DNA of 64,000 bases, from positions 4,808 through 68,807 of the forward strand of contig DRKX01000089.1 in NCBI GenBank assembly GCA_011051565.1. The letters are read 5' to 3'. A model generated the notes under the pieces. It saw nothing but the letters and a program-made list of their open reading frames with translations. It made no database searches and had not been told where the DNA came from. The stretch is from Nitrospirota bacterium (GTDB taxonomy: Bacteria > Nitrospirota > Thermodesulfovibrionia > Thermodesulfovibrionales > JdFR-85). Positions within the stretch are counted from its first letter, which is position 1. Every line of letters begins with the position of its first letter. The position numbers and the translations under genes are program-made. This document shows, piece after piece, positions 1 through 64,000 of the stretch.

Positions 1-1
1 C

Positions 2-619
2 ATCGCCGCAGCCGCGGCGGTCGTCTTCTACAACCGGAGCCTCAGCGAACAGGCCGAGTCCCTGCAGTACGAGGGCTACAAGCTCTACCACAACCTCTAC
101 CAGGGGGAGGAAAAGAAGGCCGACGAGGAGACCCTGAAAGAGGCCCTGGCGAGATTCGAGGCGGCATACCAGAAGAAGTCCTCGCCGATAACCCTCCTCT
201 ACATTGCAAACACACAGTTTGCGCTCGGCCGTAACGAGGAGGCGCTCAAGACACTCGACGAGTTCACAAGAAAGTATCCGCGCAACGAAGAACTACTCCC
301 GTTGGCCTACTACAAGATCGCCGCGATCCAGGCCAAGGAGGGCAGGCGTGAAGAGGCGCTCAAGACACTCGATACACTTTACGGGCTCAAGGCGAGTCCG
401 TTTCTGAAAGACGTCGCCCTCTACGAGTCGGCAGCCCTCCTCGAGAAGATGGGTAGGAAGGAGGAGGCACTCAAGCGGTACGAGGAACTCGTGGAGAAGC
501 ATCCCGGTTCGCCCTACTACCAGGCTGCTCTGGCCAAGGTGAAGGAAGAGGAGAAGAAGAAGGCCGAGAAGAAGGATGACTCAGGCAAGGGGAAGCCTTC
601 GGGGAAGAAGAGCAAGTGA
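2..619 (+). CDS. TPR-repeat protein, 5' end outside the window, with a Lys/Glu-rich C-terminal tail
   Basis: The frame is open from position 2 to the stop at 617-619. The translation starts IAAAAVVFYN (hydrophobic anchor). It continues with TPR-like helices (ALKTLDEFTRKYP, ALKTLDTLYG, ALKRYEELVEKHPGSPYYQAALAK) and ends in a KEEEKKKAEKKDDSGKGKPSGKKSK tail. The ORF track shows only the part after an internal TTG at 302. Confidence 0.55.
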   Translation: MAAAAAVVFYNRSLSEQAESLQYEGYKLYHNLYQGEEKKADEETLKEALARFEAAYQKKSSPITLLYIANTQFALGRNEEALKTLDEFTRKYPRNEELLPLAYYKIAAIQAKEGRREEALKTLDTLYGLKASPFLKDVALYESAALLEKMGRKEEALKRYEELVEKHPGSPYYQAALAKVKEEEKKKAEKKDDSGKGKPSGKKSK

Positions 620-626
620 CCTTGGC

Positions 627-2147
627 TCACTTCAGGGGCACGTAGATGATCGAGCCGGGCCTCAGCCTCGTGGGGTCGATCCCCCGGTTGAGTGCATAGA
701 GCGCCTTCTGCCTTATCCCGAGCCTCTTGGCTATGTCCCAGAGCGTGTCGCCCTTCCTGATGATATAAGGGGTCTTGGGGACGCTCAGGGCCTCCAGCGT
801 GTCGTCGGACGGAGGCAGGTAGAGTATCGAACCCGGCCTCAGCCTCTTCGGGTCGATCCCCCTGTTTAGTGCGTAGAGCTCCCTGCGCGTGACGCGGAAG
901 GTGTTTGCTATGTCCCAGAGCGTGTCGCCCTTCTTGATTATGTAGGGTATCTTCGGCATCCGCTCCTTGGGCGAGGCGTTGTTGAAGCACTCGGTGAACC
1001 TGCCTGCGGTCCCCTCGGGTATGCGGACCGTGTAGGTCCTGAGGTCCGGCGGTGTACACCACCTCTTCAGCTCGGGGTTCAGCTCCCGTATCTTCCTTAT
1101 CGTCGACTCCGTGCACTTGGCGATGAAGGAGAGGGAGACGGGGCTGTTGATCTCCACCTCGTCGAACCTCATGGGTTCGTGGTAGTCGATGTCGGTGAAG
1201 CCGTACTTCTCCGGCTCGGATGCGATCTTGCCGGCTGCTATGAACTTCGATACATAGTCCTTTGTCTCACGCTTGAGGTACCCGGTCCTGATGATGCGCC
1301 AGTAGCTGTCCGACCTCGTCTTGCGGAGCGCCCTCCTGATTCTGCCCTCACCTGCATTGTAAGCGGCGAGAGCGAGCGGCCATGAACCGAACCGGTTGTA
1401 CAGGTCTTTCAGGTAGCGTGCCGCCGCCACGGTGGACTTGATCGGGTCTCGTCTCTCGTCACGCCAGTAGTCCATCTTCAGGCCGTAGCTCCTGCCGGTC
1501 GACGGTATGAACTGCCACGGGCCCACGGCATGCGCGCTTGAGCGTGCATCCGTGCTGAAGCCGCTCTCTATGAGCGGCAGGTAGACGAGGTCTTCGGGCA
1601 GGTCGTTCTCTCTCAGTATCGCCTTGATCGTATCGAGGTACCTGCCGGAGCGCTGAAGCCATGTCGCGAAAGACCTCCTCTTGCGGGTGGTGTAGAGGTA
1701 TATGTGCCTCTCCACGAGGCTCCGGGCTGAATCGTCGTCTTTGTAGGAGGCGAGGAGCAGGAACTCACGCTTTGCAGGCCCGGACTCTCCAGGAGCGTCC
1801 GTGATCGGCTGCCTGCAGAGATAGGGCGTGAGCTCGGCTGCGGAGATGGACAAGAGGAAGTCGTCTATTGAAAGGCCTTTCAGCAGGCTGAACGTCTGCT
1901 CGAAGAGGCTGGACTGGACGAGATCGTCCACGACGCCGTTTAGAACGCCCTCTCCGGAGTCTGGCAACCGGACATCGTCCGAAGTGCCGCCCCATGCCTT
2001 GCCCTCGTGGTCTGAAATCATGCTGAGGATGAGGAGGGTGAGGAGGATTGCGATCCTGCGGCCCCTTCTTGACACGGGTCTCTCCGAAGCGGTCGAATTA
2101 CGGAAAATCATGATTTCTATATTAATTGAAGCGCGTTTTTTTGTCAA
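627..2147 (-). CDS. Membrane-bound lytic murein transglycosylase (MltD-like): SLT domain plus two C-terminal LysM domains
   Basis: SLT motifs are present (YLPLIESGFSTDARSSAHAVGPWQFIPSTG, ALAAYNAGEGRIRRA). There are two LysM repeats (YIIKKGDTLWDIANTF...LRPGSILYLP and YIIRKGDTLWDIAKRL...LRPGSIIYVP). The start is uncertain: TTG at 2147 or ATG at 2111 (MIFRNST..., signal-peptide-like). Confidence 0.85.
   Translation of the reverse strand: MTKKRASINIEIMIFRNSTASERPVSRRGRRIAILLTLLILSMISDHEGKAWGGTSDDVRLPDSGEGVLNGVVDDLVQSSLFEQTFSLLKGLSIDDFLLSISAAELTPYLCRQPITDAPGESGPAKREFLLLASYKDDDSARSLVERHIYLYTTRKRRSFATWLQRSGRYLDTIKAILRENDLPEDLVYLPLIESGFSTDARSSAHAVGPWQFIPSTGRSYGLKMDYWRDERRDPIKSTVAAARYLKDLYNRFGSWPLALAAYNAGEGRIRRALRKTRSDSYWRIIRTGYLKRETKDYVSKFIAAGKIASEPEKYGFTDIDYHEPMRFDEVEINSPVSLSFIAKCTESTIRKIRELNPELKRWCTPPDLRTYTVRIPEGTAGRFTECFNNASPKERMPKIPYIIKKGDTLWDIANTFRVTRRELYALNRGIDPKRLRPGSILYLPPSDDTLEALSVPKTPYIIRKGDTLWDIAKRLGIRQKALYALNRGIDPTRLRPGSIIYVPLK
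642..957. repeat. Tandem 177-bp internal duplication encoding the two LysM domains
   Basis: Copy A starts near 642 and copy B near 819, a period of 177 nt (59 codons). An identical 27-mer, gctatgtcccagagcgtgtcgcccttc, lies at 730-756 and 907-933. The flanking blocks (cggcctcagcctc..gggtcgatccc) are also conserved. Confidence 0.75.
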
Positions 2148-2252
2148 TCACGGCATTTATGTTAAAATGTAATTATTTCCAGTGTTTTGATTTGTGTTTG
2201 CAGGATTTCACGCATTCAGGCAGTGTGGAAGCGCGATTGCCTTTGGAGGGAT

Positions 2253-3029
2253 ATGGCAGAGGCCCTGAGACATCTGAGATGGCAGGATATTCTGGACATC
2301 ATTGTCGTGGCCGTTGTCCTTTACAGGGTGCTCCTGATAATAAACGGGACGAGGGCCGTCCAGATGCTGATAGGCCTTGGTGTCCTGCTCGGCGCCTTCT
2401 TCCTCTCCAGCTACCTCAAGCTCCACACCATGTACTGGATCATCCAGAGCCTGTGGGCCCAGGTCGTACTTGCGCTGATAATACTCTTCCAGCCGGAGAT
2501 ACGCAAGGCCCTCGCCCAGATGGGGGAGACATCGTTTCTGCCCTCCCTCACTTCGGCCTCAGAACTGAAGTCCCTCGAGGAGATAGTGAGGGCGACCGTG
2601 GCCCTGTCGAGCAGGAAGATAGGCTCGCTCATAGTGATCGAGAGGGATACGTCGCTCAAGGACTTCATAGAGATAGGGACTCCGCTCGATGCAAAGGTCT
2701 CGAAGGAGATCCTGCTCAGCATCTTTCACCCGAGTTCGCCGATGCATGACGGGGCCGTGATCATACGGATCGACAGGATCGTGGCTGCAGGCTGCTTTCT
2801 GCCGATAACCTTCAGAACCGACATAAGCCGGTCACTCGGCACGAGGCACCGGGCGGCGATCGGCATAACCGAGGAGACGGACGCCGTAGCGATAACGACC
2901 TCCGAGGAGACGGGCATGATCTCCTTCGCAATCAACGGAGAGCTGGAGACACACATGGACATGGGTCACCTGCGGGATATACTCACGGAGATATTCACCG
3001 AGGGGAAGAAGGGCAAGGGGAGGAGATGA
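2253..3029 (+). CDS. cdaA: Diadenylate cyclase CdaA (c-di-AMP synthase), membrane-anchored
   Basis: An N-terminal region with three predicted TM helices is followed by a DAC domain with DGA and RHR motifs (MHDGAVIIRIDRIVAAGCFLP, LGTRHRAAIGITEETDAVAITTSEETG). ATG 2253 is preceded by GGAGGG. The track ORF begins at an upstream TTG (2187). Confidence 0.9.
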   Translation: MAEALRHLRWQDILDIIVVAVVLYRVLLIINGTRAVQMLIGLGVLLGAFFLSSYLKLHTMYWIIQSLWAQVVLALIILFQPEIRKALAQMGETSFLPSLTSASELKSLEEIVRATVALSSRKIGSLIVIERDTSLKDFIEIGTPLDAKVSKEILLSIFHPSSPMHDGAVIIRIDRIVAAGCFLPITFRTDISRSLGTRHRAAIGITEETDAVAITTSEETGMISFAINGELETHMDMGHLRDILTEIFTEGKKGKGRR

Positions 3030-3676
3030 GGCAACTGCTCTTCAGGAACCTCGGTCTCAAGATACTCGCACTATGCCTCGCCGTTGTGCTCTGGTTCCTC
3101 ATTTCGGGCAGGGGGGTCTCGGAGATCACCCTCGAGGTGCCCATTGAGTACGTCAACATCCCGCCCGGCTACGAGATAGTGAAGAAGGACCGCGATACAG
3201 TGAGGGTGAGCCTCTTCGGCAGCGAGGTGGTGCTGAGGTCGATCAAGCCCGAGGACCTGAGGGTCTATGTCGACCTCAAGGACGCACAGCCTGCAGAGGG
3301 TTCCTACAGGATAAAGAAGCGCAACATAAAGGTGCCGCCGGCCCTGACCATCTCGAACGTGACCCCGCCGAGCGTGAACGTCGTGATAGAGAAGACGGTC
3401 AGGAAGGAGGTCCCGGTCCGGCCGGACATAACCGGTGAGCCTGCAGCCGGGAGGCACATAAGCGAGGTGACGATCAAGCCCGATCGGGTGGTGGTGGAAG
3501 GCCCGGAGAGTGTTCTGAGGAGGCTTACATACGTCAGGACCGAGCCCATAGACGTAACGGGTCTGGACAGTGACAGCGTGATGAAGGTGAACGTGGTATC
3601 GGATGTGACCGCTGCAAGGCTGATGACCGGAAAGGTCGATGTACATATCAAGATCAAGGAAGGTAACGAGAGATGA
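3026..3676 (+). CDS. cdaR: CdaR / YbbR-domain regulator of CdaA
   Basis: The gene has an ATGA overlap with cdaA. It has an N-terminal TM helix and repeated beta-rich YbbR-like modules (VPIEYVNIPPGYEIV..., VNVVIEKTVRKEVPV..., VTIKPDRVVVEGPESVL). It sits in the conserved cdaA-cdaR-glmM position. Confidence 0.75.
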   Translation: MRQLLFRNLGLKILALCLAVVLWFLISGRGVSEITLEVPIEYVNIPPGYEIVKKDRDTVRVSLFGSEVVLRSIKPEDLRVYVDLKDAQPAEGSYRIKKRNIKVPPALTISNVTPPSVNVVIEKTVRKEVPVRPDITGEPAAGRHISEVTIKPDRVVVEGPESVLRRLTYVRTEPIDVTGLDSDSVMKVNVVSDVTAARLMTGKVDVHIKIKEGNER

Positions 3677-5022
3677 GACTATTTGGAACTGACGGTATCC
3701 GCGGGCGTGTCAACAGGAGCCCGATGACCCCTGAACTGGTACTGAAGGTCGGAATGGCCGCGGCAAAGGTGTTGAGGAAAGAGGAGGGGAGAAACCTCGT
3801 CCTCATCGGCAAGGATACCCGCATTTCAGGCTATATGATCGAGAGCGCCCTGACATCCGGGATATGCTCGATGGGCATGAACGTCATACTCGTCGGTCCC
3901 ATCCCCACTCCGGGCATAGCCTTCCTGACGAGGACGATGAGGCTCGATGCAGGGGTGGTCATCTCCGCATCGCACAACCCGTTCGAGGACAACGGCATAA
4001 AGTTCTTCTCCTTCGACGGCTTCAAGCTGCCCGACAGTGTCGAGAGGGAGATAGAGTCCCTCGTCAAGGACGACGACTTCCTTGCAAAGAGGCCGACCGG
4101 TGCGTCGATAGGAAAGACCTACAGGCTCGAGGATGCGACCGGGCGGTACATAGAGTTCATCAAGTCCACCATCCCAAAGGGCATGAACCTCGAGGGACTC
4201 AAGGTGGTGGTTGACTGTGCCAACGGAGCGGCTTACAAGATCACCCCAGAGGTCCTTACCGAGCTCGGCGCCCGGGTCATCACCATCAACAACACCCCCG
4301 ACGGTACTAACATCAACCACTGCTGCGGCTCCACGGACCTCTCGCACCTGAAGGAGGAGGTGCTGCGAAACGCCGCGCATGTCGGGGTTGCACACGACGG
4401 TGACGCCGACAGGACCCTCTTCGTGGACGAGACCGGCAGGGAGGTCGACGGGGACAAGGTCCTGGCCGTCTGGGCCGTGGAGCTGAAGAAGGAGGGGAGG
4501 CTCAAGAATGACGCCGTGGTCGCAACGGTCATGAGCAACCTCGGCATCGAGCACTATCTCGAGAGAAAGGGGATCAAGCTCATAAGGACGAAGGTCGGCG
4601 ACAGGTTCGTGGTGGAGGAGATACAGAGGGGAGGATACAACCTCGGCGGTGAGCAGTCCGGCCACATCATCTTCTTCGACTACAACACGACCGGCGACGG
4701 CCCTGTCACCGCCCTCCAGATGCTATACCTCATGAAGAAGACCGGGGTGCCCCTGTCAGAGATGGTCTCGGACATATTCCTCTATCCACAGATACTCGAA
4801 AACGTGAGGGTGAAGAGGAAGGACGTCATCAAGAAACCCGGTGTCGTCAAGAAGATCAGGGAGGCCGAAAAGGTACTCGACGGCAAGGGACGGGTGCTGG
4901 TGAGGCCCTCGGGTACGGAGCAGAAGATCAGGGTCATGGTTGAGGGGAGCGACAGGGAGACCATCCAGGCCGTCGCCTCCGGGATCGTGAAGACGATACT
5001 CTCGGCAAGCGGCAAGGAGTAG
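3673..5022 (+). CDS. glmM: Phosphoglucosamine mutase
   Basis: The N-terminus is MRLFGTDGIRG. The active-site loop is GVVISASHNPFEDNGIKFF. The metal-binding motif is AHDGDADR. It has an ATGA overlap with cdaR. Confidence 0.95.
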   Translation: MRLFGTDGIRGRVNRSPMTPELVLKVGMAAAKVLRKEEGRNLVLIGKDTRISGYMIESALTSGICSMGMNVILVGPIPTPGIAFLTRTMRLDAGVVISASHNPFEDNGIKFFSFDGFKLPDSVEREIESLVKDDDFLAKRPTGASIGKTYRLEDATGRYIEFIKSTIPKGMNLEGLKVVVDCANGAAYKITPEVLTELGARVITINNTPDGTNINHCCGSTDLSHLKEEVLRNAAHVGVAHDGDADRTLFVDETGREVDGDKVLAVWAVELKKEGRLKNDAVVATVMSNLGIEHYLERKGIKLIRTKVGDRFVVEEIQRGGYNLGGEQSGHIIFFDYNTTGDGPVTALQMLYLMKKTGVPLSEMVSDIFLYPQILENVRVKRKDVIKKPGVVKKIREAEKVLDGKGRVLVRPSGTEQKIRVMVEGSDRETIQAVASGIVKTILSASGKE

Positions 5023-5079
5023 CCGTCAAGGTTCGGGTATCCGGGGGATCAGGCGGCGCACCGGGGTCTCAACCGCAGC

Positions 5080-7386
5080 ATGAGTCCGGCCCTTCCCTAC
5101 ATATGCTTCGTCTCAGGCATCGGGGCCTTTCTTCTGTGCCGGTACTTTCCGACCCTGACCCTCAGCCTCCTGTTGCTGCTACTGTCGATCCTCTTCAGGA
5201 ACTACGGCAGGCAGGCCGCGGTGTACGCCGCCGTGGTGCTCGCAGCCTTCGGCTATGCCTGGCTTAGGGACGTGCCTGCGCATGTGAAGCCTCCCGAGGT
5301 TCGCGCACCCGGGGAGGAACCCCGCGCCTTCTCGGGTGTTGTCTCAGGGCTGCCGGTCTCATCGCGCAGCGGATACATACAGGAGATACGGCTCCGGCAT
5401 CCTCGAACAGGACTGAAGAGTCTCCTCTCAACCGGAAGCCCGCTTGAGCCCGGCACGGTCCTTCAGGGATTTGCATACATGAGAATCAGCCAACCGCGCC
5501 GGAACCCCGGCGGCCGGTTCACGGAACCCGCGCTCTTTCTGAAGACCGAGGGCTCTCTCCTCTTGAGCAGGGCTGACTCCATCCGCTGGTTTCCGCAGCG
5601 CATGAGGTGGAGGCTGTACAGGTACTTCCAGGAGGAGTTCAGCCCGGGTGCAGCCGCCCTCCTGTCCGCCGTCGTGATCGGTCACAGGGGAGGCGGCGAC
5701 CGCGGTCTCTACGATGCATATGCCGGTGCCGGGCTCGCCCACCTCATGAGCATCTCGGGTACGCACTTCGGCCTCTTCACGCTCCTGTGCTTCTTCCTCG
5801 TCCGCCGGGCGGCGGGACGGCTGCCCTACGGGTGGCTCGTGCGGCTGACCGGCCGGCTGAGCCTCGACGAGGCCGCTGCCCTCTTCACGGCCCCCCTCGT
5901 GCTGCTGTACCTCATGCTTTCAGGAGGCCGCATACCTGCAGTCAGGTCCTTCCTGATGATAAACGTCTTTCTACTGGGACTCCTGACAGGCAGAAGGGGG
6001 TGGTGGCTCAACAGCCTCTTGTTCGCCGCTTCCGTCATCCTGCTGATCGATCCCGCATCCCTGAAGGCCGTCTCCTTCCAGCTCTCCTTTCTCGCGGTAT
6101 TCTTCATAGGCATCACCCTTGAGGCCTTCGAAGGGCATATCGAGGGGGCCGGCCCTGTGGCGCAGAGGTTTCTGAGGCTCCTCCTGGTCACGTCGGGTGC
6201 ATTGATCGGCACTTCACCGCTCGTCCTCTACTACTTCCACACCATCCCGACATTGGGCCTGCCTGCCAACCTCGTCTTCACCCCATTGGTCTGCTTTTCG
6301 ATCCTGCCTGCCGGGGTGTTCGGCTCCATGATCTACCTTGCGACCGGATACTTCCCCCTCAAGGGCCTGCTTCAGGGCATGGCGGAGGTCGTGAATTCCT
6401 CGGTCGCCGCCGTTTCCGGTATCGATTACGCCGCCGTCTCCATCGGGGCCTTTCCGGCGCCGCTCCTCATCTTCGTATATGCCGCAGCTTACCTTGCGCT
6501 GAAGAGGAGGCGCGCGTGGTTCCTCGTCAGCGCCTCTGCCTTGACGGCAGCCGCCCTCCTCAGTTTCGCCACTGCTGGTGGGAGTCTCCCGAGGGTGACA
6601 TTCCTCGATGTCGCCCAGGGCGATGCAGCGGTTGTCGAGACCTCGGACGGAAGGACCGTCGTGGTCGATACCGGCTACACCGGCAGGGAAGTAGTGGACT
6701 TCCTGCGGTACAGGGGCGTGAGAGAGGTGGATGCAGTCGTCATAACGCACTCTGACAGTGATCACTCGGGCGGTCTGTGGAACCTTCTGAGGTCCTTCCG
6801 GGTCAGGGAGGTCTGGGACAACGGCCGCATCGAGTACAGCCCGCAGCTTGGCCGGACGGTGCGCCGCAGGCGGCTTGAGGCCGGTGCCGTTCTGAGGTCC
6901 GGAGGGGCCGAATTCCTGGTGCTTCACCCCCCGAGGGGCTACTATGCCGAGGACAATGATTCCTCTCTGGTCCTGAGGTTTCAGGACCGCGGCCTCTCGG
7001 TCCTCTTTACCGGCGACATAGAGGCGGATGCCGAGGAAGTCCTCCTCGGACTCGGGAGCCGCCTCGCAAGCGACGTGCTCAAGGTGGCACACCACGGCAG
7101 CGCCACGTCGAGTACTACGCCCTTCGTCTCTTTGGTCAGGCCCCGGGCGGCTGTCATCAGCGTGGGTGCAGGAAACCCGTACGGCCATCCGCACAGGGCT
7201 GCACTCCGGAGGCTCTCGGGCATCGATCTCTTCAGGACGGACCTGAGCGGTGCAGTCGGGGTGAGCACCGCCGAGGCCGGAGGAGTCGTGGTGAAGCGGT
7301 TCGCGGACTTCAGGCTGAAGAGGGTGGAGGGTCTCGGCATGCGGGAGGAGTTCGAGAACCTCAGAAGATCAGTCCTTCTCTGGTAG
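5080..7386 (+). CDS. comEC: ComEC/Rec2 DNA internalisation channel with C-terminal metallo-beta-lactamase domain
   Basis: A polytopic competence domain (GLAHLMSISGTHFGLF) is followed by an MBL domain (VTFLDVAQGDAAVVE, VVITHSDSDHSGG, KVAHHGS). Confidence 0.85.
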   Translation: MSPALPYICFVSGIGAFLLCRYFPTLTLSLLLLLLSILFRNYGRQAAVYAAVVLAAFGYAWLRDVPAHVKPPEVRAPGEEPRAFSGVVSGLPVSSRSGYIQEIRLRHPRTGLKSLLSTGSPLEPGTVLQGFAYMRISQPRRNPGGRFTEPALFLKTEGSLLLSRADSIRWFPQRMRWRLYRYFQEEFSPGAAALLSAVVIGHRGGGDRGLYDAYAGAGLAHLMSISGTHFGLFTLLCFFLVRRAAGRLPYGWLVRLTGRLSLDEAAALFTAPLVLLYLMLSGGRIPAVRSFLMINVFLLGLLTGRRGWWLNSLLFAASVILLIDPASLKAVSFQLSFLAVFFIGITLEAFEGHIEGAGPVAQRFLRLLLVTSGALIGTSPLVLYYFHTIPTLGLPANLVFTPLVCFSILPAGVFGSMIYLATGYFPLKGLLQGMAEVVNSSVAAVSGIDYAAVSIGAFPAPLLIFVYAAAYLALKRRRAWFLVSASALTAAALLSFATAGGSLPRVTFLDVAQGDAAVVETSDGRTVVVDTGYTGREVVDFLRYRGVREVDAVVITHSDSDHSGGLWNLLRSFRVREVWDNGRIEYSPQLGRTVRRRRLEAGAVLRSGGAEFLVLHPPRGYYAEDNDSSLVLRFQDRGLSVLFTGDIEADAEEVLLGLGSRLASDVLKVAHHGSATSSTTPFVSLVRPRAAVISVGAGNPYGHPHRAALRRLSGIDLFRTDLSGAVGVSTAEAGGVVVKRFADFRLKRVEGLGMREEFENLRRSVLLW

Positions 7387-7828
7387 GCAGGTAGGTCTCG
7401 ACCACCATCCACTTCATGCGTTCTTTCTTCAGCGTGAGGAAGACCGACTCGTAGACTTCCTCGGTGCCGAGTATGTATTCCCTGTCGCCGTCTCTTATCC
7501 CCACCGCCTTGAGCAGGAACTTCGCCTCGGCCGTCCCGGCTTCGGAGTCGACATCGACCCGCAGCCGCTTCAGGTCGATCTCGAAGGAGTCGTAGTTCTC
7601 GAACAGCCGCTTGAGCGACTCCTTGAGATAGAGGTATGAGAATCCGTAGCGGTCCCTGTAGTTGTAGGAGACGAGGGCCATCACCGCCTGCAGGTCCTTC
7701 CGCGCAACCGCATCCCCGCCCTGCCTGACGAGCTTCCTGATCCTCTTTGCATCAGAGGGTGTCAGGAGGTATACGGCGAGCGGGACGGAGACCAGCAGAA
7801 TCAGTATGATCACGGTCCTTCTTCGCAT
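7361..7828 (-). CDS. Hypothetical membrane-anchored protein (possible NTF2-like fold)
   Basis: The likely start is MRRRTVIILILLVSVPLAVYLL, a single TM helix. The remainder alternates beta and alpha elements with no motif I recognise. The 3' end overlaps the comEC 3' end convergently by 26 nt. Confidence 0.4.
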   Translation of the reverse strand: MRRRTVIILILLVSVPLAVYLLTPSDAKRIRKLVRQGGDAVARKDLQAVMALVSYNYRDRYGFSYLYLKESLKRLFENYDSFEIDLKRLRVDVDSEAGTAEAKFLLKAVGIRDGDREYILGTEEVYESVFLTLKKERMKWMVVETYLPTREGLIF

Positions 7829-8017
7829 CACCTCGGTCCCATGTCTGAAACCCGGCTCGACTCGATACCATAAAAGTAGCACATCGGCCCCGAACAATCA
7901 AGGTGCCGCCAAACGAGGGAGTCAGCCCCCTCGGGCCCGCCCGGTTCGTCCAGGCCGCTGCTTTTTCAGGGCGGTGACGTCACGGCCCCTCAATCCACTC
8001 CTGTCGCCTGCACACAC

Positions 8018-8046
8018 TTGTCTGTTGCTCGTAAATCTGATATAAT
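8018..8046 (+). promoter_or_regulatory. Putative sigma70-type promoter upstream of selA
   Basis: TTGTCT (8018-8023), a 17-nt spacer, then TATAAT (8041-8046). This implies a leader of about 170 nt before the selA ATG. Confidence 0.35.
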
Positions 8047-8225
8047 CCATGATGGCCGCTCCCAGGGTATGCTTTTGGCGCATCCGGATGCCTCGAACAC
8101 GTGAGGGAAGGATCACAGACAAGCGAGGGGAGACCGGATGAACCCTACATCGAGAGGCAGCAGCTTCTTGCAGGGAGACTTCCCTCGGCGGACTGTGACA
8201 AGGAGAGAACCGTCAGGAATACCGG

Positions 8226-9617
8226 ATGAAGCAGCAGGAACTCCTTAGAAGACTTCCATCGGTGGACGAGGTGCTGAAGAGCCCACGTGGAGCCGGATGG
8301 CTCGATGCCCATCCCAAAAGGTACGTGCTCCAGGCGGTCAGGGAGGTCATCGCCTTCAAGAGGATGGAGATACTCGCCGGCGGCACCCCTGATGTGAGTC
8401 CCGACGCCGTGGCAACTGATGTGGAACTGCGTATCGAGAGGCTCACGGCAAAGAGGCTCAGGCCGGTAATAAACGCCACGGGCGTGGTGATTCATACCAA
8501 CCTCGGCCGTGCACCGCTGCCGCCGGACGTGCTCAGGAACGTCGTGGAAGTCGCCCGTGGATACTCCAACCTCGAGTACGATCTCGATTCCGGAACGAGG
8601 GGGGAGCGGTATGACCACGTGAGGTGGATACTGAGGGAGATCACAGGGGCCGAGGACGCGCTCGTTGTGAACAACAATGCAGCAGCCGTGCTGCTCTGCC
8701 TGAGCACACTCGCAAGGGGCAGGGAGGTCGTCGTCTCGAGGGGGGAACTCATTGAGATCGGCGGGGCCTTCAGGATCCCCGACGTCATGCTCCAAAGCGG
8801 TGCTGTCTTGAGGGAGGTCGGGACGACGAACAAGACGAACCTCGGTGACTATGAGGGCGCCGTCGACCGAGAGAGGACGGCACTGCTGCTGAAGATACAC
8901 CAGTCCAACTACAGGGTGATCGGGTTCACCGAGGACGTTCCGATCGGTGAACTCGTCGGGCTCGGCAGGAGAGAGGGTGTTCCGGTCATGTTCGATCTCG
9001 GCAGCGGCTGTCTCACCGACCTCAGACCCTACGGCATACATGACGAACCTCTTGTTCACGATGTGGTCGGCGCAGGGGTGGACATCGTGACCTTCAGCGG
9101 CGACAAGCTCCTCGGCGGTCCGCAGGCCGGAATAATCGTCGGCAGGAAGGACCTCACCGACAGGATAGCCGCGCATCCCCTGGCAAGGGCCGTTAGGGTT
9201 GACAAGCTCACCCTTGCCGCCCTGGAGTCGACGCTGCTGTGTCATGCCGACCCCGAGAAGGCGAAGGAGAAGATCCCGGTGCTCAGGACCCTCTTGCAGG
9301 GTGAGGAAGCGATAAGGAGGCGCGCAAAGAGGATCATGCTGCTGCTGAAGAGGAGCCTTGGGGATGCCGAGGTGTCTGTTGAGCAGGACGAGTCCCAGGC
9401 CGGAGGAGGCGCTCTGCCGGGAGTGAGCCTGCCCACGTACGTTGTCACGCTGAAGGTGAGAGGTGTCTCGGCCCGCCACATCGAGCAGAGTCTAAGAAGG
9501 GGGCCGGTCGGAGTGATCGCGAGGATAAAGTCGGGCCGCGTGGTCTTCGACGCAAGGACGATAAGGGATTCAGAGGTGAAACCCCTCGTACAGGCGGTCA
9601 GAGAGGCGGCTGGTTGA
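8226..9617 (+). CDS. selA: L-seryl-tRNA(Sec) selenium transferase
   Basis: The protein is colinear with SelA over its full length. Motifs include LRPVINATGVVIHTNLGRAPL and the PLP-lysine motif FSGDKLLGGPQAGIIVG. Confidence 0.9.
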   Translation: MKQQELLRRLPSVDEVLKSPRGAGWLDAHPKRYVLQAVREVIAFKRMEILAGGTPDVSPDAVATDVELRIERLTAKRLRPVINATGVVIHTNLGRAPLPPDVLRNVVEVARGYSNLEYDLDSGTRGERYDHVRWILREITGAEDALVVNNNAAAVLLCLSTLARGREVVVSRGELIEIGGAFRIPDVMLQSGAVLREVGTTNKTNLGDYEGAVDRERTALLLKIHQSNYRVIGFTEDVPIGELVGLGRREGVPVMFDLGSGCLTDLRPYGIHDEPLVHDVVGAGVDIVTFSGDKLLGGPQAGIIVGRKDLTDRIAAHPLARAVRVDKLTLAALESTLLCHADPEKAKEKIPVLRTLLQGEEAIRRRAKRIMLLLKRSLGDAEVSVEQDESQAGGGALPGVSLPTYVVTLKVRGVSARHIEQSLRRGPVGVIARIKSGRVVFDARTIRDSEVKPLVQAVREAAG

Positions 9618-9626
9618 TTTTTTTTC

Positions 9627-9655
9627 TTGACAAAAAATTTTTTTCTTGCTACTGT
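9627..9655 (+). promoter_or_regulatory. Putative promoter of hup with extended -10
   Basis: A perfect -35 TTGACA (9627-9632) is followed by TGcTACTGT (9647-9655). The spacer to TACTGT is 17 nt. Confidence 0.45.
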
Positions 9656-9705
9656 TATTCAAGAACCGTTTATCGACCGCAAAACCCACTGAAATTCATA
9701 TTCCC

Positions 9706-9733
9706 GGTCCCCTTGGCGCAGAGGGCCTTTTTT
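9706..9733 (+). terminator. Intrinsic-terminator-like hairpin inside the hup leader
   Basis: GGUCCCCU (9706-9713), loop UGGCGC, then AGAGGGCC (9720-9727). Seven of eight positions pair, including one G-U. A run of six T follows at 9728-9733. Confidence 0.35.
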
Positions 9734-9884
9734 GTCTGAATCCGAACGCCGGTGGCGAGGGTGAGACGTCGTGCGACTTGCAGGAGGTGGAATGCAGCAG
9801 AGCCGGACCACCGGGAGTCTTGTTTTTTGCCGGGAGAACGAACAACAGAACAATCTCACAAGAGAAAGGGGGGAAGAAGAGTAG

Positions 9885-10157
9885 ATGACAAAGTCTGATC
9901 TTATTGACAAGGTTGCTTCAGATGCCGGATTGAGCAAGGCAGATGCGAGCAGGGCACTGGATGCCGTGCTGGATAACATCAAGAAGTCTCTCAAGAAGAA
10001 CCAGAAGGTGACGCTTGTCGGCTTCGGCACCTTCTCGGTCACCAAGAGGAAGGCGAGGAAGGGCCGCAATCCGAGAACAGGCGAGGAGATCAAGATAGCC
10101 GCTGCCAAGGTCCCGAAGTTCATACCGGGTAAGGGCTTGAAGGATGCCATCAAATAA
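9885..10157 (+). CDS. hup: DNA-binding protein HU
   Basis: The 90-aa product reads [11 protein letters not shown]...[48 protein letters not shown]. This is canonical HU/IHF. Confidence 0.95.
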
Positions 10158-10172
10158 CTCATTATTTCATTC

Positions 10173-10199
10173 CGGGGGATGGACCTCTTCCATCCCCCG
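10173..10199 (+). terminator. Rho-independent terminator after hup
   Basis: A 10-bp perfect stem, CGGGGGATGG / CCATCCCCCG, with a 7-nt loop. It is followed by gttccgcttttc. Confidence 0.55.
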
Positions 10200-10304
10200 T
10201 TCCGCTTTTCACAACGACGGCGACCCGCGTCAAGGGAATCAGACACTTGAAGTATTCGCGCATGTCGACATTGTCAGCCTTTAAAACCGCCAAGGAGGTG
10301 GCCA

Positions 10305-10610
10305 ATGTTAGCAGAGTTCAGCATAATCCCCCTCGGTGCAGGCAGCAGCATAGGGGATTATCTTGCCGACGTGCTCAGGATCGTCGACGAGAGCGGACTC
10401 CCCTACAAGGTGAACCCCATGGGGACGTGCGTGGAAGGGGAGTGGACGGAGATAATGAGGCTCATCAGGAAGTGCCACACTGCAGTGATGAAGAAGGCGG
10501 ACAGGGCCGTCATAAACATCTCGATCGACGACCGGAAGGGAAAACCGAACAGACTCGAACTCAAGGTCAAGTCAGTAGAGAAGAGGCTCGGCAGGAAACT
10601 CAAAAAATAG
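10305..10610 (+). CDS. MTH1187/YkoF-family (thiamine-binding-like, DUF77) small protein
   Basis: The 101-aa product reads MLAEFSIIPLGAGSSIGDYLADVLRIVDESGLPYKVNPMGTCVEGEW, typical of the family. The RBS is AAGGAGGT. It ends 9 nt upstream of the next gene. Confidence 0.75.
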   Translation: MLAEFSIIPLGAGSSIGDYLADVLRIVDESGLPYKVNPMGTCVEGEWTEIMRLIRKCHTAVMKKADRAVINISIDDRKGKPNRLELKVKSVEKRLGRKLKK

Positions 10611-10619
10611 GAGGTTGAG

Positions 10620-11717
10620 ATGTCCGACAAGATCACCCTCAGTGTCATCAAGGCCGATGTAGGCGGTTATGTCGGCCACTCGAGCATCCACCAGAACCTT
10701 GTCGACGTCGCCCGTGAGAGGCTCGCCAAGGCCAAGGAGCGGGGGGACCTCGCAGACTTTCACGTCACGCGTGTCGGTGATGACATCGAGCTCATCATGA
10801 CACATACGCGTGGAGTCGACAACGAGGATATCCACCAGCTTGCGTGGGACACCTTCGTCGCTGCAACCGAAGAGGCGAGGAGGCTCAAGCTCTATGGTGC
10901 AGGCCAGGACCTTCTCAGTGATGCGTTCGCCGGGAACGTGAGGGGCATGGGCCCAGGCGTGGCCGAGATGGAGTTCGTCGAGAGGAAGTCCGAGCCCGTG
11001 ATCGTCTTCATGGCCGACAAGACATCCCCCGGCGCCTGGAATCTCCCCCTCTACAAGACCTTTGCAGACCCTTTCAACACCGCGGGACTCGTGATAGACC
11101 CAACCATGCACGAAGGGTTCAGGTTCGAGGTGGTCGACGTATACGGGCACAAGTCCATTACGCTCTCGTGCCCTGAGGAGATGTACGACCTCCTGATGTT
11201 CATAGGTGCCATGAGGAGGTACCTGATAAGGCGCATCTACAGGAAGGACGGAGAGATATGTGCCGCTGCCTCCACGCAGAAGCTGAGCCTGATCGCGGGC
11301 AGGTACGTGGGAAAGGACGACCCGGTGCTGATAGTCAGGTGCCAGTCGGGTATGCCAGCCGTCGGCGAGGTGCTCGAGCCCTTCACGCTTCCTCACCTGG
11401 TCGAGGGCTGGATGCGCGGCTCTCACCACGGCCCCTTGATGCCGGTGCCGTTCTATGAGGCCAATCCATCGAGGTTCGACGGTCCGCCGAGGGTGACGGC
11501 CGCGGGATTCCAGATCAGCAATGGACGTCTCGTGGGCCCGAGGGACCTCTTTGACGACCCGGCGTTCGACAGGGCGAGGAGGCTCTGTAACGAGGTCAGC
11601 GACTACATGAGGGCTCACGGCCCCTTCGAGCCCCACAGGCTCGGCCTCGACGACCTCGAGTACACGACGATGCCTCAGTTGATGAAGAAGCTCGAGGAGA
11701 GGTTTCAGCCCGAGTGA
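10620..11717 (+). CDS. fbp: Bifunctional fructose-1,6-bisphosphate aldolase/phosphatase (class V FBPase)
   Basis: The N-terminus is ITLSVIKADVGGYVGHSSIH. The 365-aa product is colinear with the archaeal/deep-branching bacterial FBP aldolase/phosphatase family (FBPase_3). Confidence 0.9.
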   Translation: MSDKITLSVIKADVGGYVGHSSIHQNLVDVARERLAKAKERGDLADFHVTRVGDDIELIMTHTRGVDNEDIHQLAWDTFVAATEEARRLKLYGAGQDLLSDAFAGNVRGMGPGVAEMEFVERKSEPVIVFMADKTSPGAWNLPLYKTFADPFNTAGLVIDPTMHEGFRFEVVDVYGHKSITLSCPEEMYDLLMFIGAMRRYLIRRIYRKDGEICAAASTQKLSLIAGRYVGKDDPVLIVRCQSGMPAVGEVLEPFTLPHLVEGWMRGSHHGPLMPVPFYEANPSRFDGPPRVTAAGFQISNGRLVGPRDLFDDPAFDRARRLCNEVSDYMRAHGPFEPHRLGLDDLEYTTMPQLMKKLEERFQPE

Positions 11718-12322
11718 GCGAGGATGTCCTCTATGTGCCTCAGGGCACCCTGCAGGCCTTTCTCCCTGAGGATTTCCAGTACATCCCTGCTGCCGAGCCT
11801 CTTGAGGATGCGGGTCCTTCTCTCCGGGGGCGCCAGGTCCTTCCTCACCACGGCAAGGTGCTGGAGAAGGACGCCGACATCCTCGGTGTAGAGTTCCTCT
11901 ATCTCCTCCCTGATGCTCCTCGCCAGGGCGGGGCTCGCCCCTGATGTTGAGACCGCTATCGTGAGGTCGCCCCTCCTCACTACTGAAGGCACGATGAAGG
12001 TGCATAGGTCGGGTACATCCACCACGTTTACCGGGATGTTCCCGGCATCCCTCGATACCCTCCGGTTTACGTCCATGTCGGACGTTGCGGCGATGACGAC
12101 GAATGCCCCTTCGAGGTCTCCGCTGCGGTACTTCCTCTCCGAGTGACTGATCCGGCCGGCCCTCTTCAGTGCCTCGAGGCCCTCCGTGAGTTCCGGACTG
12201 ATCACGGTCACCTCAGCCCCTGCATCCAGCAGCGCGAGCACCTTTCTTTCGGCGACCCCGCCGCCGCCGACCACGACGCACCTCTTGCCTCGAATATCGA
12301 GAAAGACGGGATAGTACCTCAC
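11705..12322 (-). CDS. Precorrin-2 dehydrogenase / sirohydrochlorin ferrochelatase (SirC, CysG N-terminal type)
   Basis: The N-terminus is MRYYPVFLDIRGKRCVVVGGGGVAERKV (Rossmann fold). The motif VNVVD is also present. The 205-aa length fits the stand-alone enzyme. Confidence 0.8.
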   Translation of the reverse strand: MRYYPVFLDIRGKRCVVVGGGGVAERKVLALLDAGAEVTVISPELTEGLEALKRAGRISHSERKYRSGDLEGAFVVIAATSDMDVNRRVSRDAGNIPVNVVDVPDLCTFIVPSVVRRGDLTIAVSTSGASPALARSIREEIEELYTEDVGVLLQHLAVVRKDLAPPERRTRILKRLGSRDVLEILREKGLQGALRHIEDILAHSG

Positions 12323-13077
12323 TTTGAACTCTCGGCCATGAGCTTTTCCGCCTTTTCTGCGAATTCAGAGTCGGGGAAGCGCCTGATCAGCTCGGCGAGG
12401 TACTTGACGGAGTCCTCCGGGCGGTTCAGTCTCCTGTAGGAGAGGCCCGTGAGGTATAGGACCTCGGGAGCCCTCTTGTAGTCGGGAAACTCCTTGAGCA
12501 GGCCGACGAACCTCCCGACGGCGGCAGCGTATGAGCCCTTCTTGTAGTAGAACCTGCCCACGTGGAACTCGTACTCGGCGATGAGGTTGCGGCACTCCCT
12601 TATCTTCAGCTCGACAGCCTCCCTGTAGGGGTTTCTCGGATACAGCCTCAGGAGCTTCTGGAACTCCTCCAGGGCCTTCCTCGCCCCGCCGGCACCCCTC
12701 TCCGGGCCCTCTATCTGCCTGAAGTACACCAGGGCGATCTGGTACTGTGCAAAGGGCGCACGCGGATGGTCCGGATACATCTGGAGAAACCGCCTGTACT
12801 CCTCGACCGCGAGCTCAGGCTGTCCCTCCTTTACGTAGGATTCGGCTATCTTCAGCTGTGCGAGCGGGGCGTATCTCTTCGAGAGGTCCCGGTTCTTCAC
12901 TTCAAAGAGTATCTTCCTCGCCTCTTCGTACTCGTCCACCTCTATGAACCTGCTCGCCTGCTGGAGCATTGCCTTGGGATCGAACGCCTCCTGCCTGACG
13001 GACTTCTCCGGGGCACATGAGGACAAGAGCAGCGCCGGCACGATCAGGAGCAGTGGAAAGAGTCTCTTTTTCATCAC
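12319..13077 (-). CDS. bamD: Outer-membrane protein assembly factor BamD (TPR lipoprotein)
   Basis: A lipobox is present (LLLSSC). The 252-aa product has TPR repeats throughout (AQYQIALVYF, EFHVGRFYYKKGSYAAA, ALYLTGLSYRRL). Confidence 0.7.
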   Translation of the reverse strand: MMKKRLFPLLLIVPALLLSSCAPEKSVRQEAFDPKAMLQQASRFIEVDEYEEARKILFEVKNRDLSKRYAPLAQLKIAESYVKEGQPELAVEEYRRFLQMYPDHPRAPFAQYQIALVYFRQIEGPERGAGGARKALEEFQKLLRLYPRNPYREAVELKIRECRNLIAEYEFHVGRFYYKKGSYAAAVGRFVGLLKEFPDYKRAPEVLYLTGLSYRRLNRPEDSVKYLAELIRRFPDSEFAEKAEKLMAESSK

Positions 13078-13253
13078 GTTATTTAATCCTCATCAGTATG
13101 AATTAGTCAAGCACCCGGAGCCTGATATCCGCTGGCCTCCCGTATTTGCCCGTGGATGTCCAAGGGCCTCGGCCGGATGATGAATCCGATGGAGGGGCAT
13201 CGCCCGTTGTGACAGGACCTCGAGGCGGGTGTGAGTGCTGCAGGCGTTCGCAT

Positions 13254-15587
13254 TCAGATGTTTTCTTCCATCTCCCAGACGCCGCAGGGACAGATGCCCG
13301 CACAGAAGCCGCAGCCTATGCAGAGTGCGTCGTCGACCACGTAGGCATAGGAGCCGTCACTGTACTCCTGTCTGCTGATGGCACCGTAGTAGCACGTCGC
13401 CTCACACATGTGGCAGTCCCTGCATACGGCACACGACATGCACCGGTTCGCCTCTGACTCGGGCTTGAACGGCTCGCCGCGGCAGACGTCGTAGTATGCG
13501 GTCTTTATCTTGTCGTATGGTATGACGGGCCTCGGCGCGGGCCTGTAGAAAGACCTTCCCGACAGCAGGGCATGGACCGCCATGGCCGCCCTTCTGCCGT
13601 GGCCTATGGCATGGGTGACGAGGCCGAGCCTCGTGGCATCGCCGATTGCGAATATCTTCGGGTCAGAGGTGTGTCCGGCCTCGTCCGCCTCTATCCATCC
13701 GTTCCTGTCCGTATGGACCGAGGGCGGCAGGAAGTCTGTCACGGGCGAGTCCCCGATGGAGACGACCACGAGGTCGGCCTCGATGGAGGAGCCGTCGGTG
13801 AAGTAGACCTTCTTCTCGGCCTTCACGTACTTTTCGGTGAACTTCGGCCAGACGATCTTCGTCCCGAGCGCCTCTGCGATCTCGAGCTCCTTGCCGAAGG
13901 CCGCTGGTTTCTGGACGTCGACGGCCGTCACCTCTTCGGCTCCGCAGTGAAAGGCCTCTGCGGCAACGTCCATGCCCACGTTTCCTGCGCCGATTATCAC
14001 CACGCGCATGCCTTTGAGGTCCGGTGGGTTGCCGGTGTTGATCTCCCTCAGGAAGTCGTATGCCGTCACCATGTCTTCAGCACCCGGCACGTTCAGCCTC
14101 CTCGGCCTGTGGGCACCGCAGGCCACTACGACTGCGTCATGGGTCTTGTATATCTCTTCGAATCTCTCCTTGTCCACCCTCACGCCGGTATGCACGCTGA
14201 CGCCCACCTCCTCGAACCTGTCGAGTTCGCTCCTGAGCACGTCCTGCGGGAGCCGCTCCCTCGGTATGGAGAATTCGAGCTTTCCGCCGAGCTTCTCCTC
14301 GGCCTCGTAGAGGTCGACGTCGTGACCTTCGAGGGCGAGCTGCCAGGCTGCAGAGAGCCCGCCCGGCCCTCCGCCTATGACCGCCACCTTCCGGCCGGTC
14401 TTCTCCTTCGGCTTCGGAGCCGCTGCTTCACGGCTTGCCTTGCCGAGGCCCTTGATGTTGAGCGGTTCGTCGACGATCGCCCTTGTACAGGCCTCCATGC
14501 AGGGGTTCGGGCATATCTCGCCGCAGACCGTAGCCGGAAGCGGGCTGTACCTGAGCACGAGCTCGAGGGCCTCGAGTATCCTGCCCGACCTCAAGAGCTC
14601 CGCGCGTCTTCTGGTCGGTATGCCGCTGGGGCAGTTGTACTCGCATGGGGGAGCGTACTTTTCGTTGTTCCAGACAGGCCTGTACCTCCGGTCAGAACCT
14701 GTCGTGATGTATGGAAGCACGGTGGTCGGGTGGGTTATGTATTCTGCAAAAATCCCTCCCTTGCCTACGCCGGCCTCCCATATCTCGGACCGGAACTCGG
14801 AGATGGTCTTCTTGAAGGGCTTTCTCTTAGCCCTCTCCTGGGCGGTATACGGAATGAGCTTCTTCCACTCCCGGATCGAGCTCGTCAGTTCGTCATAGTA
14901 GTCGGAGCGCTCTATGGCCTCGAGATAGGGCTTCATGTGCGTGGTGAGCCACTGCCAGTCCTGGTCGGTTAGGTCGAGCAGCTTCACGTCGGTCTCGCTG
15001 TAGCCCTCTATGGGACCACGGAAGTAAATTATCCCCTCGACCATGCCGACGCACGGGCGGTAGCCGAGTATGTTCTTCGGGTTTCTCGGGTTCACCCCGC
15101 AGACTACGGCGATGCCGCCGGCCTTGAACTCTGCGAACGTATCGCCCACGTCCCTGAAGTACCACGACTGCGGCGGGTCGAACCTCGGGTTGTGCTTCGT
15201 CATCGTGTCGCAGCGTGCTCCGCCGCTGCCCTGCACGTAGAGTATGCCCTGGGCTGCAGCGTTGTGGGCGCCGTTGGTGACGTCGCCGAGTACCGTTATC
15301 TTTGCCCCGCAGTTGAGCCAGCCGACGTCGTCCGAGGCACTGCCCTTGACCACGATCTCGGTGCCGAACATCCCCATGCTGCCGAGCCTCTGTCCCACCG
15401 GCCCCTCGACCGTGATCTTCACCGTCTCGGGCCTCGGCCATATACGGCCGCCGATGCCGTGCTGGCCGTCGGCTATGATCAGGAGCTCGCGCGCACCCTG
15501 CCTGACGGCCTCCTGAATCTCCTCTTCGAAGACCCTCGAGGGGACCCTCTTTCCGTCTACCGTTCCCTTGATCGTGACCTTGCTCAT
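13254..15587 (-). CDS. Glutamate synthase subunit: GXGXG domain fused to a GltD-like NAD(P)H flavin oxidoreductase and a 2x[4Fe-4S] ferredoxin
   Basis: The N-terminal GXGXG domain shows IADGQHGIGGRIW and VQGSGGARCDTM. The Rossmann motif is GRKVAVIGGGPGGLSAAWQLALEGHDVDLYE. The C-terminal Cys clusters are CMSCAVCRDCHMC and CIGCGFCAGICPC. Confidence 0.8.
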   Translation of the reverse strand: MSKVTIKGTVDGKRVPSRVFEEEIQEAVRQGARELLIIADGQHGIGGRIWPRPETVKITVEGPVGQRLGSMGMFGTEIVVKGSASDDVGWLNCGAKITVLGDVTNGAHNAAAQGILYVQGSGGARCDTMTKHNPRFDPPQSWYFRDVGDTFAEFKAGGIAVVCGVNPRNPKNILGYRPCVGMVEGIIYFRGPIEGYSETDVKLLDLTDQDWQWLTTHMKPYLEAIERSDYYDELTSSIREWKKLIPYTAQERAKRKPFKKTISEFRSEIWEAGVGKGGIFAEYITHPTTVLPYITTGSDRRYRPVWNNEKYAPPCEYNCPSGIPTRRRAELLRSGRILEALELVLRYSPLPATVCGEICPNPCMEACTRAIVDEPLNIKGLGKASREAAAPKPKEKTGRKVAVIGGGPGGLSAAWQLALEGHDVDLYEAEEKLGGKLEFSIPRERLPQDVLRSELDRFEEVGVSVHTGVRVDKERFEEIYKTHDAVVVACGAHRPRRLNVPGAEDMVTAYDFLREINTGNPPDLKGMRVVIIGAGNVGMDVAAEAFHCGAEEVTAVDVQKPAAFGKELEIAEALGTKIVWPKFTEKYVKAEKKVYFTDGSSIEADLVVVSIGDSPVTDFLPPSVHTDRNGWIEADEAGHTSDPKIFAIGDATRLGLVTHAIGHGRRAAMAVHALLSGRSFYRPAPRPVIPYDKIKTAYYDVCRGEPFKPESEANRCMSCAVCRDCHMCEATCYYGAISRQEYSDGSYAYVVDDALCIGCGFCAGICPCGVWEMEENI

Positions 15588-15620
15588 ATCCCGAGCCTCT
15601 CAAAAGCGCGTCCGCGGCGT

Positions 15621-17282
15621 CTAACACGCATAGCTTATCTCCAGCCGCTCTGCAACCGCAGGGTCGTCCGCACTGATGCCGTCGGACATCCCGATCGGCA
15701 GCTCCGTGCTCCTCCCCATCGGCGCGAATATCTTCTTCAGCTCTACATCGAGGGCCTTGAAGACCTCAACGACCCTTTCAGCCACGTTGTCGGGGTCGAG
15801 CCTCCTGTAGAGCCTCGGGTCCTGAGTGGTGATGCCCCTCGGACACTTCCCGATGTTACAGATGTTGCAGCGGTTGTACTCGTCGCCGAGGCAGCCTGCA
15901 GCGGCCTGCATTATGTACTTTCCTATCGACACGGCCGAGGCCCCGAGCATGAAGAGGGCTGCCGAGTTCGCCGCGAGATTGCCCTTCTTGCCCACGCCTC
16001 CGGCTGCAATGAGCGGCAGTTCGTTCTGCTTGCCCTGTTTCACCAGGTCGAGGTAACACTCCCTCAGGTTGGAGGCGATCGGATGGCCCATCTTGTCCAT
16101 CGATACATTGTAAGCCGCGCCTGTGCCGCCGTCTTCACCGTCGATGGAGAGGGCTGCGGCGTAAGGGTTTCTCACGAGGTTGTTGAGTACGGCCCGTGCA
16201 GTCCTCGATCCGGATATCTTCGGGTATACGGGCACCCTGAAACCCCATGCCATGGACATCGACTGTATCATCTTCGCCACAGACTCCTCTATCGAGTACT
16301 TGGTCTGGTGCGTGGGCGGTGACGGAAGGTCTACGCCCATGGGGACCCCCCTTATCTCGGCGATCAGCCTGAGCACCTTGTGCGCCATCAGGAGGCCGCC
16401 GTCACCCGGCTTTGCGCCCTGGCCGTACTTTATCTCTATTGCGCACGGGTCTTCCACCATGTGAGGGATCGCCCTCACGATCTCGTCCCACCCGAAGTAG
16501 CCAGATGCTATCTGCAGGATGAAGTACTTGATGAACCTCGACTTCAGGAGCCGTGCGGGCATCCCGCCCTCGCCCGAGCACATTACCACTGGCATGCCCT
16601 CGACCTCGTTGAGATATGTGATACCCATGGCGAGTCCCTCCCACATGGTGGGAGAGAGGGCGCCTATGGACATGCTGCCTATCATCACGGGATATATCTC
16701 CCTGACCGGCGGGATGAAGTCCGCCGAGGTCCTGTCCACTTCGAGCCTGCCGTCGACCACCTTCAGCGGCAGCTCATCCGGCGGCAGTATCCTTCCGAGG
16801 TACGTCCTGATCCTGAACTCGTGCCTGCCTGCGTCGAGGGCCGGGTCTGTGAGCATGGATATCCGGGTGAACTTCAGCCTGTCGAGAGTGCCGGGCTCGG
16901 GGTCGTTCCTCCTGCCGCCCCTCCGGTAGGGGTGGCCTCCCCTGTTCTTGTGGAATATGAACTTGTGCTGCGGATTGTACTCCGGCTCTATGGCGTCGTT
17001 GGGACATACAAGGGTGCAGGTGCCGCAGCCGGTGCAGTAACGGCTGATGTCACTCGTCTGCCTCACGACCGTTGCCGTGCTCCTCGAGACCCTCGGCTGC
17101 GGGACTGGCCCCTCGGAGCTGACGCTCCTCTTCACGACCACCGCCGGCTCTATCGAGAGCATGGGGCAGACGGCGGTGCACCTGCCGCAGCGCTTGCACC
17201 TGTCGTCACGCCACCTGACTATGTACGGGAAGTCCTTTATCGTCAGCTCATAGTTGTGGTCCAACCTTGAAGCTGGTTCCAT
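15621..17282 (-). CDS. Glutamate synthase FMN/Fe-S (Glu_synthase) domain subunit with N-terminal ferredoxin
   Basis: The preferred start is MEPASRLD, with RBS GAGGAGGT 6 nt upstream. Ferredoxin motifs are CKRCGRCTAVCP and CTGCGTCTLVCP. The TIM-barrel core shows IDGEDGGTGAAY and IAAGGVG. It overlaps the upstream gene by 40 nt. Confidence 0.85.
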   Translation of the reverse strand: MEPASRLDHNYELTIKDFPYIVRWRDDRCKRCGRCTAVCPMLSIEPAVVVKRSVSSEGPVPQPRVSRSTATVVRQTSDISRYCTGCGTCTLVCPNDAIEPEYNPQHKFIFHKNRGGHPYRRGGRRNDPEPGTLDRLKFTRISMLTDPALDAGRHEFRIRTYLGRILPPDELPLKVVDGRLEVDRTSADFIPPVREIYPVMIGSMSIGALSPTMWEGLAMGITYLNEVEGMPVVMCSGEGGMPARLLKSRFIKYFILQIASGYFGWDEIVRAIPHMVEDPCAIEIKYGQGAKPGDGGLLMAHKVLRLIAEIRGVPMGVDLPSPPTHQTKYSIEESVAKMIQSMSMAWGFRVPVYPKISGSRTARAVLNNLVRNPYAAALSIDGEDGGTGAAYNVSMDKMGHPIASNLRECYLDLVKQGKQNELPLIAAGGVGKKGNLAANSAALFMLGASAVSIGKYIMQAAAGCLGDEYNRCNICNIGKCPRGITTQDPRLYRRLDPDNVAERVVEVFKALDVELKKIFAPMGRSTELPIGMSDGISADDPAVAERLEISYAC

Positions 17283-18370
17283 ACCTTTACCTCCTCGGCG
17301 CCGGGTGATACGACGACCATATCGTACTTCATCGGGAATATGTCGTTGGAGCGCTCCCTGTCGGGTATGGCCTTGTCGAGACCGCACTCCTCGGACATGA
17401 GCGCATACTTGCCCTTCACCCCCCCGACGACTCCGGGCCTGAGCTTCTTTGAGTCCTGCACCATGAAACAGGTGCCGTCCGGTGTGAACCCTATCACGCA
17501 GTTAGGGCCGTCGATGCAGAGGGGCCTCAGCGATATCCTTAGGAAATTGACCGCCTCGCTGTCCGGCCTCGTCTCTATCTCCGAAGCCTTCAGCGGCGTG
17601 ATGACGTCCTTGTAGTACGTCATCGGGTAGCCGAGCCGCCTGCACGTGTAGTGGAGGATGTGCGTGAAGACCTCGCTGTCGCTGTTGTAGCCCATGTAGC
17701 CCGGGAATCCGCGGCTCATCAGGAACTCCCTTATCGGGACGAAGGCCGTGTTCTCCCCGTTCGTCATGGACCCGTAGCCCTGGATGAAGAAGGGGTGGCA
17801 GGCATACAGGTTTATGGCGTAGTTCGTGTTCTGCCTCCCCTGTGCAAGGATGATCCTCGCCTTGAGCGTGGAGTTGTCGAGGCCGAAGAACTCCCCGAGC
17901 TGCAGCGGGTCCCCGACCTCCTTGAGGGTGATGATGTCGGGATAGAAGGAGAAGACGATGATCGACTCGTCAGCCTCTCCCATCCTCCTCAGGGCTATCC
18001 TCGTGCTGAGCAGCAGCGACTCCTTCTCTTCGGTGTCCTTCTCGCGGTATTCGTCAGGATACTCATAGACGCGCGCGAAGTAATAGTCACGCCTCTCGAT
18101 CCCCTTGACCGGCTTGATCTTCGGTGTCCATGTGTACTTGAGCTGAAAGCCGAGACCGTCCATGTAGCTGTCGAGGGCGTGAAGTCCGTCCTTTGAACAG
18201 ATGCCCGACAGTATGGGGTAGTCCTTCAGCTCCTCGAACTCTCCACCGAGGTCCTTGAGGATGAGACCCATTCCGGAGCCGTCATGCCCCTCCTTCATGG
18301 TCTCGAGGGCGAGGATGTTCTCCATGGGAGATATGTATTCCGACGACGTAATAGCTGACAGACGGCACAT
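17243..18370 (-). CDS. Glutamate synthase glutamine amidotransferase (class II, Ntn) subunit
   Basis: The N-terminus is MC (MCRLSAITS). The Cys directly after the initiator Met is the hallmark nucleophile of class II GATases. HDGSGMG is also present. Confidence 0.85.
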   Translation of the reverse strand: MCRLSAITSSEYISPMENILALETMKEGHDGSGMGLILKDLGGEFEELKDYPILSGICSKDGLHALDSYMDGLGFQLKYTWTPKIKPVKGIERRDYYFARVYEYPDEYREKDTEEKESLLLSTRIALRRMGEADESIIVFSFYPDIITLKEVGDPLQLGEFFGLDNSTLKARIILAQGRQNTNYAINLYACHPFFIQGYGSMTNGENTAFVPIREFLMSRGFPGYMGYNSDSEVFTHILHYTCRRLGYPMTYYKDVITPLKASEIETRPDSEAVNFLRISLRPLCIDGPNCVIGFTPDGTCFMVQDSKKLRPGVVGGVKGKYALMSEECGLDKAIPDRERSNDIFPMKYDMVVVSPGAEEVKVWNQLQGWTTTMS

Positions 18371-18465
18371 CTCAAAACTCCTCTGAGGGAAAACGCATCC
18401 CTGACGTCAGGATAACCACAGACGGGAGGCCCCTTCTGTGACGCAGGCTGTTTCAGCCGTCCGTA

Positions 18466-18495
18466 ATGATAAAATTAATCCCGCGCTTTTGTCAA
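18466..18495 (-). promoter_or_regulatory. Putative promoter of the glutamate synthase operon
   Basis: On the minus strand: TTGACA (plus 18490-18495), an 18-nt spacer, then TATCAT (plus 18466-18471). Confidence 0.45.
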
Positions 18496-18531
18496 ATAGA
18501 CATAAAAAACAAAGGGTTCCGGGGTCCTGCA

Positions 18532-19473
18532 TCATCCGGGCATGAAGGGGCTCTTGAGAAACTCGTTTCTCTGCGCCGAGCGGACGGTGTTCTCCAGGAG
18601 CATGGCGATGGTGACCGGTCCGACCCCGCCTGGAACTGGGGTGATGAAAGATGCCTTCTTCTCTACGGACTCGAAGTCGACGTCGCCGACGATGCTGCCG
18701 TCGCCGAGGACGTTGATCCCTATGTCCACCACCACGGCGCCCTCCTTCACCATGTCTCCGGTTATCAACCCCTGCACGCCTGTCGCCGAGCATATTATGT
18801 CCGCCTGGCGGGTGAAGGCCCCCAGGTCGCGCGTCTCCCTGTGACAGACGGTCACGGTGGCCTCCTTTGCGAGGAGCATTAGGGAGAGCGGCTTGCCCAC
18901 GGCGAGGCTCTTGCCGATGACGACCGCGTGCTTCCCCCTTATCGCCGCGCCGTAATGCTCAAGCAGCCTTATTACGCCGAACGGTGTGCAGGGCAGGAAG
19001 CTCGAGACCGTCGGCATGAACCTGCATTCATAGAGCATCTCGTAGTATCCCTCCTTGAATATCTGGAAGGTGGACTCGTCCGCTGCGAGCCGCCCCACCG
19101 AGAGCGAGCCGAGGCCGTCGATGTCCTTCTCCGGGGCTATCTCGTTTACGACCCTCCTGGCATTGATCCTCGGCGGGAGGGGGAACAGGATCAGCAGGCC
19201 GTTGACCCGCTCGTCCCTGTTTACCGAGTGGACGACGTTGAGTATCTCGTTCAGCGAGGCGCTCTCTGGGAGCCTGTAGCGGTACGTGGTGACTCCGACC
19301 TTGCTGCATGCCTTCTCGGTGGCGTGGAAGTACTGTATCGATGCGGGGTTCTCTCCCACGAGCAGGAGCCCCAAACCGACCTCGAGGCCGTACTGCCTCA
19401 ATTTCTCGATATCCTCCCTTACCTTCTCTCTTATCCCTTCGGCAAGGGCGTGACCGTCCATAATCCGTGCCAT
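18532..19473 (-). CDS. folD: Bifunctional 5,10-methylene-THF dehydrogenase / methenyl-THF cyclohydrolase
   Basis: The start MARIMDGHALA has RBS AAGGAGGA. Motifs are ILFPLPP, EKDIDG, PCTPFGV, AVVIGKSLAVGKP and PVPGGVGPVTIAML. Confidence 0.9.
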   Translation of the reverse strand: MARIMDGHALAEGIREKVREDIEKLRQYGLEVGLGLLLVGENPASIQYFHATEKACSKVGVTTYRYRLPESASLNEILNVVHSVNRDERVNGLLILFPLPPRINARRVVNEIAPEKDIDGLGSLSVGRLAADESTFQIFKEGYYEMLYECRFMPTVSSFLPCTPFGVIRLLEHYGAAIRGKHAVVIGKSLAVGKPLSLMLLAKEATVTVCHRETRDLGAFTRQADIICSATGVQGLITGDMVKEGAVVVDIGINVLGDGSIVGDVDFESVEKKASFITPVPGGVGPVTIAMLLENTVRSAQRNEFLKSPFMPG

Positions 19474-19689
19474 AGAGCCTTCCTCCTTGACAGTTTCGTG
19501 CTCGTGCTGGTTCGCCTGTCCCGCCAAGGCTTCCGGTCCTCGGAAGACCGGGCGGCAGACTTCAATTATAACCTAATTTCCACCGCAAGGTATAAATGAA
19601 GGCAGGCGGTGCGTCTTCGGAATGCAGGTAAAGGCGCGGCCGGGCTCGTGATGGACTGAACTTCGGCAGGGTGGGCCGAGCCGTGGGCC

Positions 19690-20283
19690 CTATGCGCACC
19701 TGTCGTAGAGGTCCCTCTCGATCAGCATCTCGGCTATGGTCTTTCGGAACCTTGCGGTATGGTTCAAGGCGCGCCTCAGCCGGCCTTCTATGTCGGCTAT
19801 CCCGACATAGAAGGGGGTGCGGTCGATCAGGTGGGTCCATTCCTTGCTGCAGGTCTCGTTGAATACCTTGCACCCGGTGAATCGCTGGCTGCCCTTCGCC
19901 GGGTGGTCGAACCTTCCCGGAAAGCCGTGTATCCTGCAGATGAGGGGCCTGTGTTCATATATCCTGCAGAGACCGTCGAAGTTGAGGGGACACATCAGGT
20001 CGAGCTCCTCCTCTCCGCCTCTGCCCTGGGCGAGTTTGTCGAGATACGCCCGTCCCTTCTGCATGCTTTCGTCGCGGATCCGGGCCGGCAGCCTGTCGAA
20101 CCCTTCGAGGAGTCCGAAGTACTCGATCAGTGTGTAGTGGTAGAAGACGGTCCGGCAGCAGTTGTCCTCGCAGCCGTCGCAGCTGAAACCGTAGTGGTCG
20201 GCGGCTTCCCTGAATGCATCGTCGATCCCGCTGTATATGCGGAAGAGCCTGCCTGTGAAGAGTGCCTTGTCGAGCGCCATCAC
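19690..20283 (-). CDS. YkgJ-family zinc/iron-chelating Cys-cluster protein (CxxCxxCC)
   Basis: The motif FSCDGCEDNCCRTVFYH is followed by downstream Cys residues (CPLNFDGLCRIYEHRPLICR). Confidence 0.7.
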   Translation of the reverse strand: MMALDKALFTGRLFRIYSGIDDAFREAADHYGFSCDGCEDNCCRTVFYHYTLIEYFGLLEGFDRLPARIRDESMQKGRAYLDKLAQGRGGEEELDLMCPLNFDGLCRIYEHRPLICRIHGFPGRFDHPAKGSQRFTGCKVFNETCSKEWTHLIDRTPFYVGIADIEGRLRRALNHTARFRKTIAEMLIERDLYDRCA

Positions 20284-20456
20284 TGGCCGCCTTCGCTCTC
20301 ACTGCAGTCGCTGCAGGGGAAATAGACGTTGACCGCCTCCCTGATTCTCCTCAGCGTCTCCTCCTCGGTCCTGCCGCAGGCCTTGTAGCCGGGGAGGCGC
20401 GCAGTCTCGGCGACCCAGAGGCCGTCCTCTCTCCGGTACATTATTATTTCCTTCAT
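20280..20456 (-). CDS. Small HicB-like / UPF0150-fold protein
   Basis: The 58-aa product reads MKEIIMYRREDGLWVAETARLPGYKACGRTEEETLRRIREAVNVYF. This resembles the N-terminal domain of HicB-family antitoxins. The RBS is GAGGAGGG. It overlaps the downstream ykgJ-like gene by 4 nt. Confidence 0.5.
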   Translation of the reverse strand: MKEIIMYRREDGLWVAETARLPGYKACGRTEEETLRRIREAVNVYFPCSDCSESEGGQ

Positions 20457-20509
20457 GAAACCGCCCTCCTCATCCCTCATCAAGACAGCTGAAGCCGTCG
20501 CAGGCATCG

Positions 20510-20989
20510 TTACGCCGGTGATTCCCGCTTCAGCAGGGCCACGGCCATTGCCGCGATACCCTCACCGCGTCCCACGAAGCCCATGCCCTCGTTGGACTTG
20601 GCCTTTATGTTCACCACGCCGTCCGGCACGCCTGTCTTCTCGATCGACCGGATCATCTCCGGTATGAAGGGTGCAAGGCGCGGCCTTTCGGCGATGACGG
20701 TCGAGTCTATCCAGGCCACCTCGAAGTCGTTCATTCTGACGAGCTCGACGATGTATTTCAGCATGTCGAGGCTCGATGCATCCTTCCACTGCGGGTCTGT
20801 GTCTGGAAAGTGCCTCCCGATGTCGCCCGTGCCGAGAGCGCCGATCAGGGAGTCGATTATGGCATGGACGAGCACGTCACCGTCGGAGTGCCCGAGCAGT
20901 CCCATCTCGAAAGGGATGTTCACGCCCCCTATCACGAGGGCCCTGCCGCGGACGAGCCTGTGGGAGTCGTATCCCGTGCCTATACGCAT
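20510..20989 (-). CDS. ispF: 2-C-methyl-D-erythritol 2,4-cyclodiphosphate synthase
   Basis: Motifs are MRIGTGYDSHRL and GHSDGDVLVHAIIDSLIGA. Confidence 0.95.
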   Translation of the reverse strand: MRIGTGYDSHRLVRGRALVIGGVNIPFEMGLLGHSDGDVLVHAIIDSLIGALGTGDIGRHFPDTDPQWKDASSLDMLKYIVELVRMNDFEVAWIDSTVIAERPRLAPFIPEMIRSIEKTGVPDGVVNIKAKSNEGMGFVGRGEGIAAMAVALLKRESPA

Positions 20990-20994
20990 GAGGC

Positions 20995-21678
20995 TCAGGC
21001 GCGGCTCCCGAGGAAGGCCTCAGCCAGGACGAGGTCTTCGCGGGTCGTTATCTTGATGTTGGAGTAATCTCCCTCTATCACCTTCACCCTCCCGCCGCAG
21101 TGCTCGACCAGTGCTGCGTCGTCGGTGAAGTGCAAGCCCGAACGGAGGGCCTCTGCATATGCCTGCATGAGGACCCTGCAGGGGAAGACCTGCGGTGTCT
21201 GGACCGCGAAGAGCCTCTTTCTGTCGAGGGTCTTCTTGACCATGCCGTCACTGACCTCCTTGATCGTATCCTTTACGGCGACCGCGGTGACCACACCGTC
21301 GAGGTCTCCGAGGGCCGAGACGGCCCTGCGTATAATCGAGGGAGTGACGAGGGGCCTCACGCCGTCGTGCACCAGTACGATACAGTTCTTCCGTTCGACG
21401 AGGGCGAGCCCGTGAGATACGGACTCCTGCCTTTCCCTGCCGCCGGGCGCGATCTTCTTGACCTTAGTGAACCCGTATCTCTCCACGATATCGAGCGCCT
21501 TCTCCATCTCTTCATTGCGCATCACTGGTATGATCTCGACTACCTCGTCCACTGCCTGGAGCGCACCGAGGGTGTGGGCTATGACCGGCATTCCGTTGAG
21601 GTCGAGCAGGGTCTTGCCCCCGCCGAATCTCCTGCCCGATCCAGCGGAGGGCACTATGGCGACAACGGGTTTCATCAT
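20995..21678 (-). CDS. ispD: 2-C-methyl-D-erythritol 4-phosphate cytidylyltransferase
   Basis: Motifs are [13 protein letters not shown] and VLVHDGVRP. It lies immediately upstream of ispF. Confidence 0.9.
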
Positions 21679-22682
21679 CCCCTCTGGAGTCTCAGCTCCT
21701 CCCTCTCGTGCTCGTCCTTCAGCTTGGAGAAGATCATCCTCCCCGCCGTGGTCTGCAGCACGCTCGTCACGGCGACGTCCACCTTCTTTCCTATGAACCT
21801 CCTGCCGTTCTCTACGACGACCATCGTGCCGTCGTCGAGGTAGGCCACACCCTGATTATACTCCTTTCCCTCCTTGAGTACAAAAACGTTCATCGTCTCG
21901 CCCGGAAGGACGACCGGCTTGAGTGTGTTGGCGAGCTCGTTGATGTTGAGCACTGAGACGCCCTGCAGCTCTGCAACCTTGTTGAGGTTGAAGTCGTTCG
22001 TCATGACCTTCGCATCGAGCATCTTGGCGAGGGCGACGAGCTTTGCATCGACCTCCTTGATGTTCGGGAAGTCCTCCTCCACTATCTTCACCGAGATGGA
22101 GGGCATCTTCTGAATGCGGTGCAGTATGTCGAGGCCGCGCCTCCCGCGGGCCCTCTTGTGCGGATCGGGTGAATCAGCGATGTGCTGGAGTTCCTGGAGG
22201 ATGAACTGCGGGATTATGAAGGTCCCCTCGATGAAGCCTGTCTCGCAAATGTCCGCTATCCTGCCGTCGATGATGACGCTGGTGTCGAGAATCTTGAGGT
22301 TGCCCTCCAGGGCCTGACCCTTGAAGAGCCTGAGGATGCCCGAGACCGTGAGGTTTTTCCCCCTGTTGGCCCCGATTAGTAGTCCGCCGTATCCGAGTAT
22401 GGCGTCCAGGGCGAAAGAGAGGGTGCCTGTATTGTCGGCAAGCACGGGTGCGATGGGGATCAGGGCGAGCCTCGAAAAGAGCAGGCCGAAAAGAAGACCT
22501 ATGAATGCACCGATGAATCTTCCAGGTTTGACCTTCTGGAGAATAGTGTCGGACAAAAGGGTTAGTATCCCCAGGACGACGCCTGCCCCGGCACCCCAGA
22601 ACTCGTGACCGTACCTGCCGCCCATGAAAAAACCACCGGATACAAAGGCGGCAAGAATCAAAAGCTTCATAAGTAACAGCAT
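21675..22682 (-). CDS. Membrane-anchored PIN + TRAM domain protein (YacL-like)
   Basis: The N-terminus has TM helices. A PIN domain ([12 protein letters not shown]..., MTNDFNL) is followed by a C-terminal TRAM-like beta domain. It overlaps ispD by 4 nt. The yacL-ispD-ispF order is conserved in other bacteria. Confidence 0.8.
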
Positions 22683-22745
22683 TACTCACCTCCTCCCCTC
22701 GACCGGCGATGCAGGCCCGTCGGTCCCTGTGCCGGCCGATGACCG

Positions 22746-24206
22746 CTATGGCTTAAGTGCCACGTAGAACTTCCGTCCCCCCCTGTTTATGAACATGACC
22801 ACCATTTCGTCGGGTTCTATCTCCGAGACGATCTTCTTCCAGTCGTCGATGCCGAGGATCCTCTCCCTGTCGATCTCCTGTATCACGTCGCCCTTCTTTA
22901 TGCCTGCCTCCTGGGCGGCACTGCCGGGTTCGACGTTGAGGACCACGACCCCTCTTTCCGACTGGCTTATCCCGAGCTGCTTCGCGATCGCGCCGGTCAA
23001 TTCCGTTACGGTGATCCCGGCGAGGGCCTTGACGTCGTCAGGCCTCTCGTCTGGCAGAGCAGAGGATACCTCGGAGAACTCCTTCGGGAGCTCGTCGATC
23101 GTGATCCTGAGCTTGTTGCTCCGGCCCTCGCGTACGATCGTGACAACCACCTCGGAGCCGACCTTGCTCTGTGCGACCATGTTCCTGAGGGACGAGACCC
23201 CCGTTACCGCCCTTCCGTCGTAAGCGGTTATCACGTCCCCCCTCTTTATGCCGGCCTTGTGCGCAGGGCTGTCCTTGAAGACCTCGCTCACGAGCGCGCC
23301 GGCCGTGGTCTTGAGGCCGAACTTCTGGGCGAGTTCCGGAGTCATGTCCTGGATCGTCACGCCGAGCCAGCCCCTGATGACCTTGCCCTCCTTGCGGAGC
23401 TGCTCCATCACGCGCCGCACCATGTTGCTCGGCACTGCAAACCCTATCCCCTGGTAACCGCCGCTTCTTGAGAATATGGCGGTGTTTATGCCGATGAGCT
23501 CCCCGTGTATGTTGACGAGGGGCCCGCCGGAGTTGCCGGGGTTGATGGCGGCATCGGTCTGTATGAAGTCCTCGTAGTCGGCTATGCCCACATCGGCCCT
23601 GCCGACGGCGCTGACGATGCCCATGGTCACCGTGTGGCTGAGGCCGAAGGGGTTGCCTATCGCGAGGACGAACTCGCCTACCTTCAGCTTTTCAGCGTCA
23701 CCCCACGGAATCGTGGGCAGGCCCCTGACGTCTATCTTTACGAGCGCGATGTCGGTCTTCGGGTCGGCGCCGACCACCTTGCCCGTGAGGGTCCGCCTGT
23801 CGTATAGGGTCACCTTTATCTCGTCGGCCTGCTCGACCACGTGGTTGTTCGTTATGATGTAGCCGTCATCCGAGACGATGACGCCCGAGCCGAGGCTCTG
23901 CTCCTTCCACTTCCTCGGAATCTCCTGGAAGGGGTTTATGAAGTCGAAGAACGGGTCGTTGAAGAGCGAAGGCCGCTCTCTCCTTACGGTCTTCTTGGTG
24001 GATATGTTTACGACCGACGGAGAGACCGCCTCGACGACCTCTGCAAAGGCCCTGCTCGTGTCCACCACCTTCTCCGACAGCACCGGCGGTGTATGGACGC
24101 TCCTCTGCGGTATCCTTACACGCTCATATATCGAGTAGTAGGTGAGCCCTCCGATAAGGAATCCTATAAGTAATGTTAATAACCCGAAAAGTATCTTCTT
24201 TTTCAT
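22746..24206 (-). CDS. Periplasmic serine endoprotease DegP/HtrA with two PDZ domains
   Basis: The catalytic triad contexts are TNNHVV, DIALVKI and GNSGGPLVN. Two PDZ-like segments follow. Confidence 0.9.
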   Translation of the reverse strand: MKKKILFGLLTLLIGFLIGGLTYYSIYERVRIPQRSVHTPPVLSEKVVDTSRAFAEVVEAVSPSVVNISTKKTVRRERPSLFNDPFFDFINPFQEIPRKWKEQSLGSGVIVSDDGYIITNNHVVEQADEIKVTLYDRRTLTGKVVGADPKTDIALVKIDVRGLPTIPWGDAEKLKVGEFVLAIGNPFGLSHTVTMGIVSAVGRADVGIADYEDFIQTDAAINPGNSGGPLVNIHGELIGINTAIFSRSGGYQGIGFAVPSNMVRRVMEQLRKEGKVIRGWLGVTIQDMTPELAQKFGLKTTAGALVSEVFKDSPAHKAGIKRGDVITAYDGRAVTGVSSLRNMVAQSKVGSEVVVTIVREGRSNKLRITIDELPKEFSEVSSALPDERPDDVKALAGITVTELTGAIAKQLGISQSERGVVVLNVEPGSAAQEAGIKKGDVIQEIDRERILGIDDWKKIVSEIEPDEMVVMFINRGGRKFYVALKP

Positions 24207-24303
24207 TACTTTTATTATAATAGTCAGTCCGGGATAAATGCAAAAACGGAAAAATTTCCTGATGCTACATCAAGCAGAGACAGGGAGGAAAAAGGGGAGA
24301 GAT

Positions 24304-25386
24304 ATGTCACGAGTGTTCAATTTCAGTGCAGGGCCTGCCATGCTGCCCGAGGAGGTGCTGGAGCAGGCGTCGGCGGAGATGACGGACTGGCGCGGCACGG
24401 GCATGTCCGTGATGGAGATGAGTCACCGCGGCAAGGAGTTCTCGTCCATTGCCGAGAGGGCCGAGGAGGACTTGAGGGAACTGCTCTCGGTGCCCGACAA
24501 CTACAGGTGTCTCTTCCTGCAGGGCGGAGCGTCGAGCCAGTTCGCCATGGTCCCGATGAACCTGCTCAGGGGCAGGGAGAGCGCGGACTATATCAATACG
24601 GGCTCGTGGTCCAAGAAGGCCATTGCGGAGGCCGGGCGTTTCTGCAGGGTGAACGTTGCTGCAACGTCGGAGGCGAGCAACTTCACCACTATCCCGCCCC
24701 GCGAGCAGTGGTCCCTGAACCCCGAGGCCGCCTATGTCCACTATACGCCCAACGAGACGATCGGCGGGGTGGAGTTCCACGGCATACCGGATGTCGGGGA
24801 CGTCCCCCTTGTGGCCGACATGTCGTCGACCATACTGTCGCGGCCGCTGGATGTCTCGAAGTTCGGCGTGATCTATGCCGGTGCACAGAAGAACATCGGG
24901 CCCGCCGGTCTGACCATAGTGATAGTAAGGGACGACCTGATAGGAGAGGTCCTCCCGGGCACGCCCACGATGTTCGACTACGGGGTGCATGCAAAGGCGG
25001 GTTCCATGTACAACACGCCTCCCACGTACGCCTGGTACATAGCCGGACTGGTGTTCGCGTGGATCAAGCAGCGGGGCGGTCTCGAGGCTATGGCCGAGGT
25101 CAACAAGCGGAAGGCCGACAAGCTCTACAGGTTCATCGACGGCTCGGACTTCTACAGCAACCCGGTTGATCCGGCATGCCGCTCGTGGATGAACGTCCCG
25201 TTCGTACTCGCCGACCCCGGCCTGGACGGCAGGTTTCTCGAGCTTGCCAGGGATGCAGGACTCGTGAACCTCAAGGGCCACCGGTCAGTGGGCGGCATGC
25301 GTGCAAGCATATACAATGCAATGCCCGAGGAGGGTGTCGATGCATTGATCGGTTTCATGGCCGAGTTCGAGAGGAGACATGCCTGA
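24304..25386 (+). CDS. serC: Phosphoserine aminotransferase
   Basis: The start is MSRVFNFSAGPAMLPEEVL. The protein is colinear with SerC over its full length. The track ORF starts at an upstream in-frame ATG (24238), but the RBS GGAGGAAAAAGGGGAGAG precedes 24304. Confidence 0.9.
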   Translation: MSRVFNFSAGPAMLPEEVLEQASAEMTDWRGTGMSVMEMSHRGKEFSSIAERAEEDLRELLSVPDNYRCLFLQGGASSQFAMVPMNLLRGRESADYINTGSWSKKAIAEAGRFCRVNVAATSEASNFTTIPPREQWSLNPEAAYVHYTPNETIGGVEFHGIPDVGDVPLVADMSSTILSRPLDVSKFGVIYAGAQKNIGPAGLTIVIVRDDLIGEVLPGTPTMFDYGVHAKAGSMYNTPPTYAWYIAGLVFAWIKQRGGLEAMAEVNKRKADKLYRFIDGSDFYSNPVDPACRSWMNVPFVLADPGLDGRFLELARDAGLVNLKGHRSVGGMRASIYNAMPEEGVDALIGFMAEFERRHA

Positions 25387-25501
25387 GGTGCAGGCCTTGG
25401 AAGAGCGTCCGCCGGTCCTCGGCCGAACTCGAAGGTGCATTCTTGTGCTTCCGAGATGATGATAAAGTCCAAAAAGATAAAGATGAGGAGGATTCAAGAT
25501 A

Positions 25502-27079
25502 ATGAAGGTTCTCGTTAGTGACAACATCTCTCCCAAGGGTGTGGAGCTTATGAAGAAGGCCGGCATTCACGTGGATGTCAGGACCGGCCTGACCCCCGAG
25601 GAGCTGAAGTCGTGCATATCGGAGTATCACGGCCTCGTCATAAGGAGTGCCACGAAGGTGACGGCGGAGATCATAGCGGCGGCAGACAGCCTCAAGGTGA
25701 TAGGCAGGGCCGGCTCGGGTCTCGACAATGTCGACAAGGAGGCCGCCACCAAGCGCGGCATAGTGGTGATGAACACCCCGGGTGGAAACACCATAACGAC
25801 GGCCGAGCATGCCATTGCGTTGATGTTCGCGCTTGCGAGGAACATCCCGCAGGCCACCCTCTCCATGAAGGAGGGGAAGTGGGAGAAGAAGAAGTTCATG
25901 GGGGTCGAACTCTTCAACAAGACGTTAGGCATCCTCGGGCTCGGAAACATAGGTTCCCAGGTGGCGAGGCGAGCGCATGCGTTCGAGATGAACGTGATCG
26001 GATACGACCCCTTCCTGAGCGATGAAAAGGCGAGGGAACTCGGGGTGGAGAAGGTGAGCATAGACGAACTCTTCAGGCGCTCGGACTTCATAACGATCCA
26101 CACGCCGCTTACTCCTGAGACGAAGAATCTCGTCAGCCGCGACTCCATAGAGACGATGAAGGACGGGGTGTATATCATAAACTGTGCAAGGGGCGGTATC
26201 GTCAACGAGAAGGACCTCTACGACGCCATAGAGTCGGGTAAGGTCGGGGGCGCGGCGCTGGACGTCTTCGAGAAGGAACCGCCCGAGGACTTCAGCCTGA
26301 TAAGGCTCGACCGTGTCATCTGTACGCCGCACCTTGCCGCATCCACGCGGGAGGCACAGGAGAACGTGGCCATAGCCATAGCCGAGCAGGTGGTCGACTA
26401 CCTGTTGAACGGCACCATACGCAATGCCGTCAACTTCCCTTCCATCCCAGCAGACCAACTGCCGAGGCTCAGGCCCTACATCACGCTCGCCGAGGCGCTC
26501 GGCAGTTTTGCTGCACAGGTGTACGAGGGAGGTATAACCGAGGTGACCGTGGAGTTCAGGGGCGAGGCCGGTGAGATAGATACGAAACCCGTCACCATCG
26601 CCGCGCTTAAGGGGTTGCTGACGCCCATCCTGACCGAGACCGTGAACTTCGTCAATGCGCCGCTCATAGCCAGGGAGCGCGGCATTGAGGTGAGGGAGAT
26701 GAAGAGCCCGGACTCTGGTGACTTCCATAACATGCTCGTCCTCAAGGTGAAGGCCGACGGGAAGGAGAGCGCCGTCTACGGCACGCTCTACGGCAAGAAG
26801 GAGCCGCGCATAATACGCGTCGACAGCTTCCCCGTGGAGATCATTCCCGAGGGCACGATGCTCTACATACACAACAAGGACCGGCCGGGAGTGATAGGAA
26901 ACATCGGGACCCTGCTCGGCAGGAACGACATAAACATAGCCAGGATGCACTTCGGGCGCGAGTCCGCCGCGGGTATGGCCATATCGGTCGTCAGCGTGGA
27001 CGCCGAGGTGAACCCCGCGTTGCTTGATGAGATAAGGGAGCTGCCGAATATCATTTCTGTCAGGCTTATCCGATTGTAA
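25502..27079 (+). CDS. serA: D-3-phosphoglycerate dehydrogenase with C-terminal ACT domain
   Basis: Motifs are GRAGSGLDNVD, GLGNIGSQVA and the catalytic HLAAST. The 525-aa length fits the long form with ASB and ACT domains. Confidence 0.9.
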   Translation: MKVLVSDNISPKGVELMKKAGIHVDVRTGLTPEELKSCISEYHGLVIRSATKVTAEIIAAADSLKVIGRAGSGLDNVDKEAATKRGIVVMNTPGGNTITTAEHAIALMFALARNIPQATLSMKEGKWEKKKFMGVELFNKTLGILGLGNIGSQVARRAHAFEMNVIGYDPFLSDEKARELGVEKVSIDELFRRSDFITIHTPLTPETKNLVSRDSIETMKDGVYIINCARGGIVNEKDLYDAIESGKVGGAALDVFEKEPPEDFSLIRLDRVICTPHLAASTREAQENVAIAIAEQVVDYLLNGTIRNAVNFPSIPADQLPRLRPYITLAEALGSFAAQVYEGGITEVTVEFRGEAGEIDTKPVTIAALKGLLTPILTETVNFVNAPLIARERGIEVREMKSPDSGDFHNMLVLKVKADGKESAVYGTLYGKKEPRIIRVDSFPVEIIPEGTMLYIHNKDRPGVIGNIGTLLGRNDINIARMHFGRESAAGMAISVVSVDAEVNPALLDEIRELPNIISVRLIRL

Positions 27080-27081
27080 CG

Positions 27082-28365
27082 ATGACCGCCCCGATCTCAG
27101 ACCGCCCCCTGAGCCCCAGGGGGTGCATGAACCTCCTGCCCGTATACGCCGAGAAAAAGCGGGCTGTGGAGACCCTCTGTCTTGATGTCATGAGGACGTG
27201 GGGTTACAGGGAGGTTATCACCCCGATATTCGAGTATCTCGACGTGATAGCGCGCGGCGCCGGCGAGGACCTCATTGAGAGCGGTTACAAGCTGACCGAC
27301 CGGCAGAGCGGCCGCGTCATGATCCTGAGGCCCGACGTGACGCCTCAGATTGCGAGGCTGGCCGGTACGGCCCTGCGCCGGGCCCGTCCGCTGCGCCTCT
27401 CCTACTGCCTGAACGTCTTCAGATACGAGAGAGTGCACGGCGGCAGGCAGCGCGAAAGCTTTCAGCTCGGGGCCGAGCTGATAGGCGTAAGGGAGCCGGA
27501 GGGTGACGCCGAGATCATTTCACTCTTCACAGAGGTGCTCAGTTCCGCCCGCCTGAATGACTACAGGATATCCATGGGGCAGAGGGACTTCCTCAGGGGC
27601 TTCTGGGAGCAGGAGAGGCTCCTTCCCCATATCGGGACGCTCAAGTCCGTCTTCGTCCGCAAGGATGCCTCTGGCCTGCTCGACCTCCACAGGGCCGGTG
27701 TCCTTACCGGCAAGGAACTCGGACTCTTCGAGGAGATAATGTACCTCTACGGAGACGAGGGCATACTCGACAAGGCCGAGTCCCTCGTGGACAATCCCGT
27801 CTCAGAGGCCGCGCTGAGGAACCTGAGGGAGGTGTACGGGTTCATGAAGACCCACGGTGTCCACGGGAAGGTCATATTCGACCTCTCGGAGGCGAGGGGG
27901 TTCGATTATCACACAGGCGTCTTCTTCGAGGCCTTTGTCCCGGACAGGGGGCTCTTGATTGGTTGCGGCGGCAGGTATGACACTCTGGTCGGCTCCTTCG
28001 GCGAGGATTCGCCTGCTACGGGGTTCTCCATAGACCTTGGAAGCCTCATGGGTGTTTCGGCCCTGGCGGTTCCCGAGAGGACATCGGTGCTCATAGTCGA
28101 CCTTACAGCCGACAAGGCCCTCGCCCTGAGCCTGGCAAGGGAGTTGCGCAGTAAGGGGTTTGATGCAGTGAGGGACATCATAAGGAGGCCGCTCGAGAGC
28201 TCCTTCGAGTATGCGAGACTCAATGGAATCAGCTACGTGGTAAAGATAGAGGGAGCAGCGGAGGGGAGAAAACTGCTATCATTACTCTGCACGAGACCCG
28301 GCAGCGCGGCGGAAGACCCGCGCTACGAAGAGTTAAGGACGGTTGTGGAGAGTTTCGGCGGATGA
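27082..28365 (+). CDS. hisZ: HisRS-like protein, most likely ATP phosphoribosyltransferase regulatory subunit HisZ
   Basis: The class II aaRS core resembles HisS/HisZ (VFRYERVHGGRQRESFQLGAELIG, ARGFDYHTG, GGRYD). The hisZ-purA adjacency is a known conserved pair. I cannot fully exclude a genuine HisS. Confidence 0.6.
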   Translation: MTAPISDRPLSPRGCMNLLPVYAEKKRAVETLCLDVMRTWGYREVITPIFEYLDVIARGAGEDLIESGYKLTDRQSGRVMILRPDVTPQIARLAGTALRRARPLRLSYCLNVFRYERVHGGRQRESFQLGAELIGVREPEGDAEIISLFTEVLSSARLNDYRISMGQRDFLRGFWEQERLLPHIGTLKSVFVRKDASGLLDLHRAGVLTGKELGLFEEIMYLYGDEGILDKAESLVDNPVSEAALRNLREVYGFMKTHGVHGKVIFDLSEARGFDYHTGVFFEAFVPDRGLLIGCGGRYDTLVGSFGEDSPATGFSIDLGSLMGVSALAVPERTSVLIVDLTADKALALSLARELRSKGFDAVRDIIRRPLESSFEYARLNGISYVVKIEGAAEGRKLLSLLCTRPGSAAEDPRYEELRTVVESFGG

Positions 28366-29715
<1,350 letters not shown>

Positions 29716-30210
29716 ATGACCAAGAGGAGACACAAGCGTTATACAAAACGGGTCGAGACCGAATTCAGCGCTGCAGACAAGGTCTTCAAGGGCATATCAT
29801 CCGACTTCTCGGAGAAGGGGATATTCATAAGGACCAATCACGGCTTCGTCCCCGACACGGTGGTCGAGATAAGTCTGCTGCTGCCCGACGGCACCACGTC
29901 GCGGCTGAAGGGTATTGTGAGGCATACGGTGAAGAGCCAGCTCAAGATGGTGAAGAACGGCATGGGTATTGAGATCATAGAGAGTGACGACGCCTATGCG
30001 AGGTTCCTCCGGGAAGAGCTCATCGGCATGCCGCAGGACGGCCGAGACTCCGCCGGCGCACGTGATCTCCAGACTACACGGACTCCGGACGCTGAAGAAG
30101 AGGAGTACATAGTGAGGGAGTGTCGAGCCTGCGGGACGAAGAACAGGATCGCCGCCTCTAAGCTCTCCCTCGGGCCGAAGTGCGGCAGATGTGGAAGCTC
30201 CTTGACCTGA
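29716..30210 (+). CDS. PilZ-domain protein with C-terminal CxxC-x17-CxxC zinc ribbon
   Basis: The start codon directly follows the purA stop. The canonical c-di-GMP motifs are RRHKR (RxxxR) and DFSEKG (DxSxxG). The C-terminal zinc ribbon is CRACGTKNRIAASKLSLGPKCGRCG. Confidence 0.75.
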   Translation: MTKRRHKRYTKRVETEFSAADKVFKGISSDFSEKGIFIRTNHGFVPDTVVEISLLLPDGTTSRLKGIVRHTVKSQLKMVKNGMGIEIIESDDAYARFLREELIGMPQDGRDSAGARDLQTTRTPDAEEEEYIVRECRACGTKNRIAASKLSLGPKCGRCGSSLT

Positions 30211-30890
30211 TACTGCCTGCGAGGTGTCCCGCTTGCGGCAGGCCTTCGGACAGCCGTAGGCATGCACCCTTCTGCAGCGGCTGCTGGAGCTCGGTGACCC
30301 GTGCCCCGGAAGTAAAGCGGTGCACTACATGCGGTGTGGCGCTGCCCTCGGACTACTCCTTCAAGTGCCTCTCCTGCATAAAAGAGAGCCCTCACTACAG
30401 GAGGGCATACGTCTTCGGTGACTACAGCGGAACGCTGAAGGCGGCGATAAACCTCCTGAAGTTCGAAGGGCTCCGGAGACTCTCGGTCCCGCTCGGGGCC
30501 CTCCTCTGTTCCCTGCCCCTTCCCCCCGTCGACCTCATCTTGCCCGTGCCGCTCAGCAGGGAGAGGCTCGTACAGAGGGGATTCAACCAGAGCCACCTGC
30601 TCGGCCTCCGCCTTTCAAGGGGCCTCTCCGTCCCCCTCGAGCCGGCCCTGCTGATCAGGTCGAAGGATACAGTGCCGCAGAGCACCCTGTCGAGGGATGA
30701 GCGCCTGAAGAACCCCAGAGGCGCCTTCTCGGTCTCAGCATCCGCGAGGAGGAGGCTTCCGCGGCGTGTCGTCATAGTCGACGATGTGATGACGACCGGG
30801 GCCACCCTGAACGAGTGCGCGAGGGTCCTCGTACGCGAAGGGGTCGAGGAGGTCCATGCAGCCGTCCTTGCACGGACGAGGACCGAATGA
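30180..30890 (+). CDS. comF: ComF-family protein (ComFC-like phosphoribosyltransferase-fold)
   Basis: The N-terminus has Zn-finger Cys pairs (CPACG...CSGCW, CTTCG...CLSC). The PRTase motif is VVIVDDVMTTGATLNE. Confidence 0.8.
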   Translation: MRQMWKLLDLILPARCPACGRPSDSRRHAPFCSGCWSSVTRAPEVKRCTTCGVALPSDYSFKCLSCIKESPHYRRAYVFGDYSGTLKAAINLLKFEGLRRLSVPLGALLCSLPLPPVDLILPVPLSRERLVQRGFNQSHLLGLRLSRGLSVPLEPALLIRSKDTVPQSTLSRDERLKNPRGAFSVSASARRRLPRRVVIVDDVMTTGATLNECARVLVREGVEEVHAAVLARTRTE

Positions 30891-31118
30891 CGCCCCGCCT
30901 CACACGGTTGCTTGCTTTTTTTAATTGAAAAAGTTTTTAATAATTATAATTACTAAAGCGCCTGATCGTAGGGGACCTCTGCAGCCTCTGACCGAGGATT
31001 GGCAGCAACGATAATCCTTTGATACCCACGTCGTAAAAATTAAGCAGGGGGCTTGCCGCCACTGCAGCGGCGGGGTAATCATCACACTATGATGGGTTGA
31101 ACGTAGCGGGTTGCCGGG

Positions 31119-31568
31119 ATGAAAGAGAAGAAGAAGCCGAGAAAAGAGATGACCGAAGAGGAGAAGATGGCACTGCCTCTCTATCCGATAGGCATTGTGG
31201 CGGAGCTGATCGGGACCACAGACCAGACCCTCCGGCTGTACGAGAAGCACGGCCTGATCAAGCCCGCGCGCAGGAACAAGAACCGGTACTATTCCGAAAA
31301 CGACATCAAGTGGCTGAAATGCCTCAGGGAACTTATCCACATAAAGAAGATCAGCATCGAGGGGATCAAGAAGCTCCTCGAGTACGCCCCGTGCTGGGAG
31401 ATAACCGACTGTCCGGAGAAGACGAGGGACCTCTGTTCGGCCTACATCGACAAGAGCAAGCCCTGCTGGGAGCTCAACCGCATGATATGCAACAGTGAAC
31501 CGGACAGGATATGCGAGGACTGCATAGTCTATATCTCACAGGTGACGCGTAAAGATATAGGGTCCTGA
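31119..31568 (+). CDS. MerR-family (HspR-like) transcriptional regulator with Cys-rich C-terminal domain
   Basis: The HTH region is YPIGIVAELIGTTDQTLRLYEKHGLIKPARRNKNRYYSENDI. The C-terminal region is PCWEITDCPEKTRDLCSAYIDKSKPCWELNRMICNSEPDRICEDC. The start could also be the in-frame ATG at 31149. Confidence 0.75.
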   Translation: MKEKKKPRKEMTEEEKMALPLYPIGIVAELIGTTDQTLRLYEKHGLIKPARRNKNRYYSENDIKWLKCLRELIHIKKISIEGIKKLLEYAPCWEITDCPEKTRDLCSAYIDKSKPCWELNRMICNSEPDRICEDCIVYISQVTRKDIGS

Positions 31569-31886
31569 TCAGGGTTTGGCACGGTCGAAGTCTATCTTTT
31601 CGGGCTTGAAGTCAGGTGCCACGAGATATGCCTCGTCGAAATACTTCATCGCCTCCTCGTACCTGCCGAGCTCATACAGGGCGTATCCCATGAGGTAGTA
31701 TGCCGACGGTTCCGGCCTCCTCCGGAGATAGTCACCGAGCAGTTCGACCGCCTCCTTGAACCTGCCCTCCTTGTAGAGGTAGAGTGCGCGGTCGTAAGTG
31801 CCGTTGGGCTGGGCGTTCAGGATGCCCGGCGCCGTAATGAGCGACAGAGTTACGACTATGACAACGATGCGCAAGACCCTTTTCAT
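31569..31886 (-). CDS. Small secreted TPR-repeat protein
   Basis: A signal peptide (MKRVLRIVVIVVTLSLITAPGILNA) is followed by two or three TPR-like helices (ALYLYKEGRFKEAVELL, YYLMGYALYELGRYEEAMKYF). Confidence 0.5.
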   Translation of the reverse strand: MKRVLRIVVIVVTLSLITAPGILNAQPNGTYDRALYLYKEGRFKEAVELLGDYLRRRPEPSAYYLMGYALYELGRYEEAMKYFDEAYLVAPDFKPEKIDFDRAKP

Positions 31887-31904
31887 ACCGTCCTCCTTGT
31901 TCCT

Positions 31905-34238
31905 TTATTTGTCGTCACCGCTTCTGCCGAACAGACCTCTCAACAGCCTTCTCAACCTGTTCATGTACTTCCACTCTGGTTCGGTCCCCTTGATGAAATA
32001 CTCCTCGACGGCGTTTGCCGAGTCCCTGAGGACCTGCAGGCCGGTCTCTTTATCTATGTAGTATTTTACAACATTGTCCGGTTTAATGAAATCCCCTGCG
32101 CCGCTTCTTGTCACTGCCCTCATGAAACTCAGCCATATGGGAGCAGCCACCCTGCCGCCGCTCATGCCTTCACCGAGGGATACAGGGTCGTCATAGCCGA
32201 CCCATACTCCTGCAAGCAGCTCCGGCGTGTAGCCGACGAACCAGGCATCCATGAAGTTGTCCGTGGTGCCGGTCTTCCCGGCTGACGGCACTGTGAGGCC
32301 GGCGGCCCTCGTGCCCGTGCCCCTCCGGATCACGTCCTGGAGGATGGTGGTCACGAGGTATGCCACCTCTGGCGAGGTCACCCTCTTGCCCTCGGGTATG
32401 TTGAACTCGAGGATGCGCCCGTCTGAGGAGACCACCTGCTTTATGGCCACGGGATTCATTCTGATCCCCCTGTTTGCAAAGACAGTATAGCACATCGTGA
32501 GCTGCAGTGGAGAGACCGTCAGGGACCCGAGGGCGAGGCTCAGGTCGTAGGGGATGGCTCCGTCGAATCCGCACGCCTTTGCAAAGGAGACTATGTCGTC
32601 GACGCCGATCGATTCGGCGAGCCTGACGGTGGCCACGTTGAGCGAGTTTACGAGCGCCTCCCGCAGTCTCACCGGGCCGGAATACTTCCTGTTGTAATTG
32701 ACGGGGGTCCACTCTCCGCCGTCACCGGTAGGATAGCTCACGGGTTCGTCCTTTATTATGGTGGCCGGGGTCATGCCCTGTTCAAGGGCGAGTGCGTAGA
32801 CGATCGGCTTGAAGGCCGACCCAGCCTGTCTCCTTGCATTCACGGCGCGGTTGAACTGGCTTCTCCTGAAGTCGTAGCCCCCTGCCATGGCCTCTATGTA
32901 TCCTGTCGCGGGCTGCACAGCGATGAGAGCGCCCTGGACCATCGGCTCCTGCTCGAGCGACACATAGGCTATTCCGTCCGATATACTTATCAGCTTCACG
33001 AGGATCACGTCCCCTGCGGTGATGATCCTCCTGAGGTTGAAGTCCTTTATGTAATAGGAAGTCCTCTTTTCGGGATCAAAGACCTTTCTTGCCCACATGG
33101 CATCCTTGAGGCGCAGTACGGCGTAGGCGCCGTTGACCTTGAGGATGGCCCTGTCGCGGTATACCCTGAGGACCGTCGCCCTGAGCAGTTCCCCCTTCAG
33201 GGAGGCGAGCACGTCCGCCTTCGCCACAGAGCCGAGTTCCTTCTGAACGTCGAGTCCCTCGATGTGCCCGGCCACACCGCGCCAGCCCCTCTCTTTGTCC
33301 ACGGCCTCGAGTCCCTCCCTGAGCGCCCTTCTGGCCTGGATCTGGGCCCACCTCCTCAGGGTGGTGTAGACGCGGAGGCCGCCCTTGTAGACCGTCTCGG
33401 TGCCGTACTCCTCTTCGAGGTAGTTGCGCACGTAACTCAAGAAGTAGCCGTAACCCTCTTTTCTGACGCTTGCATTGAGGAGCTTCAGGCCCTTTCTTGC
33501 GGCTTCGATCCGTTCCGAGGGCCTCAGGAACCCCTCCTTCTCCATCCTCTTCAGTACGAGTTTCATGCGGTCTTCAGCCCGCTTTATGTCCTTGTATGGC
33601 GAGTAGTACGAGGGTGATTTGAGAAGCCCGGCGAGCATCGCAGCCTCGGTGAGGTCCACCTCGCTCACAGGCTTTCCGAAGTAGACCCTCGAAGCCATCT
33701 CGACACCGTAAGCGCCTTCACCGAAGTAGGCCCTGTTCAGGTACAGCTCCAGTATCTCTTCCTTCGTGAGCTCCCGCTCTATTCTCGTTGCGAGTATCGC
33801 CTCCCGGAGCTTGCGCCTGAGAGTCTTCTCGTGGGAGAGGTAGAGTATCTTGGCGAGCTGCTGTGTGATCGTGCTTCCTCCCTCCTTGAATCTCCTGTGG
33901 ATTATGTCCTTTGCGAGGGCGCGGAGGAGGGCGAAGTAGTCGAGCCCCCTGTGCTCGAAGAACCTCGAATCCTCTGTCGCGATCACAGCGTAGACGAGGT
34001 ACTGCGGGATATCGTCTATGCCCACATACCTGCCCCGCTCCATCTTGAACTCACCTATGAGCACGCCGTCGTCGGCGTAGACCTTCGTGGCCGCCGGGGG
34101 CCTGTAGGACTTCAACTGTTCAACCGAGGGCAGGTCCCTCAGGATGAAGAGATAAAAGGCCCCTGCCGACAGTGTGAACAGGATGAGGGAGAGCTTGATG
34201 GCGGTCCTTAGCTTCACGGCCCTTATATGATAACCCAA
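31905..34238 (-). CDS. mrcA: Penicillin-binding protein 1A (bifunctional glycosyltransferase/transpeptidase)
   Basis: The GT51 motif is EDSRFFEHRGLD. The transpeptidase motifs are SAFKPIVY (SxxK) and KTGTT. The start is uncertain: TTG at 34238 or GTG at 34217. Confidence 0.9.
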   Translation of the reverse strand: MGYHIRAVKLRTAIKLSLILFTLSAGAFYLFILRDLPSVEQLKSYRPPAATKVYADDGVLIGEFKMERGRYVGIDDIPQYLVYAVIATEDSRFFEHRGLDYFALLRALAKDIIHRRFKEGGSTITQQLAKILYLSHEKTLRRKLREAILATRIERELTKEEILELYLNRAYFGEGAYGVEMASRVYFGKPVSEVDLTEAAMLAGLLKSPSYYSPYKDIKRAEDRMKLVLKRMEKEGFLRPSERIEAARKGLKLLNASVRKEGYGYFLSYVRNYLEEEYGTETVYKGGLRVYTTLRRWAQIQARRALREGLEAVDKERGWRGVAGHIEGLDVQKELGSVAKADVLASLKGELLRATVLRVYRDRAILKVNGAYAVLRLKDAMWARKVFDPEKRTSYYIKDFNLRRIITAGDVILVKLISISDGIAYVSLEQEPMVQGALIAVQPATGYIEAMAGGYDFRRSQFNRAVNARRQAGSAFKPIVYALALEQGMTPATIIKDEPVSYPTGDGGEWTPVNYNRKYSGPVRLREALVNSLNVATVRLAESIGVDDIVSFAKACGFDGAIPYDLSLALGSLTVSPLQLTMCYTVFANRGIRMNPVAIKQVVSSDGRILEFNIPEGKRVTSPEVAYLVTTILQDVIRRGTGTRAAGLTVPSAGKTGTTDNFMDAWFVGYTPELLAGVWVGYDDPVSLGEGMSGGRVAAPIWLSFMRAVTRSGAGDFIKPDNVVKYYIDKETGLQVLRDSANAVEEYFIKGTEPEWKYMNRLRRLLRGLFGRSGDDK

Positions 34239-34346
34239 AATCCGCGCAAAGGTGGAGCGCCCGGCGCCTCACGGGTCTTTGAGCCGGGGCTGCTTTTACC
34301 CAAAGGCGGCGTTTCCGCACATGGCACCGAGTCTTTCGGCCTTGCG

Positions 34347-34376
34347 TTGACGAAAGAAGAGACAACCCTGTAAAAT
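34347..34376 (+). promoter_or_regulatory. Dedicated promoter of tRNA-Sec
   Basis: TTGACG (34347-34352), an 18-nt spacer, then TAAAAT (34371-34376). The first nucleotide of the tRNA lies 8 nt downstream of the -10. Confidence 0.55.
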
Positions 34377-34383
34377 CAAGCAT

Positions 34384-34481
34384 GGGAGCGGATGGGGCTC
34401 TGGTGTCCCCCTCGGACTTCAAATCCGGTGTTCCCTGCCAAAAGCGGGGAAGGTGGGTTCGATTCCCACACGCTCCCGCCA
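34384..34481 (+). tRNA. selC: tRNA-Sec (anticodon UCA), CCA encoded
   Basis: The 98-nt sequence is GGGAGCGG...CGCTCCCGCCA. The anticodon loop CUUCAAA carries UCA. The long variable arm has an 8-bp stem (TTCCCTGC / GCGGGGAA) with loop CAAAA. The T arm is GTGGG-TTCGATT-CCCAC (5 bp). The acceptor stem is extended, the discriminator is G, and the 3' end is CCA. Confidence 0.9.
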
Positions 34482-34799
34482 ATGAGACCCTCCAAAACAG
34501 TGGACTTCCAAAACATGCCGCTGCCGGCAGACTCACGGTGTGTCGACCGGTACAGACACGGTCTCTTAAAGTTTGTACATCTCCGTCCGATAAGTATCTC
34601 AGAGCGCCTTTCAGGGCGAGCAATTTTTGATGGTATTTCAAGGCAGGCTGTTCTATAATATTAATACCATGCCATGCATTTGCTCAACCGAGGCGGTGGA
34701 TGCGGCATGATCGGCGCCTGATGCACCGCCGGGAAGTCTCGCAGATTGGGGGCAGGAGGGTATTTTTTAGTGACTTGAAATGCCGGAGGGGGCACTTCA

Positions 34800-37280
34800 A
34801 TGCCGTCTATCAACCAGTCGAATCCTTCAGCCGGCCGGCCGTACGCGCCGGATGTCCGTGTATTTGCGCTCGACGGCCTGCCCCACGGGATGCCTCTGTC
34901 GGAGATGCCGTCCGGATGCACGGAGCATCAGATCGTGGTCGTGGGCAGGGACATGAAGGTGAGGTATCTCAATCATGCCGCAAGGGCCGCTGCAGGCATC
35001 AAGGAGGGAGACACCGGAACCTACTTCTGCTATCAAGTCACCCATCGCAGGGACACGCCGTGCGATGCAGGCGGTGAGATATGCCCGGTGAAAGAGGTCT
35101 TCAGGACGGGCAGGCCCCTCACCGTGCACCACGAGTACTTCGACGGCGAGAGAAAAGGTTCCCTTCTCGAGGTCTACGCATTTCCCATATTCAGCGAAGA
35201 CGGCGAGGTCCTGGAGGTCACGGAGTTCATCAAGGAGGTGACCAAGAGGGACTTGTCCGAGAGGACACTGCTGTCCGAGGAGCGGTTCCGCAACCTCGTG
35301 GAGTCGACTCCGGATGCGATCATCACGGCCGATTCGAACGGGATAATCGTCTCGTGCAACAGCGCCGTCAATAACATCTTCGGCTACTCCCCGGCGGAAC
35401 TGATGGACAGGCCCGTGACCGTCATCATACCGGAGAGGTTTCATGAGAAACATTCAGAGGGGATGAGGCTGGTGCGTGACGGCCGAAAGCCGATACTTGC
35501 CGGAGAGACGATGGAACTGGTTGCCCTCAAGAAGGACGGGACGGAATTCCCCGTCGAACTCTCGCTCTCTTTATGGGCATCAAAGGGGGAGGTGTACTTC
35601 ACCGCCATCATAAGGGATATCACCATGCGCAAGAACGTCGAGGCGTCGCTTATAGAGGAGAAGCAGCGTCTCGAGTCGGTCCAGAGAGAACTCGTGAAAA
35701 AGCACGAAGAACAGGGCGTCCTATTCAGACAGGTGGAGGTTGCCAAGAAGGAGTGGGAGCGTACGGCTGACTGCCTCGACGACATGATCATACTCGCCGA
35801 CAGCGAGGGCAGGATAAGGAGGTGCAACAAGAGTGTCAGGGAGTTCTCCGGACTCTCGTATGATGAACTCATCGGAAGGAAATGGGAGGACCTGCTGAGT
35901 GAGCAGGGGGTCGAGGCATACAAGCTCTACCGCCACAGCGTGGAACTGAGACACAAGTCCACAGGCAGGCATTTCGTCCTGAGGTTCTATCCTTTCAAGG
36001 CCCTGAACAGTTATGAGAGCCCGGGCATCGTCATAACCATTCACGACCTGACGGAGCTCAAAAATGCTGCAGAGGTGCTCGAGAAAAAGAACAGGGAGAT
36101 AGACGAAAACCGGCGGAAGCTCCAGACCGCCCTTGATGAGATATCCTACCTGATCCAGAGGGTTACGCACGAGAAGGACTTCAGCATCAGGTTCGCCAAC
36201 CCCCACCTGAAGAGATGCAGCAAGGAGATGAACTGTACCGAGGAAGACTGCCCGTGTCATGGAGAAGCGGCCGCGCGGTGCTGGCAGGTGGTGGGCTCGC
36301 AATGCGGCGGTGACGCCAAGGGATACTTCGCGAAGCAACACGGGGACTGTTCGCGCTGTCCCGTGTTCAAAAGCGCCACGACGGACCCCATATACCAGAT
36401 CGGCGAGCACTTCAACAACATGATGCACATACTCGAGTTGCAGAACAGGGAACTCGAGACCGCATACACAGAGCTCAAGGCAACACAGACGAAGATCCTC
36501 CAGCAGGAAAAGATGGCGTCCATCGGACAGCTTGCAGCAGGCGTTGCACACGAGATCAACAACCCCATAGGCTTTATATCGAGCAACCTCGGTACTCTCG
36601 ACAAGTACGTCAGCAAACTCACGGAGTTCATCGATGCCCAGGCGGAAATCATCGCCGCCCTCGGCTCGGAGGAGTTCGAGAGGATTCTCGGTGAAAGGCG
36701 GCGGAAGCTCAAGCTCGACTACGTCATACCGGACATAAGGGCGCTCATCGAGGAATCGCTCGACGGCGCCGACAGGGTGAGGAAGATAGTCCAGGACCTC
36801 AAGAGTTTCTCCCGTGTCGACGAGGCCGAGTACAAGCATGCGGACATAAACGAGTGCATCGAGAGCACCATAAACATAGTCTGGAACGAACTCAAGTACA
36901 AGGCGGAGCTGAAGAAGGACTATGGAGAACTGCCCCTCACGAAGTGTTTCCCCCAGCAGCTGAACCAGGTCTTCATGAACCTCCTTGTCAATGCAGCGCA
37001 TGCCATAGAGAAGCAGGGCGAGATAACCGTGAGGACGAGCCATCAGGACGGTTCCATTTTCGTTGAGATATCGGACACCGGTGTCGGGATTCCCGAGGAG
37101 AACCTCGGCAGGATATTCGATCCGTTCTTCACGACTAAGGAGATAGGCAAGGGCACCGGTTTGGGCCTGAGCATAACCTACGACATCGTGAAGAAGCACA
37201 ACGGCGAGATCACTGTCCATAGCGAGGTGGGTGAGGGGACGACGTTTACTGTGAGAATCCCCGTGATGGATGGAAGGTGA
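34800..37280 (+). CDS. Cytoplasmic multi-PAS sensor histidine kinase with a Cys-rich module (HK1)
   Basis: There are three PAS-like segments and coiled coils. A Cys-rich block lies at aa 472-523. The HisKA H-box is [21 protein letters not shown]. HATPase_c shows [16 protein letters not shown] and GTGLGLS. The RBS GGAGGGGG lies 7 nt before ATG 34800. Confidence 0.85.
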
Positions 37281-37286
37281 CGGCAT

Positions 37287-38111
37287 ATGGATACGGGTGT
37301 GAGGATACTCTGCGTGGACGACGAAAGGAACGTCCTCAGGGCCATAGAGAGGCTCTTCCTCGACGACGACTACGAGATCATCACCGCTGCATCCGGCGAC
37401 GAGGGGCTTGATGTGCTGAGAGAGGTCTCACCCGTCCAGATCGTTTTGTCAGACTACAGGATGCCGGGGATGAACGGCGTCGATTTTCTCAAGGAGGTCT
37501 GCGAGCACTGGCCCGAGACGGTCAGGATCGTGCTCTCCGGTTATGCGGACACCGCGGCCGTGGTGTCCGCAATAAACGAGGGCCGTATATACAAGTTCAT
37601 ACCGAAGCCCTGGAACGACGACGAGCTCAAGGTCACGATATCCAATGCCATAGAGCGCTACATGCTGCACGAGAGGAACGCGGAACTCGCCAGGGAACTT
37701 CAGAAGAAGAACGAGGAGCTCCAGAAGGTGAACGACAACCTCGAGAGGCTCGTTGCGGAGAGGACCTCGGAGCTGATCTTTCAGAACAGGGCGTTGACCC
37801 ATTCTCAGAACATCCTCGACGCGCTTCCGGTCGCCGTGCTCGGCATAGATTCAGACGGACTGATAGTCCAGTGCAACGAGAAGGGCGTGGAGATGTTCGG
37901 AAGCGGCGGCGCTACGATACTCGGCATGGACAGGACGGCCGTGCTCTCCGAGGAGCTGAACGGCATGATAGACGGCGCCGTCAGGGACGGGCTTCAAACC
38001 GGTGACTTCCGCATCGGGGGGGTATCGATGGTCAGATTTGCGTCCATGAGGTATCCGGACGGGCAGGAGGGAGTGGTTCTGATCTTTTTTGGCGAGGGTG
38101 ATCATGCCTGA
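37287..38111 (+). CDS. Response regulator: REC + coiled coil + PAS-like domain, no enzymatic output
   Basis: REC motifs are ILCVDDERNV, LSDYRMPGMNG and KPWNDDEL. The C-terminal PAS-like segment reads ILDALPVAVLGIDSDGLIVQCNEKGVEMFG. Confidence 0.8.
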   Translation: MDTGVRILCVDDERNVLRAIERLFLDDDYEIITAASGDEGLDVLREVSPVQIVLSDYRMPGMNGVDFLKEVCEHWPETVRIVLSGYADTAAVVSAINEGRIYKFIPKPWNDDELKVTISNAIERYMLHERNAELARELQKKNEELQKVNDNLERLVAERTSELIFQNRALTHSQNILDALPVAVLGIDSDGLIVQCNEKGVEMFGSGGATILGMDRTAVLSEELNGMIDGAVRDGLQTGDFRIGGVSMVRFASMRYPDGQEGVVLIFFGEGDHA

Positions 38112-39099
38112 CACGGTGCTGCTCGTAGATGACGAGGAGTATGTCCTCAACTCGATAGAGCGGCTGCTCGTCTGCTGTGACGGCATCAGGGTGCTGAAGG
38201 CCGCTTCTGCAGACGAGGCCCTCGGTCTCATTGCTGAGGAGGCAGTGGCCGTGATCGTATCCGACAACATGATGCCCGGCATGAAGGGCATAGAGCTCCT
38301 CACGAGGGTCAGGGGGATATCTCCCGACACGGTGAGGATACTCCTTACCGCCTATGCCGACTTTCCGACGGCCATGGAGGCGATAAACAGCGGAGAGGTC
38401 TTCAGGTTCATCGTCAAGCCCTGGGACGACGACCTCCTGGTCAGGACCGTGCAGGAGGCCGCCGGCCGCCACCATATCATCCGCTCCCTCAGGGTGAAGG
38501 ACAAGGCCATACTGCTTTCGCTCGCCCAGACGATTGAGCTCAAGGACCCCTACACGAGGGGACACTGCGAGAGGGTTGCGGCCTATGCCCTCATGATAGC
38601 GGAAGCCCTCGGCCTCCCCGAGGCCTCGAAGAAAGACATAAAATACGGCAGCTGGCTTCACGACTGCGGTAAGGTGGGCGTTCCGGAGCAGATACTCAAC
38701 AACAGCTGTGGTATCGACGAGGAGGACTTCGAGGTCATAAAGCGACATCCAGTCTGGGGGGCTGACGTGGCGCGGCAGGCCCAGATGTCAGAGGTGATCG
38801 TGAATATCATACTCTACCACCACGAGAAGTTCAACGGCACGGGCTATCCGTCCGCGATCGAGGGGGAGAGCATCCCTGTAGAGGCAAGGATAGTGGCCGT
38901 AGCCGACGTCTTCGACGCCCTGACGACCGACAGGCCTTACAGGGCCGGGCTCAGCGAGGAGGAGGCGGTCGAGATAATCGCATCCTTGAGGGGTGAGAGC
39001 CTCGATCCCGAGATAGTCAACGTCTTTCTCTCGGAGCTGAAGCGCCGTTCCGGAGGGGATCGGCTGGTTAAGGAGGCAGGTCTGCATGAACAGCACTGA
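38104..39099 (+). CDS. Response regulator with HD-GYP c-di-GMP phosphodiesterase domain (RpfG-like) 1
   Basis: REC motifs are VLLVDDEEYV, VSDNMMPGMKG and KPWDDDLL. HD-GYP motifs are HDCGKVGVP and HHEKFNGTGYP. ATG 38104 overlaps the previous stop by 8 nt. Confidence 0.85.
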   Translation: MPDTVLLVDDEEYVLNSIERLLVCCDGIRVLKAASADEALGLIAEEAVAVIVSDNMMPGMKGIELLTRVRGISPDTVRILLTAYADFPTAMEAINSGEVFRFIVKPWDDDLLVRTVQEAAGRHHIIRSLRVKDKAILLSLAQTIELKDPYTRGHCERVAAYALMIAEALGLPEASKKDIKYGSWLHDCGKVGVPEQILNNSCGIDEEDFEVIKRHPVWGADVARQAQMSEVIVNIILYHHEKFNGTGYPSAIEGESIPVEARIVAVADVFDALTTDRPYRAGLSEEEAVEIIASLRGESLDPEIVNVFLSELKRRSGGDRLVKEAGLHEQH

Positions 39100-40405
39100 G
39101 ACAGTCACGGCCGTGAAGATACTGGTGGTCGACGACGAGGAGAACATACTCCGGGCGATAAGCAGGTTGCTGATGGACGAAGACCTCGACGTCCTGACCG
39201 CCACATCCGGCGAGGAGGCGTTGAGGATACTCGGATCCAACCGGGACGTGGGAGTCATCGTCTCGGACCAGCGCATGCCCGGTCTCACCGGCGTGGACTT
39301 CCTGGAGAAGGCGAGGAGGATCACCCCTGACACTATAAGGATCATGCTGACCGGGTACGCCGACGTGAACGCTGCCGTGGACGCTATAAACAGGGGCGGG
39401 GCGTACAGGTACGTGGCCAAGCCGTGGAAGGACGAAGAGCTCGTGCAGATCATAAGGGAGGCGGCGCAGAGGTTCTTCCTGACCAGGGAGAACAAGCGGC
39501 TGTCGGAGATGCTCAAGAAGAAGAACGAGGAACTAAGGGACTGGAACTCAAAGCTCGAGCTCTACGTGCAGGAGCAGACCAAGGAGATACAGAAGAACAA
39601 CGAGGAACTGCAGTCGCTGAACGAGCGGCTGAGGAAGAATTTCCAGAACTCGATCATAGCATTCTCGGGCCTCATAGAACTGCGTGACAGTGCGGTCAGG
39701 AACCACTCGAGGAACGTCGCCGAGGTCTCGAGAAAGGCGGCGGAGTCTTTGGGGTTGCCGGCCAGGGAGGTCGACACGATCACCATTGCGTCGCTCCTTC
39801 ATGATATCGGCAAGATCGGCATACCGGACGTCCTTCTCCGCAAGGGACTCGGAGACATGAGCCCCGAGGAACTCAAGGAGTACAGGCTCCACCCCGTAAG
39901 GGGGCAGGCCGCCATCGACTCCATAGAGGACCTGAGAGAGGCCGGTACACTCATAAGGCATCACCACGAATCATACGACGGAAGCGGGTTCCCGGACGGG
40001 CTCAAGGGGAGCGGGATACCCGTAGGTTCGCGGATCATCGGCATGGTGGACGCTGTGGACAAGGCCATGGGCAGCCTCTTGAGCGACAGCGCCGTGCAGG
40101 CGGCGCTGAAGGGCGTCAAGGATGCGCTGGGCAGGAGGTTCGCCCCCGGTCTGTACAAGCATGTCAGGGCCGCGGTCGAGGATACGTACTCGAAGGTCGT
40201 GGTCGAGACGGCCGTGGTCGAGCTCGAGCTGCATCCCGACAACCTCGAGGCGGGCATGGTCATCTCTCGTGACGTCTACAGCGGCACGGGCCTGCTGCTG
40301 CTCAGCAAGGGGCTGCAGCTCAACGAGAAGAACATACAGGCGATCAGGCGTTACTACCGGATCGATCCATCCAGGAGCGGTGTCTTCGTGATGGTGAAGA
40401 GGTAG
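39086..40405 (+). CDS. Response regulator with HD-GYP-type domain 2 (GFP variant) and a C-terminal extension
   Basis: REC motifs are ILVVDDEENI, VSDQRMPGLTG and KPWKDEEL. A coiled coil follows. HD-domain motifs are HDIGKIGIPD and HHESYDGSGFPDGL. A tail of about 70 aa follows. It overlaps the previous gene by 14 nt, with RBS AAGGAGG. Confidence 0.85.
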   Translation: MNSTETVTAVKILVVDDEENILRAISRLLMDEDLDVLTATSGEEALRILGSNRDVGVIVSDQRMPGLTGVDFLEKARRITPDTIRIMLTGYADVNAAVDAINRGGAYRYVAKPWKDEELVQIIREAAQRFFLTRENKRLSEMLKKKNEELRDWNSKLELYVQEQTKEIQKNNEELQSLNERLRKNFQNSIIAFSGLIELRDSAVRNHSRNVAEVSRKAAESLGLPAREVDTITIASLLHDIGKIGIPDVLLRKGLGDMSPEELKEYRLHPVRGQAAIDSIEDLREAGTLIRHHHESYDGSGFPDGLKGSGIPVGSRIIGMVDAVDKAMGSLLSDSAVQAALKGVKDALGRRFAPGLYKHVRAAVEDTYSKVVVETAVVELELHPDNLEAGMVISRDVYSGTGLLLLSKGLQLNEKNIQAIRRYYRIDPSRSGVFVMVKR

Positions 40406-40408
40406 TCC

Positions 40409-41068
40409 ATGATCGAGTTCGACAGGGAAGAGAAGAGGATGGTGCTGAAACTCGTATTCTACGGGCCGGCCCTTTCGGGCAAGACGACCAATCTCCTGAG
40501 GCTTCACGACCTCCTTGCACGCGAGGGCCGGGGGGAGTTGATGGTGCTCGATACGAGGGACGACAGGACGATCTTCTTCGATCTCCTCCCGTTCTTTCTC
40601 GTCACCCCGGGGGGACTGAAGATAAAGTTGAAGGTCTATACGGTTCCGGGCCAGGTGAAACACGATGCAACGAGGAAGGCCGTACTGCAGAGGGCGGACG
40701 GAGTGGCCTTCATCGCTGACTCCCGGCTGTCGGAGACGGCTAACAATTATTCGAGCTTCGAGAACCTCGAAAAGAACCTCGCCTTTGTCGGGATCGACAT
40801 CGAGACCGTCCCCCTCGTGATCCAGTTCAACAAGAGGGACCTCAGCGAGATCGTCCCCGAGACCGACATAGAACGCCTGTGGCGGCCCACGGGCATACCC
40901 GTCTTCATGGCCTCGGCCCTTCAGGGCTGGGGAGTAGTGGAGACCTTCGGCAGACTGGTGGAACTCACCTACGACGCCGTAGACAGAAAATGGGGCCTGC
41001 GCGAAGGATACGGACTCGAGAGGGAGGAGTTCGTTCGGCGGCTGACTCTGAGGGAGCAGGGTCGGTGA
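40409..41068 (+). CDS. MglA-type small Ras-like GTPase
   Basis: The P-loop is GPALSGKT. Switch II is TVPGQ, with Thr in place of the canonical Asp of DxxG, which is the MglA hallmark. G4 is NKRD. The start lies 3 nt after the previous stop. Confidence 0.8.
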   Translation: MIEFDREEKRMVLKLVFYGPALSGKTTNLLRLHDLLAREGRGELMVLDTRDDRTIFFDLLPFFLVTPGGLKIKLKVYTVPGQVKHDATRKAVLQRADGVAFIADSRLSETANNYSSFENLEKNLAFVGIDIETVPLVIQFNKRDLSEIVPETDIERLWRPTGIPVFMASALQGWGVVETFGRLVELTYDAVDRKWGLREGYGLEREEFVRRLTLREQGR

Positions 41069-41104
41069 GTGGACGTTCCCGGCTGCAGGAAAGGGGATGC
41101 TCGA

Positions 41105-42421
41105 ATGAATGAAGACCGTGAGGGTGCGGGCGGTATCGAGTACGTGGTCGGGGCCGAGAAGAGACTCTGCGAGATTCTCGGGGATGAAGAGATAATGCCG
41201 ATCCTGAGGAGTGCACTCCGCGCTGGGGTGTCGAGGATCGAGGTGAGGGACTCCAAGGGCAGGGTGCTCTGGGCCTGCGGTGATCCCACTGGCGGGGGAG
41301 GCCGTGCAAGGGAGGTCGCACCGCTCTGTCTCGAGGGCGAGCCTGCCGGCAGCATCATGGTCGAGATTCCCTCAAGCGGGCGACTGCGTCTCCGTGACTT
41401 CACAGGCCTGCTGAGCGAAGTGATGAACACGATGATAACCAACAACCTGAAGAGGATGCTGACGGCCGAGATACACACCACCGTGGTCGACCAGACCCAC
41501 GAGGAACTGATCGAGACGAACAGGAGGCTGCGCGCGTCCGAGTCGAGGTACCGAGAGCTCGCAGAGAGCCTCGACAGGAAGGTCCAGGAGCGTACGGAGG
41601 AGCTGAAGAGGATTCACACGAGGCTCATCCAGCAGGAGAAGGCCGCATCCATAGGGCTGCTGGCAGCGGGTGTGGCACACGAGATAAACACCCCACTCGG
41701 GTTCATATCGAGCAATCTCAACACCCTGAAGAGATACATGTCGAGATTCACCGAGATGCTGGACTTCTACCGCCGCATAGTCGGGGAGGCCGGCGACGGT
41801 GTCGCCGAGGAGGCCGCCAAGAAGTGGAGCGATCTCAAGCTCGGCTTCGTGGTAAGAGACGTCGGAGAGCTGATCAGCCAGAGCCTCGACGGAGCCGAGA
41901 GGGTGAGGAGGATCGTCGCGGACCTCAAGGGGTTTTCCCATGTCGATGACAGCAAGGAAGACGTCGTCGACCTTAACACGGAGATAGAGAGGACCTTCAG
42001 CGTGCTCGCCCACGAGATACCCGAAGACGCCGAGATCGAGAGGGACTACGGGTCGTTGCCTGGTTTTCTCTGCGATCCGGCCCTCGTCTGCCAGGTCTTC
42101 CTCAACATCATACTGAACTCCCTGCAGGCGAAGAAAGGGGGACTCAAGCTGCACGTGAGCACGAGGTTCGCCGGCGGAGACATAACGGTTGCGTTCACGG
42201 ACAACGGGCCCGGCATCCCCGATGACATCAGAGGGAGGATATTCGAGCCGTTCTTCACCACGAAGGACGTCGGCGAGGGTACGGGGCTTGGCCTGACCGT
42301 CACACGTGACATAGTGACCGCCTACGGCGGTGACATCGAGGTCGAAAGCCGGCCGGGTGCCGGCACGACCTTTCTCGTAAGGCTTCCGGCCGAGGGGGGG
42401 CGGGATGTCGAGGTACGCTGA
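41105..42421 (+). CDS. Cytoplasmic histidine kinase (HK2) with an uncharacterised ~130-aa N-terminal domain
   Basis: The H-box is [21 protein letters not shown], paralogous to HK1. HATPase_c shows NIILNSLQA, DNGPGI and GTGLGLT. ATG 41105 has RBS AAAGGGGA 7 nt upstream. GTG 41069 is the alternative start. Confidence 0.8.
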   Translation: MNEDREGAGGIEYVVGAEKRLCEILGDEEIMPILRSALRAGVSRIEVRDSKGRVLWACGDPTGGGGRAREVAPLCLEGEPAGSIMVEIPSSGRLRLRDFTGLLSEVMNTMITNNLKRMLTAEIHTTVVDQTHEELIETNRRLRASESRYRELAESLDRKVQERTEELKRIHTRLIQQEKAASIGLLAAGVAHEINTPLGFISSNLNTLKRYMSRFTEMLDFYRRIVGEAGDGVAEEAAKKWSDLKLGFVVRDVGELISQSLDGAERVRRIVADLKGFSHVDDSKEDVVDLNTEIERTFSVLAHEIPEDAEIERDYGSLPGFLCDPALVCQVFLNIILNSLQAKKGGLKLHVSTRFAGGDITVAFTDNGPGIPDDIRGRIFEPFFTTKDVGEGTGLGLTVTRDIVTAYGGDIEVESRPGAGTTFLVRLPAEGGRDVEVR

Positions 42422-44816
42422 GCTCTTCAGGTCCATAACCCCGGGTGCGACCGCCGCGGTCGAGTCTCTGCAGGAGGGCGGAGGCCCCGCCGAGCCGTTC
42501 ACGCTCCTCTTTCTCGACGACGAGCATGAAGTGCTCAACGCCCTGAAGAGGATATTCATAGATGAGAACTACCGGATACTCACGGCCGCATCCGTTGGCG
42601 AGGCCTTGGATTTGATGGAGCACGAGAGGGTCCACCTCGTCATATCCGACTACAGGATGCCGAAGGTGACCGGCGCCGAGTTCCTCAGGGAGGTGAAGCA
42701 GAGGTGGCCTGATACGATCAGGATAATGCTCACGGGACATGCGGACATACAGTCCATAATGGGGGCGGTGAACGACGGGGCGGTCTACAAGTTCATAACG
42801 AAGCCGTGGAACGACGAGGACCTGAGGCTCACCGTCAGTCTTGCGCTCCAGCAGTACGTGCTCATACAGGAGAACCGGAAGCTAAAGGAACTGACGAGGG
42901 AGCAGCAGCGCAGGATCAGGAACTACTCCGCCCACTTCAACGAAAACCGCGGGATCATGGGTGATATACTCGTCAAGTCGGGGACGATAAGCAGGGCCGA
43001 CCTGGATACGGCCTTGAAGGAGAAGGGGGATCAGGAATTCCTGGGCGAGACACTCGTGAGGCTCGGCCTGACCACTGAATCGAAGATAGTGAGGGCACTG
43101 CAGGAGCACCTGAACCTCGATTACATAGACCTGAGGGAGGTGAACCTGAGCCCGGCCGTAGTGGGCTTCCTGCCGCGTGACCTCTGCGAGAGGAACAGGC
43201 TGATCCCGGTGAAGGTGGCGGACAAGCAGATCACGATAGCCATGGCCGATCCATCCGATATATTCAAGTGCGACAACATAGCCCTGATGACCGGTCTCAA
43301 GGTGGTGCCGCTCGTTGCAAAGAGCTCGGACATCATGTTCCACTTGGGGAGGGCATACGACGGCTCCTCTGAGGCTGCCTTTGAAATGGACGGTATCTCA
43401 GCCATAGAGCCTCTCGATGAGATCGACATCATAATTGAGGAAGAGGATCCGGAGTTCAACGTGCAGGAGCTGATAGGCTCATCAGAGGTGCCGCCGGTCA
43501 TAAGGATTGTGAATGCGATAATCTCCGAGGCGATCCGCTACAAGGCGAGTGACATACACGTGGAGCCCAAGACGAAGTATTCCGTGATACGCTACCGGAT
43601 AGACGGCATGCTCCACAACAAGATCAAGATACCCTCCGACCTCCATCCCGCGACCATATCGAGGATAAAGATACTCGCCAAGATGGACATCGCCGAGAGG
43701 CGCAAGCCCCAGGACGGCCGGATAACGGTCAAGTCAGGCACGAGGATCGTGGACATAAGGGTCTCCACGATGCCGACCATCAACGGCGAGAAGGTGGTCA
43801 TGAGGATACTCGACAAGAATGCAGCCATCAAGCGGCTGAACGAACTCGGCGTCTCGCCCGCCGACCTCGACAAGCTCTATGCCCTTATCAAGAAGCCCCA
43901 GGGCATAATCATCTCCACTGGCCCCACAGGCAGCGGGAAGACGACGATGCTCTACTCCATACTGAACGAGATGCTCCAGAGCACGAAGAACTTCGAGACC
44001 ATCGAGGACCCTGTGGAGTATTTTCTCGAGGAGGCGAGCCAGGTCTATGTGAGGGAGAAGATAGGGCTCTCCTTTGCCTCTGTACTGCGGGCCACCCTGA
44101 GGCAGGACCCCGACGTCATCCTCGTCGGAGAGATACGTGACCACGAGACCGCCGACGTGGCGTTCAAGGCCGCCCTGACAGGTCACATGGTGCTGACGAC
44201 CCTCCATACGAACAATTCTGTGGCTTCAGTGACGCGGCTTATAGACATGGGCGTCAAACCCTACCTCATAGCTTCTGCCCTCGAGGGCATACTCGCGCAG
44301 AGGCTCGTCCGGAAGGTCTGCAGGTACTGCAGGAGGGAGGCCCCGCCGGACAGGGATTTGATGAGGCTGCTCAAGATACCTCCGGACTCCCTCGGTGACA
44401 GGACGTTCAGGGGGACCGGATGCGAGAGGTGCAATCACACGGGTTATCTCGGGAGGACCGGGATATTCGAGGTCTTCATCATGAACGACGACTTCAGGCA
44501 CTTCATTAGCAGTGCGTACAAGGAGGCGGAACTCCTGAACATGGCCCGCTCAGCGGGGATGAAGACCCTCATGGAAGACGGCATAGACAAGGTGAGGCAG
44601 GGAGAGACCACGCTCGATGAACTGCTTAGGGTGATAGGAACACAGACGAGACACGAACGCACGTGCGAGGAGTGCGGGAGGCTGATCGATGCAAAGTTCC
44701 TGTTCTGTCCCTACTGCGGCAGCTTCAAGCAGAACTTCTGCAGACAGTGCCGGATGCCCCTCGAGGACGACTGGCGGTTGTGCCCGTTCTGCGGCGGCGG
44801 CAGGGTCGGCCGGTGA
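42405..44816 (+). CDS. REC - T2SSE_N/MshEN-like - PilB/GspE-family hexameric ATPase - double zinc ribbon fusion protein
   Basis: REC spans about aa 33-150 (LLFLDDEHEV, ISDYRMPKVTG, KPWNDEDL). The N-terminal GspE domain carries two 24-aa MshEN-like repeats. Walker A is GPTGSGKTT. Walker B and the Asp/His boxes are DPDVILVGEIRD and TGHMVLTTLHTN. The canonical tetra-Cys motif is CRYC...CERC. An extra C-terminal segment reads CEECG..CPYCG..CRQC..CPFCG. It overlaps HK2 by 17 nt. Confidence 0.85.
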   Translation: MSRYAELFRSITPGATAAVESLQEGGGPAEPFTLLFLDDEHEVLNALKRIFIDENYRILTAASVGEALDLMEHERVHLVISDYRMPKVTGAEFLREVKQRWPDTIRIMLTGHADIQSIMGAVNDGAVYKFITKPWNDEDLRLTVSLALQQYVLIQENRKLKELTREQQRRIRNYSAHFNENRGIMGDILVKSGTISRADLDTALKEKGDQEFLGETLVRLGLTTESKIVRALQEHLNLDYIDLREVNLSPAVVGFLPRDLCERNRLIPVKVADKQITIAMADPSDIFKCDNIALMTGLKVVPLVAKSSDIMFHLGRAYDGSSEAAFEMDGISAIEPLDEIDIIIEEEDPEFNVQELIGSSEVPPVIRIVNAIISEAIRYKASDIHVEPKTKYSVIRYRIDGMLHNKIKIPSDLHPATISRIKILAKMDIAERRKPQDGRITVKSGTRIVDIRVSTMPTINGEKVVMRILDKNAAIKRLNELGVSPADLDKLYALIKKPQGIIISTGPTGSGKTTMLYSILNEMLQSTKNFETIEDPVEYFLEEASQVYVREKIGLSFASVLRATLRQDPDVILVGEIRDHETADVAFKAALTGHMVLTTLHTNNSVASVTRLIDMGVKPYLIASALEGILAQRLVRKVCRYCRREAPPDRDLMRLLKIPPDSLGDRTFRGTGCERCNHTGYLGRTGIFEVFIMNDDFRHFISSAYKEAELLNMARSAGMKTLMEDGIDKVRQGETTLDELLRVIGTQTRHERTCEECGRLIDAKFLFCPYCGSFKQNFCRQCRMPLEDDWRLCPFCGGGRVGR

Positions 44817-44873
44817 ATACATCCTGGACAAGGGGGGCTTATGTATCCAAAACAACTCAAGGAGGACGGTTTA

Positions 44874-45431
44874 ATGGAAGACTGCATACTCCTGGTGGAT
44901 GACGAACCCAACATCATATCTTCACTCAAGAGGGTCCTCATGGACGAGCAATACACTATATTCTCGGCCAACAGCGGAGCCGAGGCCCTCGATATCCTGA
45001 AGGAACAGAGGATAAAGGTGGTGATCTCCGACGAGCGCATGCCGGGCATGTCAGGGGCTGAGTTCCTCTCGATCGTGAGGAACCGGTTTCCCGGGGTCGT
45101 CAGGATCGTCCTGACGGGTCATGCGAGCATAGAGGCTGCCATGAGTGCGGTCAACAACGGGGAGATATACAGGTTCTTCACAAAGCCTTGGAACGATGTG
45201 GAACTGAAGCTCTCGATACGCTCGGCCGTCGAGAAACACGACCTCGAGGCAGAGAACAGGAGGCTCCTCAGCATAGTGAGGACCCAGGCGCTCGAGCTGA
45301 AGCTGCTCGAGAAGCGATATCCGAACATCACGAAGATCGAGCGCGACGACGACGGAAACCTGATCCTGCCCGACATCTCGGACGAGGATCTCTCCGCGAT
45401 CGTCGCCCAGTGTGAGAGGGAGTTTACATGA
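44874..45431 (+). CDS. Stand-alone response regulator (REC plus a ~70-aa C-terminal helix-rich tail)
   Basis: The start MEDCILLVDDEPNI has RBS AAGGAGGA 7 nt upstream. ATG 44841 is the alternative. REC motifs are ISDERMPGMSG and KPWNDVEL. Confidence 0.8.
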   Translation: MEDCILLVDDEPNIISSLKRVLMDEQYTIFSANSGAEALDILKEQRIKVVISDERMPGMSGAEFLSIVRNRFPGVVRIVLTGHASIEAAMSAVNNGEIYRFFTKPWNDVELKLSIRSAVEKHDLEAENRRLLSIVRTQALELKLLEKRYPNITKIERDDDGNLILPDISDEDLSAIVAQCEREFT

Positions 45432-46291
45432 GCAAGAGCCGCAACATAGAGACGTTCGTTTCAGGGGTGAAGGACCTGCCGACCCTTCCCTCCGTCGTGC
45501 TCAAGGTCAACCAGGCACTGATGGACAGCTCGGCGACCATCGACTCGGTCAGCAGCATAGTCGAGAGGGACCCGGCCCTTACAGCCAAGGTGCTCAGGTT
45601 GGCCAACTCGAGCTACTACGGGTTTTCCTCCTCCGTGGACACCCTGTCGAGGGCCGTCACCGTCCTCGGTTTCAACACCATAAGGAGTCTTGCGACCACG
45701 GTCTCCGTCTTCAAGATATTCAAGAGGGAGCCGTCGGGCTCCTTCGACATGCATGGCCTGTGGCTTCACAGCCTCGGCTGTGCGATCGCCTCGAAGGTCC
45801 TCGTCCACGCGATGGGGACTGCACTTCGAGAGAAGGCCTTCGTTTGCGGCCTGATACACGACATAGGAAAGGTCGTCATCGCGCAGAACCTTCCTGACGA
45901 GACGGCGGAGGTCCTGAGGCGCCTCGAGGATGACGGTTCCCCGGACATGGCTGAGGTGGAAGAGGAGGTCATAGGGTTCGCCCACACCGGTGTGGGTGCG
46001 CTCATAGCCGAGAGGTGGCATTTCCCGAGGGAGCTCTCCGAGGCCATCAGGCTTCACCACAGGTCCGGAGACGATCCGGACGAGGCGCATCCGGTCTTGA
46101 CGTATGCCGTGTATGCCGGAAACCAGATTGCAAAGGAGCGCGGGCTCGGCAGGAGCCAGAACAGGAAGGTCCGTGAGGTCCAGGCGTGGGTGCGGGAGAG
46201 GCTGGGCGTGTCTGTGGAGGATCTGCCGGGGCTGCTTGAGAGGACCGAGTATGACTTCAACACTGTGGTGAACTCGTGGGACCTCGCTTGA
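45428..46291 (+). CDS. HDOD-domain protein
   Basis: It has an ATGA overlap with the previous gene. Motifs are LPTLPSVVLKVNQAL, LANSSYYGF and GLIHDIGKVVI, typical of HDOD. Confidence 0.8.
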   Translation: MSKSRNIETFVSGVKDLPTLPSVVLKVNQALMDSSATIDSVSSIVERDPALTAKVLRLANSSYYGFSSSVDTLSRAVTVLGFNTIRSLATTVSVFKIFKREPSGSFDMHGLWLHSLGCAIASKVLVHAMGTALREKAFVCGLIHDIGKVVIAQNLPDETAEVLRRLEDDGSPDMAEVEEEVIGFAHTGVGALIAERWHFPRELSEAIRLHHRSGDDPDEAHPVLTYAVYAGNQIAKERGLGRSQNRKVREVQAWVRERLGVSVEDLPGLLERTEYDFNTVVNSWDLA

Positions 46292-46391
46292 AAGCCGCAG
46301 ACCATGCAGACCGCGAGTCGTCGGTCAGGTGTGCCGGCCGACATCATGGTATGCAGGGGGTGTTGTCGCGTGGAATATTAGGTGGAATATA

Positions 46392-46423
46392 GAAAGTCCC
46401 TTTGCTGTCACAGAGGGACTTTC
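46392..46423 (-). terminator. Hairpin terminator between the convergent HDOD and csp genes
   Basis: A 10-bp perfect stem, GAAAGTCCCT (46392-46401) / AGGGACTTTC (46414-46423), with a 12-nt loop. It lies 22 nt past the csp stop. Confidence 0.5.
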
Positions 46424-46444
46424 CCGGTCGTTTACAGGTGTTGT

Positions 46445-46645
46445 TTACTGCTTGACCACATTGACCGCCTTGGGGCCCTTCGGGCCTTCTTCGATATCGA
46501 AGCTGACCGACTCTCCCTCGGCGAGTGACTTGAAGCCGTCGTCCTGGATAGAGGAGTAGTGAACGAAGACGTCACTGCCGTCTTCACTCGTGATGAATCC
46601 AAAACCCTTAGACTCGTTGAACCACTTCACTGTTCCATTAGCCAT
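46445..46645 (-). CDS. cspA: Cold-shock protein (CspA family)
   Basis: The 66-aa product reads [34 protein letters not shown], containing the RNP1 and RNP2 motifs. The RBS is AAGGAGG. The upstream in-frame extension shown in the track is implausible. Confidence 0.95.
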
Positions 46646-46771
46646 CTCTCTCGTACCTCCTTGCTGAATACTTTGAAGTCTCGGAACTACACCGCTCCTA
46701 AACAAAAAGGCCACCAAGCTAAAAGTCTTTGTGGCCTTACGCGTAACAAAAACTTCCAAAACTCTATACAA

Positions 46772-46801
46772 AGAGTAACACACCCGGTGGTCGATAGTCA
46801 A
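46772..46801 (-). promoter_or_regulatory. Putative csp promoter with extended -10
   Basis: On the minus strand: TTGACT (plus 46796-46801), then TGtTACTCT (TACTCT = plus 46772-46777), with an 18-nt spacer. This implies a 5' UTR of about 120 nt. Confidence 0.4.
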
Positions 46802-46884
46802 CACAAAAATAACCCCCCGTATAGATCAGCCTCGCGGACGGGCGGGCCGCGAAGGGCGGCGTCACCCGGGCGGGATCGCCTTCT

Positions 46885-46913
46885 TTGACTTTAAGGAAGT
46901 CCCTGTGTATATA
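46885..46913 (+). promoter_or_regulatory. Putative promoter of lysA-dapF-pilZ-dapA
   Basis: TTGACT (46885-46890), a 17-nt spacer, then TATATA (46908-46913). TATAAT follows at 46910-46915. Confidence 0.5.
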
Positions 46914-46953
46914 ATATAAGGTTTGATAACGAGGCCGTTCGAGGGGAGGACCC

Positions 46954-48210
46954 ATGGATTACTTCAGATATGTAAGGGGAGAGCTCTTTGCCGAAGACGT
47001 GCCTGTTGAGGCCCTCATCGAAGAGTACGGCACGCCCCTGTACGTTTACAGCCACAGGACGCTCGCGAGGCACTTGGATGCATACGCTCATGCATTCGCC
47101 GAGGTCCCTCACATCGTGTGCTTTGCAGCTAAGGCCAACTCGAACAGTGCAATACTGCGCCTGGTGGCGCGGCACGGCGGCGGTGCCGACATCGTATCCG
47201 GAGGAGAGCTCTACAGGGCCCTCCGCGTGGGCATACCCCCGGAAAAGATAGTCTATGCCGGCGTGGGCAAGACGGATGACGAGATACGGTATGCCCTCGG
47301 CAAGAGGATATTGATGTTCAATGTCGAGTCCGGTCAGGAGCTCGAGAGGATCAACGCCGTAGCAGGCCGTATGGGGGTCAAGGCTCCGGTGGCGCTGAGG
47401 ATAAACCCTGATATCGATCCCGAGACCCATCCATACATATCGACCGGCCTCAGGAAGCACAAGTTCGGCATTCCTATAGAGAACGCCCTCGAGTACTACA
47501 GGCTGGCGAAACGGCTCGAGAATGTCGAGATCATAGGGGTGCACAAGCATATCGGTTCCCAGATAACCCGCGTGAGTCCCTTTGTCGACGCCCTCCAGAG
47601 GGTGCTCGTTCTCGTGGAGAGCCTGAGGGCCGAGGGGATCGGGCTGAGATATCTGGACATAGGAGGCGGGCTTGGGATACAATATAACGACGAAAGACCG
47701 CCCCATCCGAAGGAGTTGGCACGAAGACTCCTGCCGCTCCTCAGGGGACGGGAGATAACCCTGATCATGGAGCCGGGACGCTCCATTGCCGGGAATGCGG
47801 GCATCCTTCTCACCAAGGTGCTCTACCTGAAGAGGGGGGATGACAGGGAGTTCGTGATAGTGGATGCCGGGATGAACGACCTGATGAGGCCCACGCTGTA
47901 CGACGCCTATCACCACATAGCCCCTGTCAGAAAGAACAGGCGCAGGAAGATCACGGCGGATATCGTCGGTCCCGTATGTGAGTCTGGTGATTTCCTTGCA
48001 AGGAACAGGGAGATCAACCGGGTCGAGCAGGGCGAGTATCTCGCCGTCATGAGTGCCGGGGCCTATGGTTTCTCCATGAGCTCCAACTACAACAGCCGTC
48101 CACGGCCGGCCGAGGTGCTCGTCAGGGGCGGCGAACACTATGTCATAAGAAAACGGGAGACATACAGGGACCTCGTCCGCGGCGAGGTGATCCCCGACTT
48201 CTTGCAGTAG
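46954..48210 (+). CDS. lysA: Diaminopimelate decarboxylase
   Basis: The protein is colinear with LysA over its full length. Motifs are FAAKANSN (PLP Lys), GGGLGI, EPGRSI and CESGD. Confidence 0.95.
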   Translation: MDYFRYVRGELFAEDVPVEALIEEYGTPLYVYSHRTLARHLDAYAHAFAEVPHIVCFAAKANSNSAILRLVARHGGGADIVSGGELYRALRVGIPPEKIVYAGVGKTDDEIRYALGKRILMFNVESGQELERINAVAGRMGVKAPVALRINPDIDPETHPYISTGLRKHKFGIPIENALEYYRLAKRLENVEIIGVHKHIGSQITRVSPFVDALQRVLVLVESLRAEGIGLRYLDIGGGLGIQYNDERPPHPKELARRLLPLLRGREITLIMEPGRSIAGNAGILLTKVLYLKRGDDREFVIVDAGMNDLMRPTLYDAYHHIAPVRKNRRRKITADIVGPVCESGDFLARNREINRVEQGEYLAVMSAGAYGFSMSSNYNSRPRPAEVLVRGGEHYVIRKRETYRDLVRGEVIPDFLQ

Positions 48211-48247
48211 ATTCGGGATGATGATGGATCTCACGGTGATATGAAGT

Positions 48248-49141
48248 ATGAAGATCGAGTTCACAAAGATGCACGGTCTCGGAAACGACTTTGTCGTGAT
48301 AGACACGCTCAGGGAGTCGTCACTGGCCGGGCTGGATACGGATGAACTGTCGAGTCTCGCGGCACATCTGTGCAACAGGAGGCTCGGCATAGGTGCGGAT
48401 CAGCTTCTTCTGCTCTGCCAGTCGCACGAGGCTGATTTCAGGATGAGGATCTTCAATGCCGACGGCTCTGAGGTCGAGATGTGCGGCAACGGCATCCGCT
48501 GTCTTGCCAGGTACATCTGGGAGAGGGGGCTGAGCGACAAGGCGGTCCTCGACATCGAGACCCTTGCCGGCATAATCCGGCCCGAGGCACGAGGAGAGAT
48601 GGTGAGGGTCGACATGGGAATGCCGGAGTTCTCGCCGGAGAAGATACCGGTGGACATACGCGAGTCGGACCGCACTGTCCTTCCGGAGACGGCGGTCTTC
48701 CTGGATTACCCTCTCGAGATAGAGGGGCGAGTCTTCGATGTCACCTGCCTCTCGATGGGCAACCCTCACTGCGTGACGGTCATAGATGAGGTGGAGACCT
48801 TTCCCGTGAGTTACTACGGGCCCCTGATCGAGAACCACCGGATGTTTCCCGCCCGCACGAACGTGGAGTTCATAGAGATACTCAACGACAGGGAGATCAG
48901 GATGAGGGTCTGGGAGAGGGGCGCCGGCGAGACTATGGCCTGCGGGACCGGGGCCTCTGCGGCTGCCGTGGCGGCGTCGCTTAAGGGGTCGACGGGAAGG
49001 GACGTCACGGTCCGCCTGCTCGGCGGAGACCTCACCATCGAATGGGCGGAGGACGGACACGTGTACATGACCGGTCCGGCAGTGACCGTCTTCGACGGGG
49101 TCATCGACACGGAGATATTAGTGGGGGAAGAGATATGTTAG
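48248..49141 (+). CDS. dapF: Diaminopimelate epimerase
   Basis: Motifs are FTKMHGLGNDFVVID and the catalytic Cys contexts EMCGNG and MACGTG. Confidence 0.95.
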   Translation: MKIEFTKMHGLGNDFVVIDTLRESSLAGLDTDELSSLAAHLCNRRLGIGADQLLLLCQSHEADFRMRIFNADGSEVEMCGNGIRCLARYIWERGLSDKAVLDIETLAGIIRPEARGEMVRVDMGMPEFSPEKIPVDIRESDRTVLPETAVFLDYPLEIEGRVFDVTCLSMGNPHCVTVIDEVETFPVSYYGPLIENHRMFPARTNVEFIEILNDREIRMRVWERGAGETMACGTGASAAAVAASLKGSTGRDVTVRLLGGDLTIEWAEDGHVYMTGPAVTVFDGVIDTEILVGEEIC

Positions 49142-49434
49142 AGGAGAAGAGGCGTGTTTCGAGACAGGCTACCCGCCTGAACATCAGGTTTGCGGTGACC
49201 GAGGTGGGCGGCAGGGATGCCACGCGGGTCGAGGCCGACGGCTCGATCGTCGACATATCGGAGCAGGGCTTCTGCATGATAACGACCTATCCCTTGCAGA
49301 AGGGGCATGCAATAACCATAAGGGACAGGGGAGACGATAAGATGCCGGCCTACGGGCTTGTAAGGTGGACGGAGAAGGAGGGCTCCACGTACAGGGCCGG
49401 CCTTTATCACAGTCATCCGGCGAGCGGCATTTGA
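49135..49434 (+). CDS. Single-domain PilZ protein
   Basis: The 99-aa product carries RRVSR (RxxxR) and DISEQG (DxSxxG). ATG 49135 overlaps the dapF stop (ATGTTAG). Confidence 0.7.
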   Translation: MLEEKRRVSRQATRLNIRFAVTEVGGRDATRVEADGSIVDISEQGFCMITTYPLQKGHAITIRDRGDDKMPAYGLVRWTEKEGSTYRAGLYHSHPASGI

Positions 49435-49557
49435 GGAGACTCTTTTCGCCGGGATGTCTCGATCCGGGGAATGAGTCGTCCGGCAGCCGGCATTTAAAAA
49501 CTCTTTTCGTGCCCGCGGCGGCGGGAGCGCCTTGCAGTTCTCAAGGAGGAGGTTTCG

Positions 49558-50430
49558 ATGTTCAAGGGTTCGATAGTAGCGCTGGTCACGCCGTTCAAGA
49601 ACGGCGCGGTGGACGAGAAGGCGTTGTCAGAGCTGATCGAGTGGCATATAGCAGAGGGTACGAACGGCATAGTGCCCTGCGGCACCACGGGTGAGTCGGC
49701 GACCCTGACATACGAAGAGCACTACGGTGTGATAAAGACCACGGTAGAGGTGGTAAACAAGAGGGTCCCGGTCATAGCAGGCACCGGCGCCAACTCGACG
49801 GAAGAGACGATCGTCATGACGCGGGAGGCGCAGAGGCTCGGGGCCGATGCGGCACTGCTCGTCGCGCCGTACTACAACAAGCCCTCGCAGGAGGGCCTGT
49901 ACAGGCATTACAGGGCGGTGGCGGAGGCCGTAGACCTTCCGCTCGTTCTCTACAACGTCCCAGGGCGCACTGCGGTCAACATCCTCCCGCAGACGGTCGA
50001 GCGGCTTGCTGAGATAGAAAACGTCGTCGCCATCAAGGAAGCCACCGGCGACATGAGACAGGTGAGCGACGTCCTGAGGCGGTGCGGCGAGAGGATCACC
50101 GTGCTCTCAGGAGACGACTTCACCACATACACACTCCTCGCCCTCGGCGGCAAGGGAGTGATCTCGGTGACCGCCAATGTGATGCCGCGGGATGTCTCCC
50201 GGATGTGCGCACTCTACGAGGAGGGGCGTTACGACGACGCTCGGCAGCTCCACTTCAGGCTCGAACCGCTCAATGCAGCCATGTTCCTCGAGACCAACCC
50301 CATTCCCGTCAAGACGGCCCTGTCGATGATGGGCAGGACTACCGCGGAACTCCGCCTCCCGCTGTGTGAGATGTCGGAGGCGAACAAGGAGAGCCTCAGG
50401 AGGACCCTGCTCTCGTACGGCCTGGTCTGA
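49558..50430 (+). CDS. dapA: 4-hydroxy-tetrahydrodipicolinate synthase
   Basis: Motifs are PCGTTGES, YNVPGRT and the Schiff-base Lys in AIKEATG. The RBS is GGAGGAGG. Confidence 0.95.
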   Translation: MFKGSIVALVTPFKNGAVDEKALSELIEWHIAEGTNGIVPCGTTGESATLTYEEHYGVIKTTVEVVNKRVPVIAGTGANSTEETIVMTREAQRLGADAALLVAPYYNKPSQEGLYRHYRAVAEAVDLPLVLYNVPGRTAVNILPQTVERLAEIENVVAIKEATGDMRQVSDVLRRCGERITVLSGDDFTTYTLLALGGKGVISVTANVMPRDVSRMCALYEEGRYDDARQLHFRLEPLNAAMFLETNPIPVKTALSMMGRTTAELRLPLCEMSEANKESLRRTLLSYGLV

Positions 50431-50500
50431 GGAACGCGCGGTACAATCGTGTCCTGTAACAAGGGCCTGTTTGCGGGGTTCGGAGAAGGCGGAGTCTTCC

Positions 50501-50530
50501 TTGAAAATCCTGATACCTATCTGGTAGTAT
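50501..50530 (+). promoter_or_regulatory. Putative promoter placed for a leaderless transcript of the RDD gene
   Basis: TTGAAA (50501-50506), an 18-nt spacer, then TAGTAT (50525-50530). The A of ATG 50536 lies 6 nt downstream of the -10. No Shine-Dalgarno sequence is present. Confidence 0.45.
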
Positions 50531-50535
50531 TTTAG

Positions 50536-50958
50536 ATGACAACCCCTGCAGGACTTCTCTCCCGTGTGGTCGCAAAGGTCGTAGACCTCGTGCTGGCTGC
50601 CGTGGCCGTCGAGCTGTTACATGAGACGGGCCTGATTGCAGGGCTTGTATATATCCTGACAGCCGACGGCTTCTTCAACGGGAGGAGTCCCGGCAAGATG
50701 CTCCTTGGGCTGAGCGTGGTAAGGGCGGATGGGGGGCGCTGCACCGTCAAGGAATCCATATTGAGAAACCTGACCGTTGCCCTTGGTTTCCTGCTCTGGA
50801 GGGTCCCGTTGATAGGATGGCTTCTCTTCCTCGCCGTGCTCGCTTTTGAGTTCATAGTGCTTTACGGGAGTGATACGAACAGGCGTCTCGGTGACGAGAT
50901 AGCAAAAACCAATGTAATGGAAGTGGCAGGCGATAAAGGGGATGTTGGGGGCGGCTGA
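50536..50958 (+). CDS. RDD-family membrane protein
   Basis: The product reads LLSRVVAKVVDLVLAAV...GRSPGKMLLGLSVV...RNL...RRLGDEIAKT. The hydrophobic segments follow the RDD pattern. Confidence 0.6.
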   Translation: MTTPAGLLSRVVAKVVDLVLAAVAVELLHETGLIAGLVYILTADGFFNGRSPGKMLLGLSVVRADGGRCTVKESILRNLTVALGFLLWRVPLIGWLLFLAVLAFEFIVLYGSDTNRRLGDEIAKTNVMEVAGDKGDVGGG

Positions 50959-51008
50959 TCAAGGGCCGCCGGCTGAGACCGCTTACTGCTGCTGCGTCAG
51001 GAGGGTAG

Positions 51009-52037
<1,029 letters not shown>

Positions 52038-52044
52038 TGTTGAG

Positions 52045-52824
52045 ATGAGGAACAGACGGGTTGTCTTGCTTTTCCTTGTCGTTGTCGTATCCGCCTCCCT
52101 TATGACTTTTCAGAGCACGAGGGGACCGTTCAAGCCGCTGAGTGCTCTTCAGACCCCGCTGTACCGGCTGGAGAAGACCTTTGCCGCAATCCTGAAGATC
52201 ATCAAGTCGCCTTTCCTGTACTATTTCAAGCTGGAGAACGAGAACCGCCTGCTCAGGGAGGAACTCGTCCGGATGAAGATGAAAGAGCAGGAGTACAGCG
52301 AACTCAAGATCGAGAACGAGAGGCTGAGGACCATACTGAAGATCAGGGAGGCGGAGCCGCGATTCGTGTCGGCTGCGCGTGTCATATCCTCAGGGATAAG
52401 GCAGTGGCCTGAGCTTATGATCATCGACAAGGGGGCGGCGAGCGGCATCCGGAAGGACATGGCCGTGAGGACGCCAGACGGACTGGTGGGAAAGACCACA
52501 GAGGTCATGCCGGGGTTCTCCAAGGTCCTGCTCGTGACGGACGTGAGTTTCTCCGTATCCGTGAGACTCCAGGATTCGAGGATAGAGGGAGTGCTCTCGG
52601 GCAGGGGGGATGGTTCGTGCGTGTTGAAGTACATCCCGAGGGATGAAGTGGTCGAGCCCGGGACACTGCTGATCACCTCTGGGCTCGACGGGGTCTTCCC
52701 GAAGGGGATTCCCGTGGGGTACATAACCGGGGTGAAGAAGGGAAGCGAGCTCTTCCTCGATGTCGAGGTCGAACCGATAATAAGGGCGTCCATGATCGAA
52801 GAGGTCATGGTCTTCAAGAAATAG
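52045..52824 (+). CDS. mreC: Rod-shape-determining protein MreC
   Basis: It has an N-terminal TM helix, a coiled coil (LENENRLLREELVRMK) and a beta domain (VVEPGTLLITSGLDGVFPKGIPVG). It sits directly after mreB. Confidence 0.85.
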   Translation: MRNRRVVLLFLVVVVSASLMTFQSTRGPFKPLSALQTPLYRLEKTFAAILKIIKSPFLYYFKLENENRLLREELVRMKMKEQEYSELKIENERLRTILKIREAEPRFVSAARVISSGIRQWPELMIIDKGAASGIRKDMAVRTPDGLVGKTTEVMPGFSKVLLVTDVSFSVSVRLQDSRIEGVLSGRGDGSCVLKYIPRDEVVEPGTLLITSGLDGVFPKGIPVGYITGVKKGSELFLDVEVEPIIRASMIEEVMVFKK

Positions 52825-52835
52825 GACCCGGGCGG

Positions 52836-53297
52836 ATGAACGTGACCATGAAGAAGGCGGCCCTCTGGAGCGTGATCGGTGTAGGCGTGTTCCTGCTACA
52901 GTCCGTGATCTCGGTAGGGCCGATGAAGCTGAATCTGACGCTGCTTCTCGTCTATTACGCAGGCCTCAGGAGGGGCGAGCTGGCGGGTGTTGCAATCGGA
53001 ATACCCGTGGGCTTCCTCGAGGACGCCCTGTCAGGAGGCTTGATCGGTCCCGGTATGCTCGGAAAGGGGCTCGTGGGCATACTGCCTGCGTATCTCTCCG
53101 AGGGCTTCTTCATATGGACGCCGATCCTCGGGATGCTTGCAGTCTTCACGCTCACCGTCATCGACGAGACCGTGGTATACACGTCGTTAGCCCTCTTTTC
53201 ACAGAGGCCTGCGCCTGTCCTGGACTTCCTGGCCCTCACCCTGCTGAAGGCATCCATCAACGCCCCATTCGGGTGGCTCTTGAGGACAGGGAAATGA
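52836..53297 (+). CDS. mreD: Rod-shape-determining protein MreD
   Basis: A small polytopic membrane protein in the conserved mreBCD position. It has an ATGA overlap with mrdA. Confidence 0.7.
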   Translation: MNVTMKKAALWSVIGVGVFLLQSVISVGPMKLNLTLLLVYYAGLRRGELAGVAIGIPVGFLEDALSGGLIGPGMLGKGLVGILPAYLSEGFFIWTPILGMLAVFTLTVIDETVVYTSLALFSQRPAPVLDFLALTLLKASINAPFGWLLRTGK

Positions 53298-55072
53298 GAG
53301 ACAAGAGGAAGACGATAACGGTCCTGACTTACATCACAATAGCGGTCTTCGTCGTCTTCCTTCTCAGGCTCTGGCAGCTCCAGATACTGAAGGGCGGTTA
53401 CTACAGGAAGCTGTCCGAGAAGAACAGGGTCAGGGTCTTCAAGATTCCTGCGCCGAGGGGCATAATATACGACAGAAACGGCATACCCCTCGTGAAGAAC
53501 GCCCCGTATTTCATAGCCTCGTTGATCCCGGACCTCTCCAAGGAGGGACTCGACCTCGAAGGCCTCGCGCGGCTCCTGGACATGCCGGTCGATGAGCTGT
53601 CGAAGAAGATAGCGAAACAGAAGAGGCACGTGCTCGAGCCCATAAGGCTGAAAGAGGGGCTGGACTTCGCAGAGGTCGCCAGGATTGAGGCGAGGAGGTC
53701 GGACTTTCCGGGCCTCGTGGTGGAGACCGAGATAACGAGGGCATACCCTTACGGCAGCACCGGGGCGCACCTGATAGGATACCTGAGCCTGCCCACCGAG
53801 GCACAGTTGCGCAAGGGGCTCTTTGCCGGAGTTCCAAAGGGGACCTTCGTAGGGCAGTGGGGTGTCGAGGCCCTCTACGACAAGAGGCTGAGGGGGGTCC
53901 CTGGAAAGAGGTTCATCGAGGTCGACGCACTCGGAAGGCAGTTGCGCACTCTCAGGGTGGTTCCCCCGCGCAAGGGTGAAGACCTGACGCTCAGCGTGGA
54001 CATCCGCACACAGAAGGCCGCAGAGGAGGCGTTCAGGGGAAAGGCGGGTGCGCTCCTGGCACTCGATCCCGATGACGGAGAGGTCCTTGCGCTGGTGAGC
54101 CTGCCCTCATTTGATCCCAACCTCTTCGTGCGCGGTATATCGCCGAGGCAATGGCGCAGGCTGCAGAGACATCCAGGCCATCCCTTTCTGAACAGGGTTT
54201 TCCAGAGCCAGTACCCCCCGGGATCGATTTTCAAGATAGTCACTGCCATAGCAGCCCTCGAGGAGGGGGTCGTGGACGAGAACTTCTCGGTGGAGTGCAC
54301 GGGAGCGATCAACGTGGGGATCTGGAAGTTCAGCTGCTGGAAGGGACAGGGCCATGGAACGACGGCGCTCAGAAAGGCCCTCGTCGAGTCCTGCGACGTC
54401 TACTTCTACGAGGTGGGCAGGCTCCTCGGCATGGACAGGATTGCCAAGTATGCAAACGCACTGGGGTTGGGAACCGCCCCCGGAGTCAACCTGAGTGCGG
54501 AGAAGGAGGGGCTCATACCGACTACGTCGTGGAAGCTGAGGAAGAAGGGGATTCCCTGGTACCTCGGAGAGACCTTCAATGCAGCGATAGGCCAGGGGTA
54601 CGTCTCCGTCACCCCTGCCCAGGCAGCCCTCATGATATCCGCCCTTGCAAACGGCGGCACCGTCTACAGGCCGGAGCTTCTCAAGGTCTCTTCCGGCACT
54701 GAACCCATGACAAAGCTCAGCCTCAGCCGGAGAACGCTCCGGCTGATCAGGGACTCACTCGTCGGTGTGGTCGATGACCCAAAGGGCACGGGGGGAGATG
54801 CGAAGTCGGAGATCGTGAGGATCGCCGGCAAGACCGGTACGGCACAGGTGGTAAAGATACCCGAATCGGTGAAGAGGAAGCTCGCAAGAAAATACAAGGA
54901 TCATGCGTGGTTCGTTGCTTACGCGCCGGCCGCGAATCCCATGATAGCTCTCTCGGTGTTCGTCGAGCACGGAGGACACGGAGGAGAGACCGCCGGTCCC
55001 ATTGCAAAGGCGACCATCGAGGCGTACATGAGGTCTTCAGGATACCATGCTGAAAGACAGGCTGAAAATTAG
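53294..55072 (+). CDS. mrdA: Penicillin-binding protein 2 (elongasome transpeptidase)
   Basis: The start is MRDKRKTITVLTYITIAVFVV. Motifs are PRGIIYDRNG, the SxxK motif GSIFKIVTA, and KTGTAQV. The track ORF extends upstream to 53114, inside mreD. Confidence 0.9.
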   Translation: MRDKRKTITVLTYITIAVFVVFLLRLWQLQILKGGYYRKLSEKNRVRVFKIPAPRGIIYDRNGIPLVKNAPYFIASLIPDLSKEGLDLEGLARLLDMPVDELSKKIAKQKRHVLEPIRLKEGLDFAEVARIEARRSDFPGLVVETEITRAYPYGSTGAHLIGYLSLPTEAQLRKGLFAGVPKGTFVGQWGVEALYDKRLRGVPGKRFIEVDALGRQLRTLRVVPPRKGEDLTLSVDIRTQKAAEEAFRGKAGALLALDPDDGEVLALVSLPSFDPNLFVRGISPRQWRRLQRHPGHPFLNRVFQSQYPPGSIFKIVTAIAALEEGVVDENFSVECTGAINVGIWKFSCWKGQGHGTTALRKALVESCDVYFYEVGRLLGMDRIAKYANALGLGTAPGVNLSAEKEGLIPTTSWKLRKKGIPWYLGETFNAAIGQGYVSVTPAQAALMISALANGGTVYRPELLKVSSGTEPMTKLSLSRRTLRLIRDSLVGVVDDPKGTGGDAKSEIVRIAGKTGTAQVVKIPESVKRKLARKYKDHAWFVAYAPAANPMIALSVFVEHGGHGGETAGPIAKATIEAYMRSSGYHAERQAEN

Positions 55073-56177
55073 CTACCAGGGCATAAGGAACTTCGACTGG
55101 CTGATGTTCTCCATACCGCTTCTGCTGACGCTGCTGGGGATAATGACGATATACAGTGCCACCAGGTCCGTCCTCGACGCCCAGCCGTCGTTCTACGTCA
55201 GGCAGTCTGTATGGCTGTTACTGAGTGTGACGGCCCTCTTCGTCTCTGCAAGCTTCGACTACAGAAAGCTGATGAACGTTGCTTACCATCTCTACGGCAT
55301 AGGCCTGATCCTGCTCTTTCTGACCATTGTGCTCGGACATACGGGCATGGGTGCGCAGAGATGGCTCCGGGTGGGGTCGTTCAGCTTTCAGCCCTCGGAG
55401 GTGTTCAGGATAGCCATAATCGTCGTCGTTGCCAAATACCTGAGCATAAAACGCTCTCCTCTCACCGCTTCTCCCCTTGCGATGCTCGTCCTCCTGTTCG
55501 TGCTCATCCCCTTCTTCCTCCTCTACAGGCAGCCGGACCTCGGCACAGCGATAACACTGGTCGGGATCGTGGTGCTGATGACGCTGGTGAAGGGCGTGCA
55601 GAGACGCATACTCGTCAGCCTGATCCTGGTGGTCGTCATCTCGCTTCCCTTTGCCGGGAACATCCTGTGGGAGGGCCTCAAGGAATACCAGCGCAACAGG
55701 CTGGTCGCGTTCATCGACCCGAAGGTCGATCCAAAGGGGATAGGCTACCAGATCGAGCAGTCGAAGATCACGATAGGCTCGGGCAGGTTGTTCGGCAAGG
55801 GGTACCTGAGGGGCACGCAGGGCCCGTTCCGGTTCCTCCCCGAGAAGCATACGGACTTCATATTCTCTGTCTTCTCAGAGGAGTGGGGGGCGGTGGGTTC
55901 CGTATTCGTGATCAGCCTCTACATGCTGCTGATCATCCGGGGGTACGAGACCGCCTTCTATGCAAAGGACGAGTTCGGAACACTGCTGTCGATCGGGATA
56001 AGCACGATGTTCCTCTTCTATGTCTTCATAAACATCGGCATGACCATGGGCCTGATGCCTGTTGTGGGCATACCCCTGCCCTTCTTCAGCTACGGCGGCA
56101 CCGCACTGCTTGCAAACTTCATCTGTGTGGGCCTGCTCATAAACGTGAGGATGAGGCGCTTCATACTCTTTTATTAA
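55047..56177 (+). CDS. rodA: SEDS-family peptidoglycan glycosyltransferase RodA
   Basis: A polytopic FtsW/RodA/SpoVE-family protein (PEKHTDFIFSVFSEEWG, GIPLPFFSYGGT). It lies downstream of mrdA. Confidence 0.9.
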   Translation: MLKDRLKISYQGIRNFDWLMFSIPLLLTLLGIMTIYSATRSVLDAQPSFYVRQSVWLLLSVTALFVSASFDYRKLMNVAYHLYGIGLILLFLTIVLGHTGMGAQRWLRVGSFSFQPSEVFRIAIIVVVAKYLSIKRSPLTASPLAMLVLLFVLIPFFLLYRQPDLGTAITLVGIVVLMTLVKGVQRRILVSLILVVVISLPFAGNILWEGLKEYQRNRLVAFIDPKVDPKGIGYQIEQSKITIGSGRLFGKGYLRGTQGPFRFLPEKHTDFIFSVFSEEWGAVGSVFVISLYMLLIIRGYETAFYAKDEFGTLLSIGISTMFLFYVFINIGMTMGLMPVVGIPLPFFSYGGTALLANFICVGLLINVRMRRFILFY

Positions 56178-56225
56178 GGCTCGTTTTTCTGTTATAATTA
56201 CCTTCACGTTCAAACGGATGATCAC

Positions 56226-56302
56226 GGCGGTGTAGCTCAGTTGGTAAGAGCATGCGGCTCATATCCGCAGGGTCGGGGGTTCGAATCCCTCCACCGCCAC
56301 CA
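56226..56302 (+). tRNA. tRNA with CAT anticodon (elongator Met; Ile2/lysidine type not excluded), CCA encoded
   Basis: The cloverleaf is acceptor GGCGGTG/CACCGCC, D arm GCTC-AGTTGGTAA-GAGC, anticodon arm TGCGG-CTCATAT-CCGCA and T arm GGGGG-TTCGAAT-CCCTC. G1:C72 argues against an initiator. TATAAT lies at 56193-56198 upstream. Confidence 0.9.
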
Positions 56303-56328
56303 GCCGTCGTCATTCTCTCCTTGGCCCA

Positions 56329-59300
56329 TCAGACCTGCGGACGCGCCTGCACCACATAATAGGCATTCCCTGCAAAGGCTCCCTCGATATCCTGTGGAGA
56401 GCCCATCGCGGTTTCGACGGCCGTTCCGGCATCAGCGATGCGGTTCAGTATCTCCAGCCTGAACTTCTCGTCCCAGACGAGGGGTTCATCCGTGTAATCG
56501 AGCGGCACCTCCCTGGGCGGGGCCAGCATGACGCTGTCGTAGAGGCCTGCTCCTGCGTATCCGCTGAGGTCCTCGCCGTTTGAGTCCGAGCGGAATATGA
56601 GGCCTCCACCATAGAGTCCGGTGCCCTTGTTCGGATATGAAGTGATGCGGAGGCCGGGCCGCGTCTTATTCCTGGTGAAGCCGAGGGCCCTGCCCGGGTA
56701 GTTGCCGACGAGGGTCTCACCGAGGCCGAGAACGACCTCTGCAAAGAGCTCGTCGGTGTCGCCGGTGAATGGGTTGACGGTGTGAATGACGAATGAATAC
56801 TCCGCCTCCACGACCTGTTGGACGAGCACGGCCATGTAGAGGTCCTCGTCCGGGATGCCCGCCGCCCTCCGGCTGAGATACGCCCTCTCGTTCCACTTCG
56901 ACGCCCAGACACGCTTGATGCAGGTCCAGGCCTCGTCCCATTCCGGCCATGCAAGCCCAGCCCCTTCCATGACGCTGCGGAGCCTGGCGGGGAGCTCTTC
57001 GGGGTATTCGAGCTCGAGCACGGTCTTGCGTATCTCTGCGAGTGTCTCTCCTGCATCGCGGTCGAGCCTCGAGGCCAGCTCCAGGCAGCGTTGCCTGACC
57101 CCGCTGTTGGCCTCCAGGTCGAGGACCCTTTCGAACACTCCGAAGGGCAGTGCAACCGATGCGGGCAGGCGTATCCAGTCCGGCAGCCTGCCTCGGAGCC
57201 GGGTCAGGTTGAGGGACTTGCCGCCGACCACACCCTCCCTGAAGTCCTCTTCAGAGAGGGCATAGGCAGTGAACTCAGGCCGCGACACCTTCCTGAACCC
57301 CAGCCGTATCCGTGGCGGCAGGGCCGCCTTGTCGTCTCCGGTCTCCTCGAACTCGAGGTCTCCGGAGGGGGTTACTGTGAAGCTGAGCAGCCGTCCCCTG
57401 AGAGACTTGAGGCGTTCGAGGCACTTCGAGTCGTAACAGACGGCGAAGAGGAGTCCGGCGTTGCGTGCGCGTACGGCCACGTGCGATACGAGGTCGACGG
57501 CATCCGGAGTGATGACCGCGGTCACCCCCTCGGGCGGTTCTTCGTCACCCCGCACCCTGTCTGCAACGATGACAACAGGGGTCTCGAACCTTCGGCCCTG
57601 GACGTCCCCCAGTGAGCCGACCGTCTCCACGCGTCCGACACCCCGGCCCGGGCTGATCACCTGCCAGTCGCCGAGTTCGGCCCTCCTTCGCAGTACAGGG
57701 TCGAGGCGGCGCAGGAGCATGGATAGGACGAAAGCGGGCCTGCCGCGTACGATCTCTTCGGTGAAGAGGGTGATGGACCATGGATCGGCATTGAAAGCCT
57801 TGCCGAGCAGCTCGGCCTTGGGTTGGAACATCCGGTAATAGTGGTCGATGAAGGCGCCCACAGCGCGTCCGGCCCTGTCGAGTACGGCCTTTGCATGAAG
57901 TGACCAGTCACGGCCGGGGCTGTACTCCTGCTCGAGGCGTTTCCACTCACGGAGACACCCTGAGAGGTCGGCACTGTCATGGGTGAACCGGATGTTCTCG
58001 ATCACCGGTCCGACGAGCCGGACGAGCCGTTCCGTTTCAGTGCGGCGGTGGATGTTGCGCTCAACTGCAATCCGCATGAACTCCTCGAGAGCAAGGTCGA
58101 GATACAGCAGGTCCCGCACCCTTGCATGATCCCTCTCTGCGCCGAGCATCCGGTTGATGATCCTCCGCACCCGCGTGATCACCTCTACGAGGTCCACCAC
58201 AACTGCGCCCTGGTCGTCCCTGTGTGCCAGTATGAAGTCGAGCAGCCCGCCTGTCCCGCCATCCAGCAGGTACCTTGCGGCATTGACGGCGCTTTCGAGA
58301 TCGGTGCCGGAGTGAACCGACCTCAGCAGTTTCAGGTATTCCTCGAAGTCGTGTATGAGGGCGTCCTTGAGATGGGGGACGAAGTCCGGAGGGGTCTTGA
58401 TGGGCCGGTCAAAGCTCTCGAGACGCTCCTTCGTGACACCGCCGGCCTCGAGCACCCTGTAGAATGTGTCGAGGTCTCCGTCGTTTCTGAGGAACTCCAG
58501 GTAGGCCTCACATATGACGATATCGTCAGGGGTGGCGTTGTTGTGGAGTTTCTGGTGCCATTCCTCGAGGAAGTGGCCGGATACCTCCTTTATGTGGTGC
58601 CTGTGCATTATGTGCAGTATCTCGTCGCGTATGCGCTGGCCTTCACCGCCCCTGCCGAGCGTGGTCATCATAAGGCGTATCAGCTCGCGGCTCTCGGCCT
58701 CGTCCACGTAGAGACCGGCGAGCTTCAGGGTGAGGCGGTCCTGTGCGTGGGTCAGCTCTCGCGGCTTTGTGTTATACTTCCGCTGCCATACCAGCTGCCT
58801 GATGGCTGAGAAGCGGAGCCACACGAACAGCATTGCCATGCCTTCGGCGTCGCCCCTGGCGTCGTCCAGCAGGTCGTGACAGAGGTTGAACCTGTGCATG
58901 AGCGTCCAGGAGTGGTCGCCCGTCTCGGCCCTGATGATCTCCTCTGCAAGGTGTGTGTGGGGCCTCTCCGCCTCCATGGTGACCGGCACGAAGAAGTCCC
59001 GCCCCCTCTCCTTGATCCAGCGGCCGGTGTCAGGCTGCCTCAGCACGAAGTCGATCCCAAGCGGGGCATCCTCCGGCGCGAAGTCGAGGATCAGGCGGTT
59101 CAGGCCCTCGTGCATGACGAAAGGCGTCTCTGCGGACCCGTCGCCCGGCAGGGTCGTTCCCTGTGGAAGCATGGAAGCCGGGGGCGTCAGCCACTCATTC
59201 CGTCTGTGCACCGCCACACCCCAGTGCAGTAAGAGCGGGCCGGGCATGTCCGTGACGAGGACGAGCCTGCAGGTGCCGTCGCCTCTCCTGCCGAGGGCTG

Positions 59301-59775
59301 CTGCGAGCCGGCCGTCAGGGCCGAGTCCGTAGACCCTCTGAAAAGCGACATCCAGGTCCACTGTCTCGGCCTTCAAGGCCTCCTCGGGCGAGGGGCCTTT
59401 CGGCCCGGGCAGGGAGAGCCTCACGCGGTAGTTCCTGCCGCTGTTGTTGTCCCAGCGGTCCTCCTCAGGGAAGTAGAGGACGAAGTTCAGGACCGGGAGT
59501 CTCAGGTCCCGGCCGAGCCGTAAGGTTACCCGGCTCCCGCCGTTGTCGGGCATGAAGGGTGTCTGCAGGGCGTTCCGGCCGAATGCCCTGCTGCCCTCGG
59601 GCCGGAGCGCGCTCGGTGGTATCTGCCAGGGGGCATCCTCATGCAGTGAGAGGCCCCAGTGGAGGATGCACCTCCTCCTGTCTCTCATCCGCAGCGAAAC
59701 CTCGATGCCCCTCTCCGCCTCCCGGCTCTCCACTGTCAGGGTGATTCCGCTCTTCGTCCTTATCTCTCCGGTCAT
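56329..59775 (-). CDS. Alpha-glucan,water dikinase (GWD)-like protein: tandem CBM45-like modules + central GWD region + phosphohistidine domain + PPDK_N-type nucleotide-binding domain
   Basis: There are two N-terminal repeats with an LHWG/W..PP signature (CILHWGLSLHEDAPWQIPPS and LLLHWGVAVHRRNEWLTPPA). The central motif is EEWHQKLHNNATPDDIVICEA. The phosphohistidine context is VDLVSHVAVRARNAGLLFAVCYD (His765, codon 57481-57483). The C-terminal ATP-grasp domain shows GGKSLNL, WASKWNERAYLSRR, MAVLVQQVV and GSPQDIEGA. Confidence 0.8.
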   Translation of the reverse strand: MTGEIRTKSGITLTVESREAERGIEVSLRMRDRRRCILHWGLSLHEDAPWQIPPSALRPEGSRAFGRNALQTPFMPDNGGSRVTLRLGRDLRLPVLNFVLYFPEEDRWDNNSGRNYRVRLSLPGPKGPSPEEALKAETVDLDVAFQRVYGLGPDGRLAAALGRRGDGTCRLVLVTDMPGPLLLHWGVAVHRRNEWLTPPASMLPQGTTLPGDGSAETPFVMHEGLNRLILDFAPEDAPLGIDFVLRQPDTGRWIKERGRDFFVPVTMEAERPHTHLAEEIIRAETGDHSWTLMHRFNLCHDLLDDARGDAEGMAMLFVWLRFSAIRQLVWQRKYNTKPRELTHAQDRLTLKLAGLYVDEAESRELIRLMMTTLGRGGEGQRIRDEILHIMHRHHIKEVSGHFLEEWHQKLHNNATPDDIVICEAYLEFLRNDGDLDTFYRVLEAGGVTKERLESFDRPIKTPPDFVPHLKDALIHDFEEYLKLLRSVHSGTDLESAVNAARYLLDGGTGGLLDFILAHRDDQGAVVVDLVEVITRVRRIINRMLGAERDHARVRDLLYLDLALEEFMRIAVERNIHRRTETERLVRLVGPVIENIRFTHDSADLSGCLREWKRLEQEYSPGRDWSLHAKAVLDRAGRAVGAFIDHYYRMFQPKAELLGKAFNADPWSITLFTEEIVRGRPAFVLSMLLRRLDPVLRRRAELGDWQVISPGRGVGRVETVGSLGDVQGRRFETPVVIVADRVRGDEEPPEGVTAVITPDAVDLVSHVAVRARNAGLLFAVCYDSKCLERLKSLRGRLLSFTVTPSGDLEFEETGDDKAALPPRIRLGFRKVSRPEFTAYALSEEDFREGVVGGKSLNLTRLRGRLPDWIRLPASVALPFGVFERVLDLEANSGVRQRCLELASRLDRDAGETLAEIRKTVLELEYPEELPARLRSVMEGAGLAWPEWDEAWTCIKRVWASKWNERAYLSRRAAGIPDEDLYMAVLVQQVVEAEYSFVIHTVNPFTGDTDELFAEVVLGLGETLVGNYPGRALGFTRNKTRPGLRITSYPNKGTGLYGGGLIFRSDSNGEDLSGYAGAGLYDSVMLAPPREVPLDYTDEPLVWDEKFRLEILNRIADAGTAVETAMGSPQDIEGAFAGNAYYVVQARPQV

Positions 59776-59868
59776 ACGGGTTATTATACCTCTTTTTGCA
59801 GCGGATACGTATTCGATCGCAACCTGCCGAAACCAGAGTCCGCTGCTCGGGCGGAACGGCGTTTTCTG

Positions 59869-59898
59869 TTGACGATTTCAGCGCCGTAATAATACAGT
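59869..59898 (+). promoter_or_regulatory. Putative promoter of the GH57-malQ unit
   Basis: TTGACG (59869-59874), an 18-nt spacer, then TACAGT (59893-59898). Confidence 0.3.
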
Positions 59899-59984
59899 AT
59901 ACCTAAGTGATGAGATCGTTGAGTAGAGGTTCGATGCCGTACCGTCACGCAGCGGTCGGCGTAGAGAGAGGGGATCGGTGAGGG

Positions 59985-62414
59985 ATGGAACGCTATATCT
60001 GCATACACGGGCATTTCTACCAGCCTCCGAGGGAGAACCCCTGGCTCGATAGGATCGAGGCCCAGGAGTCCGCATACCCGTACCATGACTGGAACGAGAG
60101 GGTCAATGCCGAGTGCTACGCGCCGATAGCCGTATCGAGGATACTGGACGGTGCGGGCAGGATCATCCGTATCGTGAACAACTACGAGAAGATAAACTTC
60201 AACTTCGGCCCCACGCTCCTCAGCTGGATAGAGTGGCACTCACCCCACATATACGGGAAGATCATCGAGGCCGACAGGCTGAGCCTCGCGAGCCGCTCAG
60301 GGCATGGGAACGCAATGGCCCAGGCATACAACCACATGATAATGCCCCTCGCCGGGAGGCGGGACAAGGTGACGCAGGTCGTCTGGGGCGTGCGTGACTT
60401 CAGCAGGAGGTTCGGCCGCCACCCCGAGGGCATGTGGCTTCCGGAGGCTGCAGTGGATACAGAGACGCTCGAGATAATGAGCGGACTCGGCATCCGGTTC
60501 ACGATACTATCCCCCGGGCAGGCGAGGGCCGTCAGGCCCTTGGGACGGGAAGAGTGGACCGCGGTGCCTGGCGGCTCGATAGATACCACGAGGCCCTACC
60601 TCTGCAGGCTGCCCTCAGGGGCCGAGATGAACATCATCTTCTATGACGGCGGTATCTCGCACGATGTCTCCTTCGGTGATCTGCTCAACAGCGGCGAGGC
60701 CTTTGCAAAGAGGCTCTTCGAGGCCTCGACGGCTGCGTCGGACCACTCTCCAATAATCAATATAGCCACTGATGGAGAGACCTACGGGCACCATCACAAG
60801 TTCGGTGAGATGGCCCTCGCCTATGCAGTAGACCGTATCGAGGGCGACCCTGGAGTGAGGCTGACCAACTACGCCGAGTACCTCTCCCAGAACAGCCCGG
60901 CCCACGAGGTGCAGATAGTCGAGAACACCTCGTGGAGCTGTGCGCACGGTGTCGAGAGGTGGCGCTCTGACTGCGGCTGTTCCACAGGGGGACACCCGGA
61001 GTGGAACCAGCAGTGGAGGGCCCCTCTCCGCAGGAGCCTGGACCGGCTGAGAGAGAGGCTCGCCGGTGTTTACGAGGAGTTCTCGTCCGGCCTCCTCAGG
61101 GATCCGTGGGAGGCGAGGAACGATTACATAGACGTGATACTGGAGCGGACCGAGGGTGTAAAGGATGCCTTCCTCAAGGAGCATGCCGTGAAGCCCCTGA
61201 ACAGTCTCGATCGGGTCACGGCCTTCAGGCTCCTCGAGATGCAGAGGAACGCCATGCTCATGTATACGAGCTGCGGCTGGTTCTTCGAGGACATCTCGGG
61301 GATCGAGACGGTCCAGATACTACGCTACGCCGCCCGCGCGATTGAGCTCGCCGCTGAGGTCTCGGGCCGGTGGTTCGAAGAGGAGTTCCTCTCGGGACTG
61401 TCTGAGGCGAAGAGCAATGTGGAGGAACTCGGCAACGGGGCGGACATATACAGGAGGTCGGTGCTGCCCTCGAGGGCGGACCTCAGGAGGGCCGCGGTTC
61501 ATGTTGCCATAAGCTCCTTCTTTGAAGACTATCCTGAAAAGACCGAGCTCTACTGTTACGGGGTGGAGAGGCTGGCGTATGAGAAGCTGAAACACGACGA
61601 TACAGAGGTTGCGATAGGGAGGCTCCGCGTCTCCTCCCTGATAACCGAGGAGGCGAAGAGCCTCGTGTTCGCGGCCCTTCAGCTCGGCTCGTACGACTAC
61701 AACTGCGCCGTCACCGACGATACGGGCGGAGAGTCGTACACGCGGATGAAGGAGGAGATACTCAGCGGTTTCTCCAGGGGAGACCTGCCGGGAGTGCTCA
61801 GGGTCGTGCAGCGCTGTTTCGGGCCCGAGCGGTATACGATAAAGGACCTCTTCAAGGACGAGCAGCACAGGCTGCTCGACGTCATCATGAGGGACACGAT
61901 TGATGATATCGAGAGAAACTTCGAGGGCGTGTACGAAAAGAATGCCTTCCTGATGGGCCTGCTCGAGGAGTTCGGCCACAGGATTCCCGGTGTCCTCAAG
62001 ATGGCGACAGAGATAGCCCTCAAGAGGGAGCTCCAGCAGGCCGTACAGGACAGCAGGGTGGATACGGAGAGGATCGGCTACCTGCTCAGGGAGATGAAGA
62101 GGTGGCATGTAGAGCTCGACCGGAAGTGGCTGGAGATGCTCCTGAGGCGGAGGCTCGAGGAGGAGATGCGGAGGTTCAGCGAGACCCCTGACACGGAACA
62201 CCTCGATAGGGTCAACGAGGTGCTCAGCACGGTCTTCCTCTTCCCGGTCGAGGTCAACCTCTGGACGGCTCAGAACATATACCACGAGATGCTGCTCAGT
62301 GTGTATCCCGAGGTGCTGAGGTGTGAAGAATCCGGCATCAGGGTCTGGAGAGAGGGGTTCCTGCACCTCGGCAAGAGGCTCTTCTTCAACATAGAGGAGA
62401 TTACGCGTTCCTGA
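59985..62414 (+). CDS. Glycoside hydrolase family 57 enzyme with large C-terminal helical domain (DUF3536-type architecture)
   Basis: The GH57 N-terminus is MERYICIHGHFYQPPRENPW. The nucleophile region is GMWLPEAAV. The acid/base region is ATDGETYGHH. About 400 aa of additional C-terminal sequence follow. Confidence 0.85.
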   Translation: MERYICIHGHFYQPPRENPWLDRIEAQESAYPYHDWNERVNAECYAPIAVSRILDGAGRIIRIVNNYEKINFNFGPTLLSWIEWHSPHIYGKIIEADRLSLASRSGHGNAMAQAYNHMIMPLAGRRDKVTQVVWGVRDFSRRFGRHPEGMWLPEAAVDTETLEIMSGLGIRFTILSPGQARAVRPLGREEWTAVPGGSIDTTRPYLCRLPSGAEMNIIFYDGGISHDVSFGDLLNSGEAFAKRLFEASTAASDHSPIINIATDGETYGHHHKFGEMALAYAVDRIEGDPGVRLTNYAEYLSQNSPAHEVQIVENTSWSCAHGVERWRSDCGCSTGGHPEWNQQWRAPLRRSLDRLRERLAGVYEEFSSGLLRDPWEARNDYIDVILERTEGVKDAFLKEHAVKPLNSLDRVTAFRLLEMQRNAMLMYTSCGWFFEDISGIETVQILRYAARAIELAAEVSGRWFEEEFLSGLSEAKSNVEELGNGADIYRRSVLPSRADLRRAAVHVAISSFFEDYPEKTELYCYGVERLAYEKLKHDDTEVAIGRLRVSSLITEEAKSLVFAALQLGSYDYNCAVTDDTGGESYTRMKEEILSGFSRGDLPGVLRVVQRCFGPERYTIKDLFKDEQHRLLDVIMRDTIDDIERNFEGVYEKNAFLMGLLEEFGHRIPGVLKMATEIALKRELQQAVQDSRVDTERIGYLLREMKRWHVELDRKWLEMLLRRRLEEEMRRFSETPDTEHLDRVNEVLSTVFLFPVEVNLWTAQNIYHEMLLSVYPEVLRCEESGIRVWREGFLHLGKRLFFNIEEITRS

Positions 62415-62460
62415 CCCGTTCGTGGGGATGCGCCGGAGCAAGGGGGGAGGCTTGATTTTC

Positions 62461-64000
62461 ATGGAAATCCGTAGACTCATAGATGAACTCTCTGAACTCT
62501 GCGGCTTCGTGTCCGAGTACAGTGACGCATGGGGCAGGCGCAGGGCCGTTCCGCTCGAGACCAAGGCGGCCGCCCTCAGGGCCGTTGGCTATGACACGGA
62601 AGATGCGGAAGGGTTGAGGAAGGCGATAGAGGGGCTGAGGTGGGAGAGGTACCGTGAGCTGATAGAGCCGGTGAAGGTCGTCTCGGTGAACGCCCAGCCC
62701 GGCGTGCTCCGCATCTTCATCCCGGCTGACGAGGCCGACGGGAAGACGCGGCTCAGGTGGCGTGTCACCGGAGAGGAGGAGAACGATACCGAGGTCCGAG
62801 AGGCTCTGCTCTCGGATGTCGGGCAGACGGCGGTGAAAGAGTTCGGCGGCAGGAGGGTCATAGAGGCACTGGTCGCCGACAGGGATGACCGGCCGCCGGG
62901 TTATTACGACGTAGGGGTCGAGGCCGTGCTCCAGGGGCGGACGCTGTCAGGGCGGATGCGGCTCATCGTGACGCCTGACAGGGCCTACCTGCCACCTGCG
63001 CTGGCCGGCGGGGGCAGGGCGTGGGGCCTTGGAATAAGCCTCTACGCGCTCCGCTCCGGCGGCAACCAGGGAGCGGGTGACCTCGGAGACCTCGGCCGGG
63101 TGCTCGAGTGGACGGGCGGCAGGCTCGGCGGAGACTTCGTGGCTATAAACCCGCTGCACAGCATCACCAACCGGCTGCCTGCCGGCGTGAGCCCTTACTC
63201 TCCGCTCAGCCGGCTTTATTGCAACATGATATACATCGATATCAATGCCGTTGAAGACATCCGGGACTCGAGACGGGCAAGGGCGGTCATGGAGAGTCCG
63301 GAGTTCGGTGAAGAGCTCGAAAGGCTGAGGCAGTCCGAGCTGATCGACTACGAGGGGGTTGCAAGGCTCAAGACCCGGGTGCTCAGTGCCGCGTTCCAGT
63401 ACTTTTACGAGGAACACCTCCTTCAATCAACAGCGAGGGGCCGGAGGTTCAGGGCTTTCGTCGCTTCCGAGGGCAGGGCGCTCGACGACTACGCAACCTT
63501 TATGGCCCTTCATGAAGAGTTCGGCAGCCGGGGGATCCGCCACTGGAGGGACTGGCCCCGCGGATACCACAGTCCCGACACCCATGAGGTCAGGATGTTC
63601 AGAGAGAGGCATGAACGGGCCGTTACCTACCACAAGTATATCCAGTGGCTGATCGATGAACAGCTTGCCGATGCATCAGAGAAGGCCGCAGGGGCCGGCA
63701 TGTCCATAGGCCTGTACAGGGACCTCGCAGTCGGCTCGCTCACTGAAGGCAGTGATGTGTGGGCCAACCAGGATATATTCGCCATGGACGTAGACGTCGG
63801 AGCACCACCGGACGCTTTCAGCCTGAGGGGCCAGAACTGGGGCTTCCCTCCGCTGGTCCCCTCGAGGCTCAGGGCCCAGGGCTACGAGTTCTTCATAGAG
63901 ATGATCAGGAGGAACCTCAGGCATGCCGGGGCCATCCGCATAGACCATGCCTTGGGCCTTTTCAGGCTCTTCTGGATACCGCGGGGTTTTAAGCCGCAGG
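62461..64000 (+). CDS. malQ: 4-alpha-glucanotransferase (amylomaltase, GH77) with N-terminal extension; 3' end outside the window
   Basis: The frame is open from ATG 62461 to the window end and is absent from the ORF track because it has no stop. Motifs are WGLGISLYALRS, VSPYSPLSR, GAPPDAFSLRGQNWGFPP and IRIDHALGLFRLFWIP. The RBS GGGGGGAGG lies upstream. Confidence 0.85.
   Translation, partial: MEIRRLIDELSELCGFVSEYSDAWGRRRAVPLETKAAALRAVGYDTEDAEGLRKAIEGLRWERYRELIEPVKVVSVNAQPGVLRIFIPADEADGKTRLRWRVTGEEENDTEVREALLSDVGQTAVKEFGGRRVIEALVADRDDRPPGYYDVGVEAVLQGRTLSGRMRLIVTPDRAYLPPALAGGGRAWGLGISLYALRSGGNQGAGDLGDLGRVLEWTGGRLGGDFVAINPLHSITNRLPAGVSPYSPLSRLYCNMIYIDINAVEDIRDSRRARAVMESPEFGEELERLRQSELIDYEGVARLKTRVLSAAFQYFYEEHLLQSTARGRRFRAFVASEGRALDDYATFMALHEEFGSRGIRHWRDWPRGYHSPDTHEVRMFRERHERAVTYHKYIQWLIDEQLADASEKAAGAGMSIGLYRDLAVGSLTEGSDVWANQDIFAMDVDVGAPPDAFSLRGQNWGFPPLVPSRLRAQGYEFFIEMIRRNLRHAGAIRIDHALGLFRLFWIPRGFKPQ

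Follow-up and report, generated by a model that had tools for sequence, protein, structure and literature searches.

Do the nine signalling genes lying at 34800-46291 of the 64-kb stretch of Nitrospirota DNA analysed here (the window) form one system, and what might such a system control? An ORF check with translations placed all nine genes on the + strand, and their coordinates agree with a sequence-only reading of the same DNA, which had listed four stop/start overlaps and remaining gaps of 3-57 nt (Table 1). A Pfam scan matched every domain call. It also bore out the earlier statement that no GGDEF, Che, pilin, PilC, PilMNOPQ or secretin genes and no DNA-binding output belong to the operon; these are absent from the scanned ORFs of the whole window as well. 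From gene spacing alone, we infer co-transcription and translational coupling of the nine genes. A terminator-like hairpin lies between tRNA-SeC and HK1; no sigma-70-like site was found between this hairpin and position 34800, and no Rfam riboswitch in the region upstream of HK1.

Table 1. Features and gene junctions of the signalling cluster (window coordinates)
Feature	Position	Strand	Evidence or remark
tRNA-SeC	34384-34481		upstream of the intergenic region
Intergenic region, tRNA-SeC to first gene	34482-34799	+	presumed promoter site
Terminator-like hairpin	34605-34618
HK1, soluble sensor histidine kinase (several PAS, HisKA, HATPase_c)	34800-37280	+	Pfam: PAS_4 108.7 bits, HATPase_c 96.9 bits
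REC-PAS response regulator	37287-38111	+	Pfam: Response_reg 76.7 bits, PAS 27.9 bits (weak)
Ha, REC-HD-GYP, canonical RpfG type	38104-39099	+	Pfam: HD_5 123.5 bits
Hb, REC-coiled coil-divergent HD-GYP-C-terminal domain	39086-40405	+	Pfam: REC, HD_5/HD; NCBIfam: NF053512 477.2 bits
MglA-family small GTPase paralogue, 219 aa, C-terminal tail of ~25 aa	40409-41068	+	PDB matches; Pfam: Arf/Ras-like
HK2, soluble histidine kinase	41105-42421	+	Pfam: HATPase_c 90.8 bits; alternative GTG start 41069
REC-PilB (REC-MshEN-T2SSE ATPase-double zinc ribbon)	42405-44816	+	Pfam: T2SSE 438.8 bits
REC domain of REC-PilB	42507-42833	+	Pfam
MshEN domain of REC-PilB	42939-43370	+	Pfam
ATPase domain (T2SSE) of REC-PilB	43491-44630	+	Pfam
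DZR of REC-PilB	44649-44795	+	Pfam
REC-only, helical tail of ~60 aa	44841-45431	+	Response_reg 83 bits; alternative start 44874
HDOD protein	45428-46291	+	Pfam: HDOD 219.8 bits
HK1/REC-PAS junction	37280/37287	+	gap 6 nt
REC-PAS/Ha junction	38111/38104	+	overlap 8 nt
Ha/Hb junction	39099/39086	+	overlap 14 nt
Hb/GTPase junction	40405/40409	+	gap 3 nt
GTPase/HK2 junction	41068/41069 (GTG)	+	gap 0, or 36 nt to ATG 41105
HK2/REC-PilB junction	42421/42405	+	overlap 17 nt
REC-PilB/REC-only junction	44816/44841	+	gap 24 nt, or 57 nt to ATG 44874
REC-only/HDOD junction	45431/45428	+	overlap 4 nt

Across Nitrospirota and Desulfobacterota, we compared gene order in 80 species-level genomes, among them Geobacter metallireducens GS-15, where the orthologues lie at about Gmet_3472-3478. 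One succession proved nearly invariant (HK1, REC-PAS, one or two REC-HD-GYP genes, MglA-like GTPase, HK2, REC-PilB, REC): it recurs between unrelated flanking genes in approximately 70 species, and seven or eight of the nine genes are co-ordered in dozens of anaerobic bacteria, Geobacter among them. Since the order is found in so many species of two phyla, the arrangement is far beyond chance, and the idea of a single system stands. It is scarcely credible, then, that the locus is a mere island of signalling genes, brought together by duplication and drift and serving separate pathways. The paralogy of receivers and kinases does bespeak local duplication, and accessory content varies among the loci (HDOD, number and type of HD-GYP genes, additional HK1 copies); however, such an island would hardly keep its order between wholly different flanks, nor would one expect the four stop/start overlaps or a GTPase paralogue and a unique HK2 domain that are essentially only found together.

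The unit first described as comprising nine genes is indeed packed, co-oriented and syntenic, but what is conserved amounts to seven or eight of them. HDOD is a lineage-specific accessory gene rather than a conserved member, as only 3 of 62 loci have it, and HD-GYP genes differ in number from locus to locus: at least one occurs in 56 of 61 loci and none in the other five, with the canonical type (Ha) in 37 of the 61. REC-PAS is found in 57/61 loci, and a REC-only gene directly follows REC-PilB in 52/69. The near-invariant core is instead GTPase-HK2-REC-PilB: in 69 of 71 loci HK2 directly follows the GTPase, and in 70 of 73 REC-PilB directly follows HK2. Trichlorobacter lovleyi has a reduced version with REC-PilB and REC but neither GTPase nor HK2. 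Literature searches found no published functional account of the cluster as a unit, in keeping with the earlier remark that the arrangement was not recognised as a described system.

The kinases are paralogues, as had been claimed (cores 48% identical, DHp helix 1 near-identical), and so are the five receivers, with 41-50% pairwise identity and intact DD/D/T/K sites; all five have their best match in the receiver of one and the same NCBIfam model. The consensus strings quoted earlier for the receivers and the H-box agree with the sequences. The H-box context, called unusual at that time, is nevertheless ordinary: judged by its motif (HEINNP in HK1), it belongs to the common H-E-x-x-N/T HisKA subtype, shared with NosK (HEINN), and both kinases find their best NCBIfam matches in T2SS_HK/AtoS-type models. 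With an HE-x-x-N/T motif each, HK1 and HK2 are probably bifunctional kinase/phosphatases, and the similarity of receivers and kinase cores fits a shared phosphotransfer specificity.

The two kinases differ in their N-terminal parts. HK1 provides the variable input: its 8-Cys module (residues 473-524) is kept in 18 HK1-type ORFs, of which three belong to near-identical copies of the present locus and 15 to others, while orthologues elsewhere have dCache/HAMP/PAS sensors instead. HK2 consists of an N-terminal alpha/beta domain of ~115 aa, a coiled coil, HisKA and HATPase_c. The model of the N-terminal domain (pLDDT 82) had no PDB match with E < 1e-3, showing only weak GAF/PAS-like similarity. 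Among 1.84 billion representatives, this domain gave only 30 sequence matches, most of which are N-termini of ~400-470 aa kinases, the rest being several short fragments and two marginal partial matches in much longer proteins. Judged by these matches, the domain is confined to the HK2 kinase family.

The REC-fused PilB/GspE-type motor ATPase was recovered by both Pfam and PDB searches, with Geobacter PilB as the best structural match (E 2e-143), and its NCBIfam scores lie below both equivalog cut-offs (PilB 561 against 675, GspE 558 against 630). Walker A, Asp box, Walker B and His box are intact, the tetracysteine motif is present, and an alignment of 12 sequences shows no variation at D38, D39, D82, T110 and K133 of the receiver. 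In MshEN, other residues take the place of Arg1, Gln24, Arg29 and Gln52 in essentially all of 120 homologues; the housekeeping PilB of Geobacter retains RLG...Q twice. Such family-wide degeneration of the c-di-GMP motif predicts a loss of c-di-GMP binding, which makes the fused receiver the likely gate of the ATPase. No PilC/GspF, PilM/GspL or pilin genes were found in the cluster, in the scanned window ORFs or consistently near the other loci; the locus therefore does not identify the partner machine, and REC-PilB could have a non-motor role.

The GTPase proved to be a true MglA-family protein, as first proposed, matching the M. xanthus and T. thermophilus MglA structures with E 1e-42. Conservation across 120 homologues extends to the P-loop GPALSGKTT, the arginine in DDRT, TVPGQ and NKRD, so that the intrinsic (catalytic) Arg and the catalytic Gln are kept. 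Across phyla, no other proteins of the cluster are conserved as highly as this GTPase (65-77% identity) and the ATPase (63-74%). For M. xanthus, activation of type IV pili by MglA has been reported, as has an interface between receivers and MglA. It is tempting to suppose from all this a Myxococcus-type polarity module with the GTPase as output, its GTP form marking a pole and recruiting or activating REC-PilB, while kinases and receivers, like Frz/RomR, would reset polarity. We consider such a scenario unlikely. Unlike the Myxococcus system, the cluster encodes no MglB-type (Roadblock) GAP, no RomR/RomX/SgmX-like proteins and no Frz or other Che-like genes; the N-terminus of HK2 is not detectably Roadblock-like; Geobacter genomes possess a separate canonical, highly conserved mglBA pair besides the cluster, and one Nitrospirota locus has an mglBA pair 5 kb away. 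Beyond the parts list, nothing specific speaks for the Myxococcus-style switch of the sequence-only reading.

Of the two c-di-GMP hydrolases proposed there, one is canonical: Ha has its HD, HHE, GYP and DRPYR motifs all intact, and in the RpfG-type phosphodiesterases studied, activity depends on receiver phosphorylation. The other, Hb, is by profile score a NosR-family response regulator, matching NF053512 over its full length (477.2 bits, cut-off 400), and orthologues from G. metallireducens, G. sulfurreducens YM18 and Geobacter sp. likewise exceed the cut-off; Hb has GFP in place of GYP and KAMG instead of the RxY[K/R] substrate loop. The probable G. metallireducens orthologue appeared cGAMP-selective in a heterologous biosensor screen, Gmet_3476 has been named as an RxxQ protein, and the HD-GYP of the G. 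metallireducens cluster carries RAIQ. Together with the four genomes passing the NosR-family model, the wide occurrence of at least one HD-GYP gene and the precedent of Hno and NosP, both c-di-GMP networks with several regulators, these data speak for a turnover network of that type. Its real output would be c-di-GMP and/or cGAMP hydrolysis, with Hb tuning Ha as HnoD tunes HnoB, and the ATPase, GTPase and extra receivers being secondary targets or phosphate sinks. Yet we find this distinctly unlikely: the HD-GYP genes, sometimes missing and variable in number and type, stand outside the near-invariant core, the cluster has neither a FIST or H-NOX sensor gene nor a GGDEF gene, and the selectivity residue of Hb varies, being Q in only a few orthologues.

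Overall, we tentatively read the cluster as a branched two-component system in which the GTPase modulates HK2, and which gates an accessory pilus/secretion motor and dinucleotide hydrolysis. The two soluble kinases would be the inputs to a self-contained conserved module, HK1 contributing a species-variable sensor (here, PAS domains and the Cys-rich module). Depending on its nucleotide state, the GTPase would bind the N-terminal domain of HK2 and set its kinase/phosphatase balance; we propose this contact from adjacency and by analogy to NosP acting on NosK and CvnF8 on CvnA8. Both kinases would phosphorylate the five receivers. Phosphorylation of the fused receiver probably replaces c-di-GMP as the on/off gate of the hexameric ATPase, the MshEN pocket having decayed, and REC-PilB would serve, in a signal-dependent way, as accessory extension motor of a type IV pilus or type II secretion-like machine whose genes lie elsewhere; a second extension ATPase on one pilus machine has a precedent in TfpB. 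Ha would provide a canonical c-di-GMP phosphodiesterase output, and Hb may hydrolyse cGAMP or modulate Ha. REC-PAS, which has no enzymatic or DNA-binding output domain, and REC-only may serve as adaptors or phosphate sinks. As a net effect, one signal would change cyclic-dinucleotide levels and switch a surface-appendage or secretion motor.

Finally, we would like to compare the cluster with known systems. The actinobacterial conservons (AGPS) are defined by the pairing of a histidine kinase with a GTPase of the MglA family, and the near-invariant adjacency of GTPase and HK2 recalls them; HK2 might then control, or be read out by, the GTPase as effector, with the receivers served by HK1 only. 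This is very unlikely in our opinion, as conservons, which occur in Actinomycetota only, contain no response regulators, whereas the present operon holds five paralogous receivers and no CvnB (Roadblock) or CvnC partner, and the DHp helix of HK2, nearly that of HK1, argues that the same receivers are used. Returning to the branched two-component scheme, we note that the order Hb-GTPase-HK2 mirrors nosR-nosP-nosK, a likeness of order and H-box. In the Burkholderia nosRPK operon, the position of our GTPase is occupied by the accessory sensor NosP, which binds and controls NosK, a soluble kinase with an unassigned N-terminus of ~130 aa; in the CvnF8/CvnA8 pair, an accessory protein has been shown to control the kinase of a G-protein system. 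The closest precedents for the operon logic, absent from the sequence-only reading, are NosR-NosP-NosK, the Hno network and the actinobacterial G-protein systems.

The nine plus-strand ORFs, which the sequence-only reading had taken for a single signalling operon, are all present at exactly the positions it gave, as are its four stop/start overlaps (38104/38111, 39086/39099, 42405/42421 and 45428/45431). The remaining junctions measure 0–57 nt, the range being set by the choice of start codon: the second kinase, HK2, may begin at GTG 41069 or ATG 41105, and the REC-only gene at 44841 or 44874. Upstream, the cluster is bordered by a divergent PBP1A gene and a tRNA-SeC gene, and downstream by a convergent cold-shock gene followed by lysA-dapF-dapA; its GC content does not differ from that of the flanks. 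Neither the cluster nor the other scanned ORFs of the 64-kb window contain DNA-binding, GGDEF or Che domains, nor genes for pilins, PilC, PilMNOPQ or secretins. A search of Rfam for riboswitches or known RNAs upstream of the operon returned two tRNAs and nothing else. A good sigma-70-like site and a terminator-like hairpin both lie near tRNA-SeC, which immediately precedes the cluster, and SelA (selenocysteine synthase) is also encoded in the window.

Coordinates and domain content of the cluster genes and of other features mentioned in the text
Feature	Description	Sequence	Coordinates	Strand	Assignment
Cluster	nine genes	window	34800-46291	+	
Gene 1, HK1	PAS-PAS-HisKA-HATPase kinase	window	34800-37280	+	Pfam
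Gene 2, REC-PAS	REC-PAS	window		+	Pfam
Gene 3, Ha	REC-HD-GYP	window		+	Pfam
Gene 4, Hb	REC-HD-GYP with C-terminal extension	window		+	Pfam
Gene 5, MglA-like GTPase	Ras/Arf-like GTPase, 219 aa	window	40409-41068	+	Pfam
Gene 6, HK2	kinase with N-terminus outside Pfam families	window	41105-42421	+	Pfam
Gene 7, REC-PilB	REC-MshEN-T2SSE-double zinc ribbon	window	42405-44816	+	Pfam
Gene 8, REC-only	REC alone	window		+	Pfam
Gene 9, HDOD	HDOD	window		+	Pfam, 219.8 bits (gathering score 22.9)
HK1 N-terminal Cys motif	aa 77-97	window	35028-35090		
HK1 eight-Cys module	aa 473-524	window	36216-36371		
GTPase stop and HK2 GTG	stop at 41066-41068	window	41066-41071		
cdaA-cdaR-glmM	operon	window	2187-5022		
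ComEC	competence channel gene	window	5080-7386		
SelA	selenocysteine synthase	window	8226-9617		
PilZ protein	small protein	window	29716-30210		
ComF-like		window	30180-30890		
Sigma-70-like site		window	34347-34376		
tRNA-SeC		window	34384-34481		
Hairpin	terminator-like	window	34605-34618		
PilZ protein	small protein	window	49042-49434		
Glucan-related genes	dikinase-like and GH57/DUF3536	window	56329-62414		
mglBA-like pair	Roadblock and MglA genes	L002/L021	1049-2145		
Extra MshEN gene		L019	13870-14763	-	
Extra MshEN gene		L075	14092-16029	+	
Reduced cluster	Trichlorobacter lovleyi	L083	5018-9364		

Several other genes of the window deserve a comment. Two small PilZ-domain proteins are encoded among housekeeping genes about 5 kb upstream and about 3 kb downstream of the cluster, one with a C-terminal zinc ribbon and the other overlapping the 3' end of dapF; they could be local c-di-GMP receivers. 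The window also carries the operon of the c-di-AMP synthase gene cdaA, together with ComEC and ComF-like genes, so that DNA-uptake genes share it with a PilB-like ATPase, yet no pilus genes do. An alpha-glucan water dikinase-like gene (1148 aa) and a GH57/DUF3536 gene at the far end belong to starch/glycogen-type metabolism and are unrelated to the cluster.

A pattern search with the REC-MshEN part of the ATPase across 185,579 species genomes found relatives in 501 of them. The best 80 loci were taken with 10-kb flanks, and each of their ORFs was compared with the nine proteins of the window, presence being counted wherever the flank sufficed to judge. Within this set of the best 80, HK2 lies directly 5' of the ATPase gene in 70 of 73 loci and an MglA-like gene upstream of HK2 in 69 of 71; REC-PAS (57/61), an HK1-type kinase (56/61) and at least one REC-HD-GYP (56/61; canonical in 37, divergent in 38, both in 19) are likewise present, the REC-only gene follows downstream in 52 of 69, and HDOD is found in just 3 of 62. 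The gene order is thus conserved, and homologues that are never syntenic, the outcome that would speak against a common system, are clearly not what we observe. Roughly half of the hosts of the best 80 loci are Nitrospirota/Thermodesulfovibrionia and roughly half Desulfobacterota. Among the hosts in culture are Geobacter argillaceus, Geotalea toluenoxydans, Citrifermentans bremense and Geomonas oryzae, and the cluster is also carried by G. metallireducens GS-15 and G. sulfurreducens YM18. The proteins of the window are 97–100% identical to those on contigs of GCA_015492545.1 and other MAGs; the closest relatives with a name are Nitrospirota MAGs.

The genes flanking the cluster differ between genomes and are unrelated. 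Such a combination of fixed gene order and unrelated flanks indicates that selection or transfer acts on the cluster as a whole. Coupling is not absolute, however, since in Trichlorobacter lovleyi a sigma-54 activator gene is followed by REC-PilB and REC, the GTPase, HK2 and HD-GYP genes all being absent from this reduced form. That the genes are an island lacking functional coupling we find hardly credible, given the order kept in most of the loci counted. No pilus or secretion genes travel consistently with the cluster in the other loci, and none occur among the scanned ORFs of the window. In two Geobacter loci, extra MshEN-containing genes lie beside the cluster and form no pattern: one encodes a 297-aa MshEN-REC protein; at the other, a further MshEN-T2SSE ATPase gene follows two genes whose products match nothing in Pfam.

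Both kinases possess HisKA and HATPase_c domains, and the classical H, N and G boxes are in place, as are the DD/D/T(S)/K residues of the receivers. The cores of HK1 and HK2 are 48% identical, with the first DHp helix nearly the same, and the five receivers are 41–50% identical in pairwise comparison. The H-box, which had been described as unusual from the sequence alone, turned out to be ordinary, belonging to the common HE-x-x-N/T HisKA subtype, and we reject it as a distinguishing feature. Taken together, the paralogy of kinases and receivers, the preservation of their catalytic sites and the constant order of the genes speak for a single, branched system of phosphotransfer that would serve five outputs.

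HK1 is the variable kinase, its place being taken in other genomes by kinases with dCache/HAMP/PAS sensors. Just before the DHp helix, it carries an eight-Cys module (C-x6-C-x4-C-x-C-x7-CW-x6-C-x15-C-x2-C), found in 18 kinase ORFs: 15 in 13 other loci (L006, L012, L013, L018, L020, L022-L024, L031, L036, L040, L046 and L064) and three in near-identical copies of the locus (L003-L005). The module scored 22.8 bits against the NCBIfam "two-CW domain", below the cut-off of 35, and may serve to sense metals or redox state. A second Cys motif is located in the N-terminal part, ahead of the first scored PAS domain. For HK1 and HK2, the best NCBIfam subfamily model was "T2SS_HK" (NF038348), with 349 and 251 bits, respectively, both below the cut-off of 450; going by its name, this model may describe a kindred clade of kinases that is delimited by association with type II secretion genes.

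The N-terminal ~115 residues of HK2 have a confidently predicted alpha-beta4-alpha fold (pLDDT 82). The model matched no PDB structure, Roadblock included, below E 1e-3, and showed only weak GAF/PAS-like similarity. HK2 also has an invariant EGE triplet. Among 1.84 billion representative proteins, this segment has only 30 sequence relatives, mostly N-termini of kinases of ~400–470 aa, along with several short fragments and two borderline hits that cover part of the segment in far larger proteins. The stop codon of the GTPase gene directly abuts the in-frame GTG of HK2, so that a single read-through would join GTPase and kinase; the MAG annotation takes the ATG 36 nt further on.

The cluster GTPase is an MglA paralogue. 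Its residues 9–190 align with MglA of Myxococcus xanthus (5ymx, E 1.2e-42) and Thermus thermophilus (3t12, E 2.2e-40), and it displays the marks of the family, namely Thr for Asp in G3 (TVPGQ), the catalytic Gln and the intrinsic Arg finger of switch I. The sequence taken for M. xanthus MglA in our motif comparison agrees with the search alignment over residues 9–190. The motifs GPALSGKTT, DDRT, YTVPGQ and NKRD are conserved in at least 90% of 120 homologues, and an extra tail of ~25 residues extends the C-terminus. The curated G. metallireducens annotation names the protein "MglA-related GTPase". Geobacter genomes possess, besides the cluster GTPase, a separate and highly conserved mglB-mglA pair, and the MglB GAP domain (Robl_LC7) was found by Pfam in none of the nine cluster proteins. 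In one Nitrospiraceae genome (loci L002 and L021), a canonical Roadblock (MglB-like) gene and an MglA gene lie ~5 kb upstream of the cluster, the product of the latter being 40% identical to the cluster GTPase; genes for a SprT-like protein and for a DDE transposase lie in between. A survey of the prokaryotic Ras superfamily reported highly conserved neighbourhoods for MglA groups 2 and 3 only, those of groups 1, 4 and 5 varying widely; neither of the two conserved neighbourhoods resembles the present cluster.

As to the ATPase, the T2SSE domain of REC-PilB matched its Pfam model along almost the whole length (438.8 bits, positions 6–370 of 370). Its catalytic boxes (Walker A and B, Asp and His) and the tetracysteine zinc motif are intact, the motifs reading GPTGSGKT, IEDPVEY, DPDVILVGEIRD, TGHMVLTTLHTN and CRYC...CERC. 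Geobacter PilB is the best structural relative (E 2e-143), ahead of GspE. At the same time, the protein scored below the equivalog cut-offs for PilB (TIGR02538, 561.4 vs 675.65), GspE (TIGR02533, 558.5 vs 630.25) and TfpB (454.8 vs 850), and it therefore represents a separate clade of the ATPase family. No platform or partner genes (PilC/PilM, GspF/GspL, pilins) are encoded with it in the cluster or among the scanned ORFs of the window. In the receiver, D38, D39, D82, T110 and K133 are invariant in an alignment of 12 sequences.

The MshEN domain is matched by family and fold (Pfam, 73.3 bits). Binding of c-di-GMP by MshEN relies on a tandem 24-residue motif, RLGxx(L/V/I)(L/V/I)xxG(L/V/I)(L/V/I)xxxxLxxxLxxQ, in which Arg and Gln are important. 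REC-PilB lacks the full set of two Arg and two Gln, its half-motifs being IMG...KEK and FLG...QEH, with I/V...K and F...H at the key positions. Among 120 homologues, V/I/A/M/Q stand in the place of Arg1, K/R in that of Gln24, F/L/S/T in that of Arg29 and H in that of Gln52; the housekeeping Geobacter PilB in the same alignment keeps RLG...Q twice. Such family-wide replacement suggests that the REC-PilB family has most probably lost canonical c-di-GMP binding, as XpsE did, and acquired a receiver in its stead.

The two HD-GYP proteins differ from each other. Ha conforms to the RpfG-type definition (HD, HHE, GYP and DRPY[R/K], read as WLHDCGK, HHEKFNGTGYP and DVFDALTTDRPYR) and is a predicted canonical phosphodiesterase of this type. 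Hb falls outside the definition, because most orthologues have GFP for GYP and the RxY[K/R] loop is absent; it also has a conserved C-terminal domain of ~95 aa. Against the NosR family model NF053512 (cut-off 400), Hb scored 477.2 bits over model positions 1–422, and its Geobacter orthologues 478.0, 460.3 and 439.5 bits, whereas Ha reached only 263 bits. Gene order and accessions (ABB33681-33683, Gmet_3469, Gmet_3471) indicate that the G. metallireducens orthologue of Hb is most probably Gmet_3476. A survey of HD-GYP proteins lists Gmet_3476 with the RxxQ/N proteins, which have shifted towards cGAMP; according to the preprint on which the survey draws, the candidate from G. metallireducens seemed selective for cGAMP when screened with a heterologous biosensor. 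Hb orthologues do not conserve the selectivity residue: the motif reads RAIQ in G. metallireducens and KAMG in the window.

The scheme that we infer, in every one of its steps, runs as follows. The order of NosR-family gene, GTPase and HK2 mirrors nosR-nosP-nosK, and by this analogy we propose that the GTPase would act as an accessory input of HK2; in Streptomyces, the pair CvnF8/CvnA8 provides a case of an accessory protein controlling a kinase within a G-protein system. Phosphorylation of the receivers would take over from c-di-GMP as the gate of the PilB-type ATPase, would activate the Ha phosphodiesterase as in RpfG-family enzymes, and would act on the NosR-type Hb, which may hydrolyse cGAMP or tune Ha as HnoD tunes HnoB. 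The ATPase would drive a machine for pili or secretion whose genes lie elsewhere, TfpB being a precedent for a second extension ATPase on one machine. Such considerations lead us to suggest, tentatively and well short of calling it probable, a hitherto unrecognised class of Gram-negative G-protein two-component system in which the GTPase is the dedicated intracellular input of HK2 through the kinase-specific N-terminus and the main target is a PilB-family motor gated by phosphorylation and not by c-di-GMP. It would give Geobacterales and Thermodesulfovibrionia, anaerobes that cycle metals and sulfur, a signal-switched motor for pili or nanowire secretion, coupled to the clearance of c-di-GMP and cGAMP.

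Every domain family of the cluster is already known, the individual proteins bear descriptive names in the curated Geobacter annotation, and for one of them, the Hb protein from G. metallireducens, there is a biochemical screen. The cluster brings a two-component system, a small GTPase and a motor ATPase together, and this combination is widespread, strongly conserved and present in a tractable model organism. Our searches of open-access papers and preprints turned up no work that views the cluster, the clade of REC-fused PilB proteins or the pairing of MglA with HK2 as a system, which is absence of evidence only; for Gmet_3472-3477, they yielded the HD-GYP survey alone, and our search for a G. 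sulfurreducens PCA orthologue with a published phenotype returned only YM18 proteins. A 2024 review of PilB regulation contains nothing on REC-fused PilB or MglA; it states that extension regulators are not evident in Geobacter and that pili are implicated in the secretion of cytochrome nanowires. If our wiring is true, a motor ATPase of the type IV pilus/type II secretion family would be under the direct control of a fused phospho-receiver, not of c-di-GMP or adaptors, and a bacterial Ras-like GTPase would be tied to a classical kinase-receiver pathway outside Actinomycetota. In Geobacter, the cluster would then be a candidate for the regulation of pili, and it would offer a tractable system for how small GTPases and two-component systems communicate. 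Its presence in the genetically tractable G. metallireducens GS-15 makes the steps directly testable there.

Among known systems, nosRPK of Burkholderia comprises a NosR-family REC-HD-GYP, the accessory sensor NosP, which binds its kinase and controls autophosphorylation, and a soluble kinase with a HEINN H-box. The cluster likewise has a NosR-family gene (Hb), then a small accessory gene, then a soluble kinase with an N-terminus of ~130 aa that has no assigned domain and an HE-I-N-N/T H-box (NosK being compared by description). With the Hno/NosP network of Shewanella, it would share a design in which one kinase serves several receivers, an active phosphodiesterase and a divergent HD-GYP among them. 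However, the middle gene encodes an MglA-family GTPase in place of a FIST-domain haem protein, and no FIST domain occurs among the nine proteins; Hb keeps all of its metal ligands, unlike the degenerate Burkholderia NosR (HG-GTP) and HnoD; and the cluster further has a second kinase, additional receivers and a PilB-type ATPase fused to REC. These likenesses would fit a network devoted purely to dinucleotide turnover, like those of Hno and NosP, which we nonetheless regard as quite unlikely, given that the invariant core is GTPase-HK2-ATPase and not the HD-GYP genes.

The conservons of Actinobacteria (CvnA-D) also couple a histidine kinase genetically to an MglA-family small GTPase, and their kinases, which lack classical sensor domains, are controlled by accessory proteins, as HK2 would be. 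Of their four-gene set without a response regulator (CvnA kinase, CvnB, CvnC and CvnD), only the kinase and the GTPase have matches: the cluster lacks Roadblock (CvnB) and CvnC, contains five receivers and a soluble rather than membrane-bound kinase, and occurs in Nitrospirota and Desulfobacterota instead of Actinomycetota. A conservon-like system with the GTPase as output seems to us decidedly improbable.

The sequence-only reading had also considered a Myxococcus-like polarity module. Resemblance to the MglA/MglB/RomR-SgmX-PilB system of M. xanthus lies in the MglA-family GTPase with its Arg finger and TVPGQ and in the receivers and PilB-type extension ATPase nearby. The absence of MglB, RomR and Frz from the cluster speaks against a direct copy of that circuit; RomX and SgmX are missing as well, classical kinases serve as inputs, the parts are fused within one gene cluster, and Geobacter hosts also have canonical mglBA. 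We consider a module of this kind unlikely.

Finally, the motor, for which we propose gating by phosphorylation, can be compared with the MshE/PilB and TfpB ATPases, with which REC-PilB shares MshEN, T2SSE and the tetracysteine motif. Geobacter has it as a further PilB-like paralogue besides the housekeeping PilB, comparable to accessory ATPases such as TfpB. It departs from c-di-GMP-gated MshE/PilB in the family-wide replacement of the binding Arg and Gln of both half-motifs, and further in its N-terminal phospho-receiver, its C-terminal double zinc ribbon and its scores below the equivalog cut-offs for PilB, GspE and TfpB. Ha corresponds to the canonical REC-HD-GYP of RpfC/RpfG (HD, HHE, GYP, RxY[K/R]), a family in which phosphodiesterase activity depends on receiver phosphorylation; unlike in RpfC/RpfG, the HD-GYPs of the cluster would be two of five parallel outputs and are dispensable in some of its versions.

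Follow-up and report, generated by a model that had tools for sequence, protein, structure and literature searches.

The locus raises the question of how a small GTPase of the MglA type is wired when it is encoded without an adjacent MglB and is followed by a histidine kinase (HK2) with an unassigned N-terminal domain. A sequence-only reading had suggested that this domain, with a Roadblock/LC7- or GAF-like flavour, reads or resets the nucleotide state of the GTPase. What is understood of Ras-like GTPases in bacteria comes chiefly from the Myxococcus MglA/MglB polarity switch, and to a lesser extent from the actinobacterial conservon. The GTPase gene lies in a nine-gene signalling operon, in which neighbouring genes overlap by up to 23 nt or lie up to 36 nt apart. 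The operon forms part of the window, which is the whole 64 kb stretch of DNA that was analysed (Table 1).

Table 1. Predicted features of the operon and of the HK2 N-terminal domain, in window coordinates.
Feature	Coordinates	Strand	Basis
HK1, soluble histidine kinase with several PAS domains	34800..37280	+	Pfam PAS_4/PAS_9/HisKA/HATPase_c; first operon gene
Response regulator, REC and PAS-like C-terminal part	37287..38111	+	Pfam Response_reg 2e-21, PAS 2.5e-6
REC-HD-GYP phosphodiesterase	38089..39099	+	Pfam HD_5 1e-35, Response_reg; canonical HHE...GYP and RPYR
Second REC-HD-GYP, extra conserved C-terminal domain	39086..40405	+	Pfam; Gmet_3476 orthologue
Orphan MglA-family (Group 1) small GTPase	40409..41068	+	219 aa; PDB MglA match, motifs
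HK2, soluble class I histidine kinase	41105..42421	+	Pfam HisKA and HATPase_c; boxes located
HK2 N-terminal domain (aa 16-117)	41150..41455	+	AlphaFold2 model, Foldseek, HMMER, conservation
REC-MshEN-T2SSE (PilB/GspE-like) ATPase, C-terminal double zinc ribbon	42405..44816	+	Pfam T2SSE 1.7e-131, Response_reg, MshEN, DZR
Stand-alone REC response regulator, ~70 aa C-terminal extension	44841..45431	+	Pfam Response_reg 2e-23
HDOD-domain protein	45428..46291	+	Pfam HDOD 3e-65; last operon gene in the window

The GTPase is assigned by its sequence to the MglA family, Group 1. Its best PDB sequence matches are the MglA proteins of Myxococcus xanthus (5ymx_A, E 1.2e-42) and Thermus thermophilus (3t12_A, E 2.2e-40), and the next match after the MglAs is Rab-28, with an E-value of only 7e-4. 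The three motifs on which the MglA-type call had been based are all in place: the P-loop GPALSGKT (aa 19-26), TVPGQ (aa 78-82), and NKRD (aa 141-144). In TVPGQ, which is invariant in 82 family members, Thr78 replaces the Asp of the G3 motif DxxGQ and the catalytic Gln82 is kept. Switch 1, DDRTIFFD (aa 51-58), pairs with TDRTLFFD of M. xanthus MglA in an ungapped alignment, and the equivalent of Arg53, the intrinsic arginine finger of the M. xanthus protein, is retained and family-invariant. Canonical MglA is itself highly conserved across phyla, whereas the GTPase described here is only ~40% identical overall to M. xanthus MglA and has its own family-specific C-terminal extension of ~30 aa. 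Within its own family, it is ~70-77% identical across phyla.

The Group 1 placement rests on a published phylogeny, through the orthologue in Geobacter metallireducens. This orthologue (L083) has 225 aa, lies on the minus strand, and has the HD-GYP gene Gmet_3476 immediately upstream. Since length, strand, and neighbour agree with the catalogue entry, it is taken as Gmet_3475, which was catalogued in 2014 as 'MglA Group 1, <MglA, 225', an orphan (Wuichet and Sogaard-Andersen 2014). The GTPase family was thus already catalogued at that time, and the link to the kinase is absent from that catalogue.

HK2 consists of a private N-terminal domain, a conserved signalling helix (aa 113-142), a DHp domain, and a catalytic domain. 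Its Pfam matches, HATPase_c (1e-25) and HisKA (8e-6), point to a class I histidine kinase. The kinase core has its full set of boxes, H, N, G1, F, and G2 (AHEINTPLGF, FLNIILNSLQA, DNGPGIP, FEPFFTTK, and GTGLGL). No transmembrane segment was found in HK2, and no other sensor domain was found by Pfam. The HK2 ATG at 41105 follows the GTPase stop codon (41066-41068) after 36 nt, the spacing noted earlier. It is preceded by a Shine-Dalgarno-like run, GGAAAGGGGA, and agrees with the N-termini of the orthologues, 120 close ones of which were obtained in a full-length HK2 search. The alternative start at GTG 41069 is in frame as had been proposed, but is not needed.

The first ~115 aa of HK2 match no Pfam or NCBIfam family, PAS and GAF included, and match no PDB sequence either, the lowest E-value being 0.57, in line with the earlier failure to assign a motif to this region. 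The AlphaFold2 model of the trimmed domain (pLDDT 90.2, pTM 0.82) has a helix, a four-strand antiparallel sheet, and a second helix, and strands 2 and 3 are joined by a Gly-rich loop. The model supports a sensor-type alpha/beta fold. Its top Foldseek matches are the PAS domain of DosP (TMq 0.64-0.67, E 6e-3) and the GAF domain of Nlh1 (TMq 0.60, E 1e-2), and every match, whether PAS, GAF, or MglB, is weak (E > 1e-3). The invariant residues of the domain are G16, E77-G78-E79, and G82, with the EGE at a hairpin tip. The domain is only ~34% identical across phyla. A word-indexed search with the domain alone gave just four short proteins, and its distribution was taken from a full HMMER scan together with the full-length HK2 search. 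In the full HMMER search of 1.84e9 representatives, the domain occurs in only 44 clusters, always at the N-terminus of an HK2-type kinase or in fragments.

The GTPase module is widespread: 136 matches confirmed by tblastn place it in 80 or more species-level genomes. Its hosts include Nitrospirota and Geobacter/Desulfuromonadales, among them the cultivated Geobacter metallireducens (Gmet_3472-3476). The order GTPase, HK2, and REC-MshEN-PilB/GspE-like ATPase is nearly invariant across these genomes. An HK2 with the same N-terminal domain lies 3' of the GTPase in all 74 loci with enough flank, and directly so in 73; in the remaining one (L037), a single REC-HD-GYP gene is inserted between the two. 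Two sets of apparent exceptions were rejected. In one locus (L007), HK2 is interrupted by an assembly gap of 100 N, and eight loci below the per-domain score cut-off have a full-length HK2 directly downstream. The GTPase stop and the HK2 start overlap by 1-11 nt in ~20 loci, mostly in the 4-nt ATGA type. Among the very divergent kinases with this N-terminal domain (29-33% identity), three of four have the GTPase immediately upstream. The ATPase follows HK2 in 67 of 68 loci, and in the window the two genes share 17 nt at their junction. L015, a locus that has lost the ATPase, keeps the GTPase-HK2 pair.

These data show a conserved core of three genes, namely the orphan Group 1 MglA paralogue, HK2, and the receiver-bearing PilB/GspE-like ATPase. 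They also show a variable input module 5' of this triad, in which a sensor kinase is accompanied by one or two REC-HD-GYP phosphodiesterases for cyclic dinucleotides. The pairing of GTPase and HK2 is far beyond chance, because of the E-values and the synteny. The functional link between GTPase and kinase suggested from the sequence is much strengthened by near-exceptionless co-occurrence in both directions, frequent translational coupling, and an N-terminal domain present nowhere else. In the literature, no paper was found on the gene cluster or its locus tags, save for the HD-GYP studies of Gmet_3476 and the catalogue of 2014.

The favoured reading, with a rough probability of 45%, is that the GTPase and HK2 form one switch controlling phosphorylation of the ATPase. 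The GTPase would bind HK2 directly, at the N-terminal domain, the adjacent, highly conserved signalling helix, or both; its GTP/GDP state would thereby be coupled to the kinase, and binding would set the balance between kinase and phosphatase activity. HK2 would then phosphorylate the receiver domain of the ATPase encoded next, and probably the stand-alone REC protein too. Phosphorylation of the ATPase would act as the on/off control of a motor of the pilus or secretion type, while the upstream kinase and HD-GYP regulators would feed in environmental and cyclic-dinucleotide signals. The N-terminal domain of HK2 would act as a docking or transducer module and not as an MglB-type GAP. The MglA identity of the GTPase, the complete HK2, the co-occurrence, the overlapping gene ends, the exclusivity of the N-terminal domain, and the precedents in other systems argue for this reading.

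Some observations argue against one switch. The GTPase, at ~73% identity, is far more conserved across phyla than the N-terminal domain, which is unexpected for a tight, co-conserved interface with the switch regions. Within HK2, conservation centres on the signalling helix, which any ordinary kinase might have reason to keep. Upstream of one divergent HK2-like kinase (P0279), the gene encodes a REC-GGDEF-EAL protein and not a GTPase. The synteny of the three genes indicates a shared pathway, and not which protein touches which. A fuller formulation is put forward only tentatively: a Roadblock-free, cytoplasmic 'G-protein-coupled two-component system', in which the orphan MglA binds the N-terminal domain or signalling helix of HK2 and, by its GTP/GDP state, gates phosphorylation of the receiver-fused motor ATPase. 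Such a system would be shared by Nitrospirota and Desulfobacterota-type lineages and connected with the turnover of cyclic dinucleotides, possibly 3',3'-cGAMP.

The ATPase itself may instead be the target of the GTPase. The known targets of MglA and SofG are pilus ATPases and polarity factors rather than kinases, and the ATPase is for this reason an equally natural target. The role of the GTPase would then be to position or activate the REC-MshEN-PilB/GspE-like ATPase, in the way that MglA and SofG serve the pilus motors of Myxococcus. HK2 would be an independent branch, its PAS/GAF-like domain sensing a metabolite or a nucleotide such as an HD-GYP product, and the genes would travel together only through their common pathway. 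The general knowledge of this family, in which MglA and SofG govern pilus ATPase polarity, is in line with such a role, and the ATPase is linked as tightly to the module as HK2. The nearest solved folds to the N-terminal domain are ligand-sensing ones, and the operon is rich in cyclic-dinucleotide components, with HD-GYP and MshEN domains and an orthologue of Gmet_3476, which is reported to be cGAMP-selective (published HD-GYP work). In contrast, the GTPase adjoins HK2 rather than the ATPase in gene order, often with overlapping ends, and the pair persists in L015, which lacks the ATPase. The stripped-down, four-strand N-terminal domain also lacks the helices that normally form the ligand pockets of PAS and GAF domains. 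An action on the ATPase and not on the kinase is considered possible but rather unlikely.

The lack of MglB, which the sequence-only reading had noted for the operon, extends to the whole window. No Robl_LC7 match was found by Pfam in the nine operon proteins, nor in 24 small and 20 larger ORFs of the window, and no MglB was found in its six frames by jackhmmer with M. xanthus MglB as query (100% identical to PDB 6h5b_B). MglB is also absent within +/-10 kb at the other related loci, with the sole exception of the Nitrospiraceae MAG L037, where mglB and a 195-aa canonical mglA are located ~5 kb upstream of the operon. A cognate mglB within four genes occurs in 390 of 449 MglA members, so that the pairing, as had been stated, is typical, but it is not defining (Wuichet and Sogaard-Andersen 2014). 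Orphan MglA genes are known (59/449; PMC4316618), and the present GTPase family is among them. A canonical mglB elsewhere in the genome, which had been considered for this GTPase family, does exist in some carriers. The canonical mglBA pair occurs in Geobacter genomes with the orphan paralogue (Gmet_3475, Geob_3508, GM18_0303, and GM21_2366) as well as in L037, but the mglB of L037 sits beside the canonical mglA.

These canonical pairs suggest that an MglB from elsewhere in the genome might serve the orphan paralogue as GAP in trans. The 'missing MglB' would therefore be no functional gap, and HK2 would need no GAP-like role; this is compatible both with the one-switch reading and with an action on the ATPase. 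The paralogue keeps the intrinsic Arg finger and the Gln that MglB-type GAPs reposition. However, 40 positions are invariant in the orphan family yet different in canonical MglA, and some of them lie in or near the two switch regions and the interswitch (R41, D48, D51, K73, K75, H85, and R95). MglB also co-evolves with its coupled MglA (PMC4316618). A service in trans is regarded as improbable.

A Roadblock domain has the order helix1-strand1-strand2-helix2-strand3-strand4-strand5, and its helix 2 is the element of MglB that contacts switch 1 and switch 2 of MglA (PMC6876712). That the HK2 domain is a Roadblock-derived, kinase-fused replacement of MglB, resetting the GTPase as a GAP, is very improbable: its Foldseek TMq of 0.58 to both M. 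xanthus MglB (6izw_B) and the Roadblock domain of an Asgard Rag-like GTPase is little below the PAS and GAF scores, and the operon offers no other GAP candidate, but none of these fold matches is better than E 1e-3, profile similarity to MglB is absent (hhalign probability 0.9% with an 83-sequence profile), the invariant polar residues are limited to Glu, with no invariant Arg, Gln, or Asn in the alignment, and, with four strands instead of five and a Gly-rich loop in place of helix 2, the model is missing the helix by which MglB grips MglA, so that the domain is very probably not a Roadblock. Of the fold proposed from the letters, the sensor-type alpha/beta part is supported and the Roadblock or GAP part is not.

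The module can be compared with known systems. The MglA/MglB polarity modules of M. xanthus and T. thermophilus have the same GTPase family, with the G3 Thr, Arg finger, and catalytic Gln. Like the present GTPase, SofG and the Bdellovibrio MglA are Group 1 orphans without an adjacent mglB, and the link to a PilB-like ATPase echoes the pilus-motor biology of the family. Unlike MglA/MglB, the GTPase described here is fixed beside a histidine kinase in a two-component and cyclic-dinucleotide operon.

In the actinobacterial conservon, too, a histidine kinase accompanies an MglA-like GTPase (PMC4316618, PMC13343842), and the conservon resembles the present module in that both are encoded as one signalling unit. 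It comprises the membrane kinase CvnA, the Roadblock protein CvnB, CvnC (DUF742), and the Group 2 MglA GTPase CvnD. Among the operon proteins described here, there is neither a Roadblock (CvnB) nor a DUF742 protein (CvnC). The kinase is soluble, whereas that of the conservon is membrane-bound with HAMP; the GTPase belongs to Group 1 and not to Group 2; response regulators are abundant here and absent from the conservon; and the phyla differ.

The kinase N-terminal regions encoded beside Group 1 Rup GTPases have been proposed as their in-trans partners (PMC4316618, PMC13343842). Those neighbourhoods (PMC4316618) likewise have a GTPase beside a kinase, or a GGDEF-EAL protein, with an unassigned N-terminal region. 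In contrast, the catalytic Gln is missing from Rup, whose partner carries an invariant Gln, while here the GTPase keeps the Gln and the N-terminal domain has no invariant one. The GTPase family also differs, and coiled-coil or OmpA-type proteins are absent from the operon.

The ATPase resembles the c-di-GMP-regulated MshE/PilB/GspE ATPases in its MshEN and T2SSE domains and in being encoded with HD-GYP proteins that degrade cyclic dinucleotides. It differs from them in its N-terminal receiver and C-terminal zinc ribbons, and it scores below both NCBIfam equivalog cut-offs (PilB TIGR02538, 561 vs 675.65; GspE TIGR02533, 558 vs 630.25). The canonical Arg and Gln of the MshEN motif (PMC5013675) are missing from both half-sites, family-wide.

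The module offers a defined wiring from a GTPase to a dedicated kinase and on to a receiver-fused motor ATPase. If the GTPase gates the kinase, this would represent a second, independently evolved coupling of a small G protein to a phosphorelay, without a Roadblock partner. In bacteria that reduce metals or sulfate, it would also connect signalling by small GTPases with the control that cyclic dinucleotides exert on motors of the pilus or secretion type.

Among the operon proteins and the related loci, no Frz, RomR/RomX, or PATAN genes were found near the GTPase. In the 560-nt gap upstream of the operon, Rfam at the gathering threshold gave only tRNA-Sec, and no GEMM or cGAMP riboswitch. The mreB gene lies ~5 kb from the operon in the window and in G. 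sulfurreducens. MglA binds MreB in Myxococcus, but a meaningful link was rejected and the nearness is taken as coincidence, because mreB occurs within 10 kb in just one of 80 loci.

The remaining operon genes vary in their conservation. HK1 has a Cys-rich insert with 8 Cys (nt 36216-36362) and is followed after 6 nt by the REC-PAS response regulator. An HK1 counterpart is present upstream in most related loci with varying sensor domains, such as dCache in Geobacter. At least one REC-HD-GYP gene precedes the GTPase in 61 of 70 loci, and the second one in the window is 53% identical to L083:7925-9235. The stand-alone REC gene is kept 3' of the ATPase in most loci, while the HDOD gene occurs in a minority of them (L005, L016, L038, and L015 among others).

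The operon of the GTPase comprises nine genes, whose junctions vary between an overlap of 23 nt and a gap of 36 nt.

Genes of the operon in the window
Gene	Product	Position	Strand	Remark
1	HK1, multi-PAS histidine kinase		+	
2	REC-PAS		+	
3	REC-HD-GYP		+	
4	Second REC-HD-GYP	39086-40405	+	extra C-terminal domain
5	GTPase, 219 aa	40409-41068	+	MglA relative
6	HK2	ATG 41105	+	
7	REC-MshEN-T2SSE ATPase	42405-44816	+	double zinc ribbon
8	REC		+	
9	HDOD protein		+	

The closest solved structures to the GTPase are the MglA proteins of M. xanthus (E 1.2e-42) and T. thermophilus (E 2.2e-40), whereas the next PDB match, Rab-28, reaches only E 7e-4. The Pfam match is weak, to Arf/Ras. The MglA-type assignment of the sequence-only reading thus stands, and every motif it named is located: GPALSGKT (aa 19-26), TVPGQ (78-82), and NKRD (141-144). 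Within the segment DDRTIFFD lies the residue that corresponds to Arg53, the intrinsic arginine finger. Over its length the protein is about 40% identical to M. xanthus MglA. At 40 family-invariant positions the residue is found neither in M. xanthus MglA nor in one canonical Nitrospiraceae MglA. Several of these 40 are basic (R41, K73, K75, H85, and R95) and lie around the interswitch and switch 2, and the C-terminus has an extension of about 30 aa.

Relatives of the GTPase number in the thousands, and the closest 120, from Nitrospirota MAGs and Geobacter, are 72-100% identical. One genome per species was scanned; 136 relatives were confirmed by tblastn, and the best 80 of the 136 were fetched. 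Record titles name Nitrospirota/Thermodesulfovibrionia, Geobacteraceae, Desulfuromonadales, Desulfobulbia, Syntrophales, Desulfomonilia, and others. HK2 with the same N-terminal domain lies downstream of the GTPase in all 74 loci with sufficient flank, and directly so in 73; the exception is a Nitrospiraceae MAG (L037) with a REC-HD-GYP gene between the two. In one locus (L007), HK2 is interrupted by a 100-N assembly gap. The ATPase follows HK2 in 67/68 loci, and at least one upstream REC-HD-GYP is present in 61 of 70. The sole case of ATPase loss is a delta-proteobacterial MAG (L015:10001-12605), which keeps GTPase-HK2 with an HDOD gene directly downstream. In about 20 loci HK2 starts before the GTPase gene ends, the overlap being 1-11 nt. 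The GTPase-kinase-ATPase triad is conserved, with gene ends that frequently overlap. The entire arrangement also occurs in G. sulfurreducens strain AP017912 and G. metallireducens GS-15.

HK2, a class I histidine kinase, is soluble, keeps every catalytic box, and has no membrane segment. Its start at 41105, 36 nt after the GTPase stop, is preceded by the run GGAAAGGGGA and agrees with the orthologue N-termini, in line with the earlier placement of a kinase directly after the GTPase. The first ~115 residues, within the ~130 aa that the sequence-only reading left unassigned, match no Pfam or NCBIfam family and no PDB sequence. Across 1.84 billion representatives, scanned in full with HMMER, this N-domain occurs in only 44 clusters (E <= 1e-3), essentially all of them 400-470-aa kinases with the domain N-terminal, or short fragments. 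One weak match in a 1911-aa protein (E 7e-4) is probably spurious. Among four very divergent N-domain kinases examined, three have the GTPase immediately upstream, the exception being P0279. The N-domain exists only in the triad kinase context and is the sole candidate input domain of HK2.

An AlphaFold2 model of residues 16-117, built from 87 sequences, has pLDDT 90.2 and pTM 0.82. Its elements are a short helix, helix, strand, strand, Gly-rich loop, strand, strand, and a long helix that continues into the signalling helix and DHp. Foldseek against PDB gives nothing below E 1e-3; the top matches are the DosP PAS domain (TMq 0.64-0.67) and the GAF domains of Nlh1 (0.60), fRMsr, and DhaR-N, while M. 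xanthus MglB (6izw_B) and an Asgard Rag Roadblock domain score TMq 0.58 each (E 0.14). As PAS, GAF, and Roadblock matches are alike weak, the modelled fold is placed in a broad PAS/GAF/Roadblock-like alpha/beta class and is assignable to no single one. Median N-domain identity is low (34%), and the following helix (NNLKRMLTxExHTxVV...) is conserved far better, as is the GTPase, at about 70-77% between phyla. The invariant residues are G16, G82, and E77-G78-E79, which lies at the tip of the hairpin joining strands 3 and 4; E18, P32, L33, and G41 are nearly invariant. The acidic residues E18, E77, and E79 could be complementary to the family-specific basic residues of the GTPase.

The preferred reading, with a probability of 0.45, is that the GTPase and HK2 would act as a single switch, which would control phosphorylation of the ATPase receiver domain. 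The sequence-only reading proposed that the GTPase nucleotide state is read or reset by an N-domain whose pattern resembles Roadblock/LC7 or GAF-like folds. The observation behind it is confirmed, and its interpretation is supported in part, by the alpha/beta-class N-domain and the nearly invariant GTPase-HK2 pairing.

In the main rival, which is less probable, the GTPase would target the ATPase, much as MglA and SofG do with pilus motors, and HK2 would be a sensor for something different.

Against the PilB and GspE models the ATPase scores alike, under both curated cut-offs; no pilus or secretion structural genes occur in the window, and the operon neighbours are housekeeping genes. In its MshEN domain (aa 183-236) the canonical Arg (RLG) and Gln (LxxxLxxQ) are missing from both c-di-GMP half-sites, an absence shared by 71/71 orthologues (G[IV][LM]G…LKEK and FL[SG]E…LQxH), so c-di-GMP binding is uncertain and another ligand is possible.

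An MglB acting in trans has a small chance, and is compatible with either the switch or the ATPase target. No Roadblock/MglB gene was detected in the 64 kb window: Pfam gives no Robl_LC7 match in the 9 operon proteins or in a further 24 small and 20 larger ORFs, and jackhmmer with M. xanthus MglB (identical to PDB 6h5b_B) finds none in the six frames. Among 449 catalogued MglA family members, 59 are orphans (PMC4316618). Table S2 of that study lists Gmet_3475 (225 aa, orphan, Group 1), Geob_3508, GM18_0303, and GM21_2366, and the same Geobacter genomes carry a canonical mglBA pair and a longer SofG-like paralogue. In L037, a canonical mglB of 117 aa accompanies an mglA of 195 aa (L037:4059-5155); the pair precedes the operon of the orphan GTPase by about 5 kb.

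A Roadblock-derived cis-GAP in HK2 is unlikely, since hhalign to MglB gives 0.9% probability, the model has four strands whereas Roadblock has five, and a loop replaces helix 2, which in both MglB monomers contacts MglA switch 1 and 2 (PMC6876712).

The second REC-HD-GYP is the orthologue of Gmet_3476 (53% identity, L083:7925-9235), a reported phosphodiesterase whose selectivity motif is RxxQ and which a biosensor screen is reported to show as selective for 3',3'-cGAMP. The window counterpart of this motif is KAMG, and the selectivity position varies over 41 orthologues (R, G, N, and others). Its conserved C-terminal domain of ~100 aa (…GxVLSRDxYSGTGLLLL…IRRYYRxDP) has no Pfam match. The paper 10.1101/2021.11.05.467447 names Gmet_3476 among HD-GYP proteins, and the fetched G. 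metallireducens locus has a 225-aa minus-strand GTPase directly after an HD-GYP gene, which identifies the window GTPase, by gene order and length, as the orthologue of Gmet_3475. Wide variation among Group 1 neighbourhoods is described in PMC4316618, with the kinase link unmentioned, and no paper on the GTPase-HK2-ATPase cluster was found. The conservon and the Group 1 Rup neighbourhoods are precedents for GTPase-kinase coupling, but their components are unlike this module. The module is widespread and uncharacterised, a variant of the known type in which a small GTPase is connected with two-component signalling; G. metallireducens, a cultivated species, is among its carriers (Gmet_3472-3476).

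HK1 contains a Cys-rich insert (aa 473-520, 36216-36362; 8 Cys in 48 residues) between PAS region and kinase core, which may sense redox state through a bound metal or Fe-S cluster. The gap just upstream of the operon has no riboswitch and holds a tRNA-Sec gene (34384-34477, Rfam 74 bits) behind a promoter-like site (34347-34376); selA, for selenocysteine synthase, is at 8226-9617. An mreB, mreC, PBP2, and rodA cluster (51009-56177) lies ~5 kb downstream, and in G. sulfurreducens (L001), too, the operon has mreB nearby. A meaningful link is rejected: mreB is within 10 kb in only 1/80 related loci, so the proximity looks coincidental.

Two small PilZ-domain proteins, possibly c-di-GMP receptors, are encoded at 29716-30210 and 49042-49434; one combines PilZ with a zinc ribbon (E 9e-11) and the other is a weak PilZ match (E 1.6e-4). 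The trio cdaA (c-di-AMP synthase, DAC domain), ybbR-like, and glmM-like (phosphoglucosamine mutase family) at 2187-5022 has the usual c-di-AMP operon arrangement. A 178-aa ORF without Pfam match (7361-7897, minus strand) has gene-like GC3 (0.79) and one N-terminal hydrophobic segment. A glucan-metabolism group (56329-63999) comprises a GH57 + DUF3536 protein, 4-alpha-glucanotransferase, and an alpha-glucan water dikinase-like protein (1148 aa), a homologue unusual for a bacterium of this type.

What the first reader, a model, noticed from the sequence alone, without database searches (positions are those of the whole stretch)
42405..44816. PilB/GspE-type ATPase fused to an N-terminal receiver and a C-terminal double zinc ribbon, with no cognate machinery nearby
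The 803-aa protein has four parts. The REC domain (about nt 42501-42854) has an intact DD...D...K set. The T2SSE_N/MshEN-like domain spans about nt 42951-43364. The complete ATPase core (about nt 43482-44639) has Walker A GPTGSGKTT, Asp and His boxes, and the usual tetra-Cys CRYC...CERC. A 50-aa tail (nt 44661-44798) carries four more CxxC pairs (CEEC, CPYC, CRQC, CPFC). The N-domain contains two 24-aa repeats separated by 4 aa: IMGDILVKSGTISRADLDTALKEK and FLGETLVRLGLTTESKIVRALQEH. These follow the MshEN c-di-GMP-binding pattern RLGxx(L/V/I)(L/V/I)xxG(L/V/I)(L/V/I)xxxxLxxxLxxQ. However, the first position is I/F instead of R and the last is K/H instead of Q, so binding is uncertain. Direct phosphorylation control of a pilus/T2SS motor ATPase, possibly stacked with c-di-GMP control, is unusual. 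The two adjacent HD-GYP enzymes could set the local ligand level.
Basis: partly seen in the sequence, partly recalled or inferred. Interest (0 to 1): 0.75.

Follow-up and report, generated by a model that had tools for sequence, protein, structure and literature searches.

The report
Receiver-fused PilB-like ATPase in signalling operon
The 803-aa protein is a real, well-conserved pilus-motor-type ATPase fused to a phosphorylation receiver and a zinc-ribbon tail, and it always sits in a signalling operon with its own kinase and an MglA-like GTPase, never beside pilus genes, so it is an uncharacterised but already catalogued variant and not a one-off oddity.

Summary
ORF 42405-44816 (+) encodes REC (aa 35-143), a long helix, MshEN_N/MshEN_C (184-322), a complete T2SSE ATPase (363-742) and a double zinc ribbon (754-797). 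All catalytic, phospho-acceptor and Cys residues are invariant in 77 relatives.

It is not unique. Full-length relatives with 48-99% identity occur in at least 275 species genomes, including Nitrospirota, Geobacter/Desulfuromonadales and Desulfobacteraceae. The REC-MshEN-T2SSE architecture was listed in 2016 (Gmet_3473) with no functional reference, and I found no study of it.

The gene sits in a conserved unit: PAS kinase, REC-PAS, one or two REC-HD-GYP, an MglA-family GTPase, a dedicated kinase, the ATPase, a small REC, and sometimes HDOD. The kinase directly precedes the ATPase in 67/71 loci and the GTPase is present in at least 64/71. No pilus or secretion gene recurs beside it.

Stacked c-di-GMP control is not supported. 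Neither 24-aa motif fits even the relaxed published pattern in any of 77 relatives or 16 more distant REC-fused representatives.

Best reading: a phosphorylation-gated PilB paralogue that is the output of a branched two-component/GTPase module and probably acts on a machine encoded elsewhere. Interest is moderate.

The parts
34347..34376 (+). Best sigma-70-like promoter match, upstream of the first gene of the operon
   Evidence: TTGACG-18-TAAAAT, 10/12 matches. This is a consensus match only.
34800..37280 (+). Sensor histidine kinase HK1 (PAS-PAS-HisKA-HATPase_c, 826 aa)
   Evidence: Pfam. A PAS- or Cache-type kinase lies upstream in 41/52 related loci with enough flank.
37287..38111 (+). REC-PAS response regulator (274 aa)
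   Evidence: Pfam. Its REC plus linker matches the NosR-family model at 222 bits. Present in 38/52 loci.
38104..39099 (+). REC-HD-GYP response regulator 1 (331 aa as called; the ORF opens at TTG 38089)
   Evidence: Pfam Response_reg + HD_5. HD, HHE and GYP motifs are intact. The start comes from the called gene in L081.
39086..40405 (+). REC-HD-GYP response regulator 2 (439 aa), NosR family
   Evidence: NCBIfam NF053512 at 477 bits, above the 400 cut-off, matched full length. It has HD, HHHE and GFP in place of GYP.
40409..41068 (+). MglA-family small GTPase (219 aa)
   Evidence: E = 1.2e-42 to M. xanthus MglA (5YMX) over residues 9-190. It keeps the P-loop GPALSGKTT, the 'DDRT' arginine and TVPGQ. 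Present upstream of the kinase in at least 64/71 loci.
41105..42421 (+). Dedicated cytoplasmic histidine kinase HK2 (438 aa as called; the ORF opens at GTG 41069): a small GAF/PAS-like N-domain, a coiled coil, HisKA and HATPase_c
   Evidence: Pfam. The best NCBIfam hit is 'T2SS_HK' NF038348 at 251 bits, below its cut-off. It directly precedes the ATPase gene in 67/71 loci and overlaps the ATPase start by 17 nt.
42405..44816 (+). REC-MshEN-T2SSE-DZR ATPase (803 aa), the finding itself
42507..42833 (+). Receiver domain (aa 35-143); the phospho-acceptor D82 is the codon at 42648-42650
   Evidence: Pfam at 81.5 bits. D38, D39, D82, T110 and K133 are invariant in 77 sequences. pLDDT is 82-90.
42813..42932 (+). 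Long linker helix (aa 137-176) joining REC to MshEN_N
   Evidence: AF2 gives a single helix at 137-176. The same REC-plus-linker unit matches the NosR model (positions 1-144) in all five receivers of the operon.
42954..43109 (+). MshEN_N four-helix subdomain with two degenerate 24-aa repeats (aa 184-207 and 212-235)
   Evidence: HMMER alignment to PilB/PilF/MshE. AF2 helices. Family profile. The relaxed c-di-GMP motif matches 0/77.
43110..43370 (+). MshEN_C / T2SSE N1 subdomain (aa 236-322)
   Evidence: Pfam MshEN at 73.3 bits.
43491..44630 (+).
   Evidence: Pfam T2SSE at 438.8 bits. The motifs are invariant. It aligns end to end with Geobacter PilB, 5ZFR, at 482 bits.
44664..44795 (+). C-terminal double zinc ribbon (aa 754-797, four CxxC)
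   Evidence: Pfam DZR at 29.7 bits, above the 27.3 cut-off. All eight Cys are invariant in 76-77 of 77 sequences.
44874..45431 (+). Small stand-alone receiver with a roughly 60-aa tail (185 aa as called; the ORF opens at 44841)
   Evidence: Pfam. NosR-type REC at 200 bits. Found downstream of the ATPase in 38/72 loci.
45428..46291 (+). HDOD-domain protein (287 aa), the last gene of the operon
   Evidence: Pfam HDOD at 219.8 bits. It is an accessory component, found in 11 of the related loci.

Best explanation
The gene encodes a phosphorylation-gated paralogue of the type IV pilus / type II secretion extension ATPase PilB. It is one output of a self-contained, horizontally shared signalling operon.

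Proposed mechanism:
1. Two kinases feed five paralogous receivers. HK1 is PAS-sensing. HK2 is a cytoplasmic kinase translationally coupled to an MglA-family GTPase that probably modulates it.
2. The five receivers sit on a REC-PAS protein, two HD-GYP phosphodiesterases, a small REC protein and the ATPase.
3. Phosphorylation of D82 acts through the conserved REC-linker helix (aa 137-176) on the N-terminal MshEN/N1 region. This switches the hexameric motor on or off, or controls its docking to a platform.
4. In parallel, the HD-GYP regulators lower cyclic-dinucleotide levels.
5. The machine the motor drives (PilC/GspF-type platform, pilins) is encoded elsewhere.

The MshEN_N subdomain keeps its fold but has lost the canonical c-di-GMP-binding residues, so the receiver replaces c-di-GMP as the input instead of adding to it.

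Shown here: the architecture, residue conservation, operon conservation, paralogy to PilB and motif degeneracy. Inferred: phosphotransfer partners, GTPase-kinase coupling, the effect of phosphorylation, and the target machine.
For: Architecture and intact catalytic sites:
- Pfam and NCBIfam domain calls.
- The receiver quintet D38/D39/D82/T110/K133, the ATPase motifs (Walker A, GEIRD, TLHTN), the tetra-Cys and all eight DZR Cys are invariant in 77 relatives.
- The ATPase core is the most conserved part, with 74% mean identity.
- Residues 184-744 align end to end with Geobacter PilB (482 bits).

Dedicated kinase and GTPase:
- An HK2-type kinase directly precedes the gene in 67/71 loci. The MglA-like GTPase is present in at least 64/71.
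- In the window the genes abut or overlap: GTPase stop at 41068, HK2 ORF from 41069, and HK2 overlapping the ATPase by 17 nt.
- The GTPase is a true MglA relative (E = 1e-42).

One signalling unit:
- All five receivers share the NosR-type REC-plus-linker unit (about 190-260 bits) and a KPW(N/D/K)(D/E) signature.
- The whole operon is conserved in a Geobacter MAG and in G. metallireducens GS-15 with unrelated flanks.
- No other gene family recurs in the flanks.

Paralogue, not the canonical PilB:
- G. metallireducens has its own PilB (5TSG/5TSH) in addition to Gmet_3473.
- G. sulfurreducens has pilB in a pil cluster plus mshE.
- The protein scores below the PilB and GspE equivalog cut-offs (561 vs 675.65; 558 vs 630.25).

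Independent support for REC-ATPase coupling:
- A permuted architecture, MshEN-T2SSE-DZR-REC, exists (P0301, P0307, P0308, P0314, P0315).
- One such gene (P0314) is followed by its own kinases and again has no pilus genes nearby.

c-di-GMP motif loss:
- 0/77 family members match the relaxed motif, and so do 0/16 REC-fused representatives of either polarity.
- By contrast, 45/132 PilB-like representatives overall match.

Precedent for receivers acting on PilB in trans: cyanobacterial PATAN-REC regulators (bioRxiv 10.1101/2021.06.11.447907; PMC11181946).
Against: - No platform, pilin, PilM/N/O or secretin gene lies next to the gene in any of about 80 loci, or near two REC-less DZR-tailed relatives. 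That it drives a filament machine is therefore an assumption based only on homology.
- Whether this Nitrospirota genome has such a machine at all could not be checked beyond the window.
- The fold search does not identify the HK2 N-domain as an MglB/Roadblock-type GTPase partner. It looks like a minimal GAF/PAS fold at TM about 0.5.
- The AlphaFold model has pTM 0.41, so it says nothing about how REC contacts the ATPase.
- The very high cross-phylum identity (66-74%) is unusual for a motor that must fit lineage-specific machines.
- Bdellovibrio Bd2402 binds c-di-GMP although its first 24-aa motif is non-canonical; its second motif is canonical. Non-canonical nucleotide binding therefore cannot be excluded.
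Confidence: 0.5

Rival explanations
1. The protein is a signalling or scaffolding ATPase, not a filament motor. The hexamer acts as a nucleotide- and phosphorylation-dependent switch inside the MglA-like GTPase/kinase module, for example in cell-polarity or surface-behaviour signalling, and never engages a pilus or secretion platform.
For: - It is consistently orphan. No machine gene lies beside it in about 80 loci, beside REC-less DZR-tailed relatives or beside the C-terminal-REC variant.
- It is always embedded among signalling genes.
- Its very high cross-phylum conservation, within a transferable operon with unrelated flanks, fits a self-contained unit.
- M. xanthus PilB is reported to act as a signalling protein for EPS regulation (PMC5544727, listed).
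- The invariant extra DZR tail suggests a partner other than the classical machine.
Against: - All catalytic motifs, and the N1 (MshEN_C) subdomain that in T2SS/T4P ATPases contacts the machine, are retained under strong constraint.
- No ATPase of the PilB/GspE clade is known to work wholly without a platform.
- Orphan paralogues of PilB/PilT that use a machine encoded elsewhere are common, for example the four pilT genes and mshE in Geobacter.
Confidence: 0.27
2. This is the first reader's reading: dual control. The motor integrates receiver phosphorylation and cyclic-dinucleotide binding at the MshEN_N subdomain (c-di-GMP, or another dinucleotide such as 3'3'-cGAMP). The operon's HD-GYP enzymes set the local ligand level.
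For: - The MshEN_N four-helix fold and most hydrophobic motif positions are kept.
- R182 (60/77) and Q233 (67/77) are conserved two residues out of register with the canonical Arg/Gln positions.
- One or two REC-HD-GYP genes are conserved in the operon (42/52 loci). HD-GYP1 has intact HD/HHE/GYP motifs.
- Wang et al. note that perfect motif conservation may not be required, citing Bd2402.
Against: - Both Arg and both Gln of the two motifs are replaced: I184, K207, F212 and H235.
- Family-wide, position 1 is hydrophobic in both motifs. The Gly of motif 2 is Gly in only 20/77 sequences, and Ser in 30.
- 0/77 family members and 0/16 other REC-fused representatives match even the relaxed pattern that Wang et al. 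used for database mining. REC-less relatives often do match.
- XpsE, which has comparable substitutions, does not bind.
Confidence: 0.15
3. It is simply the organism's canonical PilB or GspE, displaced from its pilus or secretion locus.
For: It gives strong PilB/GspE-type matches over the full length of those proteins. The rest of this genome could not be inspected.
Against: - It scores below both equivalog cut-offs.
- In G. metallireducens the orthologue coexists with the crystallised canonical PilB.
- The gene travels with a signalling operon and not with pil or gsp genes in every lineage sampled.
Confidence: 0.05

Closest known systems
REC-MshEN-T2SSE architecture class, catalogued in Wang et al. 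2016 (Nat Commun 7:12481, Suppl. Table 4; example G. metallireducens Gmet_3473 / ABB33681)
   Same: The domain order is the same. Gmet_3473 is a relative of the window protein set in the same operon: REC-HD-GYP, MglA-like GTPase, HK2, 823-aa ATPase, small REC.
   Different: That paper lists only the architecture, gives its distribution as beta-, gamma- and delta-proteobacteria, and cites no function. It does not mention the C-terminal double zinc ribbon, the conserved operon, the MglA-like GTPase or the Nitrospirota members. Here the c-di-GMP motif of this class is shown to be degenerate.
Canonical T4aP extension ATPase PilB (Geobacter PilB, PDB 5TSG/5TSH/5ZFR; M. xanthus PilB 3JC8; T. thermophilus PilF)
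   Same: MshEN_N, MshEN_C, N2D, CTD, all ATPase motifs and the tetra-Cys zinc site are shared. The alignment covers residues 184-744 against 19-578 of Geobacter PilB.
   Different: The window protein has an extra N-terminal receiver plus linker helix and an extra C-terminal DZR. It scores below the PilB equivalog cut-off, is not encoded with pilC/pilT/pilA, and has replaced the RLG...Q c-di-GMP residues.
V. cholerae MshE / MshEN c-di-GMP receptor domain (PDB 5HTL)
   Same: The N-terminal domain is homologous (E = 8e-14) and has the same internal duplication of two 24-residue units.
   Different: Both Arg and both Gln of the binding motif are missing, the spacer is 4 residues instead of 5, and the relaxed motif is not matched.
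Myxococcus MglA/SofG small GTPases, which position or activate the PilB/PilT motors
   Same: An MglA-family GTPase (E = 1e-42 to MglA) is functionally linked to a PilB-type ATPase. In Myxococcus, SofG is involved in correctly positioning PilB and PilT (Wuichet & Sogaard-Andersen 2014, PMC4316618).
   Different: Here the link is a conserved operon with a histidine kinase between the two genes. No MglB/Roadblock, RomR or bactofilin gene is in the operon. This neighbourhood did not appear in the passages of the 2014 survey of MglA gene neighbourhoods that I read.
Receiver proteins that control PilB in trans (Synechocystis PATAN-REC regulators PixE/PixG/TaxP1; Xanthomonas PdeK-PdeR-FimX-PilZ-PilB)
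   Same: Two-component phosphorylation is routed to the pilus extension motor (PMC11656802).
   Different: In those systems the receiver is a separate protein that binds the motor. Here it is fused in cis, at either end of the ATPase in different lineages.
NosP/NosK/NosR-type REC-HD-GYP signalling (Burkholderia pseudomallei; PMC12570481)
   Same: REC-HD-GYP2 of the operon passes the NCBIfam NosR-family cut-off. All five receivers, including that of the ATPase, carry the NosR-type REC-plus-linker unit.
   Different: There is no NosP/FIST sensor gene in the operon. The kinases are PAS-type and GAF/PAS-like. The ATPase and the GTPase are not part of the described Nos system.
Streptomyces conservon (CvnA kinase, CvnB Roadblock, CvnC, CvnD MglA-like GTPase)
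   Same: It also pairs an MglA-family GTPase with a histidine kinase in a conserved operon.
   Different: The window operon has no Roadblock or CvnC gene, its kinase is cytoplasmic, it includes receivers, and its output includes a PilB-like ATPase.

Membership tests
PilB/GspE-type secretion-superfamily ATPase (Pfam T2SSE) | Walker A, Asp box, Walker B and His box in an N2D + CTD core | tested here: met
   Pfam T2SSE at 438.8 bits over aa 363-742. GPTGSGKTT at 506, the GEIRD motif at 575 and the TLHTN motif at 599 are invariant in relatives.
PilB/GspE-type secretion-superfamily ATPase (Pfam T2SSE) | Tetra-cysteine zinc site in the CTD | tested here: met
   C639, C642, C673 and C676 are invariant in 77/77 sequences.
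T4aP assembly ATPase PilB (NCBIfam TIGR02538 equivalog) | Score at or above the curated equivalog cut-off | tested here: not met
   561.4 bits against a cut-off of 675.65.
T2SS ATPase GspE (NCBIfam TIGR02533 equivalog) | Score at or above the curated equivalog cut-off | tested here: not met
   558.5 bits against a cut-off of 630.25.
Pilus / T2SS motor as part of a machine locus | Encoded with platform (PilC/GspF), PilM/GspL, pilins or secretin | tested here: not met
   None of these is in the 64-kb window. No such family recurs in the flanks of about 80 related loci.
c-di-GMP-binding MshEN domain (Wang et al. 2016) | MshEN_N four-helix bundle plus MshEN_C fold | tested here: met
   HMMER alignment to 5HTL, PilB and PilF. 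AF2 gives four helices at 185-236, then an alpha/beta subdomain at 240-319.
c-di-GMP-binding MshEN domain (Wang et al. 2016) | Two copies of RLGxx(L/V/I)(L/V/I)xxG(L/V/I)(L/V/I)xxxxLxxxLxxQ, or the relaxed [RKPN]hGxxhhxx[GAS]hhxxxxhxxxhxx[QNKRYWST] | tested here: not met
   I184/K207 and F212/H235 replace R/Q. The strict and relaxed patterns match 0/77 family members.
c-di-GMP-binding MshEN domain (Wang et al. 2016) | Measured c-di-GMP binding | not testable with these tools
   This needs DRaCALA or ITC on residues 178-325.
Two-component response regulator (receiver domain) | Acidic pocket DD, phospho-acceptor Asp, and conserved Thr and Lys | tested here: met
   D38, D39, D82, T110 and K133 are invariant in 77/77 sequences. 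Pfam Response_reg at 81.5 bits. pLDDT is 82-90.
Two-component response regulator (receiver domain) | Cognate histidine kinase | tested here: inconclusive
   A kinase gene with an H-box (AHEINTPL) directly precedes and overlaps the gene, and does so in 67/71 loci. Phosphotransfer itself is untested.
Double zinc ribbon (Pfam DZR, PF12773) | Four CxxC pairs; score at or above the gathering cut-off | tested here: met
   29.7 bits against a cut-off of 27.3. All eight Cys are invariant. Metal binding is untested.
REC-MshEN-T2SSE class (Gmet_3473) | Same domain order as, and relationship to, the named example | tested here: met
   The G. metallireducens locus L085 encodes an 823-aa REC-MshEN-T2SSE protein in the same operon. 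Its position fits the Gmet_3469/3471 landmarks.
MglA family (neighbouring 219-aa protein) | P-loop, intrinsic arginine, TxxGQ in place of DxxGQ | tested here: met
   E = 1.2e-42 to MglA 5YMX. GPALSGKTT, DDRT and TVPGQ are visible in the alignment.
MglA family (neighbouring 219-aa protein) | Partner MglB (Roadblock/LC7) GAP | tested here: not met
   There is no Roadblock gene in the operon. The HK2 N-domain resembles GAF/PAS folds more than Roadblock, at weak scores.

The most novel reading that the evidence does not exclude
The operon may be an undescribed kind of control system. In it, an MglA-family G protein gates a dedicated histidine kinase that directly phosphorylates a PilB-type hexameric ATPase. 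In parallel, HD-GYP regulators would clear cyclic dinucleotides. That would amount to G-protein-coupled two-component control of a secretion-superfamily motor. The ATPase would then either drive an unrecognised machine through its invariant double zinc ribbon or act as a non-motor switch. The unit would have spread horizontally among anaerobic Nitrospirota, Desulfuromonadota and Desulfobacterota.
Probability: 0.25. Interest if true: 0.8.

Novelty: new variant of a known kind. Interest (0 to 1): 0.55.

Why it matters
- PilB-type motors are normally regulated by accessory proteins or by c-di-GMP bound to MshEN. A widespread clade exists in which a receiver is fused to the motor, at either end, while the c-di-GMP signature has decayed. 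This suggests phosphorylation and c-di-GMP are interchangeable inputs to the same N-terminal regulatory region.
- The invariant pairing with an MglA-like GTPase and a private kinase links bacterial Ras-like G proteins, two-component signalling and cyclic-dinucleotide turnover in a single operon.
- The operon is present in Geobacter metallireducens GS-15, a cultured strain with a complete genome. G. sulfurreducens pil mutants have been made. The hypothesis is therefore directly testable.
- Public annotation of these proteins is inconsistent and partly misleading: 'Flp pilus assembly complex ATPase component TadA', 'response regulator', 'secretion system protein E'.

Tried and rejected
1. HK2 N-domain as an MglB/Roadblock-like GTPase partner.
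- A profile of 28 N-domains against PDB found only a weak PhoR PAS-like hit (E = 0.067).
- Pfam found nothing consistent.
- The AlphaFold2 model (pLDDT 78.8) gave best Foldseek hits to GAF/PAS domains (4g3k, E = 1.4e-3, TM 0.51). Roadblock proteins scored weaker (6b9x_B, E = 0.15).

2. Literature.
- No paper mentions Gmet_3473 or the hyphenated names I searched for this fusion: REC-MshEN, REC-PilB, REC-T2SSE, REC-GspE, receiver-PilB, CheY-PilB.
- The neighbouring locus tags occur only in the genome paper, for unrelated genes.
- The 2024 PilB review contains no occurrence of 'receiver' or 'fused'.
- The passages I read of the 2014 MglA survey do not describe this neighbourhood.

3. Apparent long 'GTPase fusions' (up to 562 aa). 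These turned out to be artefacts of my crude ORF calling in GC-rich loci.

4. Flank clustering to find a hidden machine. The most frequent extra family is an unrelated receiver protein in 9 loci, followed by Rho in 7.

5. Cluster-member look-up to find a characterised orthologue. It returned only generic names.

6. Inter-domain packing from the full-length AlphaFold model. This was rejected as evidence because pTM is 0.41.

7. Canonical-PilB reading. Rejected for Geobacter, where both proteins coexist.

Full report
**1. Observation**

The ORF at 42405-44816 on the + strand starts with ATG and encodes 803 aa. Pfam finds four domains:
- Response_reg at aa 35-143 (81.5 bits).
- MshEN at aa 236-322 (73.3 bits).
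- T2SSE at aa 363-742 (438.8 bits).
- DZR at aa 754-797 (29.7 bits, cut-off 27.3).

The Pfam MshEN model covers only the C-terminal subdomain. HMMER aligns them to the duplicated N-terminal units of Geobacter PilB, Thermus PilF and Vibrio MshE, and to the MshEN part of the NfrB model (aa 179-323).

An AlphaFold2 model built on 56 relatives has mean pLDDT 71.5. It gives:
- a receiver at 32-135;
- one long helix at 137-176;
- four helices at 185-236;
- an alpha/beta subdomain at 240-319;
- a disordered linker at 321-360;
- the two ATPase lobes;
- a low-confidence zinc-ribbon tail.

Its pTM is 0.41, so inter-domain packing cannot be read from it.

**2. The protein belongs to a conserved family**

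The 120 best database hits cover 92-100% of the query at 66-99% identity. All carry REC + MshEN + T2SSE, and most also have a detectable DZR. A scan of one genome per species found relatives in 275 genomes. The closest are Thermodesulfovibrionia/Nitrospirota at 70-74% identity. Geobacterales/Desulfuromonadales follow at 63-68%, and Desulfobacteraceae at about 48%. Single hits come from Acidobacteriota, an anammox MAG, Deferrimicrobium and Dissulfurispiraceae.

In an alignment of 77 full-length relatives:
- the receiver residues D38, D39, D82, T110 and K133 are invariant;
- the four core cysteines are invariant;
- seven of the eight tail cysteines are invariant and the eighth is present in 76 of 77.

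Walker A (GPTGSGKTT) and the GEIRD and TLHTN motifs are invariant in the 56-sequence alignment. The ATPase core (74% mean identity) and the receiver (71%) are the most conserved parts.

The receiver pocket is therefore not degenerate, and the zinc ribbon is an integral part of the family.

**3. Prior knowledge**

Wang et al. 2016 defined the MshEN c-di-GMP receptor. Their Supplementary Table 4 lists 'REC - MshEN - T2SSE' with Geobacter metallireducens Gmet_3473 as the example. It gives the distribution as beta-, gamma- and delta-proteobacteria and cites no functional reference.

I located that gene. The G. metallireducens GS-15 chromosome encodes an 823-aa REC-MshEN-T2SSE protein directly after a kinase 53% identical to the window's HK2. 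The neighbouring alpha-amylase and pirin-fragment genes fit the published Gmet_3469 and Gmet_3471 landmarks.

Literature searches turned up no study:
- No paper in the library mentions Gmet_3473, and none uses any of the six hyphenated names I searched for this fusion.
- The 2024 review of PilB regulation contains no occurrence of 'receiver' or 'fused'.

Public names for these proteins are generic or wrong: 'TadA', 'response regulator', 'secretion system protein E'.

**4. Context, which is the main new point**

In the window the gene is the seventh of nine + strand genes that abut or overlap:
1. PAS-PAS histidine kinase (34800-37280).
2. REC-PAS (37287-38111).
3. REC-HD-GYP (38104-39099).
4. 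REC-HD-GYP of the NosR family (39086-40405; 477 bits against a cut-off of 400).
5. A 219-aa protein (40409-41068).
6. A cytoplasmic histidine kinase, HK2 (41105-42421).
7. The ATPase (42405-44816).
8. A small receiver (44874-45431).
9. An HDOD protein (45428-46291).

The 219-aa protein gave only weak Ras/Arf hits in Pfam. It is nevertheless a clear MglA-family GTPase. It matches Myxococcus MglA at E = 1.2e-42 over its whole length and keeps the P-loop, the intrinsic arginine and the TVPGQ signature.

I called ORFs in 81 related loci and assigned them to the nine window proteins with phmmer:
- An HK2-type kinase directly precedes the ATPase gene in 67 of 71 loci with enough upstream DNA.
- The MglA-like GTPase precedes that kinase in at least 64 of 71.
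- A REC-HD-GYP gene lies upstream in 42 of 52 loci.
- REC-PAS lies upstream in 38 of 52.
- A sensor kinase lies upstream in 41 of 52.
- The small receiver lies downstream in 38 of 72.
- HDOD is present in 11 loci.

These counts rest on crude ORF calling and best-hit assignment among paralogues, so they are approximate.

Clustering all the remaining flank ORFs found no other recurrent family. The commonest was an unrelated receiver protein in 9 loci. Flanking genes differ completely between the Nitrospirota window, a Geobacter MAG and G. metallireducens.

The rest of the 64-kb window is housekeeping. It contains no pilin, PilC/GspF, PilM-Q or secretin gene.

**5. The five receivers are paralogues**

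All five receivers of the operon match the first 121-168 positions of the NosR-family model (REC plus helical linker) at about 190-260 bits. All carry a KPW(N/D/K)(D/E) signature. The arrangement therefore looks like a branched phosphorelay in which two kinases serve five closely related receivers. This is an inference.

HD-GYP1 has intact HD, HHE and GYP motifs. HD-GYP2 has HD, HHHE and GFP in place of GYP.

**6. Relation to PilB and GspE**

Residues 184-744 align end to end with Geobacter PilB (5ZFR at 482 bits; 5TSG at 471 bits). They align slightly less well with Thermus PilF, Myxococcus PilB and Vibrio EpsE.

The protein scores below the curated cut-offs of both the PilB equivalog (561.4 against 675.65) and the GspE equivalog (558.5 against 630.25).

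G. metallireducens has its own crystallised PilB. G. sulfurreducens has pilB in a pil cluster with pilC, pilT4 and pilA, plus mshE. The receiver-fused ATPase is therefore an additional paralogue there, not the canonical motor.

**7. c-di-GMP binding**

HMMER aligns the two repeats with the canonical RLG...Q motifs of Geobacter PilB. Both Arg are replaced (I184, F212), and both Gln are replaced (K207, H235).

Family-wide:
- Position 1 is I/V/A in motif 1 and F/I/L in motif 2.
- The Gly of motif 2 is Gly in only 20 of 77 sequences, and Ser in 30.
- R182 (60/77) and Q233 (67/77) are conserved, but each lies two residues before the canonical position.

Neither the strict motif nor the relaxed pattern that Wang et al. 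used for database mining matches any of the 77 relatives. The MshEN fold is kept, but the defining binding signature is not.

**8. The wider clade**

A full HMMER scan of 1.84 billion 50%-identity representatives gave the following:
- The core family (relatives above roughly 50% identity) collapses to a single full-length representative (P0010, 74%).
- Eleven further full-length representatives have an N-terminal receiver, at 36-49% identity.
- About 58 of the top 150 align from about residue 180 through the zinc ribbon without an N-terminal receiver.

So MshEN-T2SSE-DZR is a broad clade. Pfam shows that several of these representatives carry the receiver at the C-terminus instead, as MshEN-T2SSE-DZR-REC (P0301, P0307, P0308, P0314, P0315).

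The receiver has therefore been joined to this ATPase clade at both ends, which argues for real functional coupling. The gene for one C-terminal-receiver member is followed by an FHA-GAF kinase and a REC-kinase, again without pilus genes. Of the REC-less members looked up, one has no pilus genes within 8-10 kb and another sits on a short contig followed by a DnaJ-domain gene.

None of the 16 receiver-fused representatives, of either polarity, matches the relaxed c-di-GMP motif. Across the PilB-like representatives in the same list, 45 of 132 match, and some REC-less DZR-tailed members match. These sequences are related, so this is a trend and not a statistic. It suggests that phosphorylation replaces c-di-GMP as the input rather than adding to it.

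**9. The kinase N-domain**

HK2 has a conserved N-terminal domain of about 100 aa with no Pfam match.
- Its profile hits only the PhoR PAS-like sensor, weakly.
- Its AlphaFold model (pLDDT 78.8) has the order helix, four strands, long helix.
- Foldseek places it nearest to GAF and PAS domains at TM about 0.5. Roadblock proteins score lower.

I cannot say that it is the GTPase-binding element. That step of the mechanism stays an inference from gene order.

**10. Mechanism and verdict**

The most likely reading, at about 0.5, is a phosphorylation-gated PilB paralogue. It would be the output of a self-contained operon, apparently shared between phyla, that combines a G protein, two kinases, five receivers and cyclic-dinucleotide phosphodiesterases. 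It would act on a filament or secretion machine encoded elsewhere.

The main rival, at about 0.27, is that it is a non-motor signalling ATPase. The complete absence of machine genes beside any member of the clade fits this, as does the very high cross-phylum conservation.

The 'displaced canonical PilB' reading is unlikely, at about 0.05.

Relative to characterised systems this is a new variant of a known kind. The bare architecture was catalogued in 2016. I found no description of the zinc-ribbon tail, the permuted relatives, the decay of the c-di-GMP motif, or the conserved MglA-like GTPase/kinase operon.

Interest is moderate. It is not startling for a specialist, but it is a well-defined hypothesis that can be tested directly in Geobacter.

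Noticed in passing
window 41105-41480 (N-terminal ~125 aa of HK2): A conserved cytoplasmic domain with no Pfam match (pattern vG.Ek.L...pLL..av.AGa...D..G..Lw..G...p..lEGE..G), followed by a highly conserved helix (NLKRMLTTE.HT.VVNQSYEELLE). The AF2 model has the order helix, four strands, long helix, and its nearest folds are GAF/PAS at weak scores. It may be the element that senses the MglA-like GTPase.
   Followed up: partly
P0301, P0307, P0308, P0314, P0315 (loci L090-L092): Permuted relatives with the architecture MshEN-T2SSE-DZR-REC, where the receiver sits after the zinc ribbon. In L091/L092 the gene is followed by FHA-GAF-HK and REC-HK genes, and a PilZ gene lies 2.3 kb upstream.
   Followed up: partly
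P0311, P0323, P0336 and about 58 of the top 150 representatives; loci L086-L089: A large clade of PilB-like ATPases carries a C-terminal double zinc ribbon but no N-terminal receiver. The longest contig examined shows no pilus or secretion genes nearby, and a short one shows a DnaJ-domain gene downstream. P0292 is DUF4388-(MshEN)x4-T2SSE-DZR and P0291 looks like a T2SSF+T2SSE fusion.
   Followed up: partly
window 29716-30210 and 30180-30890: A PilZ domain fused to a thioredoxin-2-type zinc ribbon (164 aa) is followed, with overlap, by a ComF-like protein (DZR_2 + phosphoribosyltransferase). This is another c-di-GMP-receptor / zinc-ribbon pairing in the same window.
   Followed up: no
window about 49042/49138-49434: A small PilZ-domain ORF (99-130 aa depending on the start) overlaps the end of dapF inside the lysA-dapF-dapA cluster.
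   Followed up: no
window 46891-48390 (-) versus 46954-48210 (+): The 499-aa minus-strand ORF has no Pfam match. It shadows the plus-strand lysA gene (Orn/DAP/Arg decarboxylase, as called in L081). The minus-strand ORF is probably spurious.
   Followed up: partly
window 2187-5022 and 5080-7386: A cdaA (c-di-AMP synthase)-ybbR-glmM operon is followed by a ComEC-type competence channel gene (Competence + metallo-beta-lactamase domains). ComEC is the only filament- or DNA-uptake-related gene in the window, and it lies 35 kb from the ATPase.
   Followed up: no
L003 and L016 (Nitrospirota loci): A second MglA hit of 195 aa (about 145 bits, probably the canonical MglA) lies within 10 kb of the operon in two loci. 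I did not check whether an MglB gene accompanies it.
   Followed up: no
window 56329-59775 (-) and 59985-62414 (+); L085 16989-21320: An alpha-glucan water dikinase-like gene and a GH57/DUF3536 gene lie downstream in the window. In G. metallireducens the operon is next to alpha-amylase/trehalose-synthesis genes. This is probably coincidental.
   Followed up: no
window 10572-12005 (-), 17243-18370 (-), 9659-10246 (-), 7361-7897 (-): These ORFs of 177-476 aa have no Pfam match at E <= 1e-5. I did not check whether they are real genes.
   Followed up: no
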